This document shows, piece by piece, positions 1 through 64,000 of a DNA stretch of 64,000 bases. The translations under genes were made by a program, and so were the position numbers. The stretch lies in assembly GCF_024223415.1 (NCBI RefSeq), contig NZ_CP100500.1; one strand, written 5' to 3'. This stretch comes from Escherichia coli (GTDB lineage Bacteria; Pseudomonadota; Gammaproteobacteria; Enterobacterales; Enterobacteriaceae). Positions within the stretch are counted from its first letter, which is position 1, and each line of letters opens with the position of its first letter. The notes under the pieces are model-generated. The model ran no database searches and had not been told where the DNA came from. It saw nothing but the letters and a program-made list of their open reading frames with translations.

Positions 1-981
1 GCTCAGGTGCTGTATCAGGAACTGGATATTGGTGCAGTCGCGATTACCGATCGAGAGAAATTGCTGGCCTTTACCGGAATTGGTGACGACCACCATTTAC
101 CCGGCAAACCGATTTCTTCAACTTATACTTTAAAAGCGATTGAAACCGGTGAAGTGGTCTACGCTGATGGCAACGAAGTACCTTACCGTTGCTCTTTGCA
201 TCCGCAATGCAAACTGGGGTCGACGCTGGTAATTCCGTTGCGTGGTGAAAATCAGCGGGTGATGGGCACCATCAAATTGTATGAAGCCAAAAACCGTTTA
301 TTCAGTTCAATCAACCGCACGTTGGGTGAGGGGATTGCGCAATTGCTTTCGGCGCAGATCCTTGCCGGGCAATATGAGCGGCAAAAAGCGATGCTCACCC
401 AGTCAGAGATCAAACTGCTTCACGCCCAGGTGAATCCCCATTTTTTGTTTAATGCGCTTAACACCATTAAAGCGGTGATCCGCCGCGACAGCGAACAGGC
501 CAGCCAGCTGGTGCAGTATCTTTCCACTTTTTTCCGCAAAAACTTAAAGCGGCCTTCGGAGTTTGTTACTCTCGCCGACGAAATTGAACATGTGAATGCT
601 TATCTGCAAATTGAAAAGGCGCGCTTCCAGTCGCGGTTGCAGGTCAACATTGCTATTCCGCAAGAATTATCCCAGCAGCAATTGCCCGCGTTTACCCTGC
701 AACCGATAGTGGAAAACGCCATTAAACATGGGACATCACAACTGCTGGATACAGGGCGAGTGGCAATCAGCGCCCGACGTGAGGGGCAACATTTGATGCT
801 GGAGATCGAAGACAATGCCGGTTTGTATCAACCGGTAACCAATGCCAGTGGGCTGGGGATGAATCTGGTGGATAAGCGTTTACGTGAACGGTTTGGCGAT
901 GACTATGGAATAAGCGTCGCCTGTGAGCCTGATAGTTACACCCGAATAACGTTACGACTACCATGGAGGGACGAGGCATGA
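1..981 (+). CDS. btsS: Sensor histidine kinase BtsS (YehU), C-terminal part; 5' end lies outside window
   Basis: ORF in frame from window start; translated sequence recognised as LytS-family histidine kinase C-terminus (HATPase motifs); ATGA overlap with downstream LytTR regulator. Confidence 0.88.
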
Positions 982-1697
982 TTAAAGTCTTAATTGTCGA
1001 TGATGAACCGTTAGCACGGGATAACCTGCGTGTATTTTTGCAGGAGCAGAGCGATATTGAAATCGTTGGAGAGTGTTCAAACGCCGTGGAAGGGATCGGC
1101 GCGGTGCATAAACTGCGCCCGGATGTGCTGTTTCTCGATATCCAGATGCCGCGCATCAGTGGTCTGGAAATGGTGGGGATGCTTGACCCGGAACATCGCC
1201 CGTATATTGTTTTTCTCACTGCGTTTGACGAATACGCAATTAAAGCCTTTGAAGAACATGCCTTTGATTATCTGCTGAAGCCAATTGATGAAGCGCGACT
1301 GGAGAAAACGCTGGCGCGATTGCGTCAGGAGCGCAGCAAGCAGGATGTTTCGCTGTTACCGGAAAATCAACAGGCGCTGAAATTTATCCCTTGTACGGGG
1401 CATAGTCGGATTTATTTGCTGCAAATGAAAGATGTGGCATTTGTCAGCAGTCGGATGAGCGGTGTCTACGTTACCAGCCACGAAGGGAAAGAGGGCTTTA
1501 CCGAATTGACATTACGTACCCTGGAAAGTCGTACACCACTACTGCGCTGCCATCGTCAGTATCTGGTTAACCTCGCGCATTTACAGGAGATTCGTCTGGA
1601 AGATAACGGCCAGGCCGAGTTGATTTTGCGTAATGGCTTAACCGTGCCGGTCAGCCGCCGTTATCTGAAAAGCTTAAAAGAGGCGATTGGCCTGTAA
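978..1697 (+). CDS. btsR: LytTR-family response regulator BtsR (YehT)
   Basis: Translation begins [14 protein letters not shown] (receiver domain) with C-terminal LytTR domain; start overlaps btsS stop. Confidence 0.9.
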
Positions 1698-1743
1698 AAG
1701 ACTGCTAAAATGGCTTTTTGCCTCATCAACACCTGAAGGCCTC

Positions 1744-2214
1744 ATGCTAAGTAACGATATTCTGCGCAGCGTGCGCTACATTTTGAAAGCCAATAATAAT
1801 GACCTGGTGCGTATTCTGGCGCTGGGTAATGTCGAAGCCACCGCGGAACAGATCGCCGTCTGGCTACGTAAAGAAGACGAAGAGGGTTTTCAGCGTTGTC
1901 CGGACATTGTTTTGTCGTCATTCCTCAATGGCCTGATTTATGAAAAACGCGGCAAGGATGAGTCTGCTCCGGCACTGGAGCCGGAACGTCGCATTAATAA
2001 CAACATCGTGCTGAAAAAATTACGCATCGCGTTTTCGCTGAAAACCGATGACATTCTGGCTATCCTCACCGAACAGCAGTTCCGCGTTTCGATGCCGGAA
2101 ATTACAGCGATGATGCGCGCACCGGATCATAAAAACTTCCGCGAATGCGGCGATCAATTTTTACGTTATTTTCTGCGTGGACTGGCAGCGCGCCAGCATG
2201 TGAAAAAAGGCTAA
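1744..2214 (+). CDS. yehS: DUF1456-family protein YehS
   Basis: ORF translation MLSNDILRSVRYILK... matches remembered YehS; internal ATG chosen over the longer ORF start. Confidence 0.8.
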   Translation: MLSNDILRSVRYILKANNNDLVRILALGNVEATAEQIAVWLRKEDEEGFQRCPDIVLSSFLNGLIYEKRGKDESAPALEPERRINNNIVLKKLRIAFSLKTDDILAILTEQQFRVSMPEITAMMRAPDHKNFRECGDQFLRYFLRGLAARQHVKKG

Positions 2215-2255
2215 AAAATTGGCGGTCATGTTTAGAGCATGACCGCCAACCGATT
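2213..2255. terminator. Bidirectional intrinsic terminator between convergent yehS and yehR
   Basis: Stem ggcggtcat/atgaccgcc (2221-2247) flanked by A-run upstream and T-rich downstream. Confidence 0.55.
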
Positions 2256-2715
2256 ATTTCACTTCTTTAAAACCAGCGGCTTTCATCACCAGTTCCATTT
2301 GCGCCATAGTGATACCTTTTTTGGCATCTTCAGCAGAAACGTTGATTCCTGAAATACCCTGCAGGGCTTTAAAATCCACTTTTTCCATATCGATAGTCAC
2401 GTTTTCCTGCGCGTAGGTATCGGTATAGGTTAATTTTTCTTCAACACCCGCGATGTTTTTGTATTTGGCGCTTAACGGCTCAAGTGTCTTGGCAGCATCT
2501 TCTTTGGTGGTTGCACCAATGGAGGCAAATTGAATTTTGGTTTCAGAAGATTGCTTAAGCACCTTGTCACCTTTGTAGACATAGGTAATGGCAATTTCAG
2601 TGCCGTTCAGATTGGCGCTGAATTTCTTCGATTCTTCTTTGTCACCGCAGCCAGCAAGAGAGAAAACCAGAACAGATGCAACAACGAGGGAAAACAGCTT
2701 ATTGAAAGCCTTCAT
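2254..2715 (-). CDS. yehR: Lipoprotein YehR
   Basis: Signal peptide with lipobox (LAGC) at N-terminus, MKAFNKLFSLVVASVLVFSLAGC. Confidence 0.8.
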   Translation of the reverse strand: MKAFNKLFSLVVASVLVFSLAGCGDKEESKKFSANLNGTEIAITYVYKGDKVLKQSSETKIQFASIGATTKEDAAKTLEPLSAKYKNIAGVEEKLTYTDTYAQENVTIDMEKVDFKALQGISGINVSAEDAKKGITMAQMELVMKAAGFKEVK

Positions 2716-2839
2716 GTAAAACTCCATTTTATTTAATCAAGGAACTGGTGACTCTCACCAGGGGCTATATAGGATATGCCTAATACCGTGGCGTGAGCAG
2801 TCCGGAACTGGAGTAGAACTCTTAGTAAAAAGCACTATT

Positions 2840-4840
2840 TCATCCTTGTTGCTGAAGCATGGGGAATAATTGTTCGCAAAGCAAAACACCGTTATTCATT
2901 GCTTCTACCCGTGCCTCGCTTTCTGTATTACGAAATTGTCCCAACACATGTGCCAGCCGATAAAAACCCACCGCGGTGAGGTCATTCGCCAGCAACTCTG
3001 CCTGACCAATAGCACTCTGTTCCTGATAGCGCCAGCCGTTATGGAGCAGTTGAATAAGTAACGCCTGGCAGCGTATCAGCAACTGATGAGCAGTAGACGG
3101 CACAGGCAAAACGCTGGCAGAAGGTAGCGGTGCCACAGGCGTAGTTTCTGCGTCCAGCGCCCAGGCACGGGTTTTTGTCATCATCACCCGTGGTTCCAGT
3201 GTCAATTGCCCTTCAACAAAACTGACAAAGCCAGAAACCAGACACACGGGGTCGTCTGTTTGTTGCAAAAGCGCCGCCATGCGTTCAACGGCATAAGGTG
3301 CGCTGGCTGAGGCTGGTAATGATAACGTCAGCACATTATCTTCCCCTTCGCCGCTAATGACCTGCGCATCCAGCGTCTGGCGGCTGCTGTCCCAACCGAG
3401 CGAAATACACTCAGCGACCGGCAGAATAAATAAGTTATCGACCTGATTAAGAGGCCGTATGCAGGCGGGGGGACGCTGGCGTAAATATTCCCGCAAAGCC
3501 ACAATGCCCGGCTGGCGTAACGGCGCGCTCAACATTTGCCAGGCATCAGGCGACAGCGGCACAACGCTGCTTAAGCGGTTGCGGGTAGCTAACAGCAGCT
3601 CGCCATCGGCACTGCGTTTTGCTGCTTGTGAAACAATTTGCCCGCCCGCCAGTGCGCCAGCCTGAAAACTAAACAGCCGACGCGTAGCTGCCGGTGAGTT
3701 TTCCTGTTCACTTCGCGGCCAACTGCGCGAAAGGTGCAAAATACTGCCGGTGTCGGGATCGGTAAACCAGATGCGTAAACCATAATGCTCAATATCCTGC
3801 CAGCAACGCATACCTAAAGACACCAGCCGCAGATGATCAAGCTTTGCTTCTCCGGCAATGCCAGAGCCAACGACCGTGCGCCACGGCACAGGAGGAACTT
3901 CACCAATACTGTCGCGCCGGGCCATCTCTTGTGCGCAATTTAATCGACTGTTTAATGCCGCAAGCTGATGTAAGCATTCTCCGGCATTATAGTGGCTGGC
4001 GCGGGCGTGGAAGGCATCAACGCTGGCGCGCAGTTGCCGTAGCGATTCACTCACCCAGCGCCAGTTGCAGGTCTCTGCCGCCTGCAATGCGCGGTTGAAT
4101 GCTGCCTCGTAATGGATGAGCGGCTGGCTGATGCCGCCAAGCCATAATGTCTGGCTTAATTGCTGAACATATTGACGACACGCGTTGCCTTCTTCGCTGG
4201 CAAACGGATCGTCAGATGATGTGACGTGTTCGCTGCGCATCTGCCAGATTAAATGGTTAAATTCTGCTTGCTGCGCTTTGGCCTCGACGAAGGCCTGTAC
4301 CGCCAGTACGACATGTTCGCAAAGTGTGCCTTCAATACAATCACAACGGGCGAAACGAATACTGCTGCGGGAATAAAAACGCACATCGCTCATCGGTAAG
4401 CGGGCAGAGGGAATTTCACCCGGCGCACAGAACAACTCAATGGTGATGCCTTTAGCGACCAGCGCCTGTGCGCGTTTGCGGGTAGCATCGGGAAGGGTAG
4501 CCAGTTCTTCCAGCCAGATTGCCGGATCCCACTCTTCTTCTTTTTCCGTAGACTGAGTGGTGGCACAAAGTCGTTGATAACTTAACACCAGCATCACGCG
4601 ATGACGGCACATACCGTTGGCCCCGCAACTGCACTGAGCCTCTTTCAGTGCCTGGCCGTTCGCCAGCTGGGTACGGACACCGTCACTGAAGGTGGCGATT
4701 AAAGCGTCGTTCTCATGGCTGATCTCCGGGACGTTGCCATTTTCCAGTTCCTTAAGACTGCGCTTAACAAAACCGGCATTGCTTAACGCCGTCAGGGCCT
4801 GCGGTGTCAGTTCTAATAATTCCGGACGTAGTGAATTCAT
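2840..4840 (-). CDS. yehQ: SWIM zinc-finger domain protein YehQ
   Basis: Long ORF; CxC...CxH SWIM-like motif (CSCGANGMCRHRVM); start placed at ATG forming ATGA overlap with yehP stop. Confidence 0.75.
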   Translation of the reverse strand: MNSLRPELLELTPQALTALSNAGFVKRSLKELENGNVPEISHENDALIATFSDGVRTQLANGQALKEAQCSCGANGMCRHRVMLVLSYQRLCATTQSTEKEEEWDPAIWLEELATLPDATRKRAQALVAKGITIELFCAPGEIPSARLPMSDVRFYSRSSIRFARCDCIEGTLCEHVVLAVQAFVEAKAQQAEFNHLIWQMRSEHVTSSDDPFASEEGNACRQYVQQLSQTLWLGGISQPLIHYEAAFNRALQAAETCNWRWVSESLRQLRASVDAFHARASHYNAGECLHQLAALNSRLNCAQEMARRDSIGEVPPVPWRTVVGSGIAGEAKLDHLRLVSLGMRCWQDIEHYGLRIWFTDPDTGSILHLSRSWPRSEQENSPAATRRLFSFQAGALAGGQIVSQAAKRSADGELLLATRNRLSSVVPLSPDAWQMLSAPLRQPGIVALREYLRQRPPACIRPLNQVDNLFILPVAECISLGWDSSRQTLDAQVISGEGEDNVLTLSLPASASAPYAVERMAALLQQTDDPVCLVSGFVSFVEGQLTLEPRVMMTKTRAWALDAETTPVAPLPSASVLPVPSTAHQLLIRCQALLIQLLHNGWRYQEQSAIGQAELLANDLTAVGFYRLAHVLGQFRNTESEARVEAMNNGVLLCEQLFPMLQQQG

Positions 4841-5973
4841 GACTGAAGATTCTCCGCAAGCCATGATGCCAGCTCGCCCGGCGTCATGGCGGCTATTTGT
4901 GCGCCGACATTAACCAGCGCCTGGGCCGTATCGCGGTCATAGCAAGGTGTTGCGGTGCTATCGAGCGCTGCCAGTCCCAGCACTTTGATGCCGCTCTGGA
5001 CACACTTTTTCACCTGATGCGTCAGTAATGATGATGAACCCCCTTCGTAAAAATCGCTCACGAGGATAATGACGCTTTTCGCTGGTTGTTCAATAAGTTG
5101 CCGACCATACTCCACGGCACTGGCGATATTGGTCCCGCCGCCCAACTGTACTTTCATTAATAACTCTACCGGATCGGCAACGTCTGCCGTGAGATCAACG
5201 ACGCTTGTGTCAAACGCCACCAGATGGGTACGAATGCCGGGTAACTGCCACAAACAGGCCGCCATCACCGCAGAGTGGATCACCGAATCGACCATCGATC
5301 CGCTTTGATCAACCAGTAAGACCAGTTGCCATTGTTCGCTTTGGCGTTTAATGCGGCTGTTAAAGCGGGGGGATTCGATATACAACTTGCCGTGTTGCGG
5401 GTGCCAGTGTTGCAGGTTGGCGCGCAGAGTACTTTTGAAATCAAAGTTTCGCGCCAGTGGAATAAATGAACGGCGACGGCGATCGCGGACACCAGAAAAA
5501 GCCTGACGAACTTCCTTTGCCAGTCGAGCCATAATTTCTTCAACAACCTGGCACACTATCCGGCGGGCGGCAGCCAGTACTTCGGGGTTCATCAGATGTT
5601 TGGTGTGCAAAACAGCGCGTAGCAGGCTTTCAGAAGGCTGCATACGTTCCAGCACGTCGAGATTCGTCACCACATCTTCAATGCCGTAGCGCAGCACGGC
5701 ATCGCTTTCCAGCCGCTCAATCACCTGCTGCGGAAACAGCGTGTGAATACTGTTGATCCACTCAGGGGTGGTGAGATTTGAGCCACCTAATCCACCGGAA
5801 CGTTCACCACGCTGGAGCCGTTCAGGATCGCGCCCATACAGCCACTCCAGCGCGTGGTCTATCTGCCGGGCGTTGTCATCCAGCCCACAAAGCGTCGTTT
5901 CTGCCGCTTCGCCAAGAATTAATCGCCAGCGTTGTAGCTCACGGGTGGTCAGAAGATCGTTCAGTTCAGACAT
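4837..5973 (-). CDS. yehP: von Willebrand factor A domain protein YehP
   Basis: VWA-like MIDAS motif (DQSGSM); start MSELNDLL chosen inside longer ORF; 8-bp overlap with yehM. Confidence 0.8.
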   Translation of the reverse strand: MSELNDLLTTRELQRWRLILGEAAETTLCGLDDNARQIDHALEWLYGRDPERLQRGERSGGLGGSNLTTPEWINSIHTLFPQQVIERLESDAVLRYGIEDVVTNLDVLERMQPSESLLRAVLHTKHLMNPEVLAAARRIVCQVVEEIMARLAKEVRQAFSGVRDRRRRSFIPLARNFDFKSTLRANLQHWHPQHGKLYIESPRFNSRIKRQSEQWQLVLLVDQSGSMVDSVIHSAVMAACLWQLPGIRTHLVAFDTSVVDLTADVADPVELLMKVQLGGGTNIASAVEYGRQLIEQPAKSVIILVSDFYEGGSSSLLTHQVKKCVQSGIKVLGLAALDSTATPCYDRDTAQALVNVGAQIAAMTPGELASWLAENLQS

Positions 5974-8245
5974 GGAAAACTCCCCAGTTTTGCAGCGATG
6001 CCAGTGCCTGCTGTTCGAGTTGTTGATGATGTGCAATGGCCTGTGGTGGACAATGCAACGGCATTTGCAGCGCCGAAACGGGAAGTTGCGCCAGTTGATA
6101 ATGCTCAAGCACCTGATGCGCCAGCGTCCCGCGTTCTCGTGGTGGTAGCCAGGCCATCGCCGCGCGTAAATCGGGCAGGGCGTTAATAAAATCGGCTTCA
6201 CTCAGTTGATTTAAATGACTGCTGAAACCAGCGATAAATGCCGGCTGACAGGCCAGTTGATGGCGGGCCAGCGCCAGCAAACCGTGCAGCGCCTCACCAG
6301 ATTGTGCCGGGGATAACTGCGCCAGCATCGTCAGCGCCGCTTCGGCACTGGCGTTGGGATGTTCCAGACGCATTAGTGCGCCAAGAGCCGCGCCGCGATC
6401 CAGCGCCGGGGCATGAATTGCCTGACTGCGTCGCTCCAGTAAGGCTACCGCCGCAGAAAGAGAAACGCCGGGTAAATTAACGCCGCTATGTAGATCGCGC
6501 AGAATATGGCAAAGCGCTTGCCAGCTATGCAGGTGAGCGTGAAACTCCTTTTCATCCGGTCTGCCGTTAGATTCACACAGCCACAGCGTGCGATCGATAG
6601 TCGCGCATAACGTCGTTTGTAATATCTGCGCGCCTTGCATACCGCTAATTTCATCCAGCCGCCATAAGGCATAAAGCACTTCCAGCGCCTGGCCCATTTC
6701 GGCAAATTGATTTTCCTGGGCGATTAATAGTGTGAGTTGCTCCAGTAATTGTTGACTGAAGGACGCCAGACCCGCTAACGCCGCCTGGCTAAGACATGTG
6801 GTGATACTGCCGATTCCGCCCGCGTCCAGCATATCGGCTTCTAATTTATTGCGTGCGGCTTCCTGGAGTGTGGCACCAAAACAGGCGGCCTCAATCAATG
6901 CCGCATGCTGGCTAAGCGGGCGGGTTAATTTCCAGCGTTCTTCACCGTTGCCTGCAAGTGTCAGTGTACTTCCCTGCTGGCGTACAATCCCAGGGATCTC
7001 CAGTATTGCCAGCCGATGTAACACCTGACTTTGCGCCAGCCCATCGGGGGTAAAGCGATTTAAGGTAAGCTCCGCCGGAAGGGAGATTGCGGTACGTTCC
7101 AGTTCGCAGGTGACATCTTTTGGCAGAGGCGGTTGTGGCGTAGAAGGGGCAAGTTTACCGAATCCGTCACCCGCTAATGTGTCTATCAACGTTAGCAGAA
7201 TCGGATCGGTATCGGGATGAATAACGCCGCGATAGCTCCACGGCAACGGCGCGTTCAGGGCTTCTTTAATCAGCGAGCCTGCTATGGCATCCAGCCAGTC
7301 AGTGCGTAACGGTAGTGTATGACCGCGCAACTGTGCCAGCGCCATCGCATGCAGATGAGCGGCAGCCATATCCGCGGTAGAAGCGGGCAATTTGTGCTGG
7401 CGCAAACGGGTAAGGATAGTTTTTAGCAGTTGTTCACCGGCCTTCTGCAAGCCCCACTGCCAGCACCAGTTTTGCCATACCGGGGCAGGCATTCCTGAAA
7501 GGTATCCTGCCAGCACATCAAGGCGCTTTTCACTGTAGGGTGTGAGATAACAACCTGTAACGGCATCTGCCAGCGAGGGCAATTCTGGCTTGTTAATTTT
7601 CTGAGGGCATTCGCGCCACATCTTTGCCAGTGCCGGAGCGTGCCAGCCACCGCAGACAACTAACACGTCGCCATTATTTTGCTGCATCGCCCATCCAATC
7701 CAGCGGGCCATAAAGGCTTCGCGCTGACGATTGAGCGCATCGCCGGAGGCGTCGCCCCGCAGTTGGGCAAAATAGTGCGCCAGCGCAGAGGGTAATGCAG
7801 TTTGCTGGCTTTCATCTTCGAACAAGTGATCCCACAGGGTATCGCTGTTATCCATGCGGGTGGCACGCAGCAGTAAGGCCTGGCTTTCATCTTGCGTATC
7901 AGGCGAATCGTCCTCTTCTTCACTCTGCGCCCAGCAAGGCAAATCGATGAAGTAAGTTTGTGCCTGAATGCGACGTGCGGCTTGTAGCGCCTGCCACTCC
8001 GGCGAAAATTCAGCAAATGGCGTCCAGGCACCACGCCCGGGGGCTGCACCGTCCTGATACTGGCAATAACTGTAAATAGCTACCGGAAGCTGGTGGGCTA
8101 AAAACAGTTCGTCTACCCGGTCATTAAAATCAGCCGGGCCTTCAATCAACACGTATCGTGGCCGCTGGCTTTCGATTAACGATTTCACCAGCCGGGCGCA
8201 GGCCGGACTATGATGCCGGATGCCGACAATTAACGGCTCGCTCAT
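5966..8245 (-). CDS. yehM: Large uncharacterised protein YehM
   Basis: 760-aa ORF beginning MSEPLIVGIRHHSPACARL; conserved position between MoxR ATPase and VWA genes. Confidence 0.8.
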   Translation of the reverse strand: MSEPLIVGIRHHSPACARLVKSLIESQRPRYVLIEGPADFNDRVDELFLAHQLPVAIYSYCQYQDGAAPGRGAWTPFAEFSPEWQALQAARRIQAQTYFIDLPCWAQSEEEDDSPDTQDESQALLLRATRMDNSDTLWDHLFEDESQQTALPSALAHYFAQLRGDASGDALNRQREAFMARWIGWAMQQNNGDVLVVCGGWHAPALAKMWRECPQKINKPELPSLADAVTGCYLTPYSEKRLDVLAGYLSGMPAPVWQNWCWQWGLQKAGEQLLKTILTRLRQHKLPASTADMAAAHLHAMALAQLRGHTLPLRTDWLDAIAGSLIKEALNAPLPWSYRGVIHPDTDPILLTLIDTLAGDGFGKLAPSTPQPPLPKDVTCELERTAISLPAELTLNRFTPDGLAQSQVLHRLAILEIPGIVRQQGSTLTLAGNGEERWKLTRPLSQHAALIEAACFGATLQEAARNKLEADMLDAGGIGSITTCLSQAALAGLASFSQQLLEQLTLLIAQENQFAEMGQALEVLYALWRLDEISGMQGAQILQTTLCATIDRTLWLCESNGRPDEKEFHAHLHSWQALCHILRDLHSGVNLPGVSLSAAVALLERRSQAIHAPALDRGAALGALMRLEHPNASAEAALTMLAQLSPAQSGEALHGLLALARHQLACQPAFIAGFSSHLNQLSEADFINALPDLRAAMAWLPPRERGTLAHQVLEHYQLAQLPVSALQMPLHCPPQAIAHHQQLEQQALASLQNWGVFHV

Positions 8246-8255
8246 GCATCTTTCC

Positions 8256-9344
8256 TCACGGCAGGCGGTGGCGGGCTTGATAATAAGCCTGCCAGTGAGC
8301 TTCTTTATGTGTGGCGACACGCTGTTCGAAGTAACGGCGCAGACGCGCGCGATCTTCTTCGTTATCTTTGACGATGGTTCCGGCAATACATTCCACCAGG
8401 TCGGCAGGCTCCCCCGCGCGATTCGCTAAAAACCAGGCGCGGACGCCCACAGCATGGGCCACGTTCACGGCTTCAGCGGTGGACATAATCGCTGTCAGTG
8501 TATCCATTGACGTTTTCTTTTCGCCGTTGGCACGCAGATCGCGGAAGGTGCGGACCAGTAATTCCAGTACCGCGTCAGGCACTTTATGCGGAATACCGCT
8601 ATGGGCCAGCAAACGCGCCGAAGCACTGGCGACCAGTTCCAACTCCTGGGCGAAATCCATAATCGGAAAAACCGTTTCAAAATCGAAGCGACGCTTTAGC
8701 GCAGCACTCATTTCATTGACGCCGCGATCGCGGGTATTGGCAGTGGCAATAATATTAAAGCCTTCTCGCGCATAGAGCTGACTGGCTTCACCAGTGAGTT
8801 CCGGCACCGTCATCACCCTGTCAGAAAGCATACCTAACAGACAGTCCTGCACTTCCAGCGGTGTACGCGTTATCTCTTCGAAACGGACGATTTTGCCGTC
8901 GCGCATTCCCTGATAAAGCGGGGCAGGGACCAGCGCTTCCGTTGACGGACCATGATTGATAAGCAAGGCGTAGTTCCAGCCATACTTGATTTGATCTTCG
9001 GTGGTAGATGCCCCGCCCTGGATGGTTAACCCGGCATCGCCGCTAATAGCGGTTGCCAGTAATTCAGAAAGAAGAGATTTTGCGGTACCCGGTTCCCCCA
9101 CCAACATCAAACCGCGGCCGGTAGCAAGAGTGACTAACATACGTTCGACAGCGGAGGGGCTAATCACCACTTTACGGCTGATATTTTGCGCTTCGTCGCC
9201 AAGGATAAAAGCACGGGCCGCAGGCAAACTTAACTGCCAACCGGGCGGGCAAGGTGCGTTATCATTTTGTTTTAATTTTGCCAGTTCATCGGCGTATAAC
9301 ACAGCAGCAGGCGGACGCTGCAGATGATTATTCTGCGGTGACAT
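8256..9344 (-). CDS. yehL: MoxR-family AAA+ ATPase YehL
   Basis: Walker A GEPGTAKS and AAA+ core seen in translation; start MSPQNNHLQRPP. Confidence 0.85.
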   Translation of the reverse strand: MSPQNNHLQRPPAAVLYADELAKLKQNDNAPCPPGWQLSLPAARAFILGDEAQNISRKVVISPSAVERMLVTLATGRGLMLVGEPGTAKSLLSELLATAISGDAGLTIQGGASTTEDQIKYGWNYALLINHGPSTEALVPAPLYQGMRDGKIVRFEEITRTPLEVQDCLLGMLSDRVMTVPELTGEASQLYAREGFNIIATANTRDRGVNEMSAALKRRFDFETVFPIMDFAQELELVASASARLLAHSGIPHKVPDAVLELLVRTFRDLRANGEKKTSMDTLTAIMSTAEAVNVAHAVGVRAWFLANRAGEPADLVECIAGTIVKDNEEDRARLRRYFEQRVATHKEAHWQAYYQARHRLP

Positions 9345-9454
9345 ATATTCATCCCTGAAATGTATTAATGAAATAAACGATATTTTACGCGCAATAAATG
9401 TTTGGCGCATTAGTTGTTTGAGCGAAAAATATCTGGAAAGCAGATCACAGTAAA

Positions 9455-9490
9455 TAAAAAAACCTGCTGGTGAGGCAGGTTCTTTTATTT
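9455..9490 (-). terminator. Intrinsic terminator downstream of yehK (minus strand)
   Basis: Hairpin aacctgctgg/ccagcaggtt with flanking A/T runs. Confidence 0.5.
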
Positions 9491-9650
9491 ACTATTTTCA
9501 GGCCTAACACCACAGCCTGTGCAACATCGTGTTCCAACGAACGAATTATAACCACGGCTGGACCCCGTTGCAATTAAGATAATGAGATTTATAATCCAGG
9601 CCATTGGGACGTTGCGCCGGATCGGACCAATTTGAATTATTTAGAGTATA

Positions 9651-9968
9651 TTATTCTATTTCTTGGTTGAATATATTCTGTAGTTCACGATTAAAAATTG
9701 CTATTACAGTTTCAGGTGATTCACCTCGTAATTTCCGCTCATCAATACACTCATCTCTTATATAAATCAACGCATCATTTATTAGCGGGTCAGCATCTTC
9801 TCGATCACGTTGATGAAATGTTGGACGTAGCCGGAATCGCTCCAGTCGATAGACGGAACCTGTAAATAATTCAGAGCATTTATGGATCTCAAGTCTGAAG
9901 GAAAACGGATCTTCAGGTACAGGGACCTCATAATCGTAAATAGCAACCAGCTCTTTTTGCACGATCAT
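9651..9968 (-). CDS. yehK: Small uncharacterised protein YehK
   Basis: 105-aa ORF in conserved position between yehL and yehI. Confidence 0.7.
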   Translation of the reverse strand: MIVQKELVAIYDYEVPVPEDPFSFRLEIHKCSELFTGSVYRLERFRLRPTFHQRDREDADPLINDALIYIRDECIDERKLRGESPETVIAIFNRELQNIFNQEIE

Positions 9969-10028
9969 CGCTTTCCCCGCTGGTAAGTCGTGTTGATAAC
10001 GGGCAGTTGCATCACTGCCCGCTGTGTT

Positions 10029-13000
10029 TTAATGGAAAATGACGTCAGGTGCGCTTAACGCCTCACTCAAATCAAACACATCAAGTTCGGCAAAGGTGAC
10101 GGATTTATTGTCACGGTACACTCGAAGAGAACGGAAGCTCATTAGCGCTTTGCTATCAACATTGTAGTGGTTAAAACCGGGTGAAAACTTAAGGACCAGC
10201 CGGTACTCACCCAGGTTATAGACAAATGCGTCCTCATAGCCTGACTCCCAGCCTTTGTATCGCATTCCCATAAGTTGCCCAACGGTAGCGGATTTACCTT
10301 CCCAGCGAGTCAGGCTGTTACTGGTTGACTCGTCAGGTGTGAGCAGCACCGTGCGGCGCGACAACTGGCGAAAAGGCGGCATAATTTCGTAATCGGCAAA
10401 AAGCTGTGCAAATTCACTGCGCATTTCTGCTGTCATTTCTAACGGGTGGGCAATGCCAATCAGAGCGTCCGCAGGCAGGTCAATTGGCTCATCTTGCGCA
10501 TTGCAGAACTCCCCCTCTGCGGCCACACGAAAGGCTTTGAGTAAACAACGCGGTTCATTTGCCGGATAAACCCCCCATATTAATCGCTGGGTAACCAGAC
10601 GGGTAAAGGGATGATTAACAAACAGAGAATGAAAATCTGCCAGCGACCAGCGTCGGGTGGTACGTAGGGCCGTTTCAAGACGCGGGAGCAGGTTTTTGCT
10701 CACCTGAGTAGCATCTTTTTTTAGCCCTTTTAGTCGGGCCAGTGCCTCGGGCGCTTTCAGTTGATCGTCATCGGCGCGCAAACGGGGAACGCTTTTCTGG
10801 CGAACGTTTTGCTGATCAAAGATAACCGGGTTGAGATTTTCATCGAAGCGAACGGTAAACTGCCGGGGACCAAAATCAAAACTCAACGCCTGCGGATCAT
10901 CAAGGCCCAGGGTTGGGACTAATCTGTCCGCTAGCTCTTCCTGGCTTAGCCCGCGATTTTCTGCGACCACCTGAAGAAATTCCGCCGCGTTATCACGTAA
11001 GGGGCGGGATTTAGCCCGTTGCGATATATGATGCAGCTGTATCAGCGCCATATCATTATTCATCAGGGTAAGGATGTTCAGGCCGCTGACAGCACGGGCA
11101 GATTTGCCTTCTTGTGGCCAGGCGAGGATCTGTGTCGTCAGATCCCGTGCCGTGCTTTCGTCACCAAAGAGACTTAACGCCAGAAATGCCCAGTTGTCTT
11201 TTGCGGGGGCACCAGCTTGTTGCCACGCAGTGAAGAGATCCCAAGCAAAAGCTGCCAGCGTTTGTGGCTGGCAGAACGTTTTCAGTTGTTCCAGCCCGCT
11301 ATAAAAACGTCCCCCCTGGGTAAAGCGCAGCATTTCGCCGATAATTTCCAGAGCGTCATTGGTAACAGTTTGATTATTAGTGATAAGGCGCGGCCTGGAC
11401 CACATTTGCGGATGCCAGAAATCAGGGGCTTTTGGAATGCGTGCCGGGTAAATGTCCATTGGACCCTGTTTAAGCAACTGCTCCAGGGCAGACCATACAT
11501 CTGTACGCTGCCAGCGGTTTGCCACGGTTTGTAGCAATTCGCCATGTCCCTGTTCGTACAGTAAACGCAGGGCAAGTAATGCGGCTTCGCTATTATCGCT
11601 GGGTTTGGTAAAGACAAGAGGGATAAGTGCACTAGCCGTATGTTCCGGCCATTGTAAAATCCACTGGCGAGCCAGATCACGCTGCGCCGCGAAACGTCGC
11701 CAGACGTGGGCAACAGGCAGCGCCAGTTCTGTTGCGCCAAAATTTAAAATTAACGGAAATGTTTCTTTTGGACGATGTGAAAAAGCCAACAGCAGACCTG
11801 GTAGCGCATCCAATCCGAGGATACTGAGAAAATAGTCCTCACCCGCGAACAGATGCTTTTTCTCATTGATACGCAGCCAGAAGGTCAAAGCCATCTCACG
11901 CGGCAACTGTGCCAATAAATACAGGTTCCAGACACTCTTTTCCGGACGATAATGTGAGTAGTTGTCATTTTCCCATATGTTAATTAACGCTTCTATGTGA
12001 CCGCTGCGGAGCGCCTGTTCTGCTAATTGTGCTTCCGGGGAGTTCCAGCCATTCAGGATCTCTTCAACCCGCCCCTGGTAGTAATGCCACTGAACAAAGA
12101 GTGAATTGCGTGCAGCATCCAGTTTTCCGGGGAGTATATAATTCAGAAACAGCCATACATCATCCCCAAAACCCAGTTCCTGTAATACAACTCGTCCACT
12201 TTTTTGTTCCATGCGTTGCGCAAGAGATTCCGTGCTGAAATAACGGGCAGGCTCAGTGGCGGCAAGCCTCTCTTGTTCGCCTGGTTGCCAGTAAACTTGC
12301 GGAGTTAATTCGAGCGGTGCCAAATCAAGACGTGGAGCTGTCATTTTTTTCTTACTACGCCACGGTGGTGAAACGAGGATTTCTGGCAGATTGCTGTTAT
12401 CGGTGCCATCAATAACCGGTTTGGGCGGTGCCGATAAATAACTCTTCAGCACTGACTGGGGTTGAGTACTTAACCACGGCATCACTTCTGCTGCCAGTTG
12501 TGGCTGCGATGCCATCAGCGTTTGTAACAGCGCACGCCAGTATTCATCGCGTGCTTTTTGCTGTGCAGGCAGCTTTTTGTCTTCGATGATTGGATAACCA
12601 GGGCGGGCTGGTGGTTCTGTTAACGCCAGCAGTTCTGCCAGTGCGGCGAGCGTCGCATGGGGGAAGTTTTTATGGTATTTAGCTACACGTTGCAGGCTGG
12701 GTTTGTTTTTATCAGCCACCAGTAGCAAGGTGCGGATGACTTGCGGATGGTTAATTTGTACCAGCAGACTGCCGCAATCTTCTTTATGGGCATACATCGC
12801 GAGGCGCGGAATGGCTGCCAGTCCTTGTTCGCGCAAAAGGGCGGCGCAGGCCGCGTAGCCGAAGTGGTTTTCATGCGACATGTAGCTGGCTTCTCGATCG
12901 CTAAATATATCCTGGCTCCAGTAGTGTTCGAGTTTTCTCACCGCTGTGGGGTCATTAGCAACAACTTTTAACCACTCCTTAGAATGAAAATGAGTTCGCG

Positions 13001-13661
13001 GGCATTCAAGGCCTACCAACTCATTGGCTATTTCTGGTTTTTCCGGGAGGATCAGCGCAATAAAAGGGCGGCGAACTTTGGTTATTCCTGGTAGTGCGGC
13101 AATGAGTTTGTCGGCGCAACGCTGCCAGCAGCTTTCCTCTGCCAGAGAGAGATGCTTACGCAGTCGGAGATCGAATTCGTTATAGGTTTCTGAGCGATAA
13201 CCATAGCCATAATCCTCGTCCTGATACTGCAATGTCACTACCAGAGGATCACTCTCATAACACCGCGCAATAAACTGGCGTGCAATCACCACCTCAGTCG
13301 CATATTCCAGCCCCTCTTGTTGGACGATTTCGTCGAGCAACTGTTGGCTGTCATTTTGCGCGATACAGGCTAGCGCCGCCATTGTCCGGTCCGGGATTGA
13401 GGGTTTGTGTTCGCCGATCAAGTTGATGGCCTGCGTGATGGCGGACTGCCACTCCAGTGAAAAATTCTCATAACGCCAGACAATGTTTTTTTTCTTCTCA
13501 GCTTTTTGTAGCAATTCATCACCCAATGTCTGGATGAGACTTCCAGTGATAACGGACACTGGTTCGCCCGGCCAGCGACGATGACTGAGCGGCGTTTTGC
13601 CTTTTTTATATTTCAGTTCCAGTTGGGCGTTATCCGCCAGCCACGGTAATTCCTTGTCCAT
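10029..13661 (-). CDS. yehI: DUF4132-family large protein YehI
   Basis: 1210-aa ORF; shares multiple long motifs with the adjacent molR paralog (e.g. RLRKHLSL.EES.WQ.CA.KLIAA.P, DFGPRQFTV.FDE, QLFADYE..PPFRQ). Confidence 0.85.
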   Translation of the reverse strand: MDKELPWLADNAQLELKYKKGKTPLSHRRWPGEPVSVITGSLIQTLGDELLQKAEKKKNIVWRYENFSLEWQSAITQAINLIGEHKPSIPDRTMAALACIAQNDSQQLLDEIVQQEGLEYATEVVIARQFIARCYESDPLVVTLQYQDEDYGYGYRSETYNEFDLRLRKHLSLAEESCWQRCADKLIAALPGITKVRRPFIALILPEKPEIANELVGLECPRTHFHSKEWLKVVANDPTAVRKLEHYWSQDIFSDREASYMSHENHFGYAACAALLREQGLAAIPRLAMYAHKEDCGSLLVQINHPQVIRTLLLVADKNKPSLQRVAKYHKNFPHATLAALAELLALTEPPARPGYPIIEDKKLPAQQKARDEYWRALLQTLMASQPQLAAEVMPWLSTQPQSVLKSYLSAPPKPVIDGTDNSNLPEILVSPPWRSKKKMTAPRLDLAPLELTPQVYWQPGEQERLAATEPARYFSTESLAQRMEQKSGRVVLQELGFGDDVWLFLNYILPGKLDAARNSLFVQWHYYQGRVEEILNGWNSPEAQLAEQALRSGHIEALINIWENDNYSHYRPEKSVWNLYLLAQLPREMALTFWLRINEKKHLFAGEDYFLSILGLDALPGLLLAFSHRPKETFPLILNFGATELALPVAHVWRRFAAQRDLARQWILQWPEHTASALIPLVFTKPSDNSEAALLALRLLYEQGHGELLQTVANRWQRTDVWSALEQLLKQGPMDIYPARIPKAPDFWHPQMWSRPRLITNNQTVTNDALEIIGEMLRFTQGGRFYSGLEQLKTFCQPQTLAAFAWDLFTAWQQAGAPAKDNWAFLALSLFGDESTARDLTTQILAWPQEGKSARAVSGLNILTLMNNDMALIQLHHISQRAKSRPLRDNAAEFLQVVAENRGLSQEELADRLVPTLGLDDPQALSFDFGPRQFTVRFDENLNPVIFDQQNVRQKSVPRLRADDDQLKAPEALARLKGLKKDATQVSKNLLPRLETALRTTRRWSLADFHSLFVNHPFTRLVTQRLIWGVYPANEPRCLLKAFRVAAEGEFCNAQDEPIDLPADALIGIAHPLEMTAEMRSEFAQLFADYEIMPPFRQLSRRTVLLTPDESTSNSLTRWEGKSATVGQLMGMRYKGWESGYEDAFVYNLGEYRLVLKFSPGFNHYNVDSKALMSFRSLRVYRDNKSVTFAELDVFDLSEALSAPDVIFH

Positions 13662-13670
13662 GCTCTTTCC

Positions 13671-16600
13671 TTATTCAAACAGGGCTTCAATATCGTTAAT
13701 TAGCTCGCTGGCGGTGATGGCATCGATTACGGAGAACTGCGCTTCCTGTGTTGAATTACTCCCCCAGCCATATCTTTCTGCTTTGCCTTCCCATAGCCAC
13801 AGCTTGCTTAAGAGCTGCTCAGCGCTGAGTTCGGCTGGCGACATGCCTACCGCAAAGCCTTCATCGATTTCCATGATTAACGACCAGCGACCCAAAGGTT
13901 TGATCATCCATCCGATCCAGCCTCCATCCTGTGGTTCGCCCTTTATCCAGCCTTTATTCGCCAGCCCCATGACCCGACCACTCGGGCATTTTCTGCCTGC
14001 CCAGCGGGTCAGTTCACTGGCATTGCGCTCGGCTTCTGTCAGGGCGTAGCTGTTACGGTCGATCTGGCGGAACGGTGGTAGCAGTTCGTAGTCGGCAAAA
14101 AGCTGACCAAAGGCGGCAGCATCCGTTGGTGATATTTCCAGAACGTGAGGAGTGCCGATAGAGATATCGCCTTCCGGCAGGGTGAAAAGATCATCGTCAG
14201 CGGTGCTGGAGCTGTTATCTTCTGCTACGCGAAAGCAAGCCAGTAGCTGGTTTTCGGCGCTATAAACGCCCCAAATCAGACGGCGGGTTAAGTGACGAAC
14301 CAGCGGATGCTCAACCAGGAAGAGCTGGAAGTTTTCCAGCGACCAGCGGCGGCGCAGGCACATGGCGGATTCCAGCCTTGCTACCTGCTGGGCGGCGATG
14401 GTACGCGCATCTTTTTTCAGCAATTTGTAGCGGTTAACCGCATCGTTCGCCCGCGTTTCATCATCGCTTTTGTTCGGTTTGGGCAGGTCTTTCAGGCGGC
14501 TGCCGGAAACATCACGCACAAACGGTTTTAAGGTTTCATCAAAGCTGACGGTGAACTGCCGTGGGCCAAAATCCAGCAGCAGCGAACCGTTATCATCCAG
14601 ACCGAGATCCGGTGCTAACCGATCTTCAAGCTCCGCCACCGTGAGTTCGCGGCTCTCGGCAATGTCGGCAATTTTTTCTTTTGCCCGCTCCTGTAATGCT
14701 TTGAATTTCAGTTTCTGGGCGATGCCGTTAAGCTGCATAAGGGCGATATCACTACCGATAGCAGCGAGAATATCCAACCCAACGGTGGCGCGTTTATGCT
14801 GGGATTCACCAGGCCAGGCGCGTATTAATGGCGTCAGTTTGCGGGCGGTGTCATCGTTACCGAGAACGCCTAACGCAGTGAACGCCCAACTCTCTTTCGA
14901 CGGCGCGCCAGCGGTCTGCCAGGCGGTAAACAGATCCCAGGCAAATCCCGCCAGTGAGTCGGCGGAACAGACGTCTTTCACCTGCAATAATCCCGGATAC
15001 AGAGCCTCTTCCTGAGGGAAGCGGAGCATTTCACCGAGGTGGAGGAGGGCGCTATCTGGCAGTGATTGGGCATTTGCTTTTAATACCGGGCGCGTCCAGA
15101 GCGATGGCTGATAAAAGGCCGGAAGAGTGGGGATTTTTGTCGGGTGATTATCTAAGGGATCGAGCGCAAGCAGAGCGTTCACCGCATCGGTTACTTCCGG
15201 CTGGTTATAACGTCGGGCGATTTCTTGCAGTAATGGCTGATGACCGTTTTCGGTAAGCATACGCAAGGCAGCGCGGGCGTTATCCTGGGCTTCACCGGCT
15301 TTGCCGAGCGCCGCAGGCAGCAGGCCGGTAAGGGCATGTTCCGGGTATTTCAACAGCCAGCTACGGGCGTTTTCGCGTAGCGTTTTCAGTTTGTTGAAGG
15401 CACGGGCGACGGCAGGAGCCAGCTCACTCGCTGCGAAGTAATTCGTGATGGGCAAGGCTTCTTGTGGATAGCGTGCAAGTGAGTTTACTAACCCAGGTAA
15501 CCCTTTGAGTCCAAAATGTAACATGGAGTATTCGGTATCGGTATGTGGAGATAGGGTAAGGGCATTCCATGCTTTTACTGCTTTCTCCAGCGGCAATGTT
15601 GTCAAAATCCCCAACTGCCAATAATGCCCGGTAGGTGAATGAAACACCTTAAATTCACTTAGTAAGGTTGAATAATCTTCATTTAGCCATGCCTCAACTA
15701 CCGCTTCGGGAGCTTTAATATATGTACCAGCGATCCGTCGTTGAAAACCCATCCTTGCCAACAGGTTGGTAGTACTTTCTTCATGGCTAACCGTGATGTG
15801 TTTTGAATACCAGATATATTTCGCCAAAAGTTGATTACTGATTTCTTCTGTCAGATAACAGATTGGCTCAATGCCTAATGGCGCTAAATCCAGCACCGGA
15901 ATCGGCGATTTTTTCTTTTTCGAAAGCCAGGGAGGGGAGACTACTACGGCTGGCAGTAGATCGGCGCTGGCATGGTTTGAGGGCTGTGTCAGTTGTTGCT
16001 GGCATGATTTCAGTACGGCAACTGCGGGTGTCGAGAGCCAGGGAATGACCTGTTCTGCCAGTGCTGGTTGTGAGATAAGCATTGTCATTAGCATAATGCG
16101 CCAACTGTTCTCTTCTTTTTGCCCAAGAAGTTCCGTCAGTGCCGCCATTGCTGCATGTGGGAACGCAGCAATGGCTTTCGTCATCCGATCGTGACAGCGT
16201 TTAGTTTGCCCGGCTACACGTATAAGCAGTGTCAATGCGAACGGATGATTGATATGACGCAACACATCGGCGCAGTAGTCACTTGCGGCATAGGGAGCAA
16301 ATCGGGGCAGGGCTGCAACACCTTGCTCCTGTAATACGGTGGCTGACCATATCGCACCACAATAGTAATCATCAAAAATGGCATATGGTTCGTGATATTT
16401 TTCTAATGAGGCAAGAATGTGCTCATCAGTCGCCACTATTTTTAACCACTCAAGCGAGGGTAATTTTTTTTGCCCCAGTAGACGCTGGGCAATTTCATGT
16501 GCAATTTCTGGTTTTTCGGGTAATAACAAAGCAATTAATGGTTGCCGCCATTCTGGAATATGTGGAATTGCTGCAATAAGTTTTTGTGCACATTTTTGCC

Positions 16601-17465
16601 AGAGAGACTCTTCCGTCAGTGATAAATGTTTACGTAGGCGTAATTCAAATCTGGAATATTGCTCCAAGTAGCTAGGTGCAATGCCAGACGGCAGAATAAT
16701 AATGACATTATTCGCATAATCCCATTCAATATCAATCTGTTGAAGGTGTGTTATTACATCAGTAGCATATTCCAGACCGCCTTCCTGGACGATCTGATCC
16801 ATAACATCCTCACGCACTTTATATCTTGTGCATTTCATTTCAAGTGCCGTGAGTACAGCCATTACTGGTGATGGTAACTGTGTTGTTTTCAGGCCGTCGA
16901 TCTGACTGATCGCCTGGGCGACGGTGTTTTGCCATTCTAAAGAACAGGCGCTGAAGTCAAATGTGGCTGTTTTATTATCCCGTTGCGACACACTACAGGC
17001 TAAGCGACGTAATTGGGTCAATTTGTCTGCTTGCTGAACAGGAACTCCGGGAAAGCGGCGATGACTTAACGTGGTGTGTACAACTTCGGGCGGAAAAACG
17101 ACAGCAATATCTTTCGCCAGCCACGGTAAAACAGCATCTGTATTTTTGTCAGGCGCACGGGTTTCTGCTACGAAAGAGGGTTGTTCCTGAATAATGGTGG
17201 ATAAGTCCGCTACCTTGAGAGAGCCCGTTACCGTTTGGGAAGGTTGCAAAGAATTATCCTTCGCTTGCTCCACATACCCCTTCTTCACCTTCTCCGCAAT
17301 CAGCTTAAGTTCCGCTTTTTCCGCTGCCGCAGCATCTGAAAAACTTTTTATCTGACTTTGCCCTTTGGTGCCAACTTTTCCCCAACTGATATGCAACTCG
17401 TTTCCCTGTTGCTCCACCGCCCAGAATTTATGTGATTTTTCGTCCTGATAGATAAAGTGTCTCAT
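13671..17465 (-). CDS. molR: MolR/YehH-family large protein with N-terminal WGR domain, intact
   Basis: 1264-aa uninterrupted ORF; N-terminus HKFWAVEQQGNELHISWGKVGTKGQ is WGR-like; paralogous to yehI. Confidence 0.8.
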   Translation of the reverse strand: MRHFIYQDEKSHKFWAVEQQGNELHISWGKVGTKGQSQIKSFSDAAAAEKAELKLIAEKVKKGYVEQAKDNSLQPSQTVTGSLKVADLSTIIQEQPSFVAETRAPDKNTDAVLPWLAKDIAVVFPPEVVHTTLSHRRFPGVPVQQADKLTQLRRLACSVSQRDNKTATFDFSACSLEWQNTVAQAISQIDGLKTTQLPSPVMAVLTALEMKCTRYKVREDVMDQIVQEGGLEYATDVITHLQQIDIEWDYANNVIIILPSGIAPSYLEQYSRFELRLRKHLSLTEESLWQKCAQKLIAAIPHIPEWRQPLIALLLPEKPEIAHEIAQRLLGQKKLPSLEWLKIVATDEHILASLEKYHEPYAIFDDYYCGAIWSATVLQEQGVAALPRFAPYAASDYCADVLRHINHPFALTLLIRVAGQTKRCHDRMTKAIAAFPHAAMAALTELLGQKEENSWRIMLMTMLISQPALAEQVIPWLSTPAVAVLKSCQQQLTQPSNHASADLLPAVVVSPPWLSKKKKSPIPVLDLAPLGIEPICYLTEEISNQLLAKYIWYSKHITVSHEESTTNLLARMGFQRRIAGTYIKAPEAVVEAWLNEDYSTLLSEFKVFHSPTGHYWQLGILTTLPLEKAVKAWNALTLSPHTDTEYSMLHFGLKGLPGLVNSLARYPQEALPITNYFAASELAPAVARAFNKLKTLRENARSWLLKYPEHALTGLLPAALGKAGEAQDNARAALRMLTENGHQPLLQEIARRYNQPEVTDAVNALLALDPLDNHPTKIPTLPAFYQPSLWTRPVLKANAQSLPDSALLHLGEMLRFPQEEALYPGLLQVKDVCSADSLAGFAWDLFTAWQTAGAPSKESWAFTALGVLGNDDTARKLTPLIRAWPGESQHKRATVGLDILAAIGSDIALMQLNGIAQKLKFKALQERAKEKIADIAESRELTVAELEDRLAPDLGLDDNGSLLLDFGPRQFTVSFDETLKPFVRDVSGSRLKDLPKPNKSDDETRANDAVNRYKLLKKDARTIAAQQVARLESAMCLRRRWSLENFQLFLVEHPLVRHLTRRLIWGVYSAENQLLACFRVAEDNSSSTADDDLFTLPEGDISIGTPHVLEISPTDAAAFGQLFADYELLPPFRQIDRNSYALTEAERNASELTRWAGRKCPSGRVMGLANKGWIKGEPQDGGWIGWMIKPLGRWSLIMEIDEGFAVGMSPAELSAEQLLSKLWLWEGKAERYGWGSNSTQEAQFSVIDAITASELINDIEALFE

Positions 17466-17564
17466 TCTGCATCCCTGTAATTTTATCCAGTTGAATGCAG
17501 ATGCTACCAGTATTTATGCGGGTTAGAGAGAGACAAAATCGCAAGAAAACAACTTTAGGAATTT

Positions 17565-17597
17565 ATAAAGAAAAGGCGCTGTCGATGCAGCGCCTTG
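17565..17597 (-). terminator. Intrinsic terminator after metG
   Basis: Hairpin aggcgctg...cagcgcct followed on the minus strand by a T-rich tract. Confidence 0.5.
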
Positions 17598-17605
17598 AAG
17601 GGGGA

Positions 17606-19639
17606 TTATTTCACCTGATGACCCGGTTTAGCACCAGCATCCGGGCTTAGCAGGAAGATATCTTTCCCGCCTGGACCGGCAGCCATCACCATGCCTTCGG
17701 AGATTCCAAAGCGCATTTTACGTGGTGCCAGGTTAGCCACCATAATGGTGTGACGACCAATCAGTGCCTGCGGATCCGGGTAGGCAGAACGAATACCGGA
17801 GAAGACATTGCGTTTTTCACCGCCGAGATCCAGTGTCAGGCGCAGCAGTTTGTCAGAACCTTCAACAAACTCTGCGTTTTCGATCAGCGCTACGCGCAGG
17901 TCAACTTTGGCGAAGTCGTCAAAGGTGATGGTTTCCTGAATCGGATCATCTGCCAGTGGGCCAGTAACTGGCGCGGCAGCTGCTTTCACTTCTTCTTTAG
18001 AGGCTTCCACCAGAGCTTCAACCTGTTTCATATCGATGCGGTTATACAGCGCCTTGAACGGATTCACTTTGTGGCCCAGCAGCGGTTGCTGGATACCATC
18101 CCAGGTCAGTTCCGTATTGAGGAAGGCTTCTGCACGCTCGGTCAGTTTCGGCAGTACCGGCTTCAGGTAAGTCATCAGCACGCGGAACAGGTTGATGCCC
18201 ATTGAGCAAATCGCCTGCAGGTCAGCATCGCGACCTTCCTGTTTTGCGACTACCCACGGAGCCTGTTCATCGACATAGCGGTTAGCCAGATCAGCCAGCG
18301 CCATGATTTCGCGCACAGCTTTACCAAATTCACGGCTTTCCCACGCTTCACCAATCACTTCAGCGGCATCAGTGAAGGTTTTGTACAACTGCGGGTCAGC
18401 CAGTTCGTTTGCCAGCACGCCGTCAAAACGTTTGTTGATAAAGCCCGCGTTACGGGAGGCCAGGTTAACCACTTTGTTAACGATATCGGCATTCACGCGC
18501 TGAACGAAATCCTCCAGGTTGAGATCGATATCATCAATGCGCGAAGAGAGTTTCGCAGTGTAGTAGTAACGCAGGCTGTCAGCGTCAAAATGATTCAGCC
18601 AGGTGCTGGCTTTAATAAAGGTGCCGCGAGACTTGGACATCTTCGCGCCGTTCACCGTCACATAGCCATGAACAAACAGGTTGGTCGGCTTGCGGAAGTT
18701 GCTGCCTTCCAGCATGGCAGGCCAGAACAGGCTGTGGAAGTAAACGATATCTTTACCGATGAAGTGGTACAGCTCGGCGGTGGAGTCTTTCTTCCAGTAT
18801 TCATCGAAGCTTACGCTGTCGCCGCGCTTGTCGCACAGATTCTTGAAAGAACCCATGTAGCCAATCGGTGCGTCCAGCCAGACGTAGAAATATTTGCCCG
18901 GCGCGTTCGGAATTTCAAAACCGAAGTAAGGGGCGTCGCGGGAGATATCCCACTGTTGCAGGCCAGATTCAAACCACTCCTGCATTTTATTTGCCACCTG
19001 CTCCTGCAACGCACCGCTGCGGGTCCATGCCTGCAACATTTCGCTGAAAGAGGGCAGATCAAAGAAGAAGTGTTCAGAATCACGCATTACCGGCGTAGCG
19101 CCAGAAACCACCGATTTCGGCTCGATCAATTCAGTCGGGCTGTAGGTCGCGCCGCAGACTTCGCAGTTATCGCCGTATTGATCCGGGGATTTACATTTCG
19201 GGCAGGTGCCTTTCACAAAACGGTCCGGCAGGAACATGCCTTTTTCCGGATCGTACAGCTGAGAGATGGTGCGGTTTTTAATAAAACCGTTTTCTTTCAG
19301 GCGAGAGTAGATAAGTTCTGACAACTGGCGGTTCTCTTCGCTGTGCGTCGAGTGATAGTTGTCATAGCTGATGTTAAAGCCTGCGAAATCAGTCTGATGC
19401 TCCTGACTCATTTCGCCAATCATCTGCTCCGGTGTGATACCAAGCTGCTGAGCTTTCAGCATGATCGGTGTACCGTGGGCATCGTCGGCGCAGATGAAGT
19501 TGACCTCGTGGCCGCGCATTCGCTGGTAACGGACCCAGACATCAGCCTGGATGTGCTCCAGCATATGGCCGAGGTGGATTGAGCCGTTAGCGTACGGCAG
19601 TGCGCACGTCACCAGAATTTTCTTCGCGACTTGAGTCAT
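17606..19639 (-). CDS. metG: Methionine--tRNA ligase
   Basis: Translation [35 protein letters not shown] with HLGH and KMSKS motifs. Confidence 0.95.
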
Positions 19640-19770
19640 AGTAGGCATTACTTCTTAATAGTGAAAAGGGGTTAGATAGTACCAAATGGGAAAATGTTAA
19701 GTAAGTACTTCTCTATATTCTTCAGGTAAACTATCAGCTGATGGTTTATCTATACAAAAAAGGAGTCGGG

Positions 19771-20880
19771 ATGAACGAACAATCCCAGGCCAAATCACCA
19801 GAAGCCTTGCGCGCAATGGTCGCCGGGACACTGGCCAATTTTCAGCACCCAACCCTGAAGCATAACCTCACCACGCTGAAAGCGTTGCACCATGTCGCCT
19901 GGATGGACGACACGTTGCATGTGGAACTGGTTATGCCATTCGTCTGGCATAGCGCGTTTGAAGAGTTAAAAGAGCAATGTAGCGCCGAACTGCTGCGTAT
20001 CACCGGGGCGAAAGCTATCGACTGGAAACTGTCGCACAATATCGCCACCTTAAAACGCGTGAAGAATCAGCCGGGTATTAATGGCGTGAAGAACATCATT
20101 GCGGTCAGTTCCGGTAAAGGCGGCGTGGGTAAATCCTCCACGGCGGTAAACCTGGCACTGGCGCTGGCGGCAGAAGGGGCGAAAGTCGGCATTCTGGACG
20201 CCGATATCTACGGCCCATCAATCCCAACAATGTTGGGCGCAGAAAATCAGCGTCCAACTTCGCCGGACGGTACCCATATGGCACCGATTATGTCTCATGG
20301 CCTGGCAACCAATTCAATTGGTTATCTGGTCACTGACGACAATGCGATGGTGTGGCGTGGACCGATGGCGAGCAAGGCGTTAATGCAGATGTTGCAGGAA
20401 ACCTTGTGGCCGGATCTCGACTATCTGGTGCTTGATATGCCGCCAGGCACCGGTGACATTCAATTGACGCTTGCGCAAAACATTCCAGTAACTGGTGCAG
20501 TCGTGGTCACCACCCCGCAGGACATCGCGTTGATCGATGCGAAAAAAGGCATTGTGATGTTCGAGAAAGTCGAGGTTCCGGTGCTTGGTATTGTCGAGAA
20601 CATGAGTGTGCATATTTGCAGTAACTGTGGTCACCATGAACCGATTTTCGGTACCGGTGGTGCAGAGAAACTGGCTGAAAAATACCACACACAGCTGCTG
20701 GGGCAGATGCCGTTACACATCTCCTTACGTGAGGATCTCGATAAAGGCACGCCAACGGTTATCAGCCGTCCGGAGAGCGAATTTACCGCTATCTACCGCC
20801 AGCTGGCTGACCGCGTTGCAGCTCAGCTCTACTGGCAGGGTGAAGTCATTCCAGGCGAGATTTCCTTCCGCGCGGTCTAA
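19771..20880 (+). CDS. apbC: Fe-S cluster carrier ATPase Mrp/ApbC
   Basis: P-loop GKGGVGKSS and CxxC motif; start MNEQSQAKSPEAL chosen inside longer ORF. Confidence 0.9.
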   Translation: MNEQSQAKSPEALRAMVAGTLANFQHPTLKHNLTTLKALHHVAWMDDTLHVELVMPFVWHSAFEELKEQCSAELLRITGAKAIDWKLSHNIATLKRVKNQPGINGVKNIIAVSSGKGGVGKSSTAVNLALALAAEGAKVGILDADIYGPSIPTMLGAENQRPTSPDGTHMAPIMSHGLATNSIGYLVTDDNAMVWRGPMASKALMQMLQETLWPDLDYLVLDMPPGTGDIQLTLAQNIPVTGAVVVTTPQDIALIDAKKGIVMFEKVEVPVLGIVENMSVHICSNCGHHEPIFGTGGAEKLAEKYHTQLLGQMPLHISLREDLDKGTPTVISRPESEFTAIYRQLADRVAAQLYWQGEVIPGEISFRAV

Positions 20881-20910
20881 CGCCTATTAACCATTCTGGT
20901 TATTCTTCAT

Positions 20911-20952
20911 ACACCGCAGAGATGTTACATTGATGCGGTGTATTAGTTTTTG
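20911..20952 (+). terminator. Intrinsic terminator after apbC
   Basis: Hairpin acaccgca...tgcggtgt followed by T-rich tract. Confidence 0.5.
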
Positions 20953-21142
20953 CCGCATTAATGAACACTTATTTAATACTGCGAATATTCTGCGGACCTT
21001 CGTCCGAAACTCTACAAAGTCGATTGATCATACAGGCAATGCTTCATTATCATCCTTCGTGGCTGTGTAGTGGATGTACAGCTATAGTTTGTTATGCACT
21101 CATTCTATCCAGGCATAACCTTTACTACAGGGATAACGTTCA

Positions 21143-21424
21143 ATGAATAAGTATTGGCTGTCAGGAATTATTTTTCTTGCCTATGGATTGGCTTCTCCCG
21201 CATTCTCTTCAGAGACTGCCACATTAGCGATTAATGGCAGGATCAGTCCCCCAACATGCAGTATGGCTATGGTTAATGGTCAACCTCAACAGCATTGTGG
21301 TCAGTTAACGTATAATGTTGACACCCGTCATCTGTTTTCTTCGCCCGTCAAAGGTGTAACGACAGAAGTGGTTGTTGCAGGTAGCGATAGCAAACGTCGA
21401 ATCGTGTTAAATCGCTACGATTAA
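21143..21424 (+). CDS. yehE: Small secreted protein YehE
   Basis: 93-aa ORF with signal peptide upstream of the fimbrial operon. Confidence 0.65.
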   Translation: MNKYWLSGIIFLAYGLASPAFSSETATLAINGRISPPTCSMAMVNGQPQQHCGQLTYNVDTRHLFSSPVKGVTTEVVVAGSDSKRRIVLNRYD

Positions 21425-21454
21425 TTTGGCAACCTGATTTTAATTGCATTTAGA

Positions 21455-21492
21455 AAGCCGAAATCATTTATATAAATGATTTCGGCTTTTTT
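21455..21492 (+). terminator. Intrinsic terminator after yehE
   Basis: Hairpin agccgaaatcattta/taaatgatttcggct followed by TTTTTT. Confidence 0.55.
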
Positions 21493-21716
21493 ATTGATAT
21501 CAACAATACCATTTACATAAATCTACATTAATTGATAGATGCGATAAATAGTTAATACTCTTAAATATTTGTTGTATTTATATTGCAATGGTTAATTTGT
21601 TTTAAATCAATAAAACAATGTGTTTACATTGCGGCAACTTTTTTGATGTGAGAAATTTGTTTCCAAGAGATACAGACTCTTAACAACCAAAAATAAATTT
21701 TATTAAGGAACATATT

Positions 21717-22259
21717 ATGAAACGTTCAATTATTGCTGCCGCTGTCTTTTCTTCTTTTTTTATGAGCACTGGAGTATTTTCTGCAGACGTTGATACCGGA
21801 ACATTAACTATTAAGGGGAATATTGCAGAATCTCCGTGTAAATTCGAAGCGGGTGGTGATTCAGTAAGTATTAATATGCCGACTGTACCAACCACTGTCT
21901 TTGAAGGTAAAGCTAAATATTCTACCTATGATGATGCAGTCGGTGTAACCAGCAGCATGTTAAAAATTAGCTGCCCGAAAGAAGTTGCTGGTGTAAAACT
22001 CTCGTTGATTACCAACGATAAAATAACCGGTAACGATAAGGCGATAGCCAGTAGCAACGATACCGTGGGGTACTATCTCTATTTAGGTGATAACAGCGAT
22101 GTCCTGGATGTTTCTGCACCTTTTAACATTGAGAGTTATAAAACAGCGGAAGGTCAATATGCTATTCCGTTTAAAGCAAAATACCTGAAACTGACAGATA
22201 ACTCAGTGCAATCAGGTGATGTGTTATCTTCTCTGGTTATGCGTGTGGCGCAGGATTAA
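21717..22259 (+). CDS. yehD: Fimbrial major subunit-like protein YehD
   Basis: 180-aa ORF with signal peptide and fimbrial-subunit-like C-terminus; first gene of chaperone-usher operon. Confidence 0.85.
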   Translation: MKRSIIAAAVFSSFFMSTGVFSADVDTGTLTIKGNIAESPCKFEAGGDSVSINMPTVPTTVFEGKAKYSTYDDAVGVTSSMLKISCPKEVAGVKLSLITNDKITGNDKAIASSNDTVGYYLYLGDNSDVLDVSAPFNIESYKTAEGQYAIPFKAKYLKLTDNSVQSGDVLSSLVMRVAQD

Positions 22260-22293
22260 TAAATAAAATTGTAAGTTTCTCCAGGTAATAAAC

Positions 22294-23013
22294 ATGGCCG
22301 CTATCCCATGGCGGCCTTTTAATTTAAGAGGCATTAAAATGAAAGGATTATTATCTTTACTCATTTTTTCTATGGTCCTTCCTGCACATGCCGGAATTGT
22401 TATCTACGGGACGCGCATTATTTACCCGGCAGAAAATAAAGAAGTGATGGTGCAGTTGATGAACCAGGGAAACCGTTCTTCGCTGCTGCAGGCGTGGATT
22501 GATGATGGCGATACGTCATTACCACCAGAAAAAATTCAGGTTCCTTTCATGTTAACGCCACCAGTGGCAAAAATAGGGGCAAATTCCGGGCAGCAAGTAA
22601 AAATCAAAATTATGCCGAATAAACTGCCCACTAATAAAGAAAGCATTTTTTATCTGAATGTTCTGGATATTCCACCAAATAGTCCAGAGCAAGAAGGTAA
22701 GAATGCACTGAAGTTTGCGATGCAAAACAGAATTAAGTTGTTTTACCGGCCAGCGGGTATTGCTCCGGTAAATAAAGCGACATTTAAAAAATTGCTGGTA
22801 AATCGCAGTGGCAATGGTTTGGTGATAAAAAATGACTCAGCTAATTGGGTGACGATTTCGGATGTCAAAGCTAATAATGTTAAAGTCAATTATGAAACTA
22901 TTATGATTGCCCCCTTAGAAAGTCAGAGTGTTAATGTCAAAAGTAATAATGCAAATAACTGGTATCTGACCATTATCGATGACCACGGCAACTATATTAG
23001 TGACAAAATTTAA
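22294..23013 (+). CDS. yehC: Periplasmic fimbrial chaperone YehC
   Basis: PapD-like chaperone features; the actual start may be the internal ATG at 22339 (MKGLLSLL signal peptide). Confidence 0.8.
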   Translation: MAAIPWRPFNLRGIKMKGLLSLLIFSMVLPAHAGIVIYGTRIIYPAENKEVMVQLMNQGNRSSLLQAWIDDGDTSLPPEKIQVPFMLTPPVAKIGANSGQQVKIKIMPNKLPTNKESIFYLNVLDIPPNSPEQEGKNALKFAMQNRIKLFYRPAGIAPVNKATFKKLLVNRSGNGLVIKNDSANWVTISDVKANNVKVNYETIMIAPLESQSVNVKSNNANNWYLTIIDDHGNYISDKI

Positions 23014-23028
23014 TTGCAGGAGCTGCCT

Positions 23029-25509
23029 ATGTTGAGAATGACCCCACTTGCATCAGCAATCGTAGCGTTATTGCTCGGCATTGAAGCTTATGCAGCTGAA
23101 GAAACCTTTGATACCCATTTTATGATAGGTGGAATGAAAGACCAGCAGGTTGCAAATATTCGTCTTGATGATAATCAACCCTTGCCGGGGCAGTATGACA
23201 TCGATATTTATGTCAATAAGCAATGGCGCGGGAAATATGAGATCATTGTTAAAGACAACCCGCAAGAAACATGTTTATCAAGAGAAGTTATCAAGCGGTT
23301 AGGCATTAATAGCGATAACTTCGCCAGCGGTAAGCAATGTTTAACATTTGAGCAACTTGTTCAGGGGGGGAGCTATAGCTGGGATATCGGGGTTTTTCGT
23401 CTCGATTTCAGTGTCCCGCAGGCTTGGGTGGAAGAACTGGAAAGTGGCTATGTTCCACCGGAAAACTGGGAGCGGGGTATTAATGCGTTTTATACCTCTT
23501 ATTATGTGAGTCAGTATTACAGCGACTATAAAGCGTCGGGTAATAACAAGAGTACATATGTACGTTTTAACAGCGGGTTAAATTTACTGGGGTGGCAACT
23601 GCATTCTGATGCCAGTTTCAGTAAAACAAATAACAATCCAGGGGTGTGGAAAAGCAATACCCTGTATCTGGAACGTGGATTTGCCCAACTTCTCGGCACG
23701 CTTCGCGTGGGTGATATGTACACATCAAGCGATATTTTTGATTCTGTTCGCTTCAGCGGTGTGCGGTTGTTTCGTGATATGCAGATGTTGCCTAACTCGA
23801 AACAAAATTTTACGCCACGGGTGCAGGGGATTGCTCAGAGTAACGCGCTGGTAACTATTGAACAGAATGGTTTTGTGGTTTATCAGAAAGAGGTTCCTCC
23901 TGGCCCGTTTGCGATTACAGATTTGCAGTTGGCCGGTGGTGGAGCGGATCTTGATGTCAGCGTGAAAGAGGCGGACGGTTCGGTAACCACCTATCTGGTG
24001 CCTTATGCAGCGGTGCCAAATATGCTGCAACCCGGCGTGTCGAAATATGATTTTGCGGCGGGTCGTAGCCATATTGAAGGGGCGAGCAAACAAAGTGATT
24101 TTGTCCAGGCGGGTTATCAGTATGGTTTTAATAACTTATTGACGCTGTATGGTGGCTCGATGGTTGCTAATAATTACTATGCCTTTACTTTGGGGACTGG
24201 CTGGAATACACGCATTGGTGCCATTTCCGTCGATGCCACGAAGTCGCATAGTAAACAAGACAACGGCGATGTGTTTGACGGGCAAAGTTATCAAATTGCC
24301 TACAACAAATTTGTGAGCCAAACGTCGACGCGTTTTGGTCTGGCGGCCTGGCGTTATTCGTCGCGTGATTACCGGACATTTAACGATCACGTTTGGGCAA
24401 ACAATAAAGATAATTATCGCCGTGATGAAAACGATGTCTATGACATTGCCGATTATTACCAGAATGATTTTGGTCGCAAAAATAGCTTTTCCGCCAATAT
24501 GAGCCAGTCATTGCCAGAAGGTTGGGGGTCTGTGTCATTAAGTACGTTATGGCGAGATTACTGGGGGCGTAGCGGCAGTAGTAAGGATTATCAGTTGAGT
24601 TATTCCAACAACCTGCGACGGATAAGCTATACCCTCGCGGCAAGCCAGGCTTATGACGAGAATCATCATGAAGAGAAACGTTTTAATATTTTTATATCGA
24701 TTCCCTTTGATTGGGGTGATGACGTTTCGACGCCTCGTCGGCAAATATATATGTCTAACTCAACGACGTTTGATGATCAGGGGTTTGCCTCAAATAATAC
24801 GGGATTATCAGGAACAGTAGGGAGTCGGGATCAGTTCAATTATGGTGTCAACCTGAGTCATCAACATCAGGGAAATGAAACGACAGCTGGGGCGAATTTG
24901 ACCTGGAACGCGCCGGTTGCGACAGTGAATGGCAGTTATAGTCAGTCGAGTACTTATCGACAGGCTGGAGCCAGTGTTTCAGGGGGCATTGTCGCCTGGT
25001 CGGGTGGCGTTAATCTGGCGAACCGTCTTTCCGAAACGTTTGCTGTGATGAATGCGCCAGGAATTAAAGATGCTTATGTCAATGGGCAAAAATATCGCAC
25101 AACAAACCGTAATGGAGTGGTGATATACGACGGAATGACACCTTATCGGGAAAATCACCTGATGCTGGATGTGTCGCAAAGCGATAGCGAAGCAGAATTA
25201 CGTGGCAACCGGAAAATTGCCGCCCCTTATCGCGGCGCGGTTGTACTGGTTAATTTTGATACCGATCAGCGCAAGCCCTGGTTTATTAAAGCGTTAAGAG
25301 CGGATGGTCAACCATTAATGTTTGGTTATGAAGTCAATGATATCCATGGTCATAATATTGGCGTTGTCGGCCAGGGAAGCCAGTTATTTATTCGCACCAA
25401 TGAAGTACCGCCATCGGTTAATGTGGCAATTGATAAGCAACAAGGACTTTCATGCACAATCACCTTCGGTAAAGAGATTGATGAAAGTAGAAATTATATT
25501 TGCCAGTAA
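23029..25509 (+). CDS. yehB: Outer-membrane fimbrial usher YehB
   Basis: 826-aa usher-like ORF with signal peptide MLRMTPLASAIVALLLG. Confidence 0.85.
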   Translation: MLRMTPLASAIVALLLGIEAYAAEETFDTHFMIGGMKDQQVANIRLDDNQPLPGQYDIDIYVNKQWRGKYEIIVKDNPQETCLSREVIKRLGINSDNFASGKQCLTFEQLVQGGSYSWDIGVFRLDFSVPQAWVEELESGYVPPENWERGINAFYTSYYVSQYYSDYKASGNNKSTYVRFNSGLNLLGWQLHSDASFSKTNNNPGVWKSNTLYLERGFAQLLGTLRVGDMYTSSDIFDSVRFSGVRLFRDMQMLPNSKQNFTPRVQGIAQSNALVTIEQNGFVVYQKEVPPGPFAITDLQLAGGGADLDVSVKEADGSVTTYLVPYAAVPNMLQPGVSKYDFAAGRSHIEGASKQSDFVQAGYQYGFNNLLTLYGGSMVANNYYAFTLGTGWNTRIGAISVDATKSHSKQDNGDVFDGQSYQIAYNKFVSQTSTRFGLAAWRYSSRDYRTFNDHVWANNKDNYRRDENDVYDIADYYQNDFGRKNSFSANMSQSLPEGWGSVSLSTLWRDYWGRSGSSKDYQLSYSNNLRRISYTLAASQAYDENHHEEKRFNIFISIPFDWGDDVSTPRRQIYMSNSTTFDDQGFASNNTGLSGTVGSRDQFNYGVNLSHQHQGNETTAGANLTWNAPVATVNGSYSQSSTYRQAGASVSGGIVAWSGGVNLANRLSETFAVMNAPGIKDAYVNGQKYRTTNRNGVVIYDGMTPYRENHLMLDVSQSDSEAELRGNRKIAAPYRGAVVLVNFDTDQRKPWFIKALRADGQPLMFGYEVNDIHGHNIGVVGQGSQLFIRTNEVPPSVNVAIDKQQGLSCTITFGKEIDESRNYICQ

Positions 25510-25524
25510 TAGTCAGGTGGTTCT

Positions 25525-26559
25525 ATGGAAATTCGCATAATGCTATTTATATTAATGATGATGGTTATGCCTGTGAGCTATGCGGCATGTTATAGTGAGT
25601 TATCTGTTCAGCACAATTTGGTTGTTCAGGGGGATTTTGCACTTACTCAAACACAAATGGCGACATATGAGCATAATTTTAATGATTCGTCATGCGTGAG
25701 TACAAATACTATCACCCCTATGAGCCCGTCGGATATTATTGTTGGACTTTATAACGATACCATTAAATTAAATTTACATTTTGAATGGACCAATAAAAAC
25801 AACATCACGTTGTCAAATAATCAGACCAGTTTCACCAGTGGTTATTCAGTTACGGTGACACCTGCGGCCAGTAATGCAAAAGTGAATGTTTCTGCGGGGG
25901 GCGGCGGTTCAGTGATGATTAATGGTGTTGCGACATTATCCAGTGCTTCATCATCGACACGCGGGAGTGCCGCAGTACAATTTCTACTGTGTTTATTAGG
26001 TGGCAAGTCATGGGATGCATGTGTAAATAGCTACAGAAATGCATTGGCACAAAATGCAGGTGTCTATTCCTTTAATCTGACATTGTCATACAACCCGATA
26101 ACCACAACCTGCAAACCGGACGATTTATTAATTACTTTAGACAGTATTCCCGTTTCACAATTACCAGCCACAGGTAACAAAGCAACAATAAATAGTAAAA
26201 AAGAGGATATTATTCTGCGTTGTAAAAATTTATTAGGTCAACAAAATCAAACATCACGGAAAATGCAGGTGTATTTATCAAGTTCTGACTTGTTAACCAA
26301 CAGCAACACAATACTGAAAGGTGCGGAAGATAATGGCGTAGGATTTATTCTTGAAAGTAATGGTTCGCCAGTCACACTTTTAAATATCACTAACAGCAGT
26401 AAAGGATACACAAATTTAAAAGAAATTGCGGCAAAGTCAAAACTTACAGATACAACGGTTTCAATTCCGATAACAGCCAGTTACTACGTCTACGATACAA
26501 ATAAAATTAAATCTGGCGCACTGGAGGCAACCGCATTAATCAACGTGAAATACGACTAA
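25525..26559 (+). CDS. yehA: Fimbrial adhesin-like protein YehA
   Basis: 344-aa ORF with signal peptide, last gene of the chaperone-usher cluster. Confidence 0.8.
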   Translation: MEIRIMLFILMMMVMPVSYAACYSELSVQHNLVVQGDFALTQTQMATYEHNFNDSSCVSTNTITPMSPSDIIVGLYNDTIKLNLHFEWTNKNNITLSNNQTSFTSGYSVTVTPAASNAKVNVSAGGGGSVMINGVATLSSASSSTRGSAAVQFLLCLLGGKSWDACVNSYRNALAQNAGVYSFNLTLSYNPITTTCKPDDLLITLDSIPVSQLPATGNKATINSKKEDIILRCKNLLGQQNQTSRKMQVYLSSSDLLTNSNTILKGAEDNGVGFILESNGSPVTLLNITNSSKGYTNLKEIAAKSKLTDTTVSIPITASYYVYDTNKIKSGALEATALINVKYD

Positions 26560-26614
26560 TAACAAGCAAGACGAGCAAGTGGCTAATAATAAAAAATAAC
26601 AAGGTGTCTGCATT

Positions 26615-26645
26615 TCCCCCTCATGATGAGGGGGCTTTTTTTAGC
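26615..26645. terminator. Bidirectional intrinsic terminator between yehA and rcnB
   Basis: Stem ccccctca/tgaggggg followed by T-run. Confidence 0.55.
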
Positions 26646-26979
26646 GATGATAAAAAATCTCACCGTCGTAGGCTTTAATGATTTTACCGTCGGTGTCGCT
26701 GATCAACACGTACGCGCCACCCATATAGGTCCAGTGCGTCCCGGCATCAGGCGCGGGCAGGTTACGTAACTGCCACTGCTTAATGTTGTACTCATCGGTG
26801 CGGTACATCTCTGGGACGGTATCACCTGGTTTGAAATGCTTAAAGTCAGCAATGAAACTACTTAACTCATACTTAGAAATTCCCGAGGTATTGGTCGAAC
26901 CCGCGGTGGCTGGTGCGGCCCAGGCGGCACTGGTAACCAGCAAAAGCACACCCAGCAACATCTTATTTTTAATGGTCAT
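26641..26979 (-). CDS. rcnB: Periplasmic nickel/cobalt homeostasis protein RcnB (YohN)
   Basis: 112-aa protein beginning MTIKNKMLLGVLLLVTSAAWA (signal peptide); internal start chosen. Confidence 0.85.
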   Translation of the reverse strand: MTIKNKMLLGVLLLVTSAAWAAPATAGSTNTSGISKYELSSFIADFKHFKPGDTVPEMYRTDEYNIKQWQLRNLPAPDAGTHWTYMGGAYVLISDTDGKIIKAYDGEIFYHR

Positions 26980-27197
26980 AAACTCTCCACTTTGGGGATC
27001 TGTAATATCAGTCGCATATCTTTCCTGCCATACAATATAACTGACAAGCGATATTTTGTTAGTGATCCCATGATTTCGTAAAAAGTGTAAATGAAAGGAT
27101 GCCCTAAAAGCATCCTTAGCGAGCAGAGAGTCAGCGGAAATAGCTGATTTAAGAATCATCCTGGGCTGAAGATAACATGCAAGCCTAAAGGATTGAG

Positions 27198-28022
27198 TTA
27201 TCGCATTATGCCCATGAAGCCATGTACGCCCATATACACACCGACTAAGCCAATCAACAGACTGGAAAAATAGGGGGCGCGTTTAGCGAGAGTGTTAAAT
27301 CCGCTCCAGCGTTTTGCGACCTGCTGAACGCTGATTGCTGCGCCAACGCCTACGGTGACAAGCGTTAACGCCAGGCCAATGCTGAAACTGACGACCAGTG
27401 TTGCGCCCAGTGTCAGGGCTTTCAACTGAATGCAAATCAACAGCACGGTAATTGCTGCCGGACAGGGGATAAGACCACCTGTTAAGCCAAATAACAAAAT
27501 TTGCCAGTTGGTGACCTCTCTACCATCAAAGCGTCGTTTAATATCATTGGCATGGGCTCGTGCATGGGCATCCTGATACTCGCCATGTTCGTGATGGTGA
27601 TGATGTCCATGGTCGTGGTGATCTTCGTGATCGTGGTGATGATGTTCATGATCATACTCGTGCATATTCTCCAGCCAGTTGCGTTCGCCGCGCCAGGTAC
27701 GCCAGAACATCCAGAACGCGGTGCCAATAATGATCACTGCGGAAATCAGCTGGAGCCACGGTTCTGCTGATTGAGCAGTAAAGCGCTTGCTGATCACCAT
27801 CCCGCCAAAGGCAATTAACCAGACCACTGCGGTATGCGAAATAGTTGCTGCCAGTCCGAGCATCACCGCCTGTTTAATGGTGCCTTTGATGGCGATGATA
27901 AACGCCGCCATCATCGTTTTTGAGTGCCCTGGTTCCAGGCCATGAAGCGCACCAAGTAAGATGGCGCTGGGGATGAAGAACCAGGCGTTTCCTTGCTGAA
28001 GAAGAGTTGTAAATTCGGTCAT
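27198..28022 (-). CDS. rcnA: Nickel/cobalt efflux protein RcnA
   Basis: Membrane protein with a long His-rich loop (HEYDHEHHHHDHEDHHDHGHHHHHEHGE) visible in translation. Confidence 0.9.
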   Translation of the reverse strand: MTEFTTLLQQGNAWFFIPSAILLGALHGLEPGHSKTMMAAFIIAIKGTIKQAVMLGLAATISHTAVVWLIAFGGMVISKRFTAQSAEPWLQLISAVIIIGTAFWMFWRTWRGERNWLENMHEYDHEHHHHDHEDHHDHGHHHHHEHGEYQDAHARAHANDIKRRFDGREVTNWQILLFGLTGGLIPCPAAITVLLICIQLKALTLGATLVVSFSIGLALTLVTVGVGAAISVQQVAKRWSGFNTLAKRAPYFSSLLIGLVGVYMGVHGFMGIMR

Positions 28023-28059
28023 GATAATAATTCTTAGTATTAATTCGGCAATCTGATTC

Positions 28060-28095
28060 TACTCCCCCCCCAGTACCTGATACTACCCCCCAGTA
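28060..28095. promoter_or_regulatory. Two RcnR operator-like sites (TACT-C-tract-AGTA) in the rcnA-rcnR divergent region
   Basis: tactccccccccagta at 28060-28075 and tactaccccccagta at 28081-28095. Confidence 0.7.
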
Positions 28096-28143
28096 GATTA
28101 ATAGTGCTATGATTTTTCATATTCTTGTTAACCAGGTGTTGCC

Positions 28144-28416
28144 ATGTCTCATACAATCCGTGATAAACAGAAACTGAAAGCGCGTGCCAGTAAGATTCAG
28201 GGCCAGGTCGTGGCGCTCAAGAAAATGCTCGACGAGCCGCACGAATGCGCTGCAGTTTTACAACAGATTGCTGCTATCCGTGGCGCGGTAAACGGTCTGA
28301 TGCGGGAAGTGATTAAAGGTCATCTGACGGAACACATCGTTCACCAGGGGGATGAGCTAAAACGTGAAGAAGATCTGGATGTCGTTCTGAAGGTGCTGGA
28401 TTCATATATCAAATAA
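28144..28416 (+). CDS. rcnR: Ni/Co-responsive transcriptional repressor RcnR
   Basis: 90-aa CsoR/RcnR-family protein. Confidence 0.9.
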
Positions 28417-28504
28417 TTTATTAACGCGATTGTAAAACTGCCGTTTTTCCTCGTTTACAACGCGTGCGCTGGACATTACCATCCTCCTCTGCGATTTATC
28501 ATCG

Positions 28505-28557
28505 CAACCAAACGACTCGGGGTGCCCTTCTGCGTGAAGGCTGAGAAATACCCGTAT
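28505..28557 (+). ncRNA. 5' fragment of thiM TPP riboswitch aptamer, severed from thiMD by the island insertion
   Basis: Sequence aaccaaacgactcggggtgcccttctgcgtgaaggctgagaaatacccgtat matches the 5' half of the thiM thi-box leader, then diverges into island DNA. Confidence 0.75.
28544..28557. repeat. attL core: 14-bp direct repeat AGAAATACCCGTAT
   Basis: Identical 14-mer found again at 39954-39967 at the other island boundary; both lie within riboswitch sequence. Confidence 0.75.
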
Positions 28558-28643
28558 TTTCTCATTTAGTGTTTTTTGTGGTTCGGGGTTGTTCGTGGTT
28601 GTTTGTGTATGTGTTTGATATATATTGAATTATTGTGTTTTCT

Positions 28644-28718
28644 TGTTTGTTGTTGTTCGTCGTTGTTCGTAGAGCTTCAACAAAATGTGTGGTCAGTTGT
28701 GTGGTCAGTTTTTTGAGG
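28644..28718. repeat. Left copy of ~75-bp near-identical direct repeat just inside the island end
   Basis: ttgttcgtcgttgttcgtagagcttcaacaaaatgtgtggtcagttgtgtggtcagtttt shared with 39821-39895; contains internal TTGTTCGT and TGTGGTCAGTT sub-repeats. Confidence 0.85.
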
Positions 28719-28745
28719 CTGGAGGACTGAAAAGAGGATCTGATA

Positions 28746-29969
28746 GTGGGAAAAGCACTAAACAAACTGAGCGATTCGACGTTAAAAAAATTGGCGTCTG
28801 TCCAAGCAGAAAAAGAGCGTTTTTACTCCGACGGGGGCGGGCTGGAGATTAAACACTCAAAGGGCGGCAAATTAACCTGGTATTTCCGGTACCGAACGGG
28901 AGGCCGTGAGGTTGCCGCAGAGCGGTTAAAGCTGGGGGCTTACCCTGAATTGTCGCTGAAAGCTGCAAGGGAAAAACGCGCACAGTGCCGGGCATGGCTG
29001 GCTGAGGGTAAAAACCCCCGTTATGAGTTGTGCGCCACAGTACAGGAAGCGCTAAAACCCGTTACGGTGAAGGAGGCGATTAACTACTGGCTGGATGAAT
29101 ATGCGAAGGATAACCGCAAAGACTACATAAAGCTGGTGCAACGTATGGATAAGCACATCATTTGCCATATAGGGGCAATTCCCCTTGATAAGTGTGATAC
29201 AAGGCAGTGGATCGCATGTTTTGACCGTGTACGAAAAAAAGCACCAGTAGCAGCAGGGCACGTCATGCAAACCTGCAAACAGGCGCTAAAGTTCTGCCGC
29301 AGGAGACGCTACGCGTTCAGTAATGCCCTGGACGATTTGATCGTCAGCGATGTGGGTAAGAGAGCAGAAATTCGCGAGAGGGTGCACAGCAACAGCGAAT
29401 TAAAGGAAATTTTACGCGCTATTGATGGTGATGTGTTCGCGCCTTACTACAGCGCGTTAATGCGCTTGCTGATTGTGTTCGGGTGCAGAACGGCAGAGGT
29501 CAGACTTTCAGAGATCAAAGAATGGGATCTGAAAGAAATGTTGTGGACAGTGCCAAAAGAGCATAGCAAAACGAAGGTAACGATATTCAGGCCAATCCCC
29601 GATGGCATTTTGCCGTTCATTCAGAAGCTGGTGGAGCAGAACCGGCATACAGGGTTATTACTCGGAGAACTGAAAAAAGATACCACGGTAGCGCAATATG
29701 GGCGAAATGCGCATAAGCGGCTTAACCAGGAACACTGGACGCTGCATGACTTTCGCCACACGTTTACAACGATGCTGAACGATTTAGGTGTCGATCCGCA
29801 TATCGTGGAGCACATCACAGCGCATCAGATGCCCGGTCAGCAAAAAACCTATAACCATTCACGCTATTTACAGGCGAAGCGAGACGCTCTGAATCTGTGG
29901 GTTGAGCGCCTCGATGTGCTGGCTGGAAATCATGAAAATATTGTCATATTAAGGGCTGAAAATGAATAA
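28746..29969 (+). CDS. int: Tyrosine recombinase, P4-type integrase
   Basis: N-terminal arm-binding-like segment (SDGGGLEIKHSKGGKLTWYFRYR) and C-terminal catalytic region (HDFRHTFTT...); apparent GTG start. Confidence 0.9.
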   Translation: MGKALNKLSDSTLKKLASVQAEKERFYSDGGGLEIKHSKGGKLTWYFRYRTGGREVAAERLKLGAYPELSLKAAREKRAQCRAWLAEGKNPRYELCATVQEALKPVTVKEAINYWLDEYAKDNRKDYIKLVQRMDKHIICHIGAIPLDKCDTRQWIACFDRVRKKAPVAAGHVMQTCKQALKFCRRRRYAFSNALDDLIVSDVGKRAEIRERVHSNSELKEILRAIDGDVFAPYYSALMRLLIVFGCRTAEVRLSEIKEWDLKEMLWTVPKEHSKTKVTIFRPIPDGILPFIQKLVEQNRHTGLLLGELKKDTTVAQYGRNAHKRLNQEHWTLHDFRHTFTTMLNDLGVDPHIVEHITAHQMPGQQKTYNHSRYLQAKRDALNLWVERLDVLAGNHENIVILRAENE

Positions 29970-30747
29970 TCTGGGCCGTGTATATCATACGCTGCCAATG
30001 GCAGCTAAAAAAATGGGATGTACTGTAGAGGATATTCTACATTTTGGTGCAACTAACCGACTTGAAATATGTGCGTATATTGATGATATTGAACAGAGAA
30101 AAGATTATTGCACTTTTAATGTGTTTTTTGATAATGAAGATAGCGAGAATAGTTTTTCTAAAACTATAAATAAATATAATTCCATATTTACTGACATGTA
30201 TGAAATATCATTGTTTAATTATAATGATGAGTTTTGTGTTGATGATGAGCGTATGGTTATTGAAGGTTTGTATGCTAATCATATGAAAGGCTTTTTTGCA
30301 ATACCATCTGAATTTCTTGTCGAAGTTGAATTGTCAAGTGCCTGTGAAATCATAAATCTATCGCCTCGTTATTTATATACACCGAAAGGTTATGGTGATT
30401 ATATTCGGTTGGATAGTATAGAAGGTCTTTCTATTCCAGAAAACAGGCTCGTGATATTCGATAGTGAGATATCGGGTTTTAATTATCAAAAGAAACCTAA
30501 ATATGCCGGAGGTGAAAGAGAATCACCTAAAACCAGAGCTAAAAAAGCCGAGATAATACCTGCTCTCATAAAACTGATCCCTGAGATGCAAGATGTGGAT
30601 TTGGAGGATACACCCGTATCCAAAATTGCAGAAATGATAGAGGTTATTGCTGCACAAAGAGGGGTTGAGTTACCTAGCACTCACAGGCAGACATGGCAGA
30701 AATATTTAGGGCGTGATGCTGGTGACGTTCCAAAACGTCAAAAGTGA
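29962..30747 (+). CDS. Hypothetical cargo protein, AT-rich, translationally coupled to int
   Basis: 261-aa ORF overlapping int stop by 8 bp; noticeably lower GC than flanks; no motif recognised. Confidence 0.6.
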   Translation: MNNLGRVYHTLPMAAKKMGCTVEDILHFGATNRLEICAYIDDIEQRKDYCTFNVFFDNEDSENSFSKTINKYNSIFTDMYEISLFNYNDEFCVDDERMVIEGLYANHMKGFFAIPSEFLVEVELSSACEIINLSPRYLYTPKGYGDYIRLDSIEGLSIPENRLVIFDSEISGFNYQKKPKYAGGERESPKTRAKKAEIIPALIKLIPEMQDVDLEDTPVSKIAEMIEVIAAQRGVELPSTHRQTWQKYLGRDAGDVPKRQK

Positions 30748-30803
30748 TATCACGTACAGATAGTGTGATATCACACAAACGGCATTTTACCACCGCCTAG
30801 AAT

Positions 30804-30837
30804 CGTCCTCGTTCGGCAACGTTCGAGGACGTTTTTT
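30804..30837 (+). terminator. Hairpin plus T-run immediately upstream of alpA start
   Basis: cgtcctcg...cgaggacg followed by TTTTTT then ATG; the 3' arm contains the GAGGA Shine-Dalgarno-like sequence. Confidence 0.5.
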
Positions 30838-31062
30838 ATGAATCAAAATACACAATTTCAATCACTATCAGATCGCGTAATCCGTGAGGATGAATGCCGT
30901 AAGTTAACAGGAGTGTGCCGCACTACACGCTACGAACTGGAGAAAAAAGGGAGCTTTCCGTCTCGCCGTAATCTTGGTGGGCGTTCTGTAGGTTGGCTGC
31001 TGTCCGAGGTTATGGAATGGGTTAAAAGCCGGGATCGCATTAATTCAGGCAAGGCAGCGTAA
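30838..31062 (+). CDS. alpA: AlpA-family phage transcriptional regulator
   Basis: 74-aa small HTH protein with typical AlpA-like pattern (SDRVIREDECRKLTGVCRTTRYELEKKGSFP). Confidence 0.8.
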   Translation: MNQNTQFQSLSDRVIREDECRKLTGVCRTTRYELEKKGSFPSRRNLGGRSVGWLLSEVMEWVKSRDRINSGKAA

Positions 31063-31200
31063 AGGGGAGTATATGACACATAAAACAAAGGCGACCGGGG
31101 GCGGTCGCCAATGGGAAAACACTAAACATAAGCCCGGCCATCATAGCGATTTGCTGGCTGGTGGGCAATGTGTCCAGTGTGGTGGCTTGCTGGTGGATTG

Positions 31201-31428
31201 TCAGCCAGGCGGTCGGTTTTTGCCGGATTTAAGCCGCCGTGGGTATTTATCGACAAAATCTTCAAGGGCAAATTTTTCTGGTGGCACTAAGCGCGGCGCT
31301 GGTGGTGGTATTTTTGTTCTGGTTAGTTCTTCCTCAAGTCTGGCGCAGGCTTCTGACTGCCTTTGCCGGATGATTTCATCATCTTGCGTTTGCGTGTCTT
31401 GTATTGGTGATAGTGTGTTGTTGGTCAT
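31201..31428 (-). CDS. Hypothetical protein, second gene of leftward operon
   Basis: 75-aa ORF downstream of the RHH-like gene on the minus strand, followed by a hairpin at 31094-31112. Confidence 0.45.
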   Translation of the reverse strand: MTNNTLSPIQDTQTQDDEIIRQRQSEACARLEEELTRTKIPPPAPRLVPPEKFALEDFVDKYPRRLKSGKNRPPG

Positions 31429-31485
31429 GATACTGCCCTGTAAAGCAATGCGCCGTAGTACCTCACACCACGGCGCTGATAGTGA

Positions 31486-31683
31486 TTATTCTGATTCTTT
31501 GGCCTTGCGGCGCTGTTCATATTTTAATTTGCGTCCACAGGCATCTAAGACCCATGCGGAAAAATTAGCACTAGGATTAGTTAATTTTTCTTGTTCAACG
31601 CTGGCATCAATCCCATCTATAAGCTCATGTGGGAATCGAATATTTTTCTTTGCTGATTTGTTGTTTGTGTTACCACTAGACAT
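31486..31683 (-). CDS. Putative ribbon-helix-helix DNA-binding protein, candidate island repressor
   Basis: 65-aa ORF; N-terminal KKNIRFPHELIDGID resembles the beta-strand/helix of CopG/Arc-type RHH proteins; divergent from rightward operon. Confidence 0.45.
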   Translation of the reverse strand: MSSGNTNNKSAKKNIRFPHELIDGIDASVEQEKLTNPSANFSAWVLDACGRKLKYEQRRKAKESE

Positions 31684-31710
31684 TGATGCACCTCACTTAA
31701 ATGGACTTTA

Positions 31711-31790
31711 TGGGCGCACACAATACAGCAAAAAAAGTGAGAAGTTAAGTATTGACATGTGCGCACACATGATTCTAATCTGTGCGCACA
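31711..31790. promoter_or_regulatory. Divergent promoter/operator region with three copies of palindrome TGTGCGCACA
   Basis: tgggcgcaca (31711-31720), tgtgcgcaca (31758-31767), tgtgcgcaca (31781-31790); TTGACA at 31752-31757 immediately precedes the second site. Confidence 0.55.
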
Positions 31791-31882
31791 GTTTGGGTTG
31801 CATTGCTCAAATTAAGCAACGCCCCGCAGTGCTCGCAACACATGCAGGGCGTCTAACCAAACCGTTAATAGGAGTAACGATT

Positions 31883-32083
31883 ATGGCTGGAACACAGCAT
31901 ACCCCACGCCTTGCGCACACACAAACCGCCTTTGTGTGGCGTTTTCTGGCACTGAGTGCCGGAGAATCTCAAATTATCCACGTAACCGCCTGGACGGAAC
32001 GCGAAGCGCGTAACCGTTGCCCGTCCGGTTGTGTCGCTGTATTCGCCGCCCGTATCCGTCAGGGGGAAACCTATGCACAATAA
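31883..32083 (+). CDS. Small protein, possibly Icd-like (host cell division inhibitor family)
   Basis: 67-aa ORF with good RBS (aggag), first gene of rightward operon; family assignment from memory of similar small P4-like proteins, weak. Confidence 0.4.
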   Translation: MAGTQHTPRLAHTQTAFVWRFLALSAGESQIIHVTAWTEREARNRCPSGCVAVFAARIRQGETYAQ

Positions 32084-32303
32084 AACAACACCGGACGCAG
32101 CAGAAGAAGCAATGCAAATACTGATACGTGCGCTCGTTGATGTTACCCACATGGTGGAGATTATGGAGAGAAAATCACAGTCGGAGCACGACAAAAGAAA
32201 ACTTAAAACAATAAAAATAATTGCCAAAAACTCGCTGATAAAAGTTACAGACATCCTTAATGAGGACATTAAAAGAATCAGGGAGAAAGTGTGTGATGCA
32301 TAA
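32073..32303 (+). CDS. Hypothetical protein
   Basis: 76-aa ORF, start overlaps upstream stop, RBS ggggga. Confidence 0.45.
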   Translation: MHNKTTPDAAEEAMQILIRALVDVTHMVEIMERKSQSEHDKRKLKTIKIIAKNSLIKVTDILNEDIKRIREKVCDA

Positions 32304-32523
32304 AATACCTTTTGATGTTCTTATTCATTCTGAAAACGCATTAATCCGTGCAAAGGAAATGGACGCATTACTACTTAAGTTAATTGATGTGCCGGAAAGT
32401 GGCGATGAATCTGATTCAATAATGTTTTCTGCCGTGCGTACGCTATTAACGCATGTTATTAATGAATTAAATACAGTGATGGCAATTCACGAGAATAATA
32501 AAGCGCAGCACACCGGAGAATAA
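32296..32523 (+). CDS. Hypothetical protein
   Basis: 75-aa ORF, start overlaps upstream stop, RBS gggaga. Confidence 0.45.
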   Translation: MHKIPFDVLIHSENALIRAKEMDALLLKLIDVPESGDESDSIMFSAVRTLLTHVINELNTVMAIHENNKAQHTGE

Positions 32524-32528
32524 AAACC

Positions 32529-32828
32529 ATGAAAAATAAAAATTCTGGCGTTAATGCCAGCGGCCCCGCTCGGCCTGAATTTATGAACGGCGATATTTAC
32601 CGCGACCAGTACGGCGGCACGGTAACGATTAAAGGCGTGGAGGAACGGCGCATCACTTACCGCCGTGAAGGCTACGAATATGATTGCGTGATGCCTGTTT
32701 ATCAGTTCCGGCGTGATTTTTCTCTGGTACAGGCAGCGCCCCGCAGTAAACCAACCAGCAGGGAGAAAGCACGCGCCAATATTCAGGAAATAAAAAAGAT
32801 GCTTAACGTATTCAGGGGTAAAAAATGA
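32529..32828 (+). CDS. Hypothetical protein
   Basis: 99-aa ORF, ATGA-coupled to the primase gene. Confidence 0.45.
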   Translation: MKNKNSGVNASGPARPEFMNGDIYRDQYGGTVTIKGVEERRITYRREGYEYDCVMPVYQFRRDFSLVQAAPRSKPTSREKARANIQEIKKMLNVFRGKK

Positions 32829-34573
32829 AACTGGCACCGAACGTAAAAAAACAGCCGCGTGGAATAAAACACAAAGACACAGAGGTGATTATCTTTGCGG
32901 GTAGTGATGCCTGGGCGCACGCGAAACAGTGGCAGGAACAGGACGGCCCCGCATCCGGCGATGATGTGCCGCCTGTGTGGCTCGGGCCAAATCAGCTTGC
33001 TGAACTGGATGCACTGAAAATTGTACCGGAGGGAAAAAAACGCGTAAGGCTGTACAGGGCCGGAGAACTGGATTTGGTGGAGACCAAAAAGATTGGTCAG
33101 AAGCTGGCGGCGGCAGATATTCAGGATGCGAATTTTTACTCTGAAGGAATGCACGGCCAGAAGGTGCAGAACTGGCGGCGCTATCTGAGTGCTGAGCGTG
33201 AAAATATTGCCGCAGGGCTTACCATGCCGGAACAGAAAAAAGCACAACTTTCACAGATGGCAGACAGTGAACGGGCACAGCTTCTTTCTTCCCGCTTTGA
33301 TGGTGTCTGCGTCCATGCAGAAAGTGAAATCGTTCACGTATGGCGCGGCGGGGTATGGTGTCCGGTCAGCACAATGGAACTTAGCCGCGAAATGGTGGCG
33401 ATCTATTCAGAGCACAGGGCCACTTTCAGCAAGCGCGTAATCAATAACGCCGTGGAAGCGTTAAAAGTTATTGCCGAACCAATGGGCGAGCCGTCCGGCG
33501 ATTTGCTGCCGTTCGCCAATGGTGCGCTTGACCTGAAAACGGGGGAATTTTCCCCGCACACGCCGGAGAACTGGATCACCACGCACAACGGCATTGAGTA
33601 CACGCCACCAGCACCAGGGGAGAATATCTGCGACAACGCGCCAAACTTTCATAAATGGCTTGAGCACGCAGCCGGAAAAGACCCGCGCAAGATGATGCGT
33701 ATATGTGCCGCGCTGTACATGATTATGGCGAACCGGTACGACTGGCAGATGTTTATTGAGGCCACCGGAGACGGCGGGAGCGGCAAAAGTACATTCACAC
33801 ACATAGCCAGCCTTCTGGCAGGGAAACAGAACACGGTAAGCGCTGAGATGACATCGCTTGATGATGCTGGTGGGCGTGCGCAGGTTGTCGGGAGTCGGCT
33901 TATTGTCCTGGCAGACCAGCCGAAATATACAGGCGAAGGAACGGGCATCAAGAAAATCACGGGCGGAGACCCCGTGGAAATAAACCCGAAATATGAGAAG
34001 CGTTTTACGGCGGTAATCAGGGCGGTGGTGCTGGCTACCAACAATAACCCGATGATATTCACCGAACGGGCCGGAGGTGTGTCACGTCGTCGCGTAATTT
34101 TCCGTTTCGACAATATCGTCAGTGAGGCTGAAAAAGACAGGGAGCTACCGGAAAAGATTGCGGCTGAAATCCCTGTCATTATCCGCCGCTTGCTGGCGAA
34201 CTTTGCCGACCCTGAAAAGGCACGGGCTTTACTCATTGAACAGCGAGACGGTGATGAAGCTCTGGCAATAAAGCAACAGACGGATCCGGTTATTGAGTTT
34301 TGCCAGTTTCTGAATTTTCTGGAGGAAGCGCGCGGCCTGATGATGGGCGGCGGCGGTGACTCTTCCAGGTACACGACCAGAAACAGCCTTTACCGCGTCT
34401 ATCTGGCGTTTATGGCGTATGCAGGCAGGAGCAAACCGCTAAACGTAAATGACTTTGGCAAGGCTATGAAGCCAGCGGCGAAAGTTTACGGACATGAATA
34501 TATAACGCGCAGGATTAAAGGGTTTACGCAAACCAACGTGACAACAACAGACGACTGCGACGCGTTTTTATAA
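32825..34573 (+). CDS. Phage/plasmid primase, P4 family (NTPase/helicase domain)
   Basis: 582-aa ORF with Walker A GDGGSGKST and D5/P4-alpha-like C-terminal NTPase architecture. Confidence 0.8.
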   Translation: MKLAPNVKKQPRGIKHKDTEVIIFAGSDAWAHAKQWQEQDGPASGDDVPPVWLGPNQLAELDALKIVPEGKKRVRLYRAGELDLVETKKIGQKLAAADIQDANFYSEGMHGQKVQNWRRYLSAERENIAAGLTMPEQKKAQLSQMADSERAQLLSSRFDGVCVHAESEIVHVWRGGVWCPVSTMELSREMVAIYSEHRATFSKRVINNAVEALKVIAEPMGEPSGDLLPFANGALDLKTGEFSPHTPENWITTHNGIEYTPPAPGENICDNAPNFHKWLEHAAGKDPRKMMRICAALYMIMANRYDWQMFIEATGDGGSGKSTFTHIASLLAGKQNTVSAEMTSLDDAGGRAQVVGSRLIVLADQPKYTGEGTGIKKITGGDPVEINPKYEKRFTAVIRAVVLATNNNPMIFTERAGGVSRRRVIFRFDNIVSEAEKDRELPEKIAAEIPVIIRRLLANFADPEKARALLIEQRDGDEALAIKQQTDPVIEFCQFLNFLEEARGLMMGGGGDSSRYTTRNSLYRVYLAFMAYAGRSKPLNVNDFGKAMKPAAKVYGHEYITRRIKGFTQTNVTTTDDCDAFL

Positions 34574-34597
34574 TTTTTTGTAATTGCTGTCTACCCT

Positions 34598-34815
34598 GTC
34601 TACCTGAGTAAAGAAAAATACATTTAATTCAGTGCATTAAGTTAGGTAGATAGCCTTTTTTTACTGTCTACCCACTATCTACCCTCTCTACCTGATTTTA
34701 CCAGAATCAGACAGGGAGGTAGACACGGGGTAGATAGTGGATAAAAGCACTCTACCCCGCTGAAAGCCGCGCCATTACTGGCATGAGGGCCACTAAGGTA
34801 GGTAAGGTAGACAAG
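34598..34815. repeat. Iteron cluster, putative island replication origin
   Basis: Many direct and inverted copies of GTCTACC/TCTACCC/GGTAGA motifs immediately downstream of the primase gene. Confidence 0.6.
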
Positions 34816-34861
34816 GGGAGGCACAACTCAAAACTTTTTAAACGAGGGGGTAAAAATAAAA

Positions 34862-35119
34862 ATGCACACATCAGAAAAATTTAACAATCAGAAGAAATCA
34901 CATAACCGCGCCATTGACCTTACAGAGCACTGGCTGAGGGTGGCGATAAAAATCATCGACCGCAACGCGGGAGAAGGATACGCGAAAGCACATCCCGAAC
35001 TGATAAGCGCATTCATGACCACAGCGGCGGCAAACTTTGCCACGTTGACAGAACGGGAGATTGCCGAAGCGGAACAGGTGACAACCATCAATGTTAAAAC
35101 CGGAGAGCAGACAGCATGA
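34862..35119 (+). CDS. Hypothetical protein
   Basis: 85-aa ORF, ATGA-coupled to ssb. Confidence 0.45.
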   Translation: MHTSEKFNNQKKSHNRAIDLTEHWLRVAIKIIDRNAGEGYAKAHPELISAFMTTAAANFATLTEREIAEAEQVTTINVKTGEQTA

Positions 35120-35526
35120 CAGCACAGATAGCGGCTTACGGGCGGCTGGTGGACGACCCGCAGACAAAACAGACCAGCAAGGGAACACCGATGACGCTGG
35201 CACGTATGGCGGTATCGCTGCCATGCAGCCAGGCACAGGATGGACAGGCGACGTTATGGCTATCGGTCATCGCATTTGGTAAGCAGGCCGACTTCCTGGC
35301 TAAACATCAAAAAGGCGACGTTGCCAGCGTATCCGGCACGATGCAGGTCAGCCAGTGGACCGGACAGAACGGGGAAACGCGGCAGGGTTATCAGGTTATT
35401 GCAGACAGCGTAATCAGTGCCCGTGCGGCACGTCCTGGCGGGAACAGACGCAAAACCACAGGCACACAGGGTAATCAGCCACCAGCGGGAGGCGATGACC
35501 CTTACGGTGATGATATTCCGTTCTGA
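35116..35526 (+). CDS. ssb: Single-stranded DNA-binding protein
   Basis: OB-fold-like N-terminus, Gly/Pro-rich linker and acidic C-terminal tail ending DDIPF. Confidence 0.8.
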   Translation: MTAQIAAYGRLVDDPQTKQTSKGTPMTLARMAVSLPCSQAQDGQATLWLSVIAFGKQADFLAKHQKGDVASVSGTMQVSQWTGQNGETRQGYQVIADSVISARAARPGGNRRKTTGTQGNQPPAGGDDPYGDDIPF

Positions 35527-35536
35527 GGGGGTGACG

Positions 35537-35809
35537 ATGGTACATGACCGGATAGCGGAGGAACTGGAGGCGAAAGGATTTTACCGGAGGGCGGCCGCGC
35601 GATGGGGTGAAGTTATGAGGCTGGTGAGCACTGACAAGGAGCGCGAACAGGTGGCAATGCGACGGCTGGAATGTTCACAGAAGGCACAGAGGCCACCGGA
35701 GCCGCCGGATGATTTAGGCGCTCTGAAAAGGTCAGTTAATCGCACTGAAAAACAAATGGGGATAGCTGGTATTGGCAAAGCAATATGGCGCAACTACCCG
35801 CAGAAGTGA
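35537..35809 (+). CDS. Small putative transcriptional regulator, PerC-like
   Basis: 90-aa ORF; resemblance to PerC-family prophage regulators is from memory and weak. Confidence 0.4.
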   Translation: MVHDRIAEELEAKGFYRRAAARWGEVMRLVSTDKEREQVAMRRLECSQKAQRPPEPPDDLGALKRSVNRTEKQMGIAGIGKAIWRNYPQK

Positions 35810-35815
35810 GCACAC

Positions 35816-35839
35816 AGCCGGAGCAATCCGGCTTTTTTG
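35816..35839 (+). terminator. Intrinsic terminator
   Basis: agccggagcaatccggc followed by TTTTTT. Confidence 0.6.
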
Positions 35840-35843
35840 CACC

Positions 35844-35887
35844 CAAAAAAAGCCCGATAAGTACAGGAGGCATCTTATCGGGCTTTT
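35844..35887. terminator. Second hairpin, bidirectional-looking
   Basis: A-run, stem gcccgataag...cttatcgggc, T-run. Confidence 0.55.
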
Positions 35888-35966
35888 GCATATGAGGTTT
35901 TTTTTGGTGCACTGACACACATGATCGGGATAATCATTTCATAATTTGCAACGTAACTCAATATTG

Positions 35967-36015
35967 TTGCGCAAAATGCAATCATGATTATAATCAGGAC
36001 TGGATGAACATCCAG
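35967..36015 (+). promoter_or_regulatory. Sigma70-like promoter with downstream dyad operator ahead of the capsid operon
   Basis: TTGCGC (35967-35972), 16-bp spacer, TATAAT (35989-35994), then perfect dyad ctggatgaacatccag (36000-36015). Confidence 0.5.
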
Positions 36016-36050
36016 TTATGATTTTTTAAGTCAAAGAGGAATTTCTGACT

Positions 36051-36257
36051 ATGGCAGAAGAGAAAAAAGGCGGGGTGACGGTCTACATAAGCCCCGACAT
36101 CGTGGAGGCGCTCAAGGAACGCCACCAGCAGAATGTAAAAGCAGGCATTGCGGCAGGACTTGATCCGCTGGCGATGGTTGAGCCGTCAACAGGCTGGCAG
36201 GTGCGTACCTATTTACGTGCGGCGCTGGGTATCAATCAGGTTCACGGAGGTGAATAA
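36051..36257 (+). CDS. Hypothetical small protein, first gene of capsid operon
   Basis: 68-aa ORF with RBS, stop overlaps capsid gene start. Confidence 0.45.
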   Translation: MAEEKKGGVTVYISPDIVEALKERHQQNVKAGIAAGLDPLAMVEPSTGWQVRTYLRAALGINQVHGGE

Positions 36258-37312
36258 TGACAGGCAAAGCAACGGCACTTACAACTAACCAGCTTTTCGC
36301 GTACCTGAATCGCGGGGATATTTCGGAATTAAAATTCAGTCCGCTGTTTACCACGCTGTTTTTCCCGAACGTGGCGACCTTCAACACCCAAAACATCATG
36401 CTGGACACCCTGGACATTGAAGAGGTTACGATGTCAGCGTTCTGTTCGCCTATGGTGGGTAGTCAGGTCCAGCGCGATAAAGGGTACGAAACCAGCACAA
36501 TCAAACCTGGCTACATGAAGCCAAAGCACGAAATCGATCCAACAAAGACCATCATGCGCATGGCTGGAGAAGATCCGGCACAGCTTAACGACCCAACCTA
36601 TCGCCGTATGCGCCTGATTACTGGCAACATGCGCCGCCAGGTAAACGCCATTAAAGCGCGTGTTGAATGGCTGGCGGTGAATGCGGTAACGACCGGAAAA
36701 AACATCATTGAGGGCGAAGGCATAGAACGCTATGAAATCGACTGGAAAATACCGGAAAACTGCATCATACAGCAGGCCAGTGGTAAAAAATGGTCCCAGC
36801 AGGATAAAGACATGCACGACCCAATCTATGACATCGAGCTTTATGCTGATCAGGCAGGTTGCCCCGCCAACGTCATGATTATGGGCGGTGAGGTATGGCG
36901 CACATTACGCAGCTTTAAAAAATTCCGTGAACTGTACGATCTTTCCCGTGGATCAGAATCCGCCGCCGAGCTGGCCTGTAAAAACCTGGGCGAAGTGGTG
37001 AGCTTTAAAGGCTATCTTGGTGATCTGGCCCTTATCGTCTATTCCGGCAAATACACTGACAGCGACGGCACCGAAAAATATTTCCTTGAGCCTGATTTGC
37101 TGGTCCTGGGTAACACCAATAATAAAGGGCTGGTGGCATATGGTGCGATTATGGATCAGGAAGCGGTAAGAACGGGCGCAACGCAAAACATGTACTACCC
37201 GAAAAACTGGATTGAGGACGGCGATCCGGCGATTGAGTACGTGCAGACGCACAGCGCACCGCAGCCGGTACCGGCAGATATTCGCAAATTTGTTACCGTC
37301 AAAATTGCTTAA
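36257..37312 (+). CDS. Major capsid protein, lambda gpE-like
   Basis: Clear blocks of similarity to lambda gpE from memory: KFSPLFTTLFF, KPGYMKPKHEIDP, EDPAQLNDPTYRRMR, YSGKY, YPKNWIEDGDPA. Confidence 0.85.
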   Translation: MTGKATALTTNQLFAYLNRGDISELKFSPLFTTLFFPNVATFNTQNIMLDTLDIEEVTMSAFCSPMVGSQVQRDKGYETSTIKPGYMKPKHEIDPTKTIMRMAGEDPAQLNDPTYRRMRLITGNMRRQVNAIKARVEWLAVNAVTTGKNIIEGEGIERYEIDWKIPENCIIQQASGKKWSQQDKDMHDPIYDIELYADQAGCPANVMIMGGEVWRTLRSFKKFRELYDLSRGSESAAELACKNLGEVVSFKGYLGDLALIVYSGKYTDSDGTEKYFLEPDLLVLGNTNNKGLVAYGAIMDQEAVRTGATQNMYYPKNWIEDGDPAIEYVQTHSAPQPVPADIRKFVTVKIA

Positions 37313-37323
37313 CGGGGGATTCT

Positions 37324-37659
37324 ATGGACGCTCCATATATTGAGTTATTTGCAGGCAGCCAGCAGGTATCCACGACGCTGGTACATTTTGCCGCTGATGC
37401 TGGCGTTATTCAGGAATTTACCCCGCTGATGCTGGCAGACAATGGCGAGTTTAAGGCGTGGGATGGTCAGGAATCTGGCAAAGCTGTTTATCTGACTTCG
37501 CACCCCGTGGACACGTCAAAGCAGAAATCAGCACAGTGTTACAAAACGGGGATATTCAATATTGCCGCCGTTAACTGGCCTGACAGCGTCGACACCGATG
37601 CGAAAAAATGCGCCGCCTTTGCGGGTTCCGGCGTATCCGTTCAGCCGCTGGCCCGATAA
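37324..37659 (+). CDS. Head decoration protein, lambda gpD-like
   Basis: Similarity to lambda gpD blocks: TPLMLADNGEFKAWDG and YKTG.F....WPDSVDTDAKKCAAFAGSGVSV. Confidence 0.75.
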   Translation: MDAPYIELFAGSQQVSTTLVHFAADAGVIQEFTPLMLADNGEFKAWDGQESGKAVYLTSHPVDTSKQKSAQCYKTGIFNIAAVNWPDSVDTDAKKCAAFAGSGVSVQPLAR

Positions 37660-37671
37660 GCAGGGGGAACG

Positions 37672-38085
37672 ATGGCAACGAATGAAAGTATCATGACGCT
37701 ACCGCTGGCGAGTAAATTTAAAGCCGAAGCGCGGGCAATGGCTGACAGAGGTTTATCAACCTACGAGGCCATACACCGACTAAACAAACTGGAAGAACAG
37801 GACAAGCCGCGCGCTGATGCGATTATGGCGCTTCATGAATCTGACGACTACCAGCCGCTGTTACGTGCAATGGCTAACGTGCCTTGTATCGATGTTGGTA
37901 CGGCTAAAAGCATCCTTAGCATGACCATAGAGCAGGAACGCCCGAAGGTTGCACCAGAGCTTACTTCAGCCTTTGAAAACTTTATGGACATGCACAGCCC
38001 GAAAGCCGTATCAGCTGGCATGGCATACGATGGCAGAACCCCGTGCGATGACGGCGACATCGACCGCATACTGAAAACCATCTGA
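37672..38085 (+). CDS. Hypothetical head-module protein
   Basis: 137-aa ORF directly after the decoration gene; no motif recognised. Confidence 0.45.
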   Translation: MATNESIMTLPLASKFKAEARAMADRGLSTYEAIHRLNKLEEQDKPRADAIMALHESDDYQPLLRAMANVPCIDVGTAKSILSMTIEQERPKVAPELTSAFENFMDMHSPKAVSAGMAYDGRTPCDDGDIDRILKTI

Positions 38086-38090
38086 GACAA

Positions 38091-38116
38091 GGCCGGAGAA
38101 ATCCGGCTTTTTTTGC
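38091..38116 (+). terminator. Intrinsic terminator after capsid operon
   Basis: aggccggagaaatccggc followed by TTTTTTT; near-duplicate of the hairpin at 35816. Confidence 0.6.
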
Positions 38117-38200
38117 GGGTCCTTTCCGGCATGTGGACCCGTTACGGGGCGTCGACCTCGCACGTTTTCGCTATTTATGACGTTTTTCCGTGAAGGTGAC
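38115..38200 (+). other. Lambda-like cos site (cosQ-cosN-proximal cosB), copy 1, upstream of terS-like gene
   Basis: gggtcctttccgg...gttacg GGGCGTCGACCT cgcacgttttcgctatttatga closely resembles remembered lambda cos (gggtcctttccgg...gttacg GGGCGGCGACCT cgcgggttttcgctatttatgaaaa). Confidence 0.7.
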
Positions 38201-38247
38201 ACCACCACCACTTGATTAATATTTAACCATGTAGTTAAGGTAACATT

Positions 38248-38682
38248 ATGATTGATAAAGCTTGTTTTGTAAGTCAGCAGGAAATAGCTGAACATTTCAA
38301 TGTTAACAGAACCACTATTCGCGCATGGACCAAACAGGGGATGCCGTATCTTAATGCGGATCGCGGAAAGTCTGGCGGTTATCACATCGGGCATACATTG
38401 TTTTGGTATTCAGGTAAAAGCCATCTTCAGACCATCGGATATCACGTAGAAACCAGTGCGCTGGAAAAAATTATGTTTGCCAGGCTGCTTTCATCTGAGC
38501 GTGACGAGTACTCCAGTGAAGAAACAGAACATCGATTTGATGAAGGTTTGCAGATTTACGGCTATTCACCGGAAGATGTGAGCAAGGCACGAAATAAAAT
38601 GGCTGGCTTTCTGGCTGGGTGGCGTCATGCCGTAAGCGTTCGCCGTGCCAGCATGGAGCAATCAGCCGATACAGAACAGTAA
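38248..38682 (+). CDS. Terminase small subunit-like protein (Nu1-like winged-helix N-terminus)
   Basis: N-terminus QQEIAEHFNVNRTTIRAWTKQGMPYL parallels lambda Nu1 KKQLADIFGASIRTIQNWQEQGMPVL; C-terminal part is divergent. Confidence 0.7.
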   Translation: MIDKACFVSQQEIAEHFNVNRTTIRAWTKQGMPYLNADRGKSGGYHIGHTLFWYSGKSHLQTIGYHVETSALEKIMFARLLSSERDEYSSEETEHRFDEGLQIYGYSPEDVSKARNKMAGFLAGWRHAVSVRRASMEQSADTEQ

Positions 38683-38714
38683 AGCCGATAACTTGTTAAT
38701 CACGCGCAGCAATG

Positions 38715-38850
38715 CGTGTGATTTTTGCACACTTCCGGTTAACGGGTACGATGTCCGGTTTGTTTGTACATTTTTTGCACATGTCCGGTTCGCAGAAAGC
38801 ATGTTTTTATATTTTTCAGATAGTTAACTTGCAGAGAAACCGGACATGGA
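38715..38850. repeat. Direct and inverted repeats TTTTTGCACA..TCCGGTT / AACCGGACATGG downstream of terS-like gene
   Basis: tttttgcacacttccggtt (~38722), ttttttgcacatgtccggtt (~38771), aaccggacatgg (38838-38849). Confidence 0.6.
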
Positions 38851-38930
38851 TCCCGAAAAATTTTCATAAATAGTGAAAACGCGCGGGTTCGACGCCCCGT
38901 AACGGGCCATAATTCCAGAAGGACCCGACG
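38845..38930 (-). other. Lambda-like cos sequence, copy 2, inverted relative to copy 1
   Basis: Reverse complement reads cgggtccttctgg...gttacg GGGCGTCGAACC cgcgcgttttcactatttatgaaaatttttcggg; long imperfect inverted repeat of 38115-38200. Confidence 0.65.
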
Positions 38931-38960
38931 ACACCAGACTATCAGAGCGATGGGGGCACA

Positions 38961-39242
38961 ATGACAGAAGCCGAACTACTGGGATTAATCCGCCGCGTTA
39001 CCGGAATCAGCCAGCAGCATGACGAACAGGCCACGCAGCCGGACAGCGTGACCGCCGAAAATTATGTGCGTGTTGTTGCGGAGGTGATGCGCCGTGACGG
39101 TATTGAGCTTAACGGCGTGGATATGCGCGACATACGGATCCGCGTTCTGGAAATGCTGGCATACCGTCGCCGCGTGCAGACGTACAGGGAAAAAGCAAAA
39201 ATAACGTACCACTGGAAGAAGCCGGAACGACTGCGTACGTAA
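38961..39242 (+). CDS. Hypothetical protein
   Basis: 93-aa ORF downstream of cos copy 2. Confidence 0.4.
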   Translation: MTEAELLGLIRRVTGISQQHDEQATQPDSVTAENYVRVVAEVMRRDGIELNGVDMRDIRIRVLEMLAYRRRVQTYREKAKITYHWKKPERLRT

Positions 39243-39374
39243 TACGTACGGACATCGAGATAACGCAAAATTGCGCTGGCTACATCCCTCACATCTGAGG
39301 ACTGATAACAAGCTGCCTGAAAGACAGTCACAAACTACGAAATTTTCGCAGTTTAATTAATGGTCAGCTTAATC

Positions 39375-39665
39375 GCTAACCCGCTGATATTTTCGGAAAC
39401 ATCAATTTGAGGAAGTCGGCGCGGTAACTCGCTGAACTTAAAGCAAAGCGCAAAATTGCGCTGATTACTGGTTGGAATTGTTCCAGAGTGCAAATTTGCA
39501 CTCTGGCCTAACCCGTTGATTATTTCGAAAACCTGCAATGCAGGAAATCGGGGAAGTAAGCCTAAGCTATTGATTGTTTCGAAAACCACCATTGGGGGAT
39601 GTCGGGAAAGTAAGACTAACCCATTGATTCTTCCACAATCCTCAATGTGAGGAGGCCGGACATCG
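39375..39665. repeat. Four ~54-bp imperfect repeats (three in tandem), each with a variable central CAAT-containing near-palindrome
   Basis: Units at ~39375, 39506, 39560, 39614 share CTAACCC.TTGATT.TTTCGAAAAC and TCGGG.AAGTAAG flanks around a variable centre (e.g. cctgcaatgcagg, cctcaatgtgagg). Confidence 0.7.
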
Positions 39666-39820
39666 TGACAGAGCGTGACAACCAGGTAACTAATCTCGCT
39701 GGTGGGCGTGATGTCGATATGGTGATCCCCATAACGGGTTATCCGTGATCATCCACCAGCTTCATGGCAGATAGCCGGAAAATGATAACGGTTAAGCAAA
39801 ACTGCCAGCAAATTTCCCTT

Positions 39821-39895
39821 TTGTTTGTTATTGTTCGTCGTTGTTCGTAGAGCTTCAACAAAATGTGTGGTCAGTTGTGTGGTCAGTTTTGAGGT
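39821..39895. repeat. Right copy of ~75-bp near-identical direct repeat just inside the island end
   Basis: Same ~60-bp core as 28644-28718. Confidence 0.85.
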
Positions 39896-39953
39896 TTTTA
39901 ATTCTTATGTGCTGAAAAACTTATTAATTATCAACTGATAACAAAAATTAGTA

Positions 39954-39967
39954 AGAAATACCCGTAT
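39954..39967. repeat. attR core: 14-bp direct repeat AGAAATACCCGTAT
   Basis: Identical to 28544-28557; continues directly into riboswitch 3' sequence. Confidence 0.75.
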
Positions 39968-40048
39968 CACCTGATCTGGATAATGCCAGCGTAGGGAAGT
40001 CACGGACCACCAGGTCATTGCTTCTTCACGTTATGGCAGGAGCAAACT
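39954..40048 (+). ncRNA. 3' part of thiM TPP riboswitch (P4/P5 plus expression platform) retained upstream of thiM
   Basis: gaaatacccgtatcacctgatctggataatgccagcgtagggaagtcacggaccaccaggtcattgcttcttcacgttatggcaggagcaaact ATG matches the thiM leader 3' half. Confidence 0.75.
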
Positions 40049-40837
40049 ATGCAAGTCGACCTGCTGGGTTCAGCGCAATCTGCGCACGCGTTACACCTTT
40101 TTCACCAACATTCCCCTCTTGTGCACTGCATGACCAATGATGTGGTGCAAACCTTTACCGCCAATACCTTGCTGGCGCTCGGTGCATCGCCAGCGATGGT
40201 TATCGAAACCGAAGAGGCCAGTCAGTTTGCGGCTATCGCCAGTGCCTTGTTGATTAACGTTGGCACACTGACGCAGCCACGCGCTCAGGCGATGCGTGCT
40301 GCCGTTGAGCAAGCAAAAAGCTCTCAAACACCCTGGACGCTTGATCCAGTAGCGGTGGGTGCGCTCGATTATCGCCGCCATTTTTGTCATGAACTTTTAT
40401 CTTTTAAACCGGCAGCGATACGTGGTAATGCTTCGGAAATCATGGCATTAGCTGGCATTGCTAATGGCGGACGGGGAGTGGATACCACTGACGCCGCAGC
40501 TAACGCGATACCCGCTGCACAAACACTGGCACGGGAAACTGGCGCAATCGTCGTGGTCACTGGCGAGATGGATTATGTTACCGATGGACATCGTATCATT
40601 GGTATTCACGGTGGTGATCCGTTAATGACCAAAGTGGTAGGAACTGGCTGTGCATTATCGGCGGTTGTCGCTGCCTGCTGTGCGTTACCAGGCGATACGC
40701 TGGAAAATGTCGCATCTGCCTGTCACTGGATGAAACAAGCCGGAGAACGCGCAGTCGCCAGAAGCGAGGGGCCAGGCAGTTTTGTTCCACATTTCCTTGA
40801 TGCGCTCTGGCAATTGACGCAGGAGGTGCAGGCATGA
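40049..40837 (+). CDS. thiM: Hydroxyethylthiazole kinase
   Basis: 262-aa ORF, translation recognised as ThiM. Confidence 0.93.
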
Positions 40838-41634
40838 AACGAATTAACGCTCTGACGATTGCCGGTACTGATCCGAGTGGTGGTGCGGGGATTCAGGCCG
40901 ATCTTAAAACCTTCTCGGCACTTGGCGCTTATGGTTGCTCAGTTATTACTGCACTGGTGGCGCAAAATACCCGTGGCGTACAGTCGGTGTATCGCATTGA
41001 GCCTGATTTTGTCGCCGCCCAGCTCGATTCGGTGTTCAGCGATGTGCGAATCGATACCACTAAAATCGGTATGCTGGCGGAAACCGATATTGTTGAAGCG
41101 GTGGCAGAACGGTTGCAACGTTATCAGATCCAAAACGTGGTACTCGACACCGTTATGCTGGCAAAAAGCGGCGACCCGCTGCTTTCACCTTCGGCGGTTG
41201 CTACGCTGCGCAGTCGATTATTGCCACAGGTTTCATTAATAACGCCAAACTTGCCCGAAGCTGCCGCCTTGCTCGACGCGCCACACGCGCGCACCGAACA
41301 GGAAATGCTGGAACAAGGGCGATCGCTGTTGGCGATGGGCTGTGGCGCAGTGCTAATGAAAGGTGGTCATCTGGATGATGAGCAAAGCCCGGACTGGCTG
41401 TTTACCCGCGAGGGTGAACAACGGTTTACCGCACCGCGCATTATGACCAAAAACACCCACGGCACTGGTTGTACACTCTCTGCGGCGTTGGCTGCACTAC
41501 GCCCGCGCCATACAAACTGGGCTGACACCGTACAGGAGGCAAAAAGCTGGCTTTCATCGGCGTTAGCCCAGGCCGACACGCTGGAAGTTGGTCACGGTAT
41601 TGGTCCGGTTCACCACTTCCACGCCTGGTGGTGA
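40834..41634 (+). CDS. thiD: Hydroxymethylpyrimidine/phosphomethylpyrimidine kinase
   Basis: 266-aa ORF overlapping thiM stop; PfkB-like kinase motifs. Confidence 0.93.
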
Positions 41635-41698
41635 GCACCGTACTATAGCTGCTTTGGTTATTGTCAGCCTTTGGCACTGACATTCAGGGATGAAACCA

Positions 41699-42517
41699 AT
41701 GCAGCTAAGAATTACCAGTCGAAAAAAACTCACCTCTCTATTATGCGCTCTTGGGCTAATTTCCATCGTTGCAATTTATCCGCGTCAGACGGTGAATTTT
41801 TTCTATTCGACAGCAGTTCAGATTACAGACTACATCCACTTCTACGGTTATCGCCCGGTTAAATCTTTCGCTATTCGCATTCCTGCCAGTTACACCATTC
41901 ACGGAATAGATGTTTCGCGCTGGCAGGAGCGGATCGACTGGCAGCGGGTGGCAAAAATGCGCGACAACGGTATCCGCTTACAGTTTGCTTTTATTAAGGC
42001 GACGGAAGGCGAAAAGCTGGTGGACCCCTATTTTTCGCGTAACTGGCAACTAAGCCGCGAAAATGGCCTGCTGCGTGGGGCGTATCATTATTTCTCCCCG
42101 TCGGTATCCGCTTCAGTTCAGGCGAGATTATTTCTGCAAACGGTGGATTTCTCACAAGGCGATTTCCCTGCCGTGCTGGACGTAGAAGAACGGGGAAAAT
42201 TATCGGCAAAAGAATTACGCAAGCGGGTAAGTCAGTGGCTAAAAATGGTCGAAAAAAGTACGGGGAAAAAGCCGATTATTTACTCAGGAGCCGTTTTTTA
42301 TCACACCAATCTGGCGGGCTATTTCAATGAATATCCGTGGTGGGTGGCTCACTACTATCAACGTCGTCCGGACAATGACGGAATGGCCTGGCGCTTCTGG
42401 CAGCATTCCGACCGTGGACAGGTAGATGGCATCAATGGTCCGGTGGATTTTAATGTATTTAATGGCACGGTGGAGGAGTTGCAGGCATTCGTTGATGGGA
42501 TTAAAGAAACGCCTTAA
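41699..42517 (+). CDS. yegX: Glycoside hydrolase family 25 (lysozyme-like) protein YegX
   Basis: N-terminal membrane anchor and GH25-like region; start may be at 41690. Confidence 0.8.
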   Translation: MQLRITSRKKLTSLLCALGLISIVAIYPRQTVNFFYSTAVQITDYIHFYGYRPVKSFAIRIPASYTIHGIDVSRWQERIDWQRVAKMRDNGIRLQFAFIKATEGEKLVDPYFSRNWQLSRENGLLRGAYHYFSPSVSASVQARLFLQTVDFSQGDFPAVLDVEERGKLSAKELRKRVSQWLKMVEKSTGKKPIIYSGAVFYHTNLAGYFNEYPWWVAHYYQRRPDNDGMAWRFWQHSDRGQVDGINGPVDFNVFNGTVEELQAFVDGIKETP

Positions 42518-42568
42518 ATAAGAAGCAGTGATATACTCCCACCAGACTCCCCGGCAGGAAAAAGACAA

Positions 42569-43315
42569 ATGGAACAAGCGCATACCCAGCTGATTGCCCA
42601 ACTGAACGAGCGTATTTTAGCGGCGGATAACACGCCGCTTTATATTAAGTTTGCCGAAACGGTAAAAAATGCCGTGCGCAGCGGGGTGCTGGAGCATGGC
42701 AATATTTTGCCCGGTGAGCGTGATTTAAGTCAGTTAACCGGCGTTTCGCGCATTACGGTGCGCAAGGCGATGCAGGCGCTGGAAGAAGAGGGTGTGGTGA
42801 CGCGTTCGCGCGGTTACGGCACGCAGATCAACAACATCTTCGAATACTCGTTGAAAGAAGCGCGAGGTTTTTCTCAGCAGGTGGTATTGCGCGGGAAAAA
42901 GCCCGATACGCTATGGGTTAACAAGCGTGTCGTGAAATGTCCCGAAGAAGTCGCGCAGCAGCTGGCGGTCGAAGCAGGAAGTGATGTCTTTTTGCTTAAG
43001 CGTATTCGCTATGTCGATGAAGAAGCGGTATCGATTGAGGAATCGTGGGTTCCGGCGCATTTAATTCATGATGTTGATGCCATCGGGATTTCACTTTATG
43101 ACTATTTCCGCAGCCAGCACATTTACCCACAACGTACGCGTTCCCGCGTTAGCGCCCGGATGCCAGATGCCGAGTTTCAGTCACATATTCAGTTAGATAG
43201 CAAAATACCGGTGCTGGTGATCAAGCAAGTGGCGCTTGACCAACAGCAACGGCCTATTGAATACAGCATTAGCCACTGTCGCAGCGATCTATACGTTTTT
43301 GTGTGCGAGGAGTAG
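42569..43315 (+). CDS. yegW: GntR/HutC-family transcriptional regulator YegW
   Basis: N-terminal GntR wHTH (LPGERDLSQLTGVSRITVRKAMQALE) and UTRA-like C-terminus. Confidence 0.85.
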   Translation: MEQAHTQLIAQLNERILAADNTPLYIKFAETVKNAVRSGVLEHGNILPGERDLSQLTGVSRITVRKAMQALEEEGVVTRSRGYGTQINNIFEYSLKEARGFSQQVVLRGKKPDTLWVNKRVVKCPEEVAQQLAVEAGSDVFLLKRIRYVDEEAVSIEESWVPAHLIHDVDAIGISLYDYFRSQHIYPQRTRSRVSARMPDAEFQSHIQLDSKIPVLVIKQVALDQQQRPIEYSISHCRSDLYVFVCEE

Positions 43316-44254
43316 TTCCTCGCGCGTTGGCGCACAATCACCGCCCCGATGCCCGACAACCCACGACGCCACTGCATTGCCCAGTAATACGGCATCCGCC
43401 AGTGGCAGACCAGAGGCCAGCCCGGCAAGTACGCCACCGGCATGACTGTCGCCCGCCCCAATGGTGTCGACAACTTGCGTTGGAAATGCCGGAATGCAGC
43501 CAGAAGCGTCGTTGCTGAAATACCATGCGCCTTCTTTATCGAGACGAACGATCAACGGCGCGGCAAATTTCTCCTGCCATTGTTTGCCAAGTGTTGTTAT
43601 CTCTGCGGATAAAGCAAAACGTTCGGCGGCAATCTCAGCCTCTTGACGATTGAGCGACACTAAAGGTCGACAGGCCATGATCCGCGCCAGTAATGCATCC
43701 GGGATATCGCCAATACGTGGGCCAAAATCGATAAACGGCGTCACGTCTTGCAGCTTTTCCAGCCATTCCACTAATAATTCGCCGCAGGGCGAGGCCAGTT
43801 GATAACCGGAAAAATAGAGCAGGCTGCCAGGCGCAACGGTTAATCGCGCCAGACACTGGCGATTCCACTGATTTTCCACACCGCTGAATGACATAAAAGT
43901 GCGTTCGCCATCCGGCTCAACCAGCGCCAGACACCAGCCGTTATCACCTTCGGCGTTATCGATCAGGCTGATTAAGCCCTCTTTTGCCATCCGGTTGCGA
44001 ATAATCTCCGCCCACACGCCCTGACCGAGCGGCAAGGCATTACCCGCTTCGATGCCGAGGCGCTTTAACGCCACGGCAATATTCAGTGCGCAGCCGCCAA
44101 CGTTAACGCTCTGCTGTTTCAGTTCGATATCGCACCCACGCCAGGGGAGGGCATAAGCGTCGGCGATCACGTCAATGACCGCCGCGCCGACGACCATCAC
44201 CGACTGACGCGTGGTTAATTCAGGCAGCAGCGTGTGTAATCGAGCGCCGCTCAT
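43289..44254 (-). CDS. yegV: PfkB-family sugar/nucleoside kinase YegV
   Basis: Ribokinase-like motifs (GAGD) in translation; 3' end overlaps convergent yegW by ~27 bp. Confidence 0.85.
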   Translation of the reverse strand: MSGARLHTLLPELTTRQSVMVVGAAVIDVIADAYALPWRGCDIELKQQSVNVGGCALNIAVALKRLGIEAGNALPLGQGVWAEIIRNRMAKEGLISLIDNAEGDNGWCLALVEPDGERTFMSFSGVENQWNRQCLARLTVAPGSLLYFSGYQLASPCGELLVEWLEKLQDVTPFIDFGPRIGDIPDALLARIMACRPLVSLNRQEAEIAAERFALSAEITTLGKQWQEKFAAPLIVRLDKEGAWYFSNDASGCIPAFPTQVVDTIGAGDSHAGGVLAGLASGLPLADAVLLGNAVASWVVGHRGGDCAPTREELLLAHKNV

Positions 44255-45255
44255 ACCGCCTCCCGTTGTTGACGATATTTCGCCAGCGCTGTGGCATAGC
44301 GGTTGAAATCAAGCTGATTTACCGCATCCAGCTCCGCCTTTAACGCAGGATCGATAGCGTTAATGCCATGCAACGCGCCGCAGATTGCCGTCGCCATAGC
44401 ACCGATGGTGTCTGTATCGCCGCCAAGGTTAGCGCACAGTACGGCGCAACGGTTCGGGTCGGTTTGTGCCAGTTCAACCAGCGCAATGGCGCACGGAACG
44501 GACTCAATAGTGCTGGTACCTGCGCCAACGACCTGGTAAAGCTGTTCGCTGGCGGATTCGGTGCCGTCGGCATTGCGCACAATTTTCAGCGCAATCTCCA
44601 ACCGCGCTGCCAGTGAGGCGCTGAACGTAGTGATGCGTTTTTGCTGTGCATGTCGCGCAATTGAAGGCAGGGAATCAACAATCGCTGACCAGCTTTCTCC
44701 GTCAATGGCACGAGAAATCGCCCATGCGATGACTACCGCGCCTGCAACCGCCAGATCGGATTTATGGGTCGGGCTGGACGCCAGCGCTACATCATCAATA
44801 AAGGAATCAACATCACGCGCCGGAAGCAAACAACCTAATGGCGAGACGCGCATCGCTGCGCCGTTGGTCACGCCGTTGTTTTCCAGTTCAGCAACGGGTT
44901 TACCGTCGCGAATGGCGTTAAGCGCAATCTTCGAGGTCGGACCTAGTACGTTTTTGTTAAAGGCGTCGAAACGCAGCGCCCAGTCGAGAATATTACGCCC
45001 AATCAGATCCGGATCGATCTTGCCTTCACGTTCCAGTAACGCATCCGCCAGACACAGCGCCATCGAGGTATCGTCGGTGAATTCGGCGCGGTTAAAATAA
45101 CAGGCCGCGTTATTCTCCTTTGGTCCAGGAAGAAAACGGTCAATCCAGCCAAAGTGTGCTTTAACGCGGCTGCGTGGCCAAAGCTCGGAGGGCATCCCCA
45201 TCGCATCCCCTAACGCCTGCCCATAAAGAGCACCGAGAATACGTTCTGTTTTCAT
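44251..45255 (-). CDS. yegU: ADP-ribosylglycohydrolase family protein YegU
   Basis: 334-aa ORF with ADP-ribosylglycohydrolase-like sequence, overlapping yegV start. Confidence 0.85.
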   Translation of the reverse strand: MKTERILGALYGQALGDAMGMPSELWPRSRVKAHFGWIDRFLPGPKENNAACYFNRAEFTDDTSMALCLADALLEREGKIDPDLIGRNILDWALRFDAFNKNVLGPTSKIALNAIRDGKPVAELENNGVTNGAAMRVSPLGCLLPARDVDSFIDDVALASSPTHKSDLAVAGAVVIAWAISRAIDGESWSAIVDSLPSIARHAQQKRITTFSASLAARLEIALKIVRNADGTESASEQLYQVVGAGTSTIESVPCAIALVELAQTDPNRCAVLCANLGGDTDTIGAMATAICGALHGINAIDPALKAELDAVNQLDFNRYATALAKYRQQREAV

Positions 45256-46529
45256 TTAACTTCCCCTTGTGTCAACGCAATATCGCGATCATCGACCTTG
45301 ATAGCCGTAATTTCGTTGTCGGATTCGCGGAAAAAAATCATGAACAGCACGGCGATAATGGCAATCATCACCGCGCCGAAAGTCCACATCCCGGACCAGT
45401 TGAAAGTCAGTCCGTTTACCGGTTCCTGATAAGCGAACATCTTTTCCATCATCACACCGCCAAGACGATAGCCGAGCAAACTGCCGAAGCCCTGGCAGCA
45501 GAGCGTGATCAGCCCCTGCGCAGCGGTACGCATATGCACGGGGGCTTTTTTATCGACATAGATGTAAGCGGTAACGTAGTAAAAATCGTAACTTACGCCG
45601 TGAAGCAAAATACCGAGGAACAGTAACGCGTAGGTGAAATATTCATCCGCACTACCGTAAATAAAGAAGCCATAGCGGATCGCAGCGGTGACCAGACCAA
45701 GCAATAATACCTTTTTGATACCAAAGCGTTTAGTGAAAAACGGCAATGCCAGCATAAAGAAGATTTCAGAGAACTGGCCGAGCGTCATCCAGCCGGTGGC
45801 GTTTTTCATGCCAACTTCGGTCAGATAACCGTTGGCAAAGATGTAATAGAACGCTAGTGGCATCGCAAACAGGAATGAACAGAAGAAAAAGACGAGGAAG
45901 TTTTTATCGCGCAGCAGGATCAGCGCATCCAGGCCGAGCATGACTTTAATATCCATTTTGCCGGTGCTTTTTGGTGGCGTGTCGGGCAGGAAAAACGCAA
46001 ACACACCGAGCAGAGCAGAACTTCCGGCGGTAATCAGCAGCGGGATGTTAGTCGGTGAGATATCGGCATACCCCAGTATTTGCGGCAAGAAACCACATGC
46101 CAGACCGGAGGCAATCCAGCCGATAGTGCCCATCACACGAATGCGCGGGAAATCACGCTCAACATCCGGCACGTTGGCAAAAGCGATGCTGTTAGTCAGC
46201 GCAATGGTCGGCATATAGGTTAGCGAGTAGGCCAGCAGTAACGGGAAGAACCCGGCAAAAGTGGTCTGTTGCGCAGCGAAATACATCAGCAGCGCGCCTG
46301 CGAACATCAATACCGCCAGCACTTTCTGCGCCGAGAAAAAGCGGTCAGTGATGGAGCCAACCAGAATTGGCGACAGGATCGCCGCAATGGCGGTACAGGC
46401 ATACGACCAGCCAATTTCTCCGGCACTAAAACCGCTTTTACTTAACCACAACCACAATGGCACAAACCACGCGCCCCAGATAAACCATTCAACAAACATC
46501 ATGAACGACAGCTTTGCTGTTGTTTTCAT
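45252..46529 (-). CDS. yegT: MFS nucleoside transporter-like protein YegT
   Basis: 425-aa polytopic membrane protein, overlapping yegU start. Confidence 0.85.
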   Translation of the reverse strand: MKTTAKLSFMMFVEWFIWGAWFVPLWLWLSKSGFSAGEIGWSYACTAIAAILSPILVGSITDRFFSAQKVLAVLMFAGALLMYFAAQQTTFAGFFPLLLAYSLTYMPTIALTNSIAFANVPDVERDFPRIRVMGTIGWIASGLACGFLPQILGYADISPTNIPLLITAGSSALLGVFAFFLPDTPPKSTGKMDIKVMLGLDALILLRDKNFLVFFFCSFLFAMPLAFYYIFANGYLTEVGMKNATGWMTLGQFSEIFFMLALPFFTKRFGIKKVLLLGLVTAAIRYGFFIYGSADEYFTYALLFLGILLHGVSYDFYYVTAYIYVDKKAPVHMRTAAQGLITLCCQGFGSLLGYRLGGVMMEKMFAYQEPVNGLTFNWSGMWTFGAVMIAIIAVLFMIFFRESDNEITAIKVDDRDIALTQGEVK

Positions 46530-46785
46530 CTTTTAATTCCTTCATGACAGGTAATGTAAGGTACGCGATGACAATACCACTTAATAATACCTTTTAAATA
46601 CCTTTGCGGTGAAAACTTGACCGCGCTAACATTTTTTCTGATGAATCGAGCCAACAGAAAACGCTGAAAAAACATCCAAAAGATGGAAAAACTCGCCCGT
46701 AACGACCAGGATTATGATTGCCCGCAAAAGGCGGGCCAGGAAAATCCATAGCCGATATCCAATCGGAATTTACGGGAGCATAGTA

Positions 46786-47838
46786 ATGACAGATATTGCG
46801 CAGTTGCTTGGCAAAGACGCCGACAACCTTTTACAGCACCGTTGTATGACTATTCCTTCTGACCAGCTTTATCTCCCCGGACATGACTACGTAGACCGCG
46901 TGATGATTGACAATAATCGCCCGCCTGCGGTGTTACGTAATATGCAGACGTTGTACAACACCGGGCGTCTGGCTGGCACAGGATATCTTTCTATTCTGCC
47001 GGTTGACCAGGGGGTTGAGCACTCTGCCGGAGCTTCATTTGCTGCTAACCCGCTCTACTTTGACCCGAAAAACATTGTTGAACTGGCGATCGAAGCGGGC
47101 TGTAACTGTGTGGCGTCAACTTACGGCGTGCTGGCGTCGGTATCGCGGCGTTATGCGCATCGCATTCCATTCCTCGTCAAACTTAATCACAACGAGACGC
47201 TAAGTTACCCAAACACCTACGATCAAACGCTGTATGCCAGCGTGGAGCAGGCGTTCAACATGGGCGCGGTGGCGGTTGGTGCGACTATCTATTTTGGCTC
47301 GGAAGAGTCACGTCGCCAGATTGAAGAAATTTCTGCGGCTTTTGAACGTGCGCACGAGCTGGGCATGGTGACAGTGCTGTGGGCCTATTTGCGTAACTCC
47401 GCCTTTAAGAAAGATGGCGTTGATTACCATGTCTCCGCCGACCTGACTGGTCAGGCGAACCATCTGGCGGCAACCATAGGTGCAGATATCGTCAAACAAA
47501 AAATGGCGGAAAATAACGGCGGCTATAAAGCGATTAATTACGGTTATACCGACGATCGCGTGTACAGCAAGTTAACCAGCGAAAACCCGATTGATCTGGT
47601 GCGTTATCAGTTAGCTAACTGCTATATGGGCCGGGCTGGGTTGATAAACTCCGGCGGTGCTGCGGGCGGTGAAACTGACCTCAGTGATGCAGTGCGTACT
47701 GCGGTTATCAACAAACGCGCTGGCGGAATGGGGCTGATTCTTGGACGTAAAGCGTTCAAGAAATCGATGGCTGACGGCGTGAAACTGATTAACGCCGTGC
47801 AGGACGTTTATCTCGATAGCAAAATTACTATCGCCTGA
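46786..47838 (+). CDS. fbaB: Fructose-bisphosphate aldolase class I
   Basis: 350-aa protein beginning [20 protein letters not shown]; internal start chosen. Confidence 0.9.
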
Positions 47839-47839
47839 T

Positions 47840-47975
47840 ACGCCTTATACGGACAACACCACCCCGTAGGACGGATAAGGCGTTTACGCTGCATCCGGCA
47901 ACCTATGCCTGATGCGACGCTGAAGCGTCTTATCATGCCTACATAGCACTGCCACGTATGTTTACACCGCATCCG
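47840..47975. repeat. REP/BIME-type palindromic elements
   Basis: gccggatgcagcgtaaacgcc-type units and tgtttacaccgcatccggca seen after fbaB. Confidence 0.5.
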
Positions 47976-48089
47976 GCATAAAAACACGCGCACTTTGCTA
48001 CGGCTTCCCCCGGGAGGCCGTTTTTTTTGCCTGTCATTCTGGATTAATTTTCACATTGTCGTTTTTGTGATCGTTATCTCGACATTTAA

Positions 48090-50289
<2,200 letters not shown>

Positions 50290-50298
50290 GGACGGTAT

Positions 50299-50751
50299 AT
50301 GACTAACCTGTTTGTTCGTAGCGGAATTTCTTTTGTCGATCGTAGCGAAGTTTTAACCCATATCGGTAATGAGATGCTCGCCAAAGGTGTGGTTCATGAT
50401 ACCTGGCCACAGGCATTAATTGCCAGAGAAGCAGAATTCCCTACCGGGATAATGCTTGAGCAGCACGCTATTGCAATACCGCATTGTGAGGCGATTCATG
50501 CTAAGTCGTCAGCCATTTATCTGTTAAGGCCAACAAATAAAGTTCATTTTCAGCAAGCGGATGATGATAACGACGTGGCGGTATCGTTGGTTATTGCGTT
50601 GATTGTGGAAAATCCGCAGCAGCAATTGAAACTTTTACGCTGTTTATTTGGCAAGTTACAACAGCCCGATATCGTCGAGACACTAATCACTCTTCCTGAA
50701 ACCCAGTTAAAGGAATACTTCACAAAGTATGTTTTAGATTCAGACGAATAA
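50299..50751 (+). CDS. gatA: Galactitol PTS EIIA component
   Basis: 150-aa PTS EIIA-like. Confidence 0.9.
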   Translation: MTNLFVRSGISFVDRSEVLTHIGNEMLAKGVVHDTWPQALIAREAEFPTGIMLEQHAIAIPHCEAIHAKSSAIYLLRPTNKVHFQQADDDNDVAVSLVIALIVENPQQQLKLLRCLFGKLQQPDIVETLITLPETQLKEYFTKYVLDSDE

Positions 50752-50781
50752 ATCCCTCTGTAACAATAAAAAGGACTATTT

Positions 50782-51066
50782 ATGAAACGCAAGATTATTG
50801 TCGCTTGCGGAGGCGCGGTTGCGACCTCTACGATGGCGGCGGAAGAAATTAAAGAGTTGTGTCAGAATCATAATATTCCTGTTGAATTAATCCAGTGTCG
50901 GGTTAATGAAATAGAAACCTATATGGATGGTGTGCATTTGATATGCACCACTGCCAAAGTGGATCGTAGTTTTGGCGATATTCCGTTAGTTCACGGCATG
51001 CCTTTTATTTCTGGTATCGGTATCGAAGCATTACAAAATAAAATTCTGACTATCTTACAGGGGTGA
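50782..51066 (+). CDS. gatB: Galactitol PTS EIIB component
   Basis: 94-aa PTS EIIB-like with active-site Cys near N-terminus. Confidence 0.9.
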
Positions 51067-51069
51067 CCT

Positions 51070-52425
51070 ATGTTTTCAGAAGTCATGCGTTATATTCTCG
51101 ACCTCGGCCCTACGGTGATGCTGCCGATTGTCATCATTATTTTTTCTAAAATATTAGGCATGAAGGCAGGCGATTGCTTTAAAGCGGGTCTGCATATCGG
51201 GATTGGCTTTGTTGGCATTGGCCTTGTGATTGGCTTAATGCTGGATTCCATTGGCCCGGCGGCGAAAGCGATGGCGGAAAATTTCGACCTGAATCTGCAT
51301 GTGGTCGATGTTGGCTGGCCGGGCTCTTCACCAATGACCTGGGCGTCGCAAATTGCGCTGGTGGCGATTCCGATTGCGATTCTGGTTAACGTGGCGATGT
51401 TACTGACCCGTATGACGCGGGTGGTAAATGTTGATATCTGGAATATCTGGCATATGACCTTCACCGGCGCGTTGCTGCATCTGGCAACCGGTTCATGGAT
51501 GATAGGGATGGCAGGTGTGGTAATTCACGCGGCGTTTGTTTATAAGCTCGGCGACTGGTTTGCCCGCGATACCCGAAATTTCTTTGAGCTGGAAGGTATT
51601 GCTATTCCGCACGGTACGTCGGCGTATATGGGGCCGATTGCGGTGCTGGTCGATGCTATCATCGAGAAAATCCCAGGCGTTAACCGAATTAAATTTAGCG
51701 CCGACGATATTCAGCGCAAATTTGGTCCATTTGGCGAGCCTGTCACCGTGGGTTTTGTGATGGGGCTGATTATCGGCATCCTCGCGGGTTACGATGTCAA
51801 AGGTGTATTGCAGCTGGCGGTAAAAACGGCGGCAGTGATGCTGCTAATGCCACGGGTGATTAAACCCATCATGGATGGTTTAACGCCCATCGCTAAGCAG
51901 GCTCGTAGTCGTTTACAGGCGAAGTTCGGCGGTCAGGAGTTCCTGATTGGCCTTGATCCGGCGTTGCTGCTGGGACATACGGCGGTGGTATCGGCAAGCC
52001 TGATTTTTATCCCACTCACCATTTTAATTGCTGTTTGTGTGCCGGGTAATCAGGTGCTGCCGTTTGGCGATCTTGCCACCATCGGCTTCTTCGTGGCGAT
52101 GGCGGTCGCCGTGCATCGTGGAAATCTGTTCCGCACCTTAATCTCGGGTGTCATCATTATGAGCATCACCCTGTGGATCGCGACGCAAACTATTGGTTTG
52201 CACACCCAACTGGCGGCTAATGCTGGGGCGTTAAAAGCCGGGGGTATGGTGGCTTCAATGGATCAGGGCGGTTCTCCCATTACCTGGTTACTGATTCAGG
52301 TTTTCTCCCCGCAAAATATTCCCGGTTTCATTATTATCGGTGCAATTTATCTGACCGGTATTTTCATGACCTGGCGTAGAGCGCGTGGCTTTATTAAACA
52401 AGAGAAAGTCGTTCTCGCAGAATAA
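51070..52425 (+). CDS. gatC: Galactitol PTS EIIC component
   Basis: 451-aa polytopic membrane protein. Confidence 0.9.
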   Translation: MFSEVMRYILDLGPTVMLPIVIIIFSKILGMKAGDCFKAGLHIGIGFVGIGLVIGLMLDSIGPAAKAMAENFDLNLHVVDVGWPGSSPMTWASQIALVAIPIAILVNVAMLLTRMTRVVNVDIWNIWHMTFTGALLHLATGSWMIGMAGVVIHAAFVYKLGDWFARDTRNFFELEGIAIPHGTSAYMGPIAVLVDAIIEKIPGVNRIKFSADDIQRKFGPFGEPVTVGFVMGLIIGILAGYDVKGVLQLAVKTAAVMLLMPRVIKPIMDGLTPIAKQARSRLQAKFGGQEFLIGLDPALLLGHTAVVSASLIFIPLTILIAVCVPGNQVLPFGDLATIGFFVAMAVAVHRGNLFRTLISGVIIMSITLWIATQTIGLHTQLAANAGALKAGGMVASMDQGGSPITWLLIQVFSPQNIPGFIIIGAIYLTGIFMTWRRARGFIKQEKVVLAE

Positions 52426-52472
52426 TTTTTACCTGAGGGGGAGGTTATCCCCCTTAACAATCAGGAGTTTTT

Positions 52473-53513
52473 ATGAAATCAGTGGTGAATGATACTGATG
52501 GTATCGTGCGCGTTGCAGAAAGCGTCATTCCTGAAATTAAACATCAGGATGAGGTGCGGGTAAAAATTGCCAGCTCGGGCTTATGTGGTTCCGATTTACC
52601 CAGGATATTTAAAAATGGTGCACATTATTATCCAATAACGTTAGGCCATGAATTTAGCGGCTATATTGATGCGGTGGGATCCGGTGTTGATGATTTACAC
52701 CCTGGCGATGCGGTTGCCTGTGTGCCGTTATTACCCTGTTTTACTTGTCCAGAGTGTCTGAAAGGGTTTTATTCCCAGTGCGCAAAATATGATTTTATTG
52801 GCTCGCGGCGTGATGGTGGATTTGCTGAATATATTGTCGTTAAGCGAAAAAATGTCTTTGCTCTACCCACGGATATGCCTATTGAGGATGGGGCTTTTAT
52901 TGAGCCGATTACCGTTGGTCTGCATGCTTTTCATTTAGCGCAAGGTTGTGAGAATAAAAACGTTATTATTATTGGTGCCGGAACCATTGGCCTGCTGGCC
53001 ATTCAGTGCGCTGTCGCGCTGGGAGCAAAGAGTGTGACGGCGATCGACATTAGTTCAGAAAAACTGGCACTGGCAAAATCTTTCGGTGCGATGCAAACAT
53101 TTAACAGTAGCGAAATGAGCGCGCCGCAAATGCAGAGCGTTTTACGCGAACTGCGCTTTAATCAGCTTATCCTCGAGACGGCTGGCGTACCGCAAACTGT
53201 CGAACTGGCGGTAGAGATTGCCGGTCCTCATGCCCAACTGGCGCTGGTGGGCACGTTGCATCAGGATCTGCATTTAACATCGGCAACGTTTGGCAAAATA
53301 TTGCGTAAAGAGCTGACGGTTATCGGCAGTTGGATGAACTACTCCAGCCCTTGGCCGGGGCAGGAGTGGGAAACGGCGAGCCGGTTGCTGACAGAACGTA
53401 AGTTAAGCCTGGAGCCATTAATCGCTCACCGTGGAAGCTTTGAAAGCTTCGCCCAGGCGGTGCGTGACATCGCTCGTAATGCTATGCCGGGCAAAGTGTT
53501 GCTCATTCCCTGA
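52473..53513 (+). CDS. gatD: Galactitol-1-phosphate 5-dehydrogenase
   Basis: Zn-dependent alcohol dehydrogenase family motifs (GHEFSG, Cys cluster CFTCPEC, GAGTIG). Confidence 0.9.
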   Translation: MKSVVNDTDGIVRVAESVIPEIKHQDEVRVKIASSGLCGSDLPRIFKNGAHYYPITLGHEFSGYIDAVGSGVDDLHPGDAVACVPLLPCFTCPECLKGFYSQCAKYDFIGSRRDGGFAEYIVVKRKNVFALPTDMPIEDGAFIEPITVGLHAFHLAQGCENKNVIIIGAGTIGLLAIQCAVALGAKSVTAIDISSEKLALAKSFGAMQTFNSSEMSAPQMQSVLRELRFNQLILETAGVPQTVELAVEIAGPHAQLALVGTLHQDLHLTSATFGKILRKELTVIGSWMNYSSPWPGQEWETASRLLTERKLSLEPLIAHRGSFESFAQAVRDIARNAMPGKVLLIP

Positions 53514-53618
53514 AACCGCGGGCCAGCGTGATGCTGGCCCGGTATTGTGCAAAACAGATCATTCACCAATGGTCCCCCTTCGTTTACACTAGCCACAATT
53601 GAATATGGGTAAATGACG

Positions 53619-54392
53619 ATGAATTCATTCGAGCGAAGGAATAAGATCATCCAATTAGTGAATGAACAGGGAACCGTGCTTGTTCAGGATCTGGCGGGAG
53701 TATTTGCTGCCTCGGAAGCGACAATCCGTGCCGATTTGCGCTTTCTCGAACAAAAAGGCGTGGTTACGCGCTTTCATGGCGGTGCGGCGAAAATAATGTC
53801 TGGTAATAGTGAAACCGAGACCCAGGAAGTCGGGTTTAAAGAGCGATTTCAGCTCGCCAGCGCGCCAAAAAACAGAATAGCGCAGGCGGCAGTCAAAATG
53901 ATCCACGAAGGGATGACCGTTATTCTCGACAGCGGAAGTACGACAATGCTTATCGCCGAAGGATTAATGACCGCCAAAAATATCACGGTGATTACCAACA
54001 GTCTCCCGGCAGCGTTTGCCCTTTCCGAAAATAAAGACATTACTCTGGTCGTCTGTGGTGGCACGGTCCGCCATAAAACGCGCTCGATGCATGGTTCCAT
54101 TGCCGAGCGTTCATTACAGGATATTAATGCCGATTTAATGTTTGTCGGTGCTGATGGTATTGATGCGGTTAATGGTATTACGACCTTTAATGAAGGTTAT
54201 TCTATTAGCGGTGCGATGGTCACAGCCGCTAATAAAGTGATTGCCGTTCTCGATTCATCGAAATTTAACCGTCGCGGTTTTAATCAGGTACTACCAATCG
54301 AAAAAATTGACATTATTATTACCGATGATGCTGTGTCAGAGGTGGATAAACTGGCATTGCAGAAGACGCGGGTAAAATTAATTACGGTGTAG
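53619..54392 (+). CDS. gatR: DeoR-family repressor GatR, apparently intact
   Basis: Uninterrupted DeoR-family ORF (HTH plus sugar-binding domain). Confidence 0.85.
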   Translation: MNSFERRNKIIQLVNEQGTVLVQDLAGVFAASEATIRADLRFLEQKGVVTRFHGGAAKIMSGNSETETQEVGFKERFQLASAPKNRIAQAAVKMIHEGMTVILDSGSTTMLIAEGLMTAKNITVITNSLPAAFALSENKDITLVVCGGTVRHKTRSMHGSIAERSLQDINADLMFVGADGIDAVNGITTFNEGYSISGAMVTAANKVIAVLDSSKFNRRGFNQVLPIEKIDIIITDDAVSEVDKLALQKTRVKLITV

Positions 54393-54405
54393 TATTGTTC
54401 TGTAT

Positions 54406-54435
54406 GCCGGATAAGGTGTTTACACCGCATCCGGC
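54406..54435. repeat. REP element
   Basis: gccggataaggtgtttacaccgcatccggc. Confidence 0.5.
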
Positions 54436-54473
54436 ATTACGGATTCTCCCTGGTTCAAGAGAGAATAGTTTGA

Positions 54474-55373
54474 TTAACGCAACAGTGGACAATCTGGTGG
54501 CAGACGGCAACGCAACGCTGCCGGAAGTATTTCAATATGAAAATTTTGCCCACTCAACGGTTCGCCATCAAGATTAAAGGTGATGTCGTGTGGTGCCTGA
54601 ATATCAAACCACGACGAAGCGCCTTCGATAATATTCGGGTTATCTTCGTCAGATTTTAAGGTTGATACGAGAGCCGGAAGTATTTCATCGCCGGTAAAAA
54701 TGCGCAGTTGCAGCAAGCCATCGTTAATTAACGCGTTCGGACACAATTGCTGACCGCCACCGGCCTGACGCCCGTTACCAATACCAATGACCAGGGCGTC
54801 ACCTTGCCAGTGAAAGTTTTCACCGCGGATTTCACAACGGTCCGGTTGCAGAGTATCCATGCGCATTAAGCCATGAATGATGTAAGAGACGCCACCCAGC
54901 GCGGCTTTTAATTTTTCCGGCGTTTCTGTGGTAATACGCGTCCCAAATCCGCCTGTCGCCATATTAATAAAACAGGTTTGTTTGTTGACCTGCGCCATAT
55001 CTATCGCAATGGCGTTACCGGCAATTGCCAGTTTCAGCGCCTTATCCAGTGCCTCAGGAATCCCTACACTGGTGGCAAAATCATTGGCGGTTCCTAATGG
55101 CAAAATTCCCAGCGCGGGTATGTCATCCCCCTCACACTGAATCAACGCCGTAGAAACTTCATTAATGGTGCCATCGCCACCACCGGCAATCACCGTTGCG
55201 ACGCCCAACTTCCGGGCCTCCTCTACATATCGTGCGGCATCGCCTTTCTCCCAGGTGACCCGCACATGGATCGTCATTCCTTCCTCACGCAACAGCATAA
55301 TTGCTTCGCGCAAGGGTAAATTGTCAGTACTTTTGCCATTAAGAATCAGTAAGCTGGCGGGAAATTCTGCCAT
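54474..55373 (-). CDS. yegS: Lipid kinase YegS (DAG kinase-like)
   Basis: 299-aa protein beginning [15 protein letters not shown] with GGDGT motif; internal start chosen. Confidence 0.88.
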
Positions 55374-55777
55374 GATCGTATGTGCCTTTATGATTGGTCT
55401 GTAGATAGTGTAGAGCAGAAAAGAAAAGGTGGAGTCAGAACAGGATGAAAGTCGGAGGATAAAAGTCAGTTCAAGTATGGAGGATTCAGTGGTTACCACC
55501 AGGAGCTTGCAATGGGGACAGCGAATACTAACGGCAGCCACCGATAAATTTCAAAAAAGAGAATATACCTAATATTCAACTAAACGGTGGCATCTTCAAT
55601 ATAATATATTAAAGCCCTCATGGAGTTACCCGGAAGGGCCTCCATGTCCGTAATTCCTACTTATGTAGGAAATGTTGTACAGAACATTTATTATAATCCT
55701 ATTCAATTATAATAATCATGCCATTATTATATTTAAACACTAGAGAGTGTCGTTGGTATTTAATGGGGGAAGGTGAG

Positions 55778-56095
55778 ATGAAAAAGATAGCTGCTATATC
55801 ATTAATTAGTATTTTTATTATGTCTGGTTGTGCTGTGCATAATGATGAGACAAGTATCGGTAAATTTGGTCTTGCATATAAAAGTAATATTCAGCGTAAA
55901 CTCGATAACCAATACTACACCGAAGCCGAAGCTTCTTTAGCCAGGGGTAGAATATCTGGTGCAGAAAATATAGTAAAAAATGATGCAACTCATTTCTGTG
56001 TTACTCAGGGCAAAAAAATGCAAATAGTTGAGCTGAAGACAGAAGGTGTAGGATTACATGGTGTCGCTCGTCTGACATTCAAATGTGGAGAGTGA
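55778..56095 (+). CDS. yegR: Small lipoprotein YegR
   Basis: 105-aa ORF with signal peptide and lipobox (IMSGC); AT-rich context. Confidence 0.7.
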   Translation: MKKIAAISLISIFIMSGCAVHNDETSIGKFGLAYKSNIQRKLDNQYYTEAEASLARGRISGAENIVKNDATHFCVTQGKKMQIVELKTEGVGLHGVARLTFKCGE

Positions 56096-56253
56096 GAATA
56101 TTTTTTGGTAAGCGTCAAATATGCGCTTTCTGGCTGTGCGTAGCCGGAACCTGTGGGAGCACGATGCCGATAAGTGAAAGGCATCGTGCTATGAAGGAGG
56201 ATTCTATCGATGTGGTCAATGGAAGACGGTTACCAGAGATAGGGCTTATGCAT

Positions 56254-56340
56254 AAAAAAATAAGCCCGTGTAAGGGAGATTACACAGGCTAAGGAGGTGG
56301 TTCCTGGTACAGCTAGCATTTTATGGGTTATGTTTTTCAG
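56254..56340 (-). ncRNA. cyaR: CyaR (RyeE) Hfq-dependent small RNA
   Basis: Reverse complement reads gctgaaaaacataacccataaaatgctagctgtaccaggaaccacctccttagcctgtgtaatctcccttacacgggcttattttttt, matching remembered CyaR with terminator hairpin. Confidence 0.8.
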
Positions 56341-56425
56341 CGAAACGGATGATAACCTTAATAAATGCAGCTGTATGTGATCGGTTTCTAAGAATTTTCC
56401 ATCCGGGAAAAATAATCGAAATTAA

Positions 56426-57787
56426 TCACTTACCGTGTGGGTTACGCGTGGTTTCCCCGGAGAAATTACGCATCAGCAGAGCGTAATTGAGCTCAAGATC
56501 CTGCGGGACCGGGAGCCACACAGTATAACCATCGCCTGGTGCGACCGGCATCGCTTCACCTTTGGCGTTTTCCATGTGCTCAAGGGTAAAGTTAATGTTG
56601 CCTTGCGGCGTCATCAGCTCAAGGCTGTCGCCAACGGAGAATTTATTTTTCACCGCTACCGCCGCGAGGTCCCCCTTGCGCTCACCGGTAAACTCACCAA
56701 CAAACTGCTGGCGGTCAGAAACTGAATAACCGTATTCGTAGTTCTGATAATCGTCGTGAGTATGACGACGCAGGAAACCTTCGGTATAGCCACGATGCGC
56801 CAGACCTTCCAGAGTTTCCAGCAGGCTGGTATCGAACGGTTTGCCCGCAGCGGCGTCATCGATAGCTTTACGGTAAACCTGTGCGGTGCGTGCGCAATAG
56901 TAGAAAGATTTAGTACGGCCTTCGATTTTCAGCGAATGCACGCCCATTTTGGTCAGGCGTTCTACATGGGCGATGGCGCGCAGATCTTTCGAGTTCATGA
57001 TGTAAGTGCCGTGCTCATCTTCAAACGCGGTCATATACTCGCCCGGACGCTGGGCTTCTTCGATCATAAACACTTTGTCGGTTGGCGCGCCGATACCCAG
57101 CGTCGGCTCAACATTTTGCACCGGAATCGGCTCGTACTTGTGTACGATGTTGCCAACGTCATCTTCTTTCCCTTCCTGGACGTTGTACTCCCAGCGGCAG
57201 GCGTTGGTGCAGGTACCCTGGTTCGGATCGCGCTTGTTGATATAGCCAGAGAGCAGGCAGCGACCGGAGTAGGCCATGCACAGTGCGCCGTGAACGAAGA
57301 TCTCGATCTCCATATCCGGCACCTGATTGCGGATCTCTTCAATCTCTTCCAGCGACAGCTCGCGAGAGAGGATCACGCGGGTCAGGCCCATTTGCTGCCA
57401 GAATTTCACCGTCGCCCAGTTTACGGCGTTAGCCTGCACCGAGAGGTGGATCGGCATTTCAGGGAAGTGCTCACGCACCAGCATAATCAGCCCTGGATCG
57501 GACATAATCAGCGCATCCGGCCCCATTTCCACCACCGGTTTCAGGTCACGGATAAAGGTTTTCAGCTTGGCGTTGTGCGGTGCAATGTTGACCACGACAT
57601 AAAACTTTTTCCCCAGCGCGTGGGCTTCATTGATGCCGAGCTGAAGATTTTCGTGGTTGAATTCGTTGTTGCGCACACGCAGGGAGTAACGCGGCTGGCC
57701 CGCATAAACAGCATCTGCGCCATAAGCGAAAGCGTAACGCATATTTTTCAGCGTTCCCGCCGGGGAAAGGAGTTCCGGTTTAAACAT
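56426..57787 (-). CDS. yegQ: Peptidase U32-family protein YegQ
   Basis: 453-aa ORF with U32-family sequence. Confidence 0.88.
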   Translation of the reverse strand: MFKPELLSPAGTLKNMRYAFAYGADAVYAGQPRYSLRVRNNEFNHENLQLGINEAHALGKKFYVVVNIAPHNAKLKTFIRDLKPVVEMGPDALIMSDPGLIMLVREHFPEMPIHLSVQANAVNWATVKFWQQMGLTRVILSRELSLEEIEEIRNQVPDMEIEIFVHGALCMAYSGRCLLSGYINKRDPNQGTCTNACRWEYNVQEGKEDDVGNIVHKYEPIPVQNVEPTLGIGAPTDKVFMIEEAQRPGEYMTAFEDEHGTYIMNSKDLRAIAHVERLTKMGVHSLKIEGRTKSFYYCARTAQVYRKAIDDAAAGKPFDTSLLETLEGLAHRGYTEGFLRRHTHDDYQNYEYGYSVSDRQQFVGEFTGERKGDLAAVAVKNKFSVGDSLELMTPQGNINFTLEHMENAKGEAMPVAPGDGYTVWLPVPQDLELNYALLMRNFSGETTRNPHGK

Positions 57788-57933
57788 AATTCTCTCGTTC
57801 TGATGACAGGTCAGATCCGCTTCACCTGATGAAGCGGTTAGGGGAGTGCCCCCACTTTAAGGGCGGGCATTGTAGCGCTGTGGGGGGATCTGGTAAAGCG
57901 CCGGACGCCAACAACCCACGCCCGGCATCGTAA

Positions 57934-58266
57934 TTACGTATTGTCTTTCACCGTCTGGCTTGTGCCATTGGCTTTAACGGAGGCAATTCCGGTTTCACGA
58001 GATTGCGCGGTGGCGTACATCTGGCTGGAGCCGATAATTTGATGATTAGCGGCTTTCAGATTGAAATAGAATTTGCCGTTACTTGCCGTTTTTTTCTCAT
58101 AGCGTTCTTCTTGCGGGCTGTTGCTACGCACCGACGCGATGCCCTTTTCCGCAGAGGCTTTTGAGGTATAAAGCTCGCTGGTGAGGATAGTCTCACCATT
58201 GCCCGCTTTTAGCACAAACCGGAACTGATTATCACTGCTCTTACTGAGTTCAAACCAACCAGCCAT
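57934..58266 (-). CDS. yegP: DUF1508 tandem-domain protein YegP
   Basis: 110-aa protein beginning MAGWFELSKSSDNQFRFVLKAGNGE with an internal repeat of the same domain. Confidence 0.85.
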   Translation of the reverse strand: MAGWFELSKSSDNQFRFVLKAGNGETILTSELYTSKASAEKGIASVRSNSPQEERYEKKTASNGKFYFNLKAANHQIIGSSQMYATAQSRETGIASVKANGTSQTVKDNT

Positions 58267-58456
58267 AATGACTCCTTGATTGAAATTGTGTATCGAAAAC
58301 AGCATCTAAAGGTGCTGTTTACCGATTAAAGTATGAGCGATTTTCTGATGCCTGCCAGGGCGGAGAGATAATGTCAGTTTGCTGACCATGCGTGGGATAA
58401 TGTTGCCGGATCTGGTCTGAACGCCATCTCCGGCTAACAAAATAATGTCGCTAAAA

Positions 58457-59179
58457 CTAAACGATGCGGCAGGCGTCGGCTTCCCAGCGGTAACCGACGC
58501 CATAAACGGCGCGGATAAATGACTGTTCGGCGTCGAGAGATTCCAGCTTGCGGCGCAGGTTTTTAATGTGGCTGTCGATGGTGCGGTCGGTTACTACGCG
58601 GTAGTCGTCATAAAGATGATTGAGCAATTGCTCGCGGGAGAACACTTTTCCTGGTTCGTGAGAGAGCGTTTTCAGCAGACGAAATTCCGCAGGCGTCAGG
58701 TCAAGCATTTTACCGCGCCATGAAGCCTGAAAACGACCTTCGTCGATAATCAACGGGCTTTCAGCATCCTGTTGCTGCAACTCGCGCTGCGGTTTGCAAC
58801 GGCGCAAAATGGTTTTGACGCGCGCTACCACTTCCCGTGGGCTGTACGGCTTACAGATATAATCATCTGCGCCAATCTCCAGCCCCAGCAGGCGATCGAT
58901 CTCTTCGATTTTTGCCGTCACCATCACGATCGGAATGTCAGAAAAACGACGAATTTCCCGGCACAGCGTCAGGCCATCGGTGCCAGGGAGCATCAGATCT
59001 AACAGGATCAGATCCGGTGGTGTCTGGCGCACATACGGCAGTACCTGATCGCCGTGGCTGATAAGCGTCGGCGCATAGCTCGCAGCACGCAGATAATCAA
59101 TGAGCAACTGCCCCAGCTTCGGTTCATCTTCCACGATCAAAATACGCGGTGTGTTTTCGTCGATTGGTAACTCGGTCAT
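58457..59179 (-). CDS. baeR: OmpR-family response regulator BaeR
   Basis: Receiver domain (ILIVEDEP...) plus winged-helix C-terminus; overlaps baeS stop. Confidence 0.92.
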
Positions 59180-60579
59180 ACTTCTCTCTGTAAATCCCGT
59201 TCCAGCGGTAACTCTACTGTAATGCTTACCCCGCCAAAAGGCGAATGGGCAGCAATAATGCGACCATTATGTGCTTCAACAATGTTCAGGCAAATCGCCA
59301 GCCCCAGCCCGGAACCGCCGCTGGCACGGTTGCGGGAACCTTCGGTGCGATAAAAACGTTCAAACAATTTTTGTAGCTGATCGTCACTGACACCTGGCGC
59401 ACTGTCGGCAAAGGTCAGGCGCACCGTTTTGTCGCGCTGCCCGGCAGAGATTTGCAGGCTGCCGCCGCTGTCAGTGTAGCGCAGGCTGTTTTCCAGTAAG
59501 TTATTGAATAACTGCATTAAACGGTCGCGATCGCCAAATACGGTAATACTGTCTGGCAGGGAAAATTGCAGTTTCAGGCCACGACTGGCGAATCGTTCGC
59601 GAAATGCGCCGCCCGCCACTTCCAGCAGTGGGATCAAATCTACCGGTGCTTTTTGATAGGCGAGAGCGCCTTCATCAGACATCGACAACTGATGGAGATC
59701 GTCAACCAGTTTGGTCAGTGTACCGACCTCCGCCTGTAAAGACGCCACCGTCTCCGGCGTGAATTTACGCACGCCATCCTGAATGGCTTCCAGTTCACCG
59801 CGCAGCACCGCTAATGGCGTACGCAGTTCGTGAGAAATATCGGCCATAAAATCGCGCCGCATTTGCTGGTTTTTCTCCAGTGTGCTGGCAAGCTGGTTGA
59901 AGTCTTGCGCCAGTTTGCCCAGTTCATCTTCACTGGTGGGCGTTACGCGGGTAGTGAAATCGCCCGCCGCCAGTTTGTGCGTGCCATCGACAAGTCGTTT
60001 TACCGGTGCCAGTAAACCGCGCGCCAGCAGAAAAGTGGCAAGTGCCGCGAGTAACGTTGCCAGGGCGACAATCAACCAGCTGGTTTGCCGCTGTTGTTTA
60101 TCGAAATTGATATCAGTATTGCGCGTTAACCGCTCAACGGGGGAGGCGATCACCGCGCCAACTTCCGCACCGTTGACCAGAATGGGTCGCCGTGTACCGT
60201 CAGGTGGAATCGGCGCTCGCGGACCAACCAGCACTTTGTTGTTTTGATCAACCACCCAGAACTGGGTACGCCAGCCGTGCGGTGGCATACCCGGGCCGGG
60301 TTTATCTTCCGAATTATCGTGTTCAAATGAACGCAGGATCTGAAAGACAAAGCGATCATTGTTGCGCAGGAAGCGCCAGTTGCCATGCTGCGCATACTGC
60401 TCGCCAAGCGCATCACTTAACAGTTGTAATCGCTGTTCATTACCATGCTTGATGTAATCAATAAAGCCACGCTCAAAACTGATACGCACCGCCCAGTGCA
60501 TACTGATCAGCAAGACAATGCAGGTGGCGAAAATCGCCAGAAACAGTTTGCCGGTAATACCGGGTCGCCAGAACTTCAT
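59176..60579 (-). CDS. baeS: Sensor histidine kinase BaeS
   Basis: HAMP, H-box (HELRTPL) and HATPase motifs. Confidence 0.92.
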
Positions 60580-61991
60580 TGCGCGCTCCTTTTTCGCCGC
60601 GAAATAGCTACATTTTGATGCGTATCGTTCGGCACTCTGGCAAAGATGAACGCCGGAAGGGCGATGATCAACGCCATGCTAAGCCAGGTGTACATAAAGA
60701 CGGTTTGTGTGGTGCCGCTGTCGACGCTGACATGCTGTGAACCAAAAAGTCCCAGCAACAGCCCGGCGATAGTGACGCCGATACTCATCGACAATTGCAT
60801 AATCATCGACAGCAGGCTGTTGCCGCTGCTCGCCAGATTGTCCGGGAGATCTTTCAGCGTCAGGGTGTTCATGGAGGAGAAACGCGTCGAGTTGACCATC
60901 CCTTGTAAAAACAGGACGAACGGCAAAACGTAGTACCAGCCCAGCAGGGCGGTAGTCATAAACAACAGGGTGACCAGCGACAGACCCAGCGTGGTCGCTA
61001 CCAGTACCCGACGATAACCAAAGCGATTCACCACCTGTACCACAATTCGCTTCATTCCCATGCTGCCAAGCACCATCGGGATCATCATCAGTCCGGCATG
61101 AAACGGCGAGAAACCGAGGCCAATTTGCAGGAAAACCGGTGTCATAAAGGGCAACATGCCACTGCCAATACGTCCGGCAAAGCTCCCCGCCAGGCCCAGC
61201 GAAAAGGTACGAGTACGGAACAGTTTCAGACTGAACAGGGCACGGTTGTTATTTCTGGCGTGCAGCAGATAAAGCACCAGTGCCACCACGCCAACTGCGA
61301 CCAGGCCTGCAATCGTCAGCGGCGATAAACCTGTACCTTTACTGCCGTCCAGCGCCAGGGTTAATACCGCCATGCCAACCGCCAGCAATAAAAATCCGGA
61401 GAGATCAAAGCGCCGCGTCTGCATGGTGTAGTTTGGCATTAACAGCAATGTGGCGATCGCACCGATAATCCCCACCGGAATGTTGATCAAAAAGATACAG
61501 TGCCACGATGCGTACTCCACCAGCAGACCGCCGAGCGCCGGACCGAGCAGCGGACCGACCTGACCGGGTAACGTGACAAAGGTCATCGCCGCCATATATT
61601 GCTCGCGCGGTACGATTTTCATCACCGTCAATCTGCCGACCGGCACCATCATCGCGCCGCCAACGCCCTGTAACGCGCGTGCCAGCAACAGTTCGTTCAG
61701 CGTGCCGGAAAGCGCGCAAAACAGTGAACCGAGAGTAAACAGCACGATGGCGGTAAAGAAAATATTGCGCACGCCGACTTTGTCCGCCAGCCAGCCGCTG
61801 GCGGGCAGCATCACCGCCACGGTCAGCACATAAGAGACAATGACCATGTGCATATGCAACGGACTTTCCCCGAGGCTTTGCGCCATTGAGGGAAGGGCGG
61901 TGTTTACGATGGTGGTGTCCAGCGACTGCATAAAGAAGCCGAAAGCCACAATCCACAATTGCCAACGGGTGCTGTCGGGAAGATCTGTCAT
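60576..61991 (-). CDS. mdtD: MFS-type multidrug transporter MdtD
   Basis: 471-aa 14-TM-like MFS protein; overlaps baeS start. Confidence 0.9.
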
Positions 61992-64000
61992 TTACTCGGT
62001 TACCGTTTGTTTAGGTTTACGCGAAAAACGCAGCCGCAGACGGTCGAAAAAGAGATACACCACCGGCGTGGTATACAGCGTAAGGAGCTGGCTCATTACC
62101 AGTCCGCCGACAATGGTGATCCCCAGGGGTTGCCGCAGCTCCGAGCCGTCGCCGCCCGACAATACCAGCGGCAGCGCACCAAACAGCGCCGCCAGGGTAG
62201 TCATCATAATCGGGCGAAAACGCAGCAGACAGGCCTGGAAAATAGCTTCCTGCGGCGTCAGGTTACCGTGCCGTTGGGCTTCAAGCGCAAAATCGACCAT
62301 CATAATGGCGTTTTTCTTCACGATGCCGATTAATAGCATGATCCCTATCAGGGCGATTAGGCTGAACGGGGCATTGAACAGCTCCAGCGCCAACAGCGCT
62401 CCAACGCCCGCCGAGGGCAGGGTGGAGAGAATCGTCAGCGGATGTACGTAACTCTCGTAAAGGATACCCAGCACGATATACACCGTGGCGATGGCGGCGA
62501 TAATCAGGATCACCTGCGAGTTCATCGTCTCCTGGAACACCTGCGCCGTGCCGGCAAAACTGCCGCGCACCGTCGAAGGCACACCAAGCTGGGTCATTGC
62601 GCGATCGATCGCCGCACTGGCGTCCGAGAGCGATTTTCCGGTCGGCAGGTTAAACGAAATGGTCGAGGCCGCCGATAATCCCTGATGATTCACCGATAGT
62701 GGGGCATTCGCCGGTTGCCATTTAGCGAAATACGACAGCGGGATCGCTTTGCCTTCGTTATTGATAACGAACATTTTTTCCAGCGCACTGATGTCCTGGG
62801 TATAGCGCGGATCCACTTCCATCACCACTTTATACTGGTTCATCGGCTGGTAAATGGTCGAGATTTGCCGCTGACCGAAGGCGTTATTTAACAGACTGTT
62901 GGCGGCTTGTACGTCGATTCCCAGCCGTGCCATGGTGTCGCGGTCGTAAACCAGATTCATCTCCGCGCCGTTATCCTGCTGATCGGAGTTCACGTCCGCC
63001 AGTTCCGGCAACGTCGCCAGTTTTTTGCGGATTTTCGGCTCCCATTCTCGCAGTGCCGCCAGGTCGTCGGATAACAACGTGTACTGGTAGCTGGCGTTCG
63101 ACTGACGCCCACCAACGCGAATATCCTGTACCGCCATCAGGAACAGATTCGCCCCCGGTTCTTTCGCCAGTTTTACGCGCAGACGGTCGATAATTTGCTG
63201 CGCCGTTTCGCTGCGTTCGTCGCGTGGCTTGAGGGTGATAAACATCATCCCGCTGTTCACTCGCGAACCGCCTGTAAAGCCGGTGACATTATCCACTGCC
63301 GGATCGTCACGGATAATTTTCATGAAATCCTGCAACTTACCGCGCATCGCCTGAAACGAAATACTCTGATCCGCCTGAATCCCGCCCATCAACACGCCAG
63401 TGTCCTGCTCCGGGAAGAAGGTTTTCGGGATCGAGATATACAGCCAGATATTCAGCGCAATGGTGCCAAGCAGCACCACGCCCACCAGACGGGTATGATT
63501 GAGCACCCATTTCAGTGACTTGCCGTAGCCTTGTTGCAGGGCTACCAACATGCGACCAAAACCACGCAGTCGCTTTTGCTCGCGCGGCTTGCTGGCTTTC
63601 AGCATCCAGCCACACATCATTGGCGTTAATGTCAGAGAAACCAGCAACGATATACCAATGGCGACAGAAAGCGTCACGGCAAATTCGCGTAACAGTCGGC
63701 CCGGCAATCCGCCCATCAACAGCAGCGGCAGGAACACCGCCACCAGTGACAGACTCATCGACAGCACCGTAAAACCGACTTCGCGAGTACCTTGCAGTGC
63801 GGCTTGCAACGGTTTCATTCCCGCTTCCAGATGACGTGCAATGTTTTCCAGCACCACGATGGCGTCATCCACCACGAAACCAGTAGCGATGGTGAGCGCC
63901 ATTAACGAAAGGTTATTGAGACTGAATCCGCACAGGTACATCGCCGCAAACGTACCAATCAGCGAAACCGGCACCGAAACGGCGGGAATAATAGTGGCGC
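61992..64000 (-). CDS. mdtC: RND multidrug efflux transporter MdtC, C-terminal part; 5' end outside window
   Basis: RND permease-like sequence running off the window end. Confidence 0.88.

Follow-up and report, generated by a model that had tools for sequence, protein, structure and literature searches.

A conserved yehLMPQ-DUF4132 gene module of Escherichia coli as a candidate MoxR-VWA remodelling switch

Described MoxR-VWA systems and the yeh locus

Most characterised pairs of a MoxR-type AAA+ ATPase and a VWA protein mature metal centres (Kaur 2020, PMC7159879; PMC3893208). In carboxidotrophs, CoxD-CoxE are an AAA_5/MoxR ATPase and a VWA_CoxE protein with a MIDAS motif, encoded by adjacent genes. 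Besides the yeh genes, E. coli has one other MoxR-VWA pair, RavA-ViaA, which is encoded in one operon and has a proposed chaperone-like remodelling role (PMC3893208); its known partners are Nuo, LdcI and fumarate reductase. The "ternary" conflict systems of Kaur, Burroughs, Iyer and Aravind (2020; PMC7159879), common in actinomycetes and myxobacteria, add large extra components to a MoxR and vWA core. Their proposed origin is CoxD-CoxE, and one class shares with the yeh module the CoxE-type N-terminal helical domain; that paper does not mention the yeh genes. The class I chelatases CobNST and BchHID join very large partners (>100 kDa) to an AAA+ motor and a VWA/MIDAS subunit. In Midasin/Rea1, a eukaryotic ribosome assembly factor, an AAA_5 motor works with a MIDAS, which takes hold of a client by an acidic residue so that the client is stripped from a complex.

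The yeh module has the same type of ATPase and VWA protein as CoxD-CoxE. However, neither CO dehydrogenase nor any other Mo/Cu enzyme is encoded nearby, and the DUF5682, SWIM and WGR-DUF4132 partners in the module have no counterpart in the cox cluster. The CoxD/CoxE-type linkage to a matured metalloenzyme is missing, in that no conserved enzyme gene flanks the module. RavA belongs to a different MoxR subfamily, and RavA-ViaA is a two-gene system without hydrolase-like, SWIM or WGR components. Compared with the conflict systems, the TIKI-fold/HEAT protein YehM, the SWIM protein YehQ and the WGR-DUF4132 proteins replace VMAP, iSTAND and the propeller. By Pfam, the E. coli yeh proteins contain neither a VMAP, iSTAND or β-propeller third component nor a fused vWA; the vWA-effector fusion of the conflict systems recurs only in relatives that fuse YehM to YehP, and the E. 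coli YehP is unfused. The chelatases are echoed by a weak match of YehP to the NCBIfam putative cobaltochelatase model, but the module has no CobN/BchH homology or nearby tetrapyrrole genes, and it has SWIM and WGR domains. Midasin is the closest solved sequence relative of the YehL AAA module, and the proposed yeh logic of a motor plus a client-gripping MIDAS is the same. The yeh motor and MIDAS are separate small proteins, though, and a link to ribosome assembly finds no support here.

The yehLMPQ cluster and its four proteins

The window is a 64,000-nucleotide stretch of the E. coli chromosome (GCF_024223415.1, NZ_CP100500.1). A 7.8-kb query across the region matched 5425 of the 5426 complete E. 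coli genomes, with at least 80% of the query covered in 5202 of them. RefSeq genes placed in window coordinates cover 2840-9344 on the minus strand exactly and make up the yehL-yehM-yehP-yehQ operon, which is the identity that a first-pass annotation had given to this span. That annotation had also called the cluster functionally uncharacterised. A search of the full-text literature, with subscription-only papers outside its scope, agreed: it gave no published function for yehLMPQ, and regulation alone is known. These are known genes whose biology is unexplained.

YehL (8256..9344, minus strand; 362 aa) is a MoxR-type AAA+ ATPase and the named type of one of the seven MoxR subfamilies (PMC3893208). 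It matches Pfam AAA_5 (E=1.6e-34), and its closest solved sequences are the Midasin AAA modules (E=7e-10) and the MoxR structure 2r44. The AAA_5/MoxR module has Walker A and B motifs, sensor 1 and an arginine finger. The Walker A GEPGTAKS, the Walker B RFEE (E156, E157), N203 and R218/R219 are about 90% conserved among 92 aligned sequences. The Walker B motif reads E-E instead of D-E. The operon also supplies a VWA gene, yehP, two genes downstream of yehL.

YehP (4837..5973, minus strand; 378 aa) is a CoxE-type VWA protein (Pfam VWA_CoxE, E=2.3e-72) with an intact MIDAS motif of the DxSxS...T...D type. The motif residues, D222-Q-S224-G-S226, T281 and D307, are each 86 to 90% conserved in an alignment that includes some non-orthologues. 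YehQ (2840..4840, minus strand; 666 aa) is a SWIM zinc-finger protein that matches Pfam SWIM above the cutoff (E=1.6e-7). Its first SWIM motif, C70-x-C72...C78-x-H80, follows the CxCxnCxH pattern and is invariant in 51 of 51 sequences; a second CxC...CxH, from residue 166, is retained in about 55%. The C-terminal ~450 aa of YehQ have no assigned domain, and sequence and profile searches found no PDB relative of the protein. Pfam thus agrees with the MoxR AAA+, VWA and SWIM domains claimed in the first reading of the sequence.

YehM (5966..8245, minus strand; 759 aa) had been described as a large unknown protein. Its family is indeed DUF5682 (Pfam, E=2.4e-98), but it is not featureless, because a TIKI/TraB-fold domain is predicted. 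The predicted layout is an N-terminal TIKI/TraB/ChaN-fold domain (approximately residues 1 to 250), a small mixed domain and a HEAT/ARM-like α-solenoid. The core of the N-domain is a predicted parallel β-sheet with flanking helices, as in the superfamily fold, and its best structural and weak sequence matches are to ChaN. ChaN binds haem and is not itself an enzyme. Among the 53 YehM-family sequences tested, no Tiki-clan Pfam match rose above the gathering score; sub-threshold matches were to PF04187 (20 of 53, best E=0.002), PF01963 (3) and PF05139 (1).

Residues H11, H12, C16, E35, H51 and H202 of YehM are invariant. The invariant GxRHH, LIEGP and GGxH motifs stand directly after strands E5-9, E31-37 and E194-199 of the predicted sheet. 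TIKI-family proteins have a His-Glu pair inside a 2His/2Glu motif (PMC6254334), and three of these four positions can be assigned in the YehM sequence (H11/H12, E35 and H202). These residues follow three predicted strands, as in active TIKI-family hydrolases, and the N-domain looks like a hidden TIKI/TraB-type hydrolase. Unlike described members of the TIKI/TraB/PrgY/GumN/ChaN/erythromycin-esterase superfamily (the RRSP endopeptidase, Tiki1, EreB and ChaN), the YehM domain sits within a solenoid protein coupled to AAA+ and VWA proteins, and all its sequence matches fall below family thresholds. In other lineages, DUF5682-VWA_CoxE fusion genes occur in the canonical AAA_5...SWIM context on two independent contigs. 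The databases hold many truncated YehM and DUF4132 variants.

Conservation of the module and the upstream DUF4132 genes

The four genes had been reported to have overlapping or near-abutting starts and stops, and the sequence bears this out. The yehL stop and the yehM ATG are separated by 10 nt that contain GAGGAAA; yehM and yehP overlap by 8 nt (ATGTCTGA), and yehP and yehQ by 4 nt (ATGA). In 80 related loci of other genera, the P/Q overlap of 4 nt was found in 62 of 75 loci, an M/P overlap of 4 nt in 53 of 77 (1 nt in 11 more), and an L/M spacing of -20 to +15 nt in 76 of 80. The survey took the nearest in-frame start codon, so the gaps are biased to be small, but an exact overlap of 4 nt in the correct frame is unlikely to arise by chance despite this bias. 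Since the junction spacing recurs in these loci, the packing is tighter than chance would give. The retained ATGA overlap also supports the yehQ start at 4840. The junctions that had been taken as evidence of "co-translation" are therefore real and conserved, and the correct term is translational coupling.

The conserved unit has five components, a (WGR-)DUF4132 protein followed by L, M, P and Q. The one-strand order DUF4132-L-M-P-Q is fixed in about 74 of 81 loci from Gamma- and Betaproteobacteria, Myxococcota and Actinomycetota, and yehL is linked to yehP in about 76 of 81. The first-pass annotation had placed the neighbouring DUF4132 proteins in the module, and this held: in about 69 of 81 loci, spread over three phyla, their genes come immediately upstream in the same orientation. 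No further conserved neighbouring gene family was found flanking the module in 38 to 80 diverse loci. Abundant in Actinomycetota and Myxococcota, the module is patchy inside Enterobacterales and essentially missing from phages. There are one to five tandem DUF4132 genes per locus, and they evolve faster than the other module genes; where there is one, it almost always carries WGR.

Comparison with E. whittamii gave dN/dS values of 0.03 to 0.09 for yehL, yehM, yehP and yehQ (0.028 for yehL and 0.039 for yehP) and 0.16 to 0.23 for yehI and yehH (0.23 for yehH). The values against Klebsiella are likewise low. Therefore, yehL, yehM, yehP and yehQ are under strong purifying selection, and all five families are under purifying selection.

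The conserved module canonically begins with yehH (molR; 13671..17465, minus strand), an intact 1264-aa open reading frame in the window. YehH combines WGR (E=1.7e-18) and DUF4132 (E=6.9e-50) by Pfam, and residues 760 to 1264 have a pLDDT of 92 in the AF2 model. In K-12, strain ECCHD184 and others, yehH is a pseudogene or interrupted (annotation; PMC3950696). After a 9-nt gap from the yehH stop follows yehI (10029..13661, minus strand; 1210 aa), a DUF4132 paralogue without WGR (E=2e-47). YehI departs from the family at positions that are 86 to 93% conserved, where H1022 is replaced by L, E1048 by A and D1049 by E. A sensor or client role for DUF4132 is a guess, because we found no recognisable solved relative of its α/β domain.

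The yehK-yehL intergenic region (9345..9650, minus strand) separates the yehHIK unit from yehLMPQ. It contains an orphan Orz-type sRNA gene (Rfam RF02083, 9531-9456, 99.9 bits), a promoter-like site (9573-9545) and a terminator hairpin (9481-9461). "Intergenic" H-NS binding has been reported near yehL/yehM, and both genes are silenced by H-NS (PMC3686432). The upstream gene molR is activated by BglJ-RcsB (PMC3950696).

A LexA (SOS) box, AACTGGATAAAATTACAGGG (17473..17492, minus strand), ends 8 nt before the yehH ATG and scores 13/20 against the consensus. A published list of LexA genes includes molR (yehH) as one whose SOS box is known (PMC6590174), and yehH was the only gene for which we found a LexA box in the promoter region: there is none upstream of yehL, and the CTGT-N8-ACAG form occurs nowhere in the window. 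Among related loci, LexA-like boxes were confined to Escherichia, apart from weak examples in Erwinia, Intestinirhabdus and one Variovorax, so SOS control is not a conserved property of the module. Deinococcus responds to mitomycin C by inducing, via IrrE/DdrO, both a DUF4132 protein (DRA0166) and a WGR protein (DR2173) (PMC8533742).

A proposed remodelling switch and its alternatives

We suggest, with a probability of roughly one in three (about 35%), that yehLMPQ together with yehH and yehI encode one multi-subunit, ATP-driven MoxR-VWA remodelling switch. The fixed gene order, the coupled junctions, the purifying selection, the intact AAA+ and MIDAS motifs and the YehM-VWA fusions argue for a single machine. 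Our best guess at its nature, held with low confidence, is a stress- or DNA-damage-linked switch that gates the putative YehM hydrolase. By analogy with CoxD/CoxE, RavA/ViaA and CbbQ/CbbO, a YehL hexamer would dock on YehP, and the YehP MIDAS ion may then grip YehM or a DUF4132 protein by an acidic residue. The complex would be remodelled as ATP is hydrolysed, which would turn the putative YehM hydrolase on or off; its most likely activity would be that of a site-specific endopeptidase. Recognition of nucleic acid or of a partner may fall to WGR in YehH and to the SWIM finger in YehQ. In E. coli, SOS (LexA) would drive the sensor/client genes yehH-yehI, and H-NS would silence the motor operon; we therefore propose that assembly of the machine may be confined to cells with DNA damage or envelope stress. 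However, the lack of a LexA box at yehLMPQ and the terminator and sRNA gene between yehHIK and yehLMPQ in E. coli count against this switch. It is further weakened by the narrow spread of LexA-like boxes, the guessed role of DUF4132, the assignment of only three of four motif positions in YehM, the top match of YehM to a non-enzyme, and the yehH pseudogene in K-12 and other strains.

A further scenario is a DNA-damage-response machine, on which the domain content, the yehH LexA box and the Deinococcus response through IrrE/DdrO, with its induced DUF4132 and WGR proteins, have a bearing. In this scenario, which we consider quite improbable, WGR (a PARP-type reader of DNA breaks) and the SWIM finger would recruit an AAA+/MIDAS extractor and a putative TIKI-fold protease to damaged DNA, where they would remove or cleave stuck proteins. 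Such a machine would be a bacterial analogue of eukaryotic p97-SPRTN/Wss1 DNA-protein crosslink repair; it presupposes that WGR/SWIM bind DNA and that YehM is a protease. The precedent of the characterised pairs would fit a maturation chaperone that inserts a metal or cofactor, in the style of CoxD/CoxE, NorQ/NorD, CobS/CobT/CobN or BchI/BchD/BchH. The ChaN-like domain of YehM would hold a metal or tetrapyrrole, and YehL and YehP would supply the power to insert it into a client; the large HEAT-like proteins would carry substrate, and the old molR name, "molybdate metabolism regulator", would be a distant echo. The CoxE-type VWA domain of YehP with its weak cobaltochelatase match, and the best match of the YehM N-domain to haem-binding ChaN, are consistent with this, and the invariant YehM His, Cys and Glu residues could be metal ligands. 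However, metalloenzyme, tetrapyrrole and molybdenum-cofactor genes are not conserved beside the module in 38 to 80 diverse loci, SWIM and WGR domains are unexpected in a chelatase, and patchy distribution in Enterobacterales with H-NS silencing ill befits a housekeeping factor. The Deinococcus molybdate genes do not respond jointly with the DUF4132 and WGR genes (PMC8533742). We regard maturation as rather unlikely.

We are also doubtful of an anti-phage or anti-mobile-element conflict system with a logic akin to that of the ternary systems, in which DUF4132/WGR would sense an invader, MoxR-VWA would set a threshold, and the putative YehM hydrolase would act as the effector, arresting or killing the cell. 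The CoxD-CoxE ancestry proposed for the conflict systems, the CoxE-type helical domain in one class of them, the lineages that fuse the VWA protein to the putative effector YehM as conflict systems do, the multi-copy, faster-evolving DUF4132 genes, and the abundance in Actinomycetota and Myxococcota would all suit it. H-NS silencing suggests a horizontal origin, on an Iodobacter MOBP plasmid the module has a type I R-M system, IS elements and an integrase as neighbours, and an Azoarcus MAG has toxin-antitoxin modules inserted within the operon. Yet neither the seven yehH-yehQ products (YehH, I, K, L, M, P and Q) nor the neighbouring YehR matched any of the 5027 models of PADLOC-DB 2.0 at E<=0.01, and only 4 of 150 flanking genes at 38 diverse loci match defence models, the neighbours being ordinary metabolic and regulatory genes. 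The position in E. coli is near-universal and fixed, unlike that of typical variable defence islands, and phages essentially lack the module. Pfam detected no VMAP/iSTAND third component, and bpMoxR scored 18.4 bits against a cutoff of 27. Far less credible still is a decaying, silenced relic without current function in E. coli, whose packing reflects ancestry only. The broken yehH of K-12 and ECCHD184, the truncated YehM and DUF4132 variants, H-NS silencing, a resistance transposon within the DUF4132 region of a successful ST131 lineage (PMC9334617) and deletion of the operon in the reduced-genome strain DGF-298 would be in keeping with decay. Against it stand the low dN/dS values from both comparisons, the retention of at least 80% of the region in those 5202 genomes, and catalytic motifs that are intact.

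Gene order and domains of yehLMPQ

Window positions 2200-10000 were 100% identical to several complete E. coli genomes by genome comparison. The region was found in 5425 of 5426 complete E. coli genomes and was at least 80% covered in 5202. RefSeq annotation of an identical strain, converted to window coordinates, places yehL at 8256-9344, yehM at 5966-8245, yehP at 4837-5973, and yehQ at 2840-4840, all on the minus strand, in exact agreement with the span of 2840-9344 in the first-pass annotation. The near-abutting or overlapping junctions described there were also present when the sequence was read directly: the yehL stop and the yehM ATG are spaced by 10 nt with GAGGAAA inside, yehM and yehP overlap by 8 nt (ATGTCTGA), and yehP and yehQ overlap by 4 nt (ATGA). 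Pfam assigned AAA_5 to YehL (E=1.6e-34), DUF5682 to YehM (E=2.4e-98), VWA_CoxE to YehP (E=2.3e-72), and SWIM to YehQ (E=1.6e-7), confirming the earlier calls of MoxR AAA+, VWA, and SWIM domains. By Pfam, the upstream gene products are a DUF4132 protein (YehI) and a WGR plus DUF4132 protein (YehH). A 2012 paper by de Souza and Aravind is said possibly to discuss bacterial WGR contexts.

YehL is an intact AAA+ motor, with Walker A (GEPGTAKS), the acidic pair of Walker B (RFEE), sensor-1 N203, and R218/R219 all kept. Its nearest solved sequence relatives are Midasin/Rea1 AAA modules and a MoxR protein. K-12 has only two MoxR ATPases, one of them YehL, and MoxR subfamilies are reportedly discussed by Snider and Houry in 2006. 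Among the seven MoxR subfamilies is a "YehL subfamily," for which YehL serves as the type (PMC3893208). YehP is an intact MIDAS adaptor with a complete and conserved motif (D222xS224xS226, T281, and D307). By every sequence criterion tested, YehL and YehP are members of the MoxR and CoxE-type VWA families. In YehQ, the first SWIM finger (C70, C72, C78, and H80) is invariant in 51/51 sequences, and a second CxC...CxH is retained in about 55%; sequence and profile searches found no recognisable relative of the remaining ~450 residues. Such searches gave no relative of solved structure for YehM, YehQ, YehI, YehP, or the C-terminal region of DUF4132.

The N-domain of YehM carries three invariant elements. 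G8-x-R10-H11-H12 directly follows the strand at residues 5-9, E35 (LIEGP) ends the strand at 31-37, and G199-G200-x-H202 follows the strand at 194-199. Proteins of the TIKI superfamily, among which ChaN, HopBA1, and the Ere-family protein Bcr135 are named, have a parallel-sheet core and a catalytic His-Glu pair inside a 2His/2Glu motif (PMC6254334). The invariant residues of YehM fit this pattern, and three of the four positions of the motif could be assigned. The Pfam families of ChaN, TraB, and erythromycin esterase are Tiki-related, and we took the matched Ere-like chains 2rad and 2qgm to belong with the TIKI proteins. Sub-threshold Pfam matches of YehM N-domains were to PF04187 (ChaN/Tiki) in 20/53, TraB (PF01963) in 3/53, and erythromycin esterase (PF05139) in 1/53. 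Based on the residue pattern and these matches, we place the N-domain of YehM within the TIKI superfamily at fold level, as a TIKI-fold domain with an invariant His/Glu/His set. This domain is likely to have enzymatic activity, although one position of the 2His/2Glu motif is unassigned and ChaN, a member of the superfamily, is itself a binding protein.

A five-family unit across bacteria

A pattern derived from a 71-sequence YehM alignment, run against a single genome for each GTDB species, detected YehM relatives encoded in at least 554 species. The best 80 loci of that scan, retained with 10-kb flanks, came from Enterobacterales, Burkholderiales, Xanthomonadales, Myxococcota, and many Actinomycetota; because they are the closest to E. 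coli YehM, distant variants, such as the second system in GCA_022841245.1, are under-sampled. Profile HMMs trimmed to the E. coli proteins were then mapped on six-frame ORFs of 81 loci. With L, M, P, Q, and I standing for homologues of yehL, yehM, yehP, yehQ, and the DUF4132 gene, the order L-M-P-Q on a single strand was found in about 74 of the 81. The exceptions are three truncated contigs and two L-M-P loci in which no Q could be detected. In about 69 loci, L-M-P-Q is immediately preceded, on the same strand, by between one and five DUF4132 genes; DUF4132 is downstream in one locus and divergent in two. Where the DUF4132 gene is alone in its locus, an N-terminal WGR is almost always present.

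The junctions are conserved as well. P and Q overlap by 4 nt in 62/75 loci, M and P overlap by 4 nt in 53/77 and by 1 nt in 11 more, the L/M spacing is between -20 and +15 nt in 76/80, and I and L overlap by 4 nt in 21/69. The dN/dS values against E. whittamii were 0.028 for yehL, 0.039 for yehP, 0.087 for yehM, 0.085 for yehQ, 0.156 for yehI, and 0.234 for yehH. Therefore, the conserved order, the overlaps, and the dN/dS values identify yehLMPQ as a selected, translationally coupled operon. The first-pass annotation had proposed a conserved coupled cluster with DUF4132 neighbours in the same module, and both parts of that proposal hold across these loci. The natural extent of the unit is five families rather than four, and its five genes are established as co-inherited, coupled, and selected.

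DUF5682 and VWA_CoxE occur as a single polypeptide in three 50%-identity clusters, and on two independent contigs the fusion stands in the canonical context of AAA_5, fusion, and SWIM. These established M-P fusions are Rosetta-stone evidence for physical cooperation between YehM and YehP. No sixth conserved partner or client family was found in the flanks by blastp clustering of 2527 flanking ORFs and Pfam searches of 150 neighbours. The largest clusters covered at most 12 loci and were all within-genus synteny or spurious high-GC ORFs, and the 150 neighbour genes fell into 125 different Pfam families. A profile search for DUF4132 domain fusions returned only DUF4132 with or without WGR, mostly as fragments.

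Several loci depart from the common layout. In an Azoarcus MAG, BrnT/BrnA and HigB/HigA-like type II toxin-antitoxin pairs (Pfam E values of 1e-27, 4e-18, 2e-17, and 3e-13) lie between the yehM and yehP homologues at 4295-5630 of the locus, and in Chitinibacter the same junction holds an unrelated 346-aa ORF without a Pfam match. A 77-kb mobilisable MOBP plasmid of Iodobacter fluviatilis (pl1, NZ_CP025783.1) carries a complete module of two DUF4132 genes, AAA, DUF5682, VWA, and SWIM, the last apparently split in two. The neighbours of this module are an integrase, several IS elements, and a type I restriction-modification system that includes a PDDEXK nuclease. In GCA_022841245.1, the first set has DUF5682 and VWA fused, and a second tandem AAA_5/DUF5682/VWA_CoxE set follows at 14598-21543 of the locus. 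Ahead of the second set, DUF4132 is replaced by a 501-aa unknown protein and a 580-aa HEAT_2 protein, which suggests that the large helical partner of the module is exchangeable.

SOS control, proposed mechanism, and alternatives

A LexA box (AACTGGATAAAATTACAGGG, 17473-17492, minus strand) lies between the metG terminator (17596-17573) and the start codon of yehH (molR), stops 8 nt short of that codon, and overlaps the ribosome-binding region. This agrees with a published list of LexA-regulated genes, in which molR appears as having a known SOS box (PMC6590174). The molR promoter is also activated by BglJ-RcsB (PMC3950696). In Deinococcus radiodurans, the DUF4132 protein DRA0166 and the WGR protein DR2173 are induced by mitomycin C via IrrE/DdrO (PMC8533742). 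We scanned 440 nt at the first module gene start and 340 nt around yehL in the 81 loci for CTG-N10-CAG (at least 12/20 to consensus) and GAAC-N4-GTTC. A good box was found in Escherichia only, so SOS control as a general property of the module was rejected; weak LexA-like boxes occurred in Erwinia, Intestinirhabdus, and one Variovorax. There is no LexA box upstream of yehLMPQ itself; in E. coli, an AT-rich spacer of 306 bp that includes a terminator lies between it and yehH-yehI-yehK.

Functional statements on the module derive from sequence, predicted structure, and context. By analogy with CoxD/E, RavA/ViaA, CbbQ/O, NorQ/D, and Rea1, a YehL hexamer would bind YehP. As in other MoxR-VWA remodelling pairs, the MIDAS ion of YehP may grip a partner by one of its acidic side chains, and this partner would be remodelled through ATP hydrolysis. 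We suggest that the partner may be an assembly of YehM, YehQ, and DUF4132 and that the output may be gating of the putative YehM hydrolase. In this scenario, WGR and SWIM would give recognition of nucleic acids or partners, and in E. coli the WGR-DUF4132 subunits would be supplied by SOS induction. Of the models considered this one has the best support, and we give it as a whole a probability of about 0.35.

A chaperone for cofactor insertion would account for the CoxE type of the YehP VWA domain, the ChaN similarity of YehM, and its possible metal ligands. However, the flanks hold no client enzyme gene and the module includes SWIM and WGR, making this role unlikely. An anti-phage conflict system is about equally improbable. 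It would follow the logic of the ternary systems of Kaur et al., and the multi-copy, fast-evolving DUF4132 genes, the plasmid copy beside a restriction-modification system, and the toxin-antitoxin insertions in the operon point to it. So does H-NS silencing: H-NS binds in the yehK-yehL spacer, and yehL and yehM are raised in hns/stpA mutants (PMC3686432). However, the eight proteins comprising the seven yehH-yehQ products and YehR gave zero PADLOC matches, and PADLOC matched 4/150 neighbours; a defence-island context was therefore rejected. The fixed, near-universal position in E. coli and one weak match in 50,697 phage records also argue against a conflict system. The dN/dS values contradict a decaying relic, a reading we consider very improbable.

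The putative remodelling system lies outside cox, RavA/ViaA, chelatases, and the described ternary conflict systems, because the defining partners of each are absent from the yeh module. No described system with this accessory set (TIKI-fold/HEAT, SWIM, and WGR-DUF4132 proteins) was found in the full-text literature, subscription-only papers being outside its scope. That literature gave no mention of DUF5682, and the four papers in it that mention DUF4132 are not functional studies. Within the same scope, the earlier description of the cluster as functionally uncharacterised stands, as does its view that the sequence is not novel: the genes are long known, so there is no sequence discovery here. 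New here are the five-family extent, the cross-phylum conservation, and the hydrolase-type fold in YehM. The yeh genes are near-universal in E. coli and have been sequenced for about 30 years, still without a function. This "y-gene cluster" now has three concrete experimental handles, namely a five-component cross-phylum unit, a YehM hydrolase-type fold with invariant catalytic-like residues, and a partner that is a textbook SOS gene. A functional SOS link would supply a mechanism for molR, a classical member of the LexA regulon, and would define a new type of AAA+-gated protease.

The yehK-yehL spacer and yehH in E. coli

A putative Orz-type sRNA gene lies within the yehK-yehL spacer (9345-9650). 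It matches RF02083, the family of OrzO-P type I antitoxin sRNAs, over the full length (9456-9531, minus strand) at 99.9 bits versus a gathering score of 60 (E=6e-16). A sigma-70-like promoter (TTGCAA-17-TATAAT, 9573-9545) is just upstream, and a terminator hairpin (9481-9461) lies at the 3' end. The spacer contains no 29-aa ZorO-like toxin ORF. It is 100% identical to that of K-12 MG1655, a strain for which zor-orz has been reported as "not found" (0.3 kb versus 1.2 kb in O157:H7). The RF02083 element looks like an orphan antitoxin sRNA gene remaining after toxin loss. The adjacent yehK (9651-9968, minus strand; 105 aa) is preceded by a hairpin at 10000-10021 and had no match in Pfam, NCBIfam, or PADLOC. 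Among the 80 related loci, yehK is limited to Escherichia, and yehR to Escherichia and Klebsiella. Together, yehK and the zor-orz remnant are a lineage-specific insertion between the DUF4132 genes and yehL.

The yehH gene (molR; 13671-17465, minus strand) is an intact ORF of 1264 aa in this window; across E. coli, the gene seems to have been inactivated repeatedly. K-12 has a disrupted copy, and in strain ECCHD184, whose sequence matches the window at 100% identity over 2200-10000, the annotation gives a pseudogene carrying an internal stop. Truncated DUF4132 variants are numerous in databases, and a blaCTX-M-15 transposon lies in the yehH/DUF4132 region of an ST131 sublineage (PMC9334617).

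Follow-up and report, generated by a model that had tools for sequence, protein, structure and literature searches.

The AT-rich yehE-yehD spacer of Escherichia coli, a probable composite control region of the yehDCBA fimbrial operon

Introduction

Promoter islands (Panyukov & Ozoline 2013; Shavkunov et al. 2009) are AT-rich, H-NS-bound and almost silent stretches of DNA whose neighbours are predicted to be foreign. The spacer between yehE and yehD of Escherichia coli is itself listed among them. In Table 1 of Panyukov & Ozoline 2013 (PMC3661553), it appears as '2190229_357 yehD(-)/yehE(-)', 1 of 78 promoter islands, and there the island is placed within predicted foreign DNA, GIST and IslandViewer both calling the yehE-yehA block a genomic island. 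The promoter-island description does not separate the yehE terminator from the conserved core, both of which are described below.

The downstream operon belongs to the same class as the cryptic chaperone-usher operons of K-12 that are counter-silenced by SlyA and LeuO (elf/ycb, sfm and yad; fimB and hlyE are also grouped with them), sharing their behaviour and their AT-rich upstream DNA. Unlike many H-NS targets, the yeh locus is ancient and syntenic in Escherichia, Citrobacter, and Salmonella, and was not recently acquired. Wurpel et al. 2013 (PMC3559732) described Yeh as a core-associated gamma4 fimbria, which occupies one and the same locus in Salmonella (Stc) and Citrobacter and which 92% of strains carry intact. 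Two other known arrangements are close. One is the set of ArcA-P-repressed promoters with multiple repeats (PMC3798270), in most of which, as at yehD, the site overlaps the best promoter candidate. The other is the phase switches fimS and pap, where the control region likewise lies upstream of the major subunit gene and where H-NS also acts.

Here, the spacer was analyzed within a 64-kb stretch of E. coli DNA (the window), following an original prediction that a strongly AT-rich leader with A/T tracts, typical of H-NS-silenced cryptic fimbrial operons, precedes yehD.

Results

Position and composition of the spacer

The genes and the spacer are arranged as follows.

21143 to 21424, plus strand: yehE (DUF2574, 93 aa), from the open reading frame, the RefSeq annotation and Pfam PF10836 on homologues
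21425 to 21716, plus strand: yehE-yehD intergenic region, 292 bp, G+C 0.247
21717 to 26559, plus strand: yehD, yehC, yehB and yehA, a gamma4 chaperone-usher fimbrial operon, from the open reading frames and the RefSeq annotation
NC_000913.3 2192223-2192514: MG1655 equivalent of the spacer

Bounded by the yehE stop codon (TAA at 21422-21424) on the left and by the yehD ATG (21717) on the right, 21425-21716 is the entire spacer. Upstream of yehE lie apbC (mrp) and metG, and yehC, yehB, and yehA follow yehD on the same strand. The genes had been correctly named in the original prediction, as yehE, yehD, yehC, yehB, and yehA carry identical names in the RefSeq annotation of MG1655 and of strain 600468, the latter being 100% identical to the window over this region. 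Neither of these two annotations has a feature inside the spacer, and the MG1655 spacer differs from that of the window by a single base.

The stretch of about 290 bp reported as strongly AT-rich coincides exactly with the spacer and is the extreme of the window in composition. Its G+C content is 0.247 against 0.498 for the 64 kb as a whole; 0.05% of all 292-bp frames in the window are as low, and the lowest of them (0.240) starts at 21431. The window has 26 inter-ORF gaps that measure 80 bp or more, with a median of 0.43; the spacer has the lowest value of these, and the next lowest is 0.318. The flanks differ from each other, with a G+C content of 0.53 in apbC and 0.415 from yehE to yehA, and GC3 is 0.34-0.37 in the yehE-yehA block versus 0.61-0.62 in apbC and metG.

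A/T tracts are indeed present, as seven runs of A or T of at least four bases, but this is the number expected from same-composition shuffles (7.1 +/- 2.3). No AA/TT periodicity of 10-11 bp was found in the spacer, A-tracts being neither enriched nor phased, and TpA steps are fewer than in shuffled sequences (32 vs 41). The tracts are thus a by-product of AT-richness and not an additional feature.

The spacer was aligned with four other E. coli alleles, two further Escherichia lineages, E. albertii, E. whittamii, C. koseri, and C. freundii, the Citrobacter outgroups having been found through YehC. Judged from this alignment, it is composed of three parts (terminator, filler, and conserved core) and does not behave as one uniform leader. 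The first ~70 bp accordingly go with yehE, as its terminator, and do not form part of a leader of yehD. In Citrobacter, direct inspection of the sequence confirmed the same order of metG, apbC, yehE, spacer, yehD, yehC, yehB, and yehA. The Citrobacter spacer measures 278 bp with a G+C content of 0.245-0.259, and shares the terminator position and the core blocks with the window, whereas its hairpin sequence and filler are entirely different. Searches with the YehE protein gave matches in Escherichia and Shigella only, two of which, at 59-63% identity, come from error-laden Escherichia assemblies.

Several features of the surrounding DNA were noted in passing. Directly after apbC, at 20909-20943, a 17-nt imperfect palindrome (ATACACCGCAGAGATGT / ACATTGATGCGGTGTAT) is probably the apbC terminator, and yehE could be transcribed from a promoter-like TTGATC, 18-nt spacer, TATCAT at 21024-21053. 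Beside metG, on the minus strand at 13671-17465, there is an intact ORF of 1264 aa, for which the matching strain has a DUF4132 annotation; in K-12, this gene (molR) is a pseudogene. An integrative element containing integrase, primase-family, and Icd-like genes lies beside rcnA, at about 27700-33500. This element is missing from the strain otherwise identical at yeh, and at least 80% of the 7-kb stretch is covered in only 1 of 5426 complete E. coli genomes. Its lowest G+C content (0.27, around 29926-30450) ranks second in AT-richness within the window.

A covarying hairpin at the end of yehE

21452 to 21492, plus strand: predicted intrinsic (Rho-independent) terminator of yehE, from fold and covariation

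The first part of the spacer is a hairpin starting 27 nt 3' of the yehE TAA stop. Its core stem pairs 21457-21469 with 21474-21486 around a 4-nt loop and is followed by a T6 tract (21487-21492); as 21454-21489 is a perfect 36-nt palindrome, the stem can be drawn with 13-18 bp (an 18-bp hairpin overall). The predicted fold has an energy of -23.6 kcal/mol (z = -7.1). Across nine distinct Escherichia versions, 98.3% of the stem cells are paired, and four stem pairs (nine cells) show compensatory double changes, from CG to UA, from GC to AU or UA, and from AU to GC. This level of covariation was reached by none of 500 shuffles, and controls in slid registers were 28-50% paired. In C. koseri and C. 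freundii, hairpins of other sequence, again with a T-run, occupy the same position. We read the hairpin as a selected Rho-independent terminator, which would efficiently end the yehE transcript. If yehE is ended by its own terminator, then yehDCBA must use a promoter of its own within the remaining ~220 bp. In published work, yehD is treated as the first gene of the locus (PMC11287998), and the locus is written yehEDCBA in a 2024 preprint.

The hairpin was not reported by a simple consensus terminator scan, probably because the palindrome has no formal loop. A second copy per genome in BLAST was rejected as an artefact of the 36-nt palindrome matching itself on the other strand; it does not represent a repeat family.

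A permissive search of the spacer against Rfam 15 gave no family at gathering score. The best matches, all from the terminator hairpin, were eukaryotic hairpin families (miRNA and snoRNA) at 17-28 bits against thresholds of 60-102 bits. These weak matches, which the strength of the hairpin brings about, could be taken to mean that the spacer encodes a product of its own, a small RNA or a small protein, the more so as it contains several ORFs of 21-29 codons, one of them (21618-21683) inside the core. We consider such a product hardly credible, since all Rfam matches are below threshold, RefSeq has no feature here, and no small ORF is conserved in frame. Most other alleles read AATATG in place of AATGTG, which puts the 21618 ATG into another frame that is closed by a stop 8 codons on; in PE144, the frame is disrupted by an inserted T.

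Filler and core evolve at different rates

21498 to 21564, strand not assigned: variable AT-rich filler, 67 bp, G+C about 0.2
21565 to 21686, plus strand: conserved regulatory core (probable promoter or promoters, operator, and start of the 5' UTR), 122 bp, from cross-genus identity
21665 to 21681, plus strand: short stem, AAGAG (21665-21669) with CTCTT (21677-21681), a possible RNA 5' stem or protein site, from sequence comparison

Compared with the O157 allele of E. coli, with other Escherichia species, and with Citrobacter, the filler shows 45-58% identity, which equals that of silent sites. The core, in contrast, keeps 89-95% identity in the O157 allele, E. albertii, and E. whittamii, against 75-81% for the DNA of yehE and yehD there. 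In C. koseri and C. freundii, the core still reaches 79%, with apbC down to 50-53% at its four-fold degenerate sites. Silent sites of the flanking genes are thus near saturation at distances over which the core retains 79-95% identity, and the alignment argues for strong purifying selection on the core.

The possibility that the low G+C content simply reflects a foreign origin or drift by mutation, and that the spacer is a non-functional part of a decaying cryptic operon, has several observations in its favor. Low G+C (0.415) extends over the entire yehE-yehA block, genomic-island flags were raised by GIST and IslandViewer, the middle 67 bp evolve at silent-site speed, and in some strains IS elements have landed in the spacer or yehB is a pseudogene. 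This explanation is nevertheless very unlikely in view of the compensatory evolution in the terminator and of a 122-bp core that is far more conserved than silent sites in two genera. Synteny of the locus moreover extends to Citrobacter and Salmonella, about 92% of E. coli strains carry it intact, and 5314 of 5426 complete E. coli genomes contain the downstream 217 bp of the spacer. The Citrobacter spacer is also equally AT-rich (G+C 0.245-0.259), which indicates that the composition is maintained.

A phase-variation switch, either an invertible element of the fimS type or a Dam/Lrp methylation switch of the pap type, would fit the leader of a fimbrial operon of about this size, and a 15-nt imperfect inverted repeat (21489-21503/21601-21615, 87% complementary) brackets the variable segment. 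The repeat is of the kind that arises by chance in DNA with 75% A+T, its left arm is not conserved, and no significant inverted repeats were found in the spacer. There is no GATC anywhere in the spacer, and no recombinase or papI/papB-like gene is adjacent. All 15 aligned spacers from E. coli, other Escherichia, and Citrobacter are collinear without an inverted form, and the partial spacer matches inspected were IS insertions only. A switch of either type has next to no probability.

Disruptions of the locus were seen in individual strains. E. coli ES9 has an IS5 inserted after base 33 of the spacer and has lost yehD, yehC, and most of yehB (4034-5280 of its record). In E. coli LP5-1, ISApl1 (IS30 family) lies between the terminator and the conserved core (1251-2615 of its record). 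The yehB gene is annotated as a pseudogene both in O157 (Z1626; 3089-3262 of its record) and in LP5-1 (3929-5115), with an internal stop in one and a frameshift in the other. The pseudogenes indicate that the yeh operon is decaying in some lineages, the control region being conserved nonetheless. The O157:H7 allele (75% and 80% DNA identity to the window in yehE and yehD, respectively) is almost the same as that of Escherichia sp. E1V33, with an identical terminator sequence, which suggests that the yeh locus has either been dimorphic for a long time or been exchanged between clades.

Promoter candidates and the ArcA operator

21601 to 21630, plus strand: candidate promoter P1, TTTAAA, 18-nt spacer, TACATT, among the top PWM matches
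21629 to 21657, plus strand: candidate promoter P2, TTGCGG, 17-nt spacer, TGaGAAATT (extended -10), read from the sequence
21598 to 21640, minus strand: published ArcA-P operator with 3-4 direct repeats, a 43-nt site from the supplement of Park et al. 2013 (PMC3798270)

P1 sits inside the ArcA box with a predicted start at ~21636-21638, and its two hexamers show little or no change between E. coli and Citrobacter. For P2, a weaker match than P1, the predicted start is ~21665, and TTGC, GTGTG, and AATTT are conserved across genera. Both candidates are poor promoter matches. A simple sigma-70 scan of the spacer gave no promoter-like excess, with 2 sites against 2.3 +/- 1.7 in dinucleotide shuffles; at this stringency, the "island" property of the spacer reduces to AT-richness, the published listing resting on PlatProm. 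In Park et al. 2013 (PMC3798270), the yehD entry is marked "no TSS". As no transcription start site is on record for yehD, we infer the promoter placement from the sequence.

When reverse-complemented, the published 43-nt ArcA site of yehD matches 21598-21640 exactly, which puts it midway along the conserved core. The same study (PMC3798270) lists yehDCBA as directly repressed by ArcA and up 5.4-fold in an arcA mutant; the site scores 12.3 bits, and the ChIP-seq peak was seen in one replicate only. No match to the ArcA 16-mer consensus was found in the site within 3 mismatches. Since ArcA-P would overlap the likely -35 and -10 elements, it may act by promoter occlusion, although the site is weak.

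Shine-Dalgarno region and 5' UTR

21705 to 21719, plus strand: Shine-Dalgarno sequence and CsrA GGA site AAGGA (21705-21709), 7-nt spacer, and yehD ATG (21717)

The Shine-Dalgarno sequence ATTAAGGA is invariant in 11 of 11 sequences, as is the yehD ATG. Gonyar and colleagues (mSphere 2024, PMC11287998) showed by EMSA that in EHEC CsrA shifts RNA of the yeh 5' UTR in a GG-dependent manner at the GGA proximal to the Shine-Dalgarno sequence. In that work, CsrA is a positive regulator of yeh in EHEC 86-24, where ethanolamine plus B12 induces, and negative regulation by CsrA is reported in another EHEC strain.

Conservation runs about 45 bp past the ArcA box, with 21641-21686 nearly invariant in Escherichia. 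This segment includes the short stem at 21665-21681, the arms of which are invariant; its loop differs in sequence and length in Citrobacter, and two of its pairs are broken in one lineage (E. coli E69). RNAalifold additionally pairs UUCC (21661-21664) with GGAA of the Shine-Dalgarno sequence. No covariation was found for this 5' UTR structure, the observed values being matched in 67-369 of 500 shuffles, where sequence variation is small.

A dedicated cis element in the core, namely an activator site or a 5' UTR RNA stem or anti-Shine-Dalgarno pairing acting with CsrA, could then be the main determinant of yehDCBA expression, with H-NS generic and secondary. Such an element would account for the conservation beyond the ArcA box and for arms that are invariant while the loop varies, and it is in keeping with the UUCC:GGAA pairing, with the binding of the UTR by CsrA, and with the failure of the operon to be induced on removal of its protein-occupancy domain (see below). 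The RNA structure, however, has no covariation support (67-369 of 500 shuffles are as high), the short stem is broken in one lineage, Rfam gives no match for the spacer at threshold, the yeh locus encodes no regulator (PMC11287998), and no start site shows that the stretch is transcribed. We regard this alternative as unlikely. A more limited version, in which the 122-bp core holds something beyond the weak ArcA box, either an activator site or a 5' UTR element deciding when Yeh fimbriae are made, is somewhat more plausible though still doubtful; such an element could be the invariant AAGAG/CTCTT stem, which may lie at the mRNA 5' end, or the UUCC able to mask the Shine-Dalgarno/CsrA site.

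Farther downstream, the yehD-yehC spacer (22296-22316) contains a GC-rich hairpin, GGCCGCTAT CCC ATGGCGGCC followed by TTTTAATTT, directly after the major-subunit gene, and E. albertii, C. koseri, and C. freundii have hairpins of other sequence in that position. It looks like the attenuator or mRNA stabilizer that usually follows the subunit gene in chaperone-usher operons. The K-12 start of yehC (239 aa, ATG at 22294) lies within the hairpin, and the PGAP start (224 aa, 22339, preceded by AAGAGG) fits better.

H-NS, SlyA, and other regulators

21530 to 21539, minus strand: H-NS nucleation motif match, 8/10
21541 to 21550, plus strand: H-NS nucleation motif match, 8/10, GCGATAAATA
21426-21437, 21450-21461 and 21680-21691: weak SlyA-consensus matches (9/12)

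The interpretation of the AT-rich DNA as H-NS-silenced finds support in the literature. In PMC3661553, the island is scored as H-NS-bound in two of three published ChIP data sets, those of Kahramanoglou (MG1655) and Oshima (W3110) and not that of Grainger, as far as its Table 1 reports. Curran et al. 2017 (PMC5797941) assign yehDCBA to the H-NS regulon (K, O) and give a 3.6-fold rise upon SlyA over-production, and Korea et al. 2010, as cited there, found yehDCBA to be cryptic, functional when forced, and repressed by H-NS. A 2024 preprint places yehEDCBA within a static extended protein-occupancy domain (EPOD). Published work thus supports, via secondary sources, both H-NS occupancy of the spacer and H-NS repression of yehDCBA. 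The best matches to the H-NS nucleation motif (tCGATAAATT) in the spacer reach only 8/10 (n = 2), and both lie in the non-conserved filler.

H-NS is not the whole story, as EPOD loss alone does not switch yehDCBA on according to the same preprint. Control by H-NS alone is also at odds with the conservation of the promoter-proximal 120 bp together with the ArcA and CsrA sites. The description of the operon as cryptic holds on the evidence of Korea et al. 2010 as cited, in a relative sense only: yeh-lacZ was active in static LB, and more so at 28 C, in Low et al. 2006 as cited, and the operon is induced by ethanolamine in EHEC. Over-expression of BolA raises yehD and yehC, according to the literature.

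With the SlyA consensus TTAGCAAGCTAA, the window has 39 matches at up to 3 mismatches, 3 of which fall in the 292-bp spacer against about 0.2 expected pro rata. This excess is partly due to AT-richness; it is in line with the reported SlyA effect and proves nothing.

Discussion

The spacer is very probably a composite control region of an ancient core-genome fimbrial locus, in which a yehE terminator, H-NS-silenced AT-rich DNA, and a conserved core with promoter, ArcA, and CsrA sites are combined. The strong hairpin and its U-tract would end the yehE transcript, and yehDCBA would start from a separate promoter. The rest of the spacer (about 75% A+T) and the AT-rich body of the operon would be coated by H-NS, leaving the yehD promoter nearly off in laboratory culture. 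Silencing may be relieved by SlyA, possibly by BolA, and by ethanolamine signaling in EHEC, with low temperature or static growth as reported conditions. The 120-bp core would hold the promoter or promoters and an ArcA-P operator placed over the likely -35 and -10 elements, giving anaerobic repression. A short 5' UTR would follow, in which the GGA of the Shine-Dalgarno region is bound by CsrA.

In this scheme, the compositional outlier, the structure and covariation of the terminator, the three-part conservation, and the mapping of the ArcA box were observed here. The occupancy and repression by H-NS and the effects of SlyA, ArcA, CsrA, BolA, and ethanolamine are taken from the literature, and the essentials of the region, and hence the finding as such, are already known. 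The modest additions are the recognition of the yehE hairpin as a probable selected terminator and the sharp limits of the 122-bp core around the published ArcA box.

The spacer is a textbook-type H-NS target that genome-scale studies had already catalogued, and the results matter little beyond a tidy annotation. If the core did hold an activator site or a 5' UTR element in addition to the ArcA box, yehDCBA would be a tightly conditional operon and not a silenced relic. For work on Yeh fimbriae, the core at 21565-21686 marks where the yehD promoter and its regulators may be sought.

Follow-up and report, generated by a model that had tools for sequence, protein, structure and literature searches.

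The published RcnR operator has the form TACT-G6-N-AGTA and is present in two copies, as given by Iwig and Chivers (2009) and cited in PMC7055735 and PMC3902906. Apo-RcnR tetramers bind these operator sites and repress both rcnA and rcnR, and Ni(II) or Co(II) releases RcnR (PMC7055735, PMC3902906, and PMC7105576); according to the mechanism in the literature, this release would allow the efflux pump RcnA, which has a His-rich cytoplasmic loop, to be made. PMC3902906 further states that recognition by RcnR depends on the TACT/AGTA dyad together with the A-form-like shape of an unbroken G/C tract, and that type-1 sites across the family have 6 to 9 bp between the inverted repeats. Downstream of rcnR, the closest described element is EcCI224 of strain Ecol_224, which is listed in Table S1 of Fillol-Salom et al. 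2018 (PMC6092414) with a size of 10.6 kb, the core AGAAATACCCGTAT, and the att gene "frmR-thiM." To judge by a FrmR profile match, the "frmR" of that table is an earlier annotation of rcnR, a member of the same protein family. Elements that integrate inside genes usually carry a replacement, while helper-embedded phage-inducible chromosomal islands (PICIs) disrupt their target without one, an arrangement called "regulated gene integrity" (PMC10111431). In the published model of the thiM riboswitch, the aptamer is stabilized when TPP binds, and the ribosome-binding site is sequestered along with the start codon; when TPP is absent, an anti-sequestering stem exposes both (PMC5499598).

The stretch of DNA analyzed here (the window, 64,000 nucleotides in length) contains the E. 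coli yehB-yehA-rcnB-rcnA-rcnR stretch of the yeh-rcn-thi region and is collinear there with K-12 (Table 1). We are highly confident that the 121 bp between rcnA and rcnR are an orthodox E. coli RcnR operator-promoter with two tandem type-1 CsoR/RcnR-family sites, and that the island downstream is an EcCICFT073-like PICI with an EcCI224-type integrase, inserted through site-specific recombination at the catalogued core in the thiM aptamer. Nothing was found that contradicts the identification of the rcn region or of the island. Both the pair of operators and the His-rich loop belong to a characterized textbook system and are already known; since the EcCI224 core is already listed in Table S1, the island type and its att site have also been catalogued. 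Two modest additions are the C7/C8/C9 length polymorphism of the operator and the position of the "frmR-thiM" PICI core, which bisects the thiM TPP aptamer.

Table 1. Features of the rcn-thiM region and of the inserted island, with positions counted from the first nucleotide of the window
Feature	Position	Strand	Description
rcnA, Ni/Co efflux protein	27198-28022	minus	274 aa, intact; NCBIfam NF007454, 558.8 bits (cut-off 195), residues 1-274
RcnA His/Asp/Glu-rich loop coding region	27585-27662	minus	Residues 121-146, HEYDHEHHHHDHEDHHDHGHHHHHEH
rcnA-rcnR divergent promoter/operator region	28023-28143		121 bp (K-12: 120 bp); sole difference from K-12 is an extra C at 28064
rcnA-proximal RcnR site	28060-28075		TACTCCCCCCCCAGTA = TACT-C8-AGTA, 16 nt; minor allele (K-12: C7)
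rcnR-proximal RcnR site	28081-28095		TACTACCCCCCAGTA = TACT-A-C6-AGTA; TACT-G6-N-AGTA on the opposite strand
rcnR, Ni(II)/Co(II)-responsive repressor	28144-28416	plus	90 aa; NCBIfam equivalog NF011613, 197.3 bits (cut-off 138)
Sigma-70 promoter-like site	28454-28482	plus	TTTACA-17-TACCAT, just upstream of the aptamer start at 28508; candidate promoter of thiM, facing the island in this arrangement
5' thiM TPP aptamer part at attL	28508-28557	plus	P1 5' strand, P2, P3, J3-2; equals K-12 (L002) 4608-4657; 19.5 bits
attL core copy, 14 bp	28544-28557	plus	AGAAATACCCGTAT, direct repeat; same core listed for EcCI224 (PMC6092414, Table S1)
Phage satellite (Gram-negative PICI)	28558-39953	plus	11,396 bp (11.4 kb); EcCI224-type integration module and EcCICFT073-like cargo
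70-nt repeat by attL	28643-28712	plus	99% identical to 39821-39890; tandem sub-repeats GTTGTTCGT, GTGTGGTCAG
Tyrosine integrase (int)	28746-29969	plus	407 aa; Pfam PF13356 and PF00589; start 189 bp from attL
AlpA-family regulator	30838-31062	plus	Pfam PF05930, E = 4e-16
Primase/replication initiator (D5_N, DUF5906)	32825-34573	plus	PHROG 864, E = 8e-168
Lambda E-like major capsid and D-like decoration protein	36257-37659	plus	PF03864 and PF02924; PHROG 29 and 49
cos-like site and small-terminase-like (Rpp-like) ORF	38115-38682	plus	GGGGCGTCGACCTCG at 38146; ORF 38248-38682
Last island ORF	38961-39242	plus	93 aa; 84% identical to the last EcCICFT073 ORF; PHROG 1561
70-nt repeat, second copy, by attR	39821-39890	plus	
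attR core copy	39954-39967	plus	AGAAATACCCGTAT
3' thiM leader part at attR	39954-40048	plus	Partnerless P2 3' strand, P4/P5, P1 3' strand, expression platform, and Shine-Dalgarno; equals K-12 (L002) 4644-4738
thiM (40049-40837) and thiD (40834-41634)	40049-41634	plus	Intact, full length; TIGR00694, 341 bits; TIGR00097, 363 bits

Operators and proteins of the rcnA-rcnR region

The divergent region is bounded by the rcnA start codon (CAT at 28020 to 28022, minus strand) and the rcnR ATG at 28144. A preliminary description of this DNA had placed two TACT-(C)n-AGTA sites there, and two operator sites are indeed present, with a spacing of 5 bp inside the gap; the proposed form holds for the rcnA-proximal site, a pure C run that has eight C's against seven in K-12, but not for the rcnR-proximal site, in which an A precedes six C's. 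Both sites fit a TACT/AGTA inverted repeat around a continuous run of six or more G/C, and the half-sites are 7 bp apart in the rcnR-proximal site and 8 bp apart in the rcnA-proximal one (7 in K-12). The canonical 15-mer operator pattern is expected by chance only 0.01 times in the window, and the loose pattern TACT-N5-10-AGTA matched five times against 1.6 expected, the two operator sites being the only matches that are adjacent and contain C tracts. Two promoter-like matches were rejected as promoters: TTAACC-18-TACAAT (28128 to 28157), which overlaps the rcnR start codon, and a minus-strand match that ends 1 bp from the rcnA ATG.

The repressor is 100% identical to K-12 RcnR, and RcnA differs from its K-12 counterpart by five substitutions, four of them inside the His-rich loop. 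The loop had been described as approximately 25 residues rich in His, Asp, and Glu, in good agreement with the 26 residues found, of which 16 are His, 4 are Asp, and 4 are Glu. The operator pair, RcnR, and this loop together make up the known K-12 system, so that their earlier reading as expected features is borne out. The RcnA loop varies between strains in both length and sequence, RcnA being 274 aa long in the window and in K-12 and 283 aa long in O157:H7 (locus L004, 4272 to 5123), and its differences from K-12 arise from small compensating indels in CAT/CAC/GAT repeats.

Across rcnA, the intergenic region, and the 141 bp beyond rcnR, the non-coding sequence departs from K-12 only by the extra C at 28064; the rest of the intergenic region, including the rcnR-proximal site and the 5-bp spacer, is as in K-12. 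This insertion sets the rcnA-proximal half-sites 8 rather than 7 bp apart, which is 1 bp off the published spacing. Alleles were counted in 5426 complete E. coli genomes with exact 70- to 72-mers that have identical flanks and differ in tract length alone, and the counts were 4385 genomes for C7, 96 for C8, and 14 for C9. Homopolymer runs are classic sites of sequencing error, and C8 in individual assemblies, including that of the window, could be such an error. Several strains labelled O121, each sequenced independently, also have C8, a recurrence that argues for a real heritable allele. The C8 allele is independent of the island; Ecol_224 has an island and a 120-bp rcnA-rcnR intergenic region, and strain A41 combines an island with C8 and with a nonsense codon in rcnA (W115*; locus L001, 19299 to 20123).

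If the longer tract were functional, the 8-bp spacing would weaken RcnR binding at the rcnA-proximal site or shift the promoter geometry, rcnA would be partly derepressed, and the C tract would serve as a slippage-prone tuning knob. We regard this as unlikely, even though C7, C8, and C9 coexist in the species, C8 recurs in the O121-labelled strains, and RcnR recognition is said in PMC3902906 to rely on the shape of the unbroken G/C tract plus the TACT/AGTA dyad: type-1 sites with 6 to 9 bp are reported in the same paper, so that a spacing of 8 bp may be tolerated, the sporadic C8 and C9 calls could be homopolymer artefacts, and the nonsense codon that accompanies C8 in A41 argues against selection for higher rcnA expression in that strain. 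The three tract lengths are natural alleles for probing the effect of half-site spacing on RcnR recognition.

A phage satellite downstream of rcnR

Homology to K-12 stops at 28557 and restarts at 39954, and the 14-bp overlap of the two homologous segments forms a direct repeat. All the island ORFs with family support lie on the plus strand and run rightward; besides the genes in Table 1, a DUF4222 protein and an SSB are encoded. The island shows the features given for Gram-negative PICIs in PMC6092414, namely, a size of ∼8 to 12 kb, an integrase located at one end, an att site with a flanking direct repeat, AlpA, its own primase, and unidirectional, rightward genes; the accessory-gene column of that study lists rdgR. 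One copy of the 70-nt direct repeat lies ∼90 bp inside each island end, and since excision would place one copy on either side of the att core in the circular form, they are probably arm-type integrase sites, the integrase having an Arm-DNA-bind_3 domain. The cos-like sequence has one mismatch to the probe and resembles "CFT073 cos.1" (PMC6092414, supplement), with a putative role in packaging, and the ORF that follows it matches PHROG 57, small terminase (E = 6e-9).

Several further features were observed within the island. Near-identical GC-rich hairpins followed by a T run (ACA..GCCGGAG.AATCCGGCTTTTTT) occur on the plus strand at 35812 to 35838, after the SSB region, and at 38087 to 38113, after the capsid module; they resemble intrinsic terminators and would bound transcription units of the island. 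A 54-nt repeat is present in three copies (70 to 78% identical to the reference copy) at 39374 to 39613, within the ∼700 bp of non-coding DNA at the right end. The int gene is followed by an ORF of 261 aa (29962 to 30747) that gave no Pfam or PHROG match, and an 855-nt ORF annotated DUF6387 occupies the same position in A41 and Ecol_224. In the 336-aa ORF at 31073 to 32083, the match to a phage regulator family is confined to the C-terminal ∼65 to 90 aa, suggesting that the true gene is probably much shorter.

The rcnR stop codon lies at 28414 to 28416. The preliminary description had put the island only ∼100 bp downstream of rcnR, which underestimates the distance: it is about 130 to 140 bp, with the core starting 127 bp past the stop codon (occupying 128 to 141 bp downstream) and K-12 homology ending 141 bp past it. 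From the stop codon to the junction, the 141-bp sequence matches K-12 at every position. No intrinsic terminator was predicted from the rcnR stop codon to int, including the first ∼240 bp of the island, and the one notable fold downstream of rcnR is an AT-rich hairpin, without a U tract, that overlaps the -35 region of thiM. A literature search found no published mapping of the rcnR 3' end (Term-seq).

Two other backgrounds bear on the relationship between rcnR and the island. O157:H7 (locus L004) has a different insertion of ∼2.2 kb right after the rcnR stop codon, with the riboswitch intact, which indicates that the 3' flank of rcnR is not tightly constrained. An IMG/VR contig (L021) has the identical attL junction in a background without yeh/rcn genes, where metG, apbC, an IS3 element, and remnant DNA abut the 5' edge of the aptamer; this background resembles the arrangement in E. 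coli B (PMC5487053). Together, the O157:H7 insertion and an attL without rcnR suggest that rcnR is a bystander, and the position of the junction indicates that the island targets the thiM riboswitch, not rcnR, so that thiMD is the operon that would be at risk. As a separate observation, the DNA from rcnR to thiM (28414 to 28560) is a hot spot in which no fewer than three arrangements occur, namely, a PICI in the core, the O157:H7 insertion, and the L021 background without yeh/rcn.

The proposal that the nearby island changes where the rcnR transcript ends, how it terminates, or how stable it is, and hence alters Ni/Co regulation, starts from the terminator prediction above and from the thiM leader of island-free strains, which has no obvious Rho-independent terminator (PMC5499598); any rcnR read-through would thus enter different DNA in the presence of the island than in its absence. 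Such an effect has no sequence support and is improbable in our judgment, given that the rcnR coding sequence and its 141-bp 3' flank are as in K-12, that O157:H7 strains tolerate another insertion immediately past the stop codon, and that the target is the riboswitch, the same junction occurring where rcnR is absent. Read-through into int instead of the thiM leader would be the only route by which the island could alter rcnR transcripts.

The att core within the thiM TPP riboswitch

In K-12, the 14-bp core falls inside the annotated thiM TPP riboswitch (locus L002, 4608 to 4704). Within the Rfam alignment it covers the end of J3-2 (CUG-AGAA-AU), the 3' strand of P2 (ACCC), and the start of the junction to P4 (GUAU), which places it where the pyrimidine-sensing and pyrophosphate-sensing arms meet in a three-way junction. 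Against RF00059, whose gathering score is 54.3 bits, the intact aptamer of K-12 reaches 71.2 bits; no TPP riboswitch was detected in the window at that gathering score, the aptamer being present only as two separated halves. The 5' half and the promoter-like site face int at attL, and a distance of 11.4 kb separates them from the 3' half, the expression platform, and thiMD; the leader half at attR scores 36.4 bits, with the P1 to P3 columns unpaired. The island carries no replacement 5' aptamer half (P1 to P3). An IMG/VR contig (L012/L021) was considered as an element with such a replacement and was rejected, as it represents the host background without yeh/rcn genes that resembles E. coli B (PMC5487053). 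Other Rfam matches at the gathering score in the window were the CyaR sRNA (56258 to 56343, minus strand, 100.7 bits), the OrzO-P type I antitoxin RNA (9456 to 9531, minus strand, 99.9 bits), and naRNA4, a REP-like element (47869 to 47939, plus strand, 64.5 bits).

Both junctions are common to ∼75 of the 5426 complete E. coli genomes, and since the core lies inside the aptamer, the thiM riboswitch is split in ∼1.4% of the complete genomes of this species. A riboswitch divided in this way is silently dropped by annotation pipelines, and the split could change thiamine-gene regulation in the carrier strains. The word "riboswitch" is absent from the text and supplements of PMC6092414 that were searched, and a limited literature search found no description of a PICI, integrase, or island insertion in the thiM riboswitch.

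With the aptamer divided, thiMD would no longer be able to sense TPP, their transcription would have to start inside the island, and transcription from the thiM promoter (the candidate site matches 9 of 12 consensus positions), together with any unterminated read-through from rcnR, would now enter int. Between the core and the ATG, the thiM leader has the same sequence as in K-12, and the minimum free energy (MFE) fold of the remnant at attR keeps the anti-sequestering hairpin and leaves the Shine-Dalgarno open. The attR leader, which is without P1 to P3, is thus likely to be translationally open and TPP-blind, with an uncertain source of transcription: a scan of the last ∼750 bp of the island found no sigma-70 consensus promoter, no outward promoter was seen by eye in the conserved right arm, and terminator-like hairpins lie upstream of thiMD on the same strand.

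Integration might be neutral for thiMD if the right end of the island supplied a promoter and the lost TPP control had no physiological consequence. We hold this to be possible but somewhat doubtful. It accords with thiM and thiD being intact here and annotated as intact in other island carriers, with the presence of such islands in ∼75 diverse genomes, and with the open fold of the leader remnant; it is at odds with the scan that found no consensus promoter at the island's right end, with the same-strand hairpins, and with an island that brings no replacement for P1 to P3. More speculatively, and with a rather low probability, the PICI in the thiM aptamer junction may act as a reversible switch. 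In the integrated state, thiMD would be separated from their promoter, would lose TPP sensing, and would rely on read-through from the satellite, while the thiM promoter and any unterminated Ni/Co-inducible rcnR read-through would transcribe the integrase, and excision would rebuild the riboswitch. Were the switch reading true, a riboswitch would serve as a conserved att site as tRNA genes do, carriers would have a thiamine-related phenotype, and a host metabolite would provide an input into satellite excision.

Comparison with described satellites and operators

Three islands with different cargo modules share base-identical junctions, and no complete genome among the 5426 covered at least 80% of the window island. 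A41 was the only complete genome with a 100% match to a 661-bp query comprising the rcnA end, rcnR, and attL, and it has a cf-PICI-like island (capsid, portal, and large terminase) in the same att site. In IMG/VR, all nine relatives (9/9) were in the integrated attL form, and the exact predicted attP junction (right arm, core, and left arm) gave zero matches. A scan of one genome per species (GTDB) detected no close relatives of the integrase. The island was rejected as a deposited phage, a whole-island search of the phage GenBank collection having given short fragments only.

Compared with the K-12 rcnR-rcnA operator, the window has the same locus, genes, RcnR, rcnR-proximal site, 5-bp spacer, and flanking bases, and differs in having C8 instead of C7 in the rcnA-proximal site. 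With EcCI224, the island shares the 14-bp core, both junction sequences, the orientation, the rcnR-thiM position, and an integrase that is 97% identical, whereas the cargo of EcCI224 includes a ClpP-protease/capsid fusion and a DUF1441 gene in place of the lambda E/D-like capsid genes and the cos/Rpp-like module found here. The cargo is instead close to that of EcCICFT073, the cos-type model of Gram-negative PICIs (PMC6092414 and PMC6739421): the primase-SSB-capsid-decoration-cos-TerS-like module shows 91.6% DNA identity over ∼6.7 kb, and AlpA, the size of ∼11.4 kb, the single rightward gene direction, and the last ORF are likewise shared, but the integrase is only 67% identical and the att site in CFT073, GGACATATTT, lies between ycfD (roxA) and phoQ. 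Finally, as in the helper-embedded PICIs (PMC10111431), attP carries no replacement, and only excision restores the functional unit, which here is an RNA aptamer; in contrast to those elements, whose targets are protein-coding or prophage late genes, the target in the present case is a cis-regulatory RNA of a host operon.

Follow-up and report, generated by a model that had tools for sequence, protein, structure and literature searches.

A phage-satellite integration junction inside the thiM TPP riboswitch of Escherichia coli and the possible sources of its integrase mRNA

In the stretch of E. coli DNA analysed here (64,000 nt of contig NZ_CP100500.1, hereafter the window), a phage-satellite island sits inside the leader of thiM and separates the two halves of its TPP riboswitch. 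At the left junction, the thiM promoter, 69 nt of the thiM leader, a 188-bp island arm and the integrase gene int follow one another, and at the right junction island DNA is followed by the pyrophosphate-sensor half of the aptamer, the expression platform and thiMD. This is an ordinary integration junction, to which an earlier note on the same DNA had added a regulatory guess, namely that host transcription runs into int and links the integrase to thiamine; the thiamine half of that guess is contradicted by the known biology of thiM. The explanation that we favour, at slightly better than even, is that the left junction is the attL of a phage-inducible chromosomal island (PICI) located in the thiM aptamer, that some TPP-blind read-through reaches int, that the island has an int promoter of its own, and that AlpA decides on excision. 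The integration site itself is already catalogued, although its location in a riboswitch is not mentioned in that catalogue. The features on which the argument is built are the following:

28144-28416, + strand: rcnR, the host gene upstream (open reading frame and annotation).
28454-28482, + strand: host thiM promoter, sigma-70-like, TTTACA-17-TACCAT (consensus scan and PWM).
28489-28557, + strand: retained thiM leader, +1 to +69 (start site from the published numbering).
28508-28557, + strand: 5' half of the TPP aptamer, 50 of its 97 nt, with the P1 5' strand, P2, P3 and J3-2, i.e., the pyrimidine-sensor arm (Rfam/PGAP mapping).
28544-28557, + strand: attL copy of the 14-bp att identity block AGAAATACCCGTAT (direct repeat); host homology ends at 28557.
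28558-28745, + strand: island P' arm and int leader, 188 bp, T 46%, G 29%, C 8.5% (composition; alignment of 9 copies).
28599-28626, + strand: candidate int promoter, TTGTTT-16-TATATT (PWM prediction).
28686-28710, + strand: doubled motif, two copies of TGTGGTCAGTT, on the downstream (P') side at about 148 bp from the core centre (inside the repeat 28643-28712).
28746-29969, + strand: int, P4-type tyrosine integrase, 407 aa, GTG start (PHROG 1 integrase, E=4.6e-67).
29962-30747, + strand: open reading frame of 261 aa, with an 8-nt overlap with the end of int.
30838-31062, + strand: AlpA-like excisionase/regulator (PHROG 2790, E=1e-17).
39864-39888, + strand: P-arm copy of the doubled motif, on the upstream side at about 84 bp from the core centre (inside the repeat 39821-39890).
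39954-39967, + strand: attR copy of the 14-bp block AGAAATACCCGTAT (direct repeat).
39968-40048, + strand: 3' half of the TPP aptamer (P4, P5 and the P1 3' strand) and thiM expression platform with its SD (exact match of CTGATCTGGATAATGCCAGCG).
40049-41634, + strand: thiM and thiD, both intact (open reading frames; annotated as intact in island-bearing genomes).

On the host side, the sequence from 28144 to 28557 matches, with complete or near-complete identity, the rcnR-thiM region of E. coli genomes that lack the interruption; their rcnR-thiM spacer corresponds to 28417-28557 of the window. The host match ends at 28557 in 5,343 of 5,414 genomes and runs on into int in 71 of them, which places the junction exactly at 28557/28558 (a small correction to the earlier note). 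Given that the flanks are exact host sequence, the junction is not a product of chance. The thiM promoter scores 10.6 bits by PWM, at the 99.995th percentile of the window, and its sequence is identical in seven island-bearing E. coli genomes and in empty-site ones. The published numbering of the thiM mRNA assigns U152 to the AUG, as its U, and G142 to the RBS, with CUGC as the initiating tetranucleotide (Bastet et al. 2017, PMC5499598), from which the start site can be placed at 28489, where ctgc (28489-28492) matches that tetranucleotide. The earlier note had read the thiM promoter and the first ~50 nt of the aptamer as retained at the left junction on the strand of int; the mapping bears this out, together with the single-strand order of host promoter, leader, island arm and int.

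The island itself extends from 28558 to 39967 (11,410 bp) and is bounded by the 14-bp direct repeat, which coincides with nucleotides +56 to +69 of the thiM mRNA and covers J3-2, the 3' strand of P2 and the start of J2-4. Together with the preceding TG and the following TTTCTCA, this block gives rise to an inverted repeat, TGAGAAA-N9-TTTCTCA, which probably represents the core-type Int sites. The P' arm carries GTTCG-type repeats and an A/T-rich patch, and a 70-nt direct repeat (28643-28712 and 39821-39890, 99% identical) holds the doubled motif at both ends of the island. These doubled motifs, judged by their sequence and arrangement, are probably arm-type Int sites: they are invariant in the E. 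coli copies and near-invariant in the Salmonella ones, and in relatives the motif changes along with the integrase. The left junction thus shows what is expected of an attL, i.e., a core repeat at both ends, an empty attB elsewhere, an adjacent tyrosine recombinase and arm repeats on both sides.

The integrase gene is full-length, with the box I R (GCRTAE), HDFRH and C-terminal Y motifs visible in its translation, and the representative of its 99%-identical cluster contains PF13356 and PF00589. Its GTG start at 28746, on the strand of the thiM promoter, agrees with both the open reading frame and PGAP, as the earlier note had it; the PGAP start is identical in seven other genomes, Salmonella relatives have an ATG at that position, and a RBS (AGAGGA, 28733-28738) lies 7 nt upstream. 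The cargo gene that the note had called translationally coupled is likewise there, overlapping the end of int; the 261-aa product had no family match, and a DUF6387 protein occupies the position in other copies of the island. Besides int, the island encodes AlpA-like, P4-family primase, SSB, capsid, decoration and TerS-like proteins, and no tail or lysis genes were found among its gene content. A PICI was understood here as an element of ~10-15 kb in which int, alpA and primase/rep, in that order, precede a packaging-interference or capsid module, with no tail or lysis genes and with an att site that prophages do not use. The int-alpA-primase order, the capsid module, the length of 11,410 bp and the listing of the site as a PICI site all agree with the Gram-negative type, so that the element is, by its gene content, size and site, a phage-satellite island of PICI type.

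What does the insertion do to the riboswitch? The TPP riboswitch family (Rfam RF00059) has a gathering threshold of 54.3 bits and is expected to contain all helices P1-P5, and the intact aptamer of a K-12-type sequence (L002, 1865-1961, 97 nt), used as a positive control, reached 71.2 bits (PGAP and Rfam). In the window, the left fragment (28508-28603) scores 19.5 bits and the right fragment (39880-40014), which has no P2/P3, scores 36.4 bits, both below the threshold, and a scan of the whole window returned no TPP element at the gathering threshold. The pyrimidine-sensor arm and the pyrophosphate-sensor arm P4-P5 (39968-40014) are now 11.4 kb apart and do not belong to one RNA, the 3' aptamer half and the platform are preceded by island DNA, and neither junction is a working riboswitch. 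The loss of TPP sensing at the left junction that the earlier note had expected is therefore upheld. Two ways in which the island might have compensated for it were considered and rejected. A chimeric riboswitch controlling int is not compatible with the low score of the left fragment plus island sequence, which offers no surrogate for P4/P5, and a repair at attR is not compatible with the score of the right fragment, its missing helices and the UAAGA that the attR copy has where the intact aptamer has UGAGA. Since the island brings no replacement for the interrupted RNA, the riboswitch has to be regarded as split.

With a co-oriented promoter upstream of int, the fate of its transcripts depends on what they meet. 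The chimeric leader from the start site to int measures 257 nt, with 8.5% C and 28.7% G, the C content staying at 4-13% in all windows of 78 nt between the att core (28541) and int. Such a composition is the opposite of a Rho loading site and makes the leader a poor Rho substrate, and Rho termination within it was judged unlikely from composition. A consensus scan found no intrinsic terminator between the start site and int, where the best d-score was -30.2, while four control terminators in the same window scored between +9.2 and +28.1; nor did the terminator scan (28000-30100) find any terminator-like site between rcnR and the thiM promoter. An intrinsic terminator created by the junction was accordingly rejected on scoring and kept only as a minor possibility. 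Taken together, the absence of a terminator, the C-poor leader and the co-oriented promoter make read-through from the thiM promoter into int plausible, as predicted from the sequence. Would it respond to thiamine, as the earlier note proposed on the view that a thiamine-regulated promoter could set the integrase level? The riboswitch of E. coli thiM exerts TPP control on translation in the first place, and a secondary effect involves Rho and a rut site located in codons 20-34. This control was shown with arabinose-driven fusions (PMC5499598), which makes it independent of the thiM promoter. The control is exerted after initiation, and all its parts (the 3' half, the platform and codons 20-34) are now at the right junction, so that this proposal does not hold and read-through would be constitutive and TPP-blind.

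The earlier note had also assumed that int mRNA had no other source. Nevertheless, the arm holds the candidate promoter at 28599-28626, with 11.1 bits as compared to the 10.6 of the thiM promoter, although an equally high score is reached by 11% of composition-matched dinucleotide shuffles of the arm. In 5 of 7 E. coli copies, a site with 10.5 bits or more is found at that position or at most 5 bp away; copy A34 does not have it there, and in the Salmonella copies it is elsewhere. For an int gene co-oriented beside attL, a dedicated, autoregulated promoter inside attL has been described (PMC2951348).

These elements lead to the explanation that we favour. A P4-type integrase recombined the attP of the island with an attB inside the thiM TPP aptamer. 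Some of the transcripts that begin at the thiM promoter, and perhaps of those from rcnR, would probably reach int, and their contribution to its mRNA would be low, constitutive and TPP-blind. The island must be able to integrate from the circle in a naive cell, with no host promoter upstream, and hence needs an int expression that is independent of the host. Its most likely source would be a promoter in the P' arm, for which the site at 28599-28626 is the candidate and which Int and AlpA would repress when bound at the arm sites; this is proposed by analogy with other elements whose int is co-oriented beside attL. Excision would be expected to depend on helper-induced AlpA, and not on the level of int mRNA, in keeping with the dependence of PICI induction on AlpA (bioRxiv 10.1101/2022.09.08.507074).

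A second reading, doubtful but with an appreciable share of the probability, is that the junction is insulated, in such a way that junction structures with a U-rich tract, Int/IHF on attL, or Rho on the long, untranslated leader hold back all but a negligible part of the host transcripts and int is expressed only from the island promoter. Four G-C pairs form the end of the P2-P3 arm (-11 kcal/mol), with UAUUUUCU directly after it, and the junction creates a new 7-bp hairpin, UGAGAAA/UUUCUCA, followed by UUUAGUGUUUUUU; a T-rich stretch directly after the core is common to the related PICI attPs at tqsA and smrA. The P2-P3 arm with UAUUUUCUCAUUU, and the new hairpin with its tract, might stop a fraction of the transcripts in spite of their negative scores. 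Those scores, with d at about -30 to -35 for both hairpins as against +9 to +28 for the controls, are far below those of real terminators, which, along with the empty consensus scan and the improbable loading of Rho at such a C content (8.5%), speaks against this reading. Regarding proteins, repeated motifs that probably serve as binding sites are numerous in the arm, Int and the RDF occupy attL in the published paradigm (PMC2951348), and Int/IHF complexes on attL could block the elongating polymerase. Protein roadblocks are usually leaky, however, which counts against insulation as well.

The model of the earlier note, in which int mRNA in the integrated state comes mainly from the thiM promoter, with a level set by the host and linked to thiamine, is improbable. 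It does draw on the co-oriented promoter 257 nt upstream with no terminator in between and a leader that Rho would hardly use, on an island promoter candidate that is statistically indistinguishable from composition, and on the P arm, which would lie upstream of int in the circle and is poor in promoter-like sites (the best site reaches 6.5 bits, a value equalled or exceeded in 92% of shuffles). However, its link to thiamine is baseless for the reasons given above, the retained half-aptamer lacks the pyrophosphate-sensor helix, and the island must express int from the circle in a new host. Moreover, the module also occurs in other surroundings: in O157:H7-type genomes it lies behind a 2.3-kb segment that takes the place of the K-12-type promoter region, and relatives with 55-56% identity are located downstream of the acrR terminator, which indicates that the int/att module does not need the thiM promoter. 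The sites of other relatives, such as the cspD/clpS spacer (67% identity, co-oriented with clpS) and a position beside a divergent SBP gene (60%), led us to reject as well the idea that the clade is always found behind a host promoter.

Concerning its distribution, the riboswitch is intact in 5,338 of the 5,424 E. coli genomes with a match and split in 86 (~1.6% of complete genomes). Salmonella integrases with 68-76% amino acid identity use the identical crossover point, and three different types of cargo are found behind the same int/att module, which indicates repeated mobilisation. That the junction might be an assembly chimera, or the island a dead, non-mobile remnant, has a negligible probability in view of the recurrence of the junction in 71 complete genomes, the full-length int with its catalytic motifs, the sharing of the module by the three cargo types and the empty site in 98% of genomes.

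The site has been catalogued as “rcnR_thiM.EcCI224”, with the same attL and attR, in the supplement of a paper from the Williams laboratory (PMC10111431). EcCI224 (strain Ecol_224) shares with the window's island the att sites and the 14-bp block, as well as the order int, gene at the DUF6387 position, alpA and primase, and its integrase gene is among 75 full-length matches with 92-99% nucleotide identity. Its cargo differs, comprising a ClpP-protease/major-capsid fusion and a DUF1441 protein instead of the lambda E-like capsid, decoration, scaffold-like and TerS-like proteins encoded here. The catalogue names the site as intergenic, the word “riboswitch” has no match in the main text of that paper, and no paper discussing the use of thiM or of a riboswitch as an att site turned up in the literature searched, the supplementary listing being the sole trace. 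The same int/att module is also present at thiM in cf-PICI-type islands of PEC178 and O157:H7 MB41-1, which carry capsid, protease, portal, head-closure, head-tail connector, HNH, TerS and TerL genes; the window's island differs from the cf-PICIs (prototype EcCIEDL933) in its smaller size (11.4 kb) and in its lack of portal, protease and TerL genes.

There are other systems with a comparable architecture. In KplE1 (Panis et al. 2010, PMC2951348), intS lies, as here, just inside attL and on the strand of the target gene, with arm-type sites between the core and int and a promoter-like site inside the arm (both predicted in our case). Unlike there, the island has targeted a riboswitch in an mRNA leader instead of a tRNA gene, and does not restore it; the coupling of a tRNA promoter to the element is cited only as a suggestion in that work. 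The clade of helper-embedded PICI integrases (PMC10111431) has an attP built in the same way, with one co-oriented doubled motif per arm, at 81 bp upstream and 132 bp downstream (~84 and 148 bp here), although the motif is TGTATTGC instead of TGTGGTCAGTT. Those PICIs also integrate co-oriented with the transcription unit that they interrupt, and as a result upstream transcription enters the island. Nonetheless, their target is a prophage late gene, whereas here it is a host regulatory RNA, and no cis-regulation by a helper is implied. A further parallel is provided by ICEclc, in which the promoter upstream of int likewise changes between the circular and the integrated form: its strong int promoter (Pcirc/Pint) is reportedly the element's own and active only in the circular form. 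In the thiM island, by comparison, the additional promoter would be that of the host, acting only in the integrated form.

The consequences of the insertion are not restricted to int. The ATG of thiM (40049) lies 11.4 kb downstream of the left junction, so the insertion separates thiMD from both their own promoter and the 5' riboswitch half. The consensus scan of the right arm detected no outward promoter for them, and the best PWM site there is the one of 6.5 bits mentioned above. ThiD is required for the de novo synthesis of thiamine, and carriage of the satellite could consequently alter the thiamine physiology of the cell, in which case excision would restore it. The right junction may matter more than the left one, as the native promoter and the TPP sensor are lost in those ~86 complete E. 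coli genomes and in some Salmonella. A joint reading of both ends, speculative and in our view unlikely, would be that a lineage of PICI integrases from E. coli and Salmonella (68-99% amino acid identity) has adopted a riboswitch aptamer as attB, much as others use tRNA genes but with no repair of the target. Integration would then be a reciprocal regulatory swap, in which the thiM promoter supplies a constitutive trickle of Int for AlpA-triggered excision and thiMD, deprived of promoter and TPP sensor, rely on transcription from the satellite; carriage and excision of the satellite would then amount to a reversible switch in the control of thiamine salvage and biosynthesis, affecting some 1.6% of E. 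coli.

Should int indeed be fed by the thiM promoter, the junction would offer a clean example of a satellite integrase whose basal level is set by a host promoter, something that has been floated for tRNA-linked integrases and rarely demonstrated. Irrespective of this, a site catalogued as intergenic turns out to be a conserved structured RNA, and this conservation may explain that the same 14-bp target is usable in both E. coli and Salmonella.

The insertion lies in the E. coli chromosome, in the spacer behind rcnR, with the following neighbours:

27198-28022, minus strand: rcnA
28144-28416, plus strand: rcnR, followed by the rcnR-thiM spacer
28746-29969, plus strand: int, the integrase gene of the island

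A 757-nt query from the rcnR start matched in 5,414 of 5,426 complete E. coli genomes, and its match ends at window position 28557 except in 71 genomes, in which it runs on into the integrase gene. The absent piece of the thiM leader resumes at 39968 and the 14-bp AGAAATACCCGTAT is present at both ends (28544-28557 and 39954-39967), so the insert measures 11,410 bp. It encodes a P4-type tyrosine integrase, a 261-aa ORF with no family match, an AlpA-like excisionase/regulator, a P4-family primase, an SSB, a lambda-E-like major head protein, a head decoration protein, a scaffold-like protein and a TerS-like protein, and lacks tail and lysis genes. This arrangement identifies it as a phage-inducible chromosomal island (PICI) of the Gram-negative type. 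The GTG of int at 28746 has AGAGGA 7 nt upstream, is the start called by PGAP in seven other genomes and aligns with an ATG in the Salmonella relatives; the ORF that follows shares 8 nt with its end. A 336-aa ORF (31073-32083, plus strand) between alpA and the primase region is probably not a real gene, since its translation is of low complexity and rich in Cys and Ser and several shorter ORFs overlap it on either strand; the same zone in other island copies carries small genes (Icd-like, YlcI/YnfO, DUF4222).

The island is integrated into the riboswitch proper. The intact TPP aptamer of a K-12-type genome (PGAP, Rfam) comprises 97 nt from the position equivalent to window 28508 and scores 71.2 bits, for a gathering threshold of 54.3 bits. 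The crossover, whose exact breakpoint is 28557/28558, falls after the P2 3' strand, where the junction toward P4 begins. The left junction thus retains 50 nt (28508-28557: P1 5' strand, P2, P3 and J3-2), while P4, P5, the P1 3' strand, the expression platform and the Shine-Dalgarno sequence (SD) are at the right junction. The two pieces score 19.5 and 36.4 bits, respectively, neither being a riboswitch, and no TPP riboswitch is matched at the gathering threshold at either junction. An island-supplied replacement for the lost aptamer half was ruled out, as attR has UAAGA in place of UGAGA and lacks P2/P3. Searching with the undivided leader gave an unbroken match in 5,338 of 5,424 genomes and a split one in the other 86 (1.6%).

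The earlier note had placed the thiM promoter and the first ~50 nt of the aptamer at the left junction on the int strand, with the 3' half and the expression platform gone, and this is borne out for junction, promoter and half-aptamer alike. The promoter is a sigma-70-like site (TTTACA-17-TACCAT, 28454-28482), and the start site was placed at 28489 from the thiM numbering of Bastet et al. 2017 (PMC5499598; AUG mutant U152A, RBS mutant G142C, transcription primed with CUGC), which agrees with ctgc at 28489-28492 and an ATG 150 nt further in the uninterrupted sequence. The note's suggestion that integrase level is coupled to a thiamine-regulated promoter does not hold up. TPP blocks thiM translation initiation, after which Rho terminates within codons 20-34, and six-codon transcriptional fusions show no TPP effect; since the fusions were arabinose-induced, the regulation is independent of the thiM promoter (PMC5499598). 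TPP control is thus exerted after the promoter, and every TPP-responsive part has ended up beyond the island, with thiM, the half-aptamer at the left junction being devoid of the pyrophosphate-sensor helix. Any int transcript of host origin would be constitutive.

That host transcription fails to reach int is a less likely alternative. The chimeric leader (28489-28745) measures 257 nt. A terminator consensus scan of 28000-30100 found no match on either strand. When every hairpin-plus-U-tail in the leader was scored with a d'Aubenton-Carafa-type function, the best reached -30, against +9 to +28 for four real or likely terminators of the same window (two in the island, CyaR and OrzO). Two structures of note, the retained P2-P3 arm (-11 kcal/mol) followed by UAUUUUCUCAUUU and a new hairpin, UGAGAAA-N9-UUUCUCA, formed by an inverted repeat around the core and followed by UUUAGUGUUUUUU, are both weak. 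Rho sites (rut) are C-rich and G-poor, one having been mapped in thiM codons 20-34 (PMC5499598), whereas the island arm has the opposite composition (T 46%, G 29%, C 8.5%), with 4-13% C in each 78-nt window from the att core (28541) on. Nothing in the sequence therefore stops read-through, and unobstructed transcription into int is plausible on these grounds; rcnR transcripts could enter too, because there is no terminator between rcnR and the thiM promoter. The P' arm (28558-28745) thus differs strongly in composition between its two strands: on the minus strand, a leftward antisense transcript out of the island would have ~29% C and 8.5% G, a Rho-favourable composition opposite to that of the sense strand.

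A position-weight scan gave 11.1 bits to TTGTTT-16-TATATT (28599-28626) and 10.6 bits to the thiM promoter, both within the top 0.005% of window positions. In five of seven diverged E. coli copies, a site scoring 10.5 bits or more is found no further than 5 bp from that position; the 10.2-bit site of the Salmonella copies lies further downstream. Dinucleotide shuffles of the T-rich arm score as high in 11% of cases, so the prediction is not significant alone. In a naive cell, the island must express int from the circle, with no host promoter upstream, which argues for a promoter of its own. For KplE1, the int promoter has been shown to overlap attL and to be under repression by Int and the RDF (Panis et al. 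2010, PMC2951348), and the same is predicted there for most tRNA-linked integrases of this orientation. An island int promoter is likely by this logic and precedent, although the sequence statistics do not show it. That the host promoter is the main driver of int is improbable. The reading we lean toward, by a little, is that int mRNA comes from both sources, while the island promoter and AlpA determine how the element behaves.

The integrase is present at 92-99% nucleotide identity in ~75 complete E. coli genomes, and its int/att module is common to at least three cargo types: that of the window's island, that of EcCI224 (a catalogued E. coli PICI with a protease-capsid fusion) and that of the cf-PICI-type islands of PEC178 and O157:H7 MB41-1. 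Salmonella integrases with 76, 72 and 68% amino acid identity have the identical crossover in the Salmonella thiM aptamer. The island also occurs behind a different upstream context: in 340 E. coli genomes, mostly O157:H7-type, the K-12-type DNA preceding the aptamer is replaced by a 2.3-kb segment, both in island carriers and in genomes that lack it. More distant relatives occupy other sites, namely the cspD/clpS spacer (in the same orientation as clpS), the region past the acrR terminator and a position beside a divergent SBP gene. Given these varied contexts and sites, the module is tied to no single host promoter. The 2.3-kb segment itself (1468-3738 of L013, the O157:H7 MB41-1 locus, versus window 28417-28505) holds three minus-strand genes (outer membrane protein, hypothetical, HTH-like) and replaces the K-12-type thiM promoter region to ~17 nt past the K-12 start site, so that in such strains another promoter must drive the thiM riboswitch.

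The island arm next to int is rich in repeats. Its 70-nt segment 28643-28712 is repeated with 99% identity near the other end (39821-39890) and contains a doubled TGTGGTCAGTT, whose copies lie on either side of the core centre, ~84 bp upstream and ~148 bp downstream, a geometry close to the 81 and 132 bp of the doubled motif in a related PICI integrase clade (PMC10111431). The doubled motif varies along with the integrase among relatives, as expected for arm-type sites. The attPs of related PICIs at tqsA, smrA, clpS/cspD and thiM share TTT-T-ATTTAGTGTTTTTTG just past the core (2780-3000 of L005, the locus of a related PICI; PMC10111431 supplement) and have a like arm layout with different cores, which suggests a modular attP in which the core alone is re-targeted.

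For rcnR_thiM.EcCI224, attL and attR with an identity block equal to the island's are given in the supplement of PMC10111431, so both the site and the kind of element are already on record, the site as intergenic. The word 'riboswitch' is absent from the main text of that paper, and our literature search turned up no account of a riboswitch serving as an att site. Possible transcriptional coupling of an integrated element to the promoter of its target is mentioned in Panis et al. (PMC2951348) solely as a cited suggestion on tRNA genes.

Of greater interest may be what happens at the right junction, where thiMD is left without promoter and sensor: the thiM leader at attR (39800-40078) is severed from the promoter and the riboswitch 5' half. 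The right arm is promoter-poor (best site 6.5 bits, equalled or exceeded by 92% of shuffles), and no plus-strand terminator was found between the last island gene and thiM. Thermodynamic folding predicts that the SD of the chimeric leader is mostly paired, with an unpaired probability of 0.07 versus 0.64 in the ligand-free wild-type leader. With such an arm, no terminator and a paired SD, thiM and thiD may be weakly expressed or rely on the island for their expression.

In the non-coding right end of the island (700 bp) there are also a 54-nt repeat in three copies (39374-39613; consensus about GCCTAACCCGTTGATTATTTCGAAAACC...GGAAGTAA) and a 16-nt palindrome, CCAGAGTGCAAATTTG, at 39483-39506; this may be a packaging (cos/pac) or regulatory region. 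Just past the primase gene, 34587-34747 is probably the iteron-type replication origin of the island, with CTGTCTACCC-type repeat units at 34587-34607 and 34675-34695, an inverted repeat (34669-34684/34728-34743) and spurious miRNA-family matches in Rfam. Three further Rfam matches at the gathering threshold are ordinary E. coli features:

9456-9531: OrzO-P antitoxin RNA, 99.9 bits
47869-47939: naRNA4, REP-derived, 64.5 bits
56258-56343: CyaR sRNA, 100.7 bits
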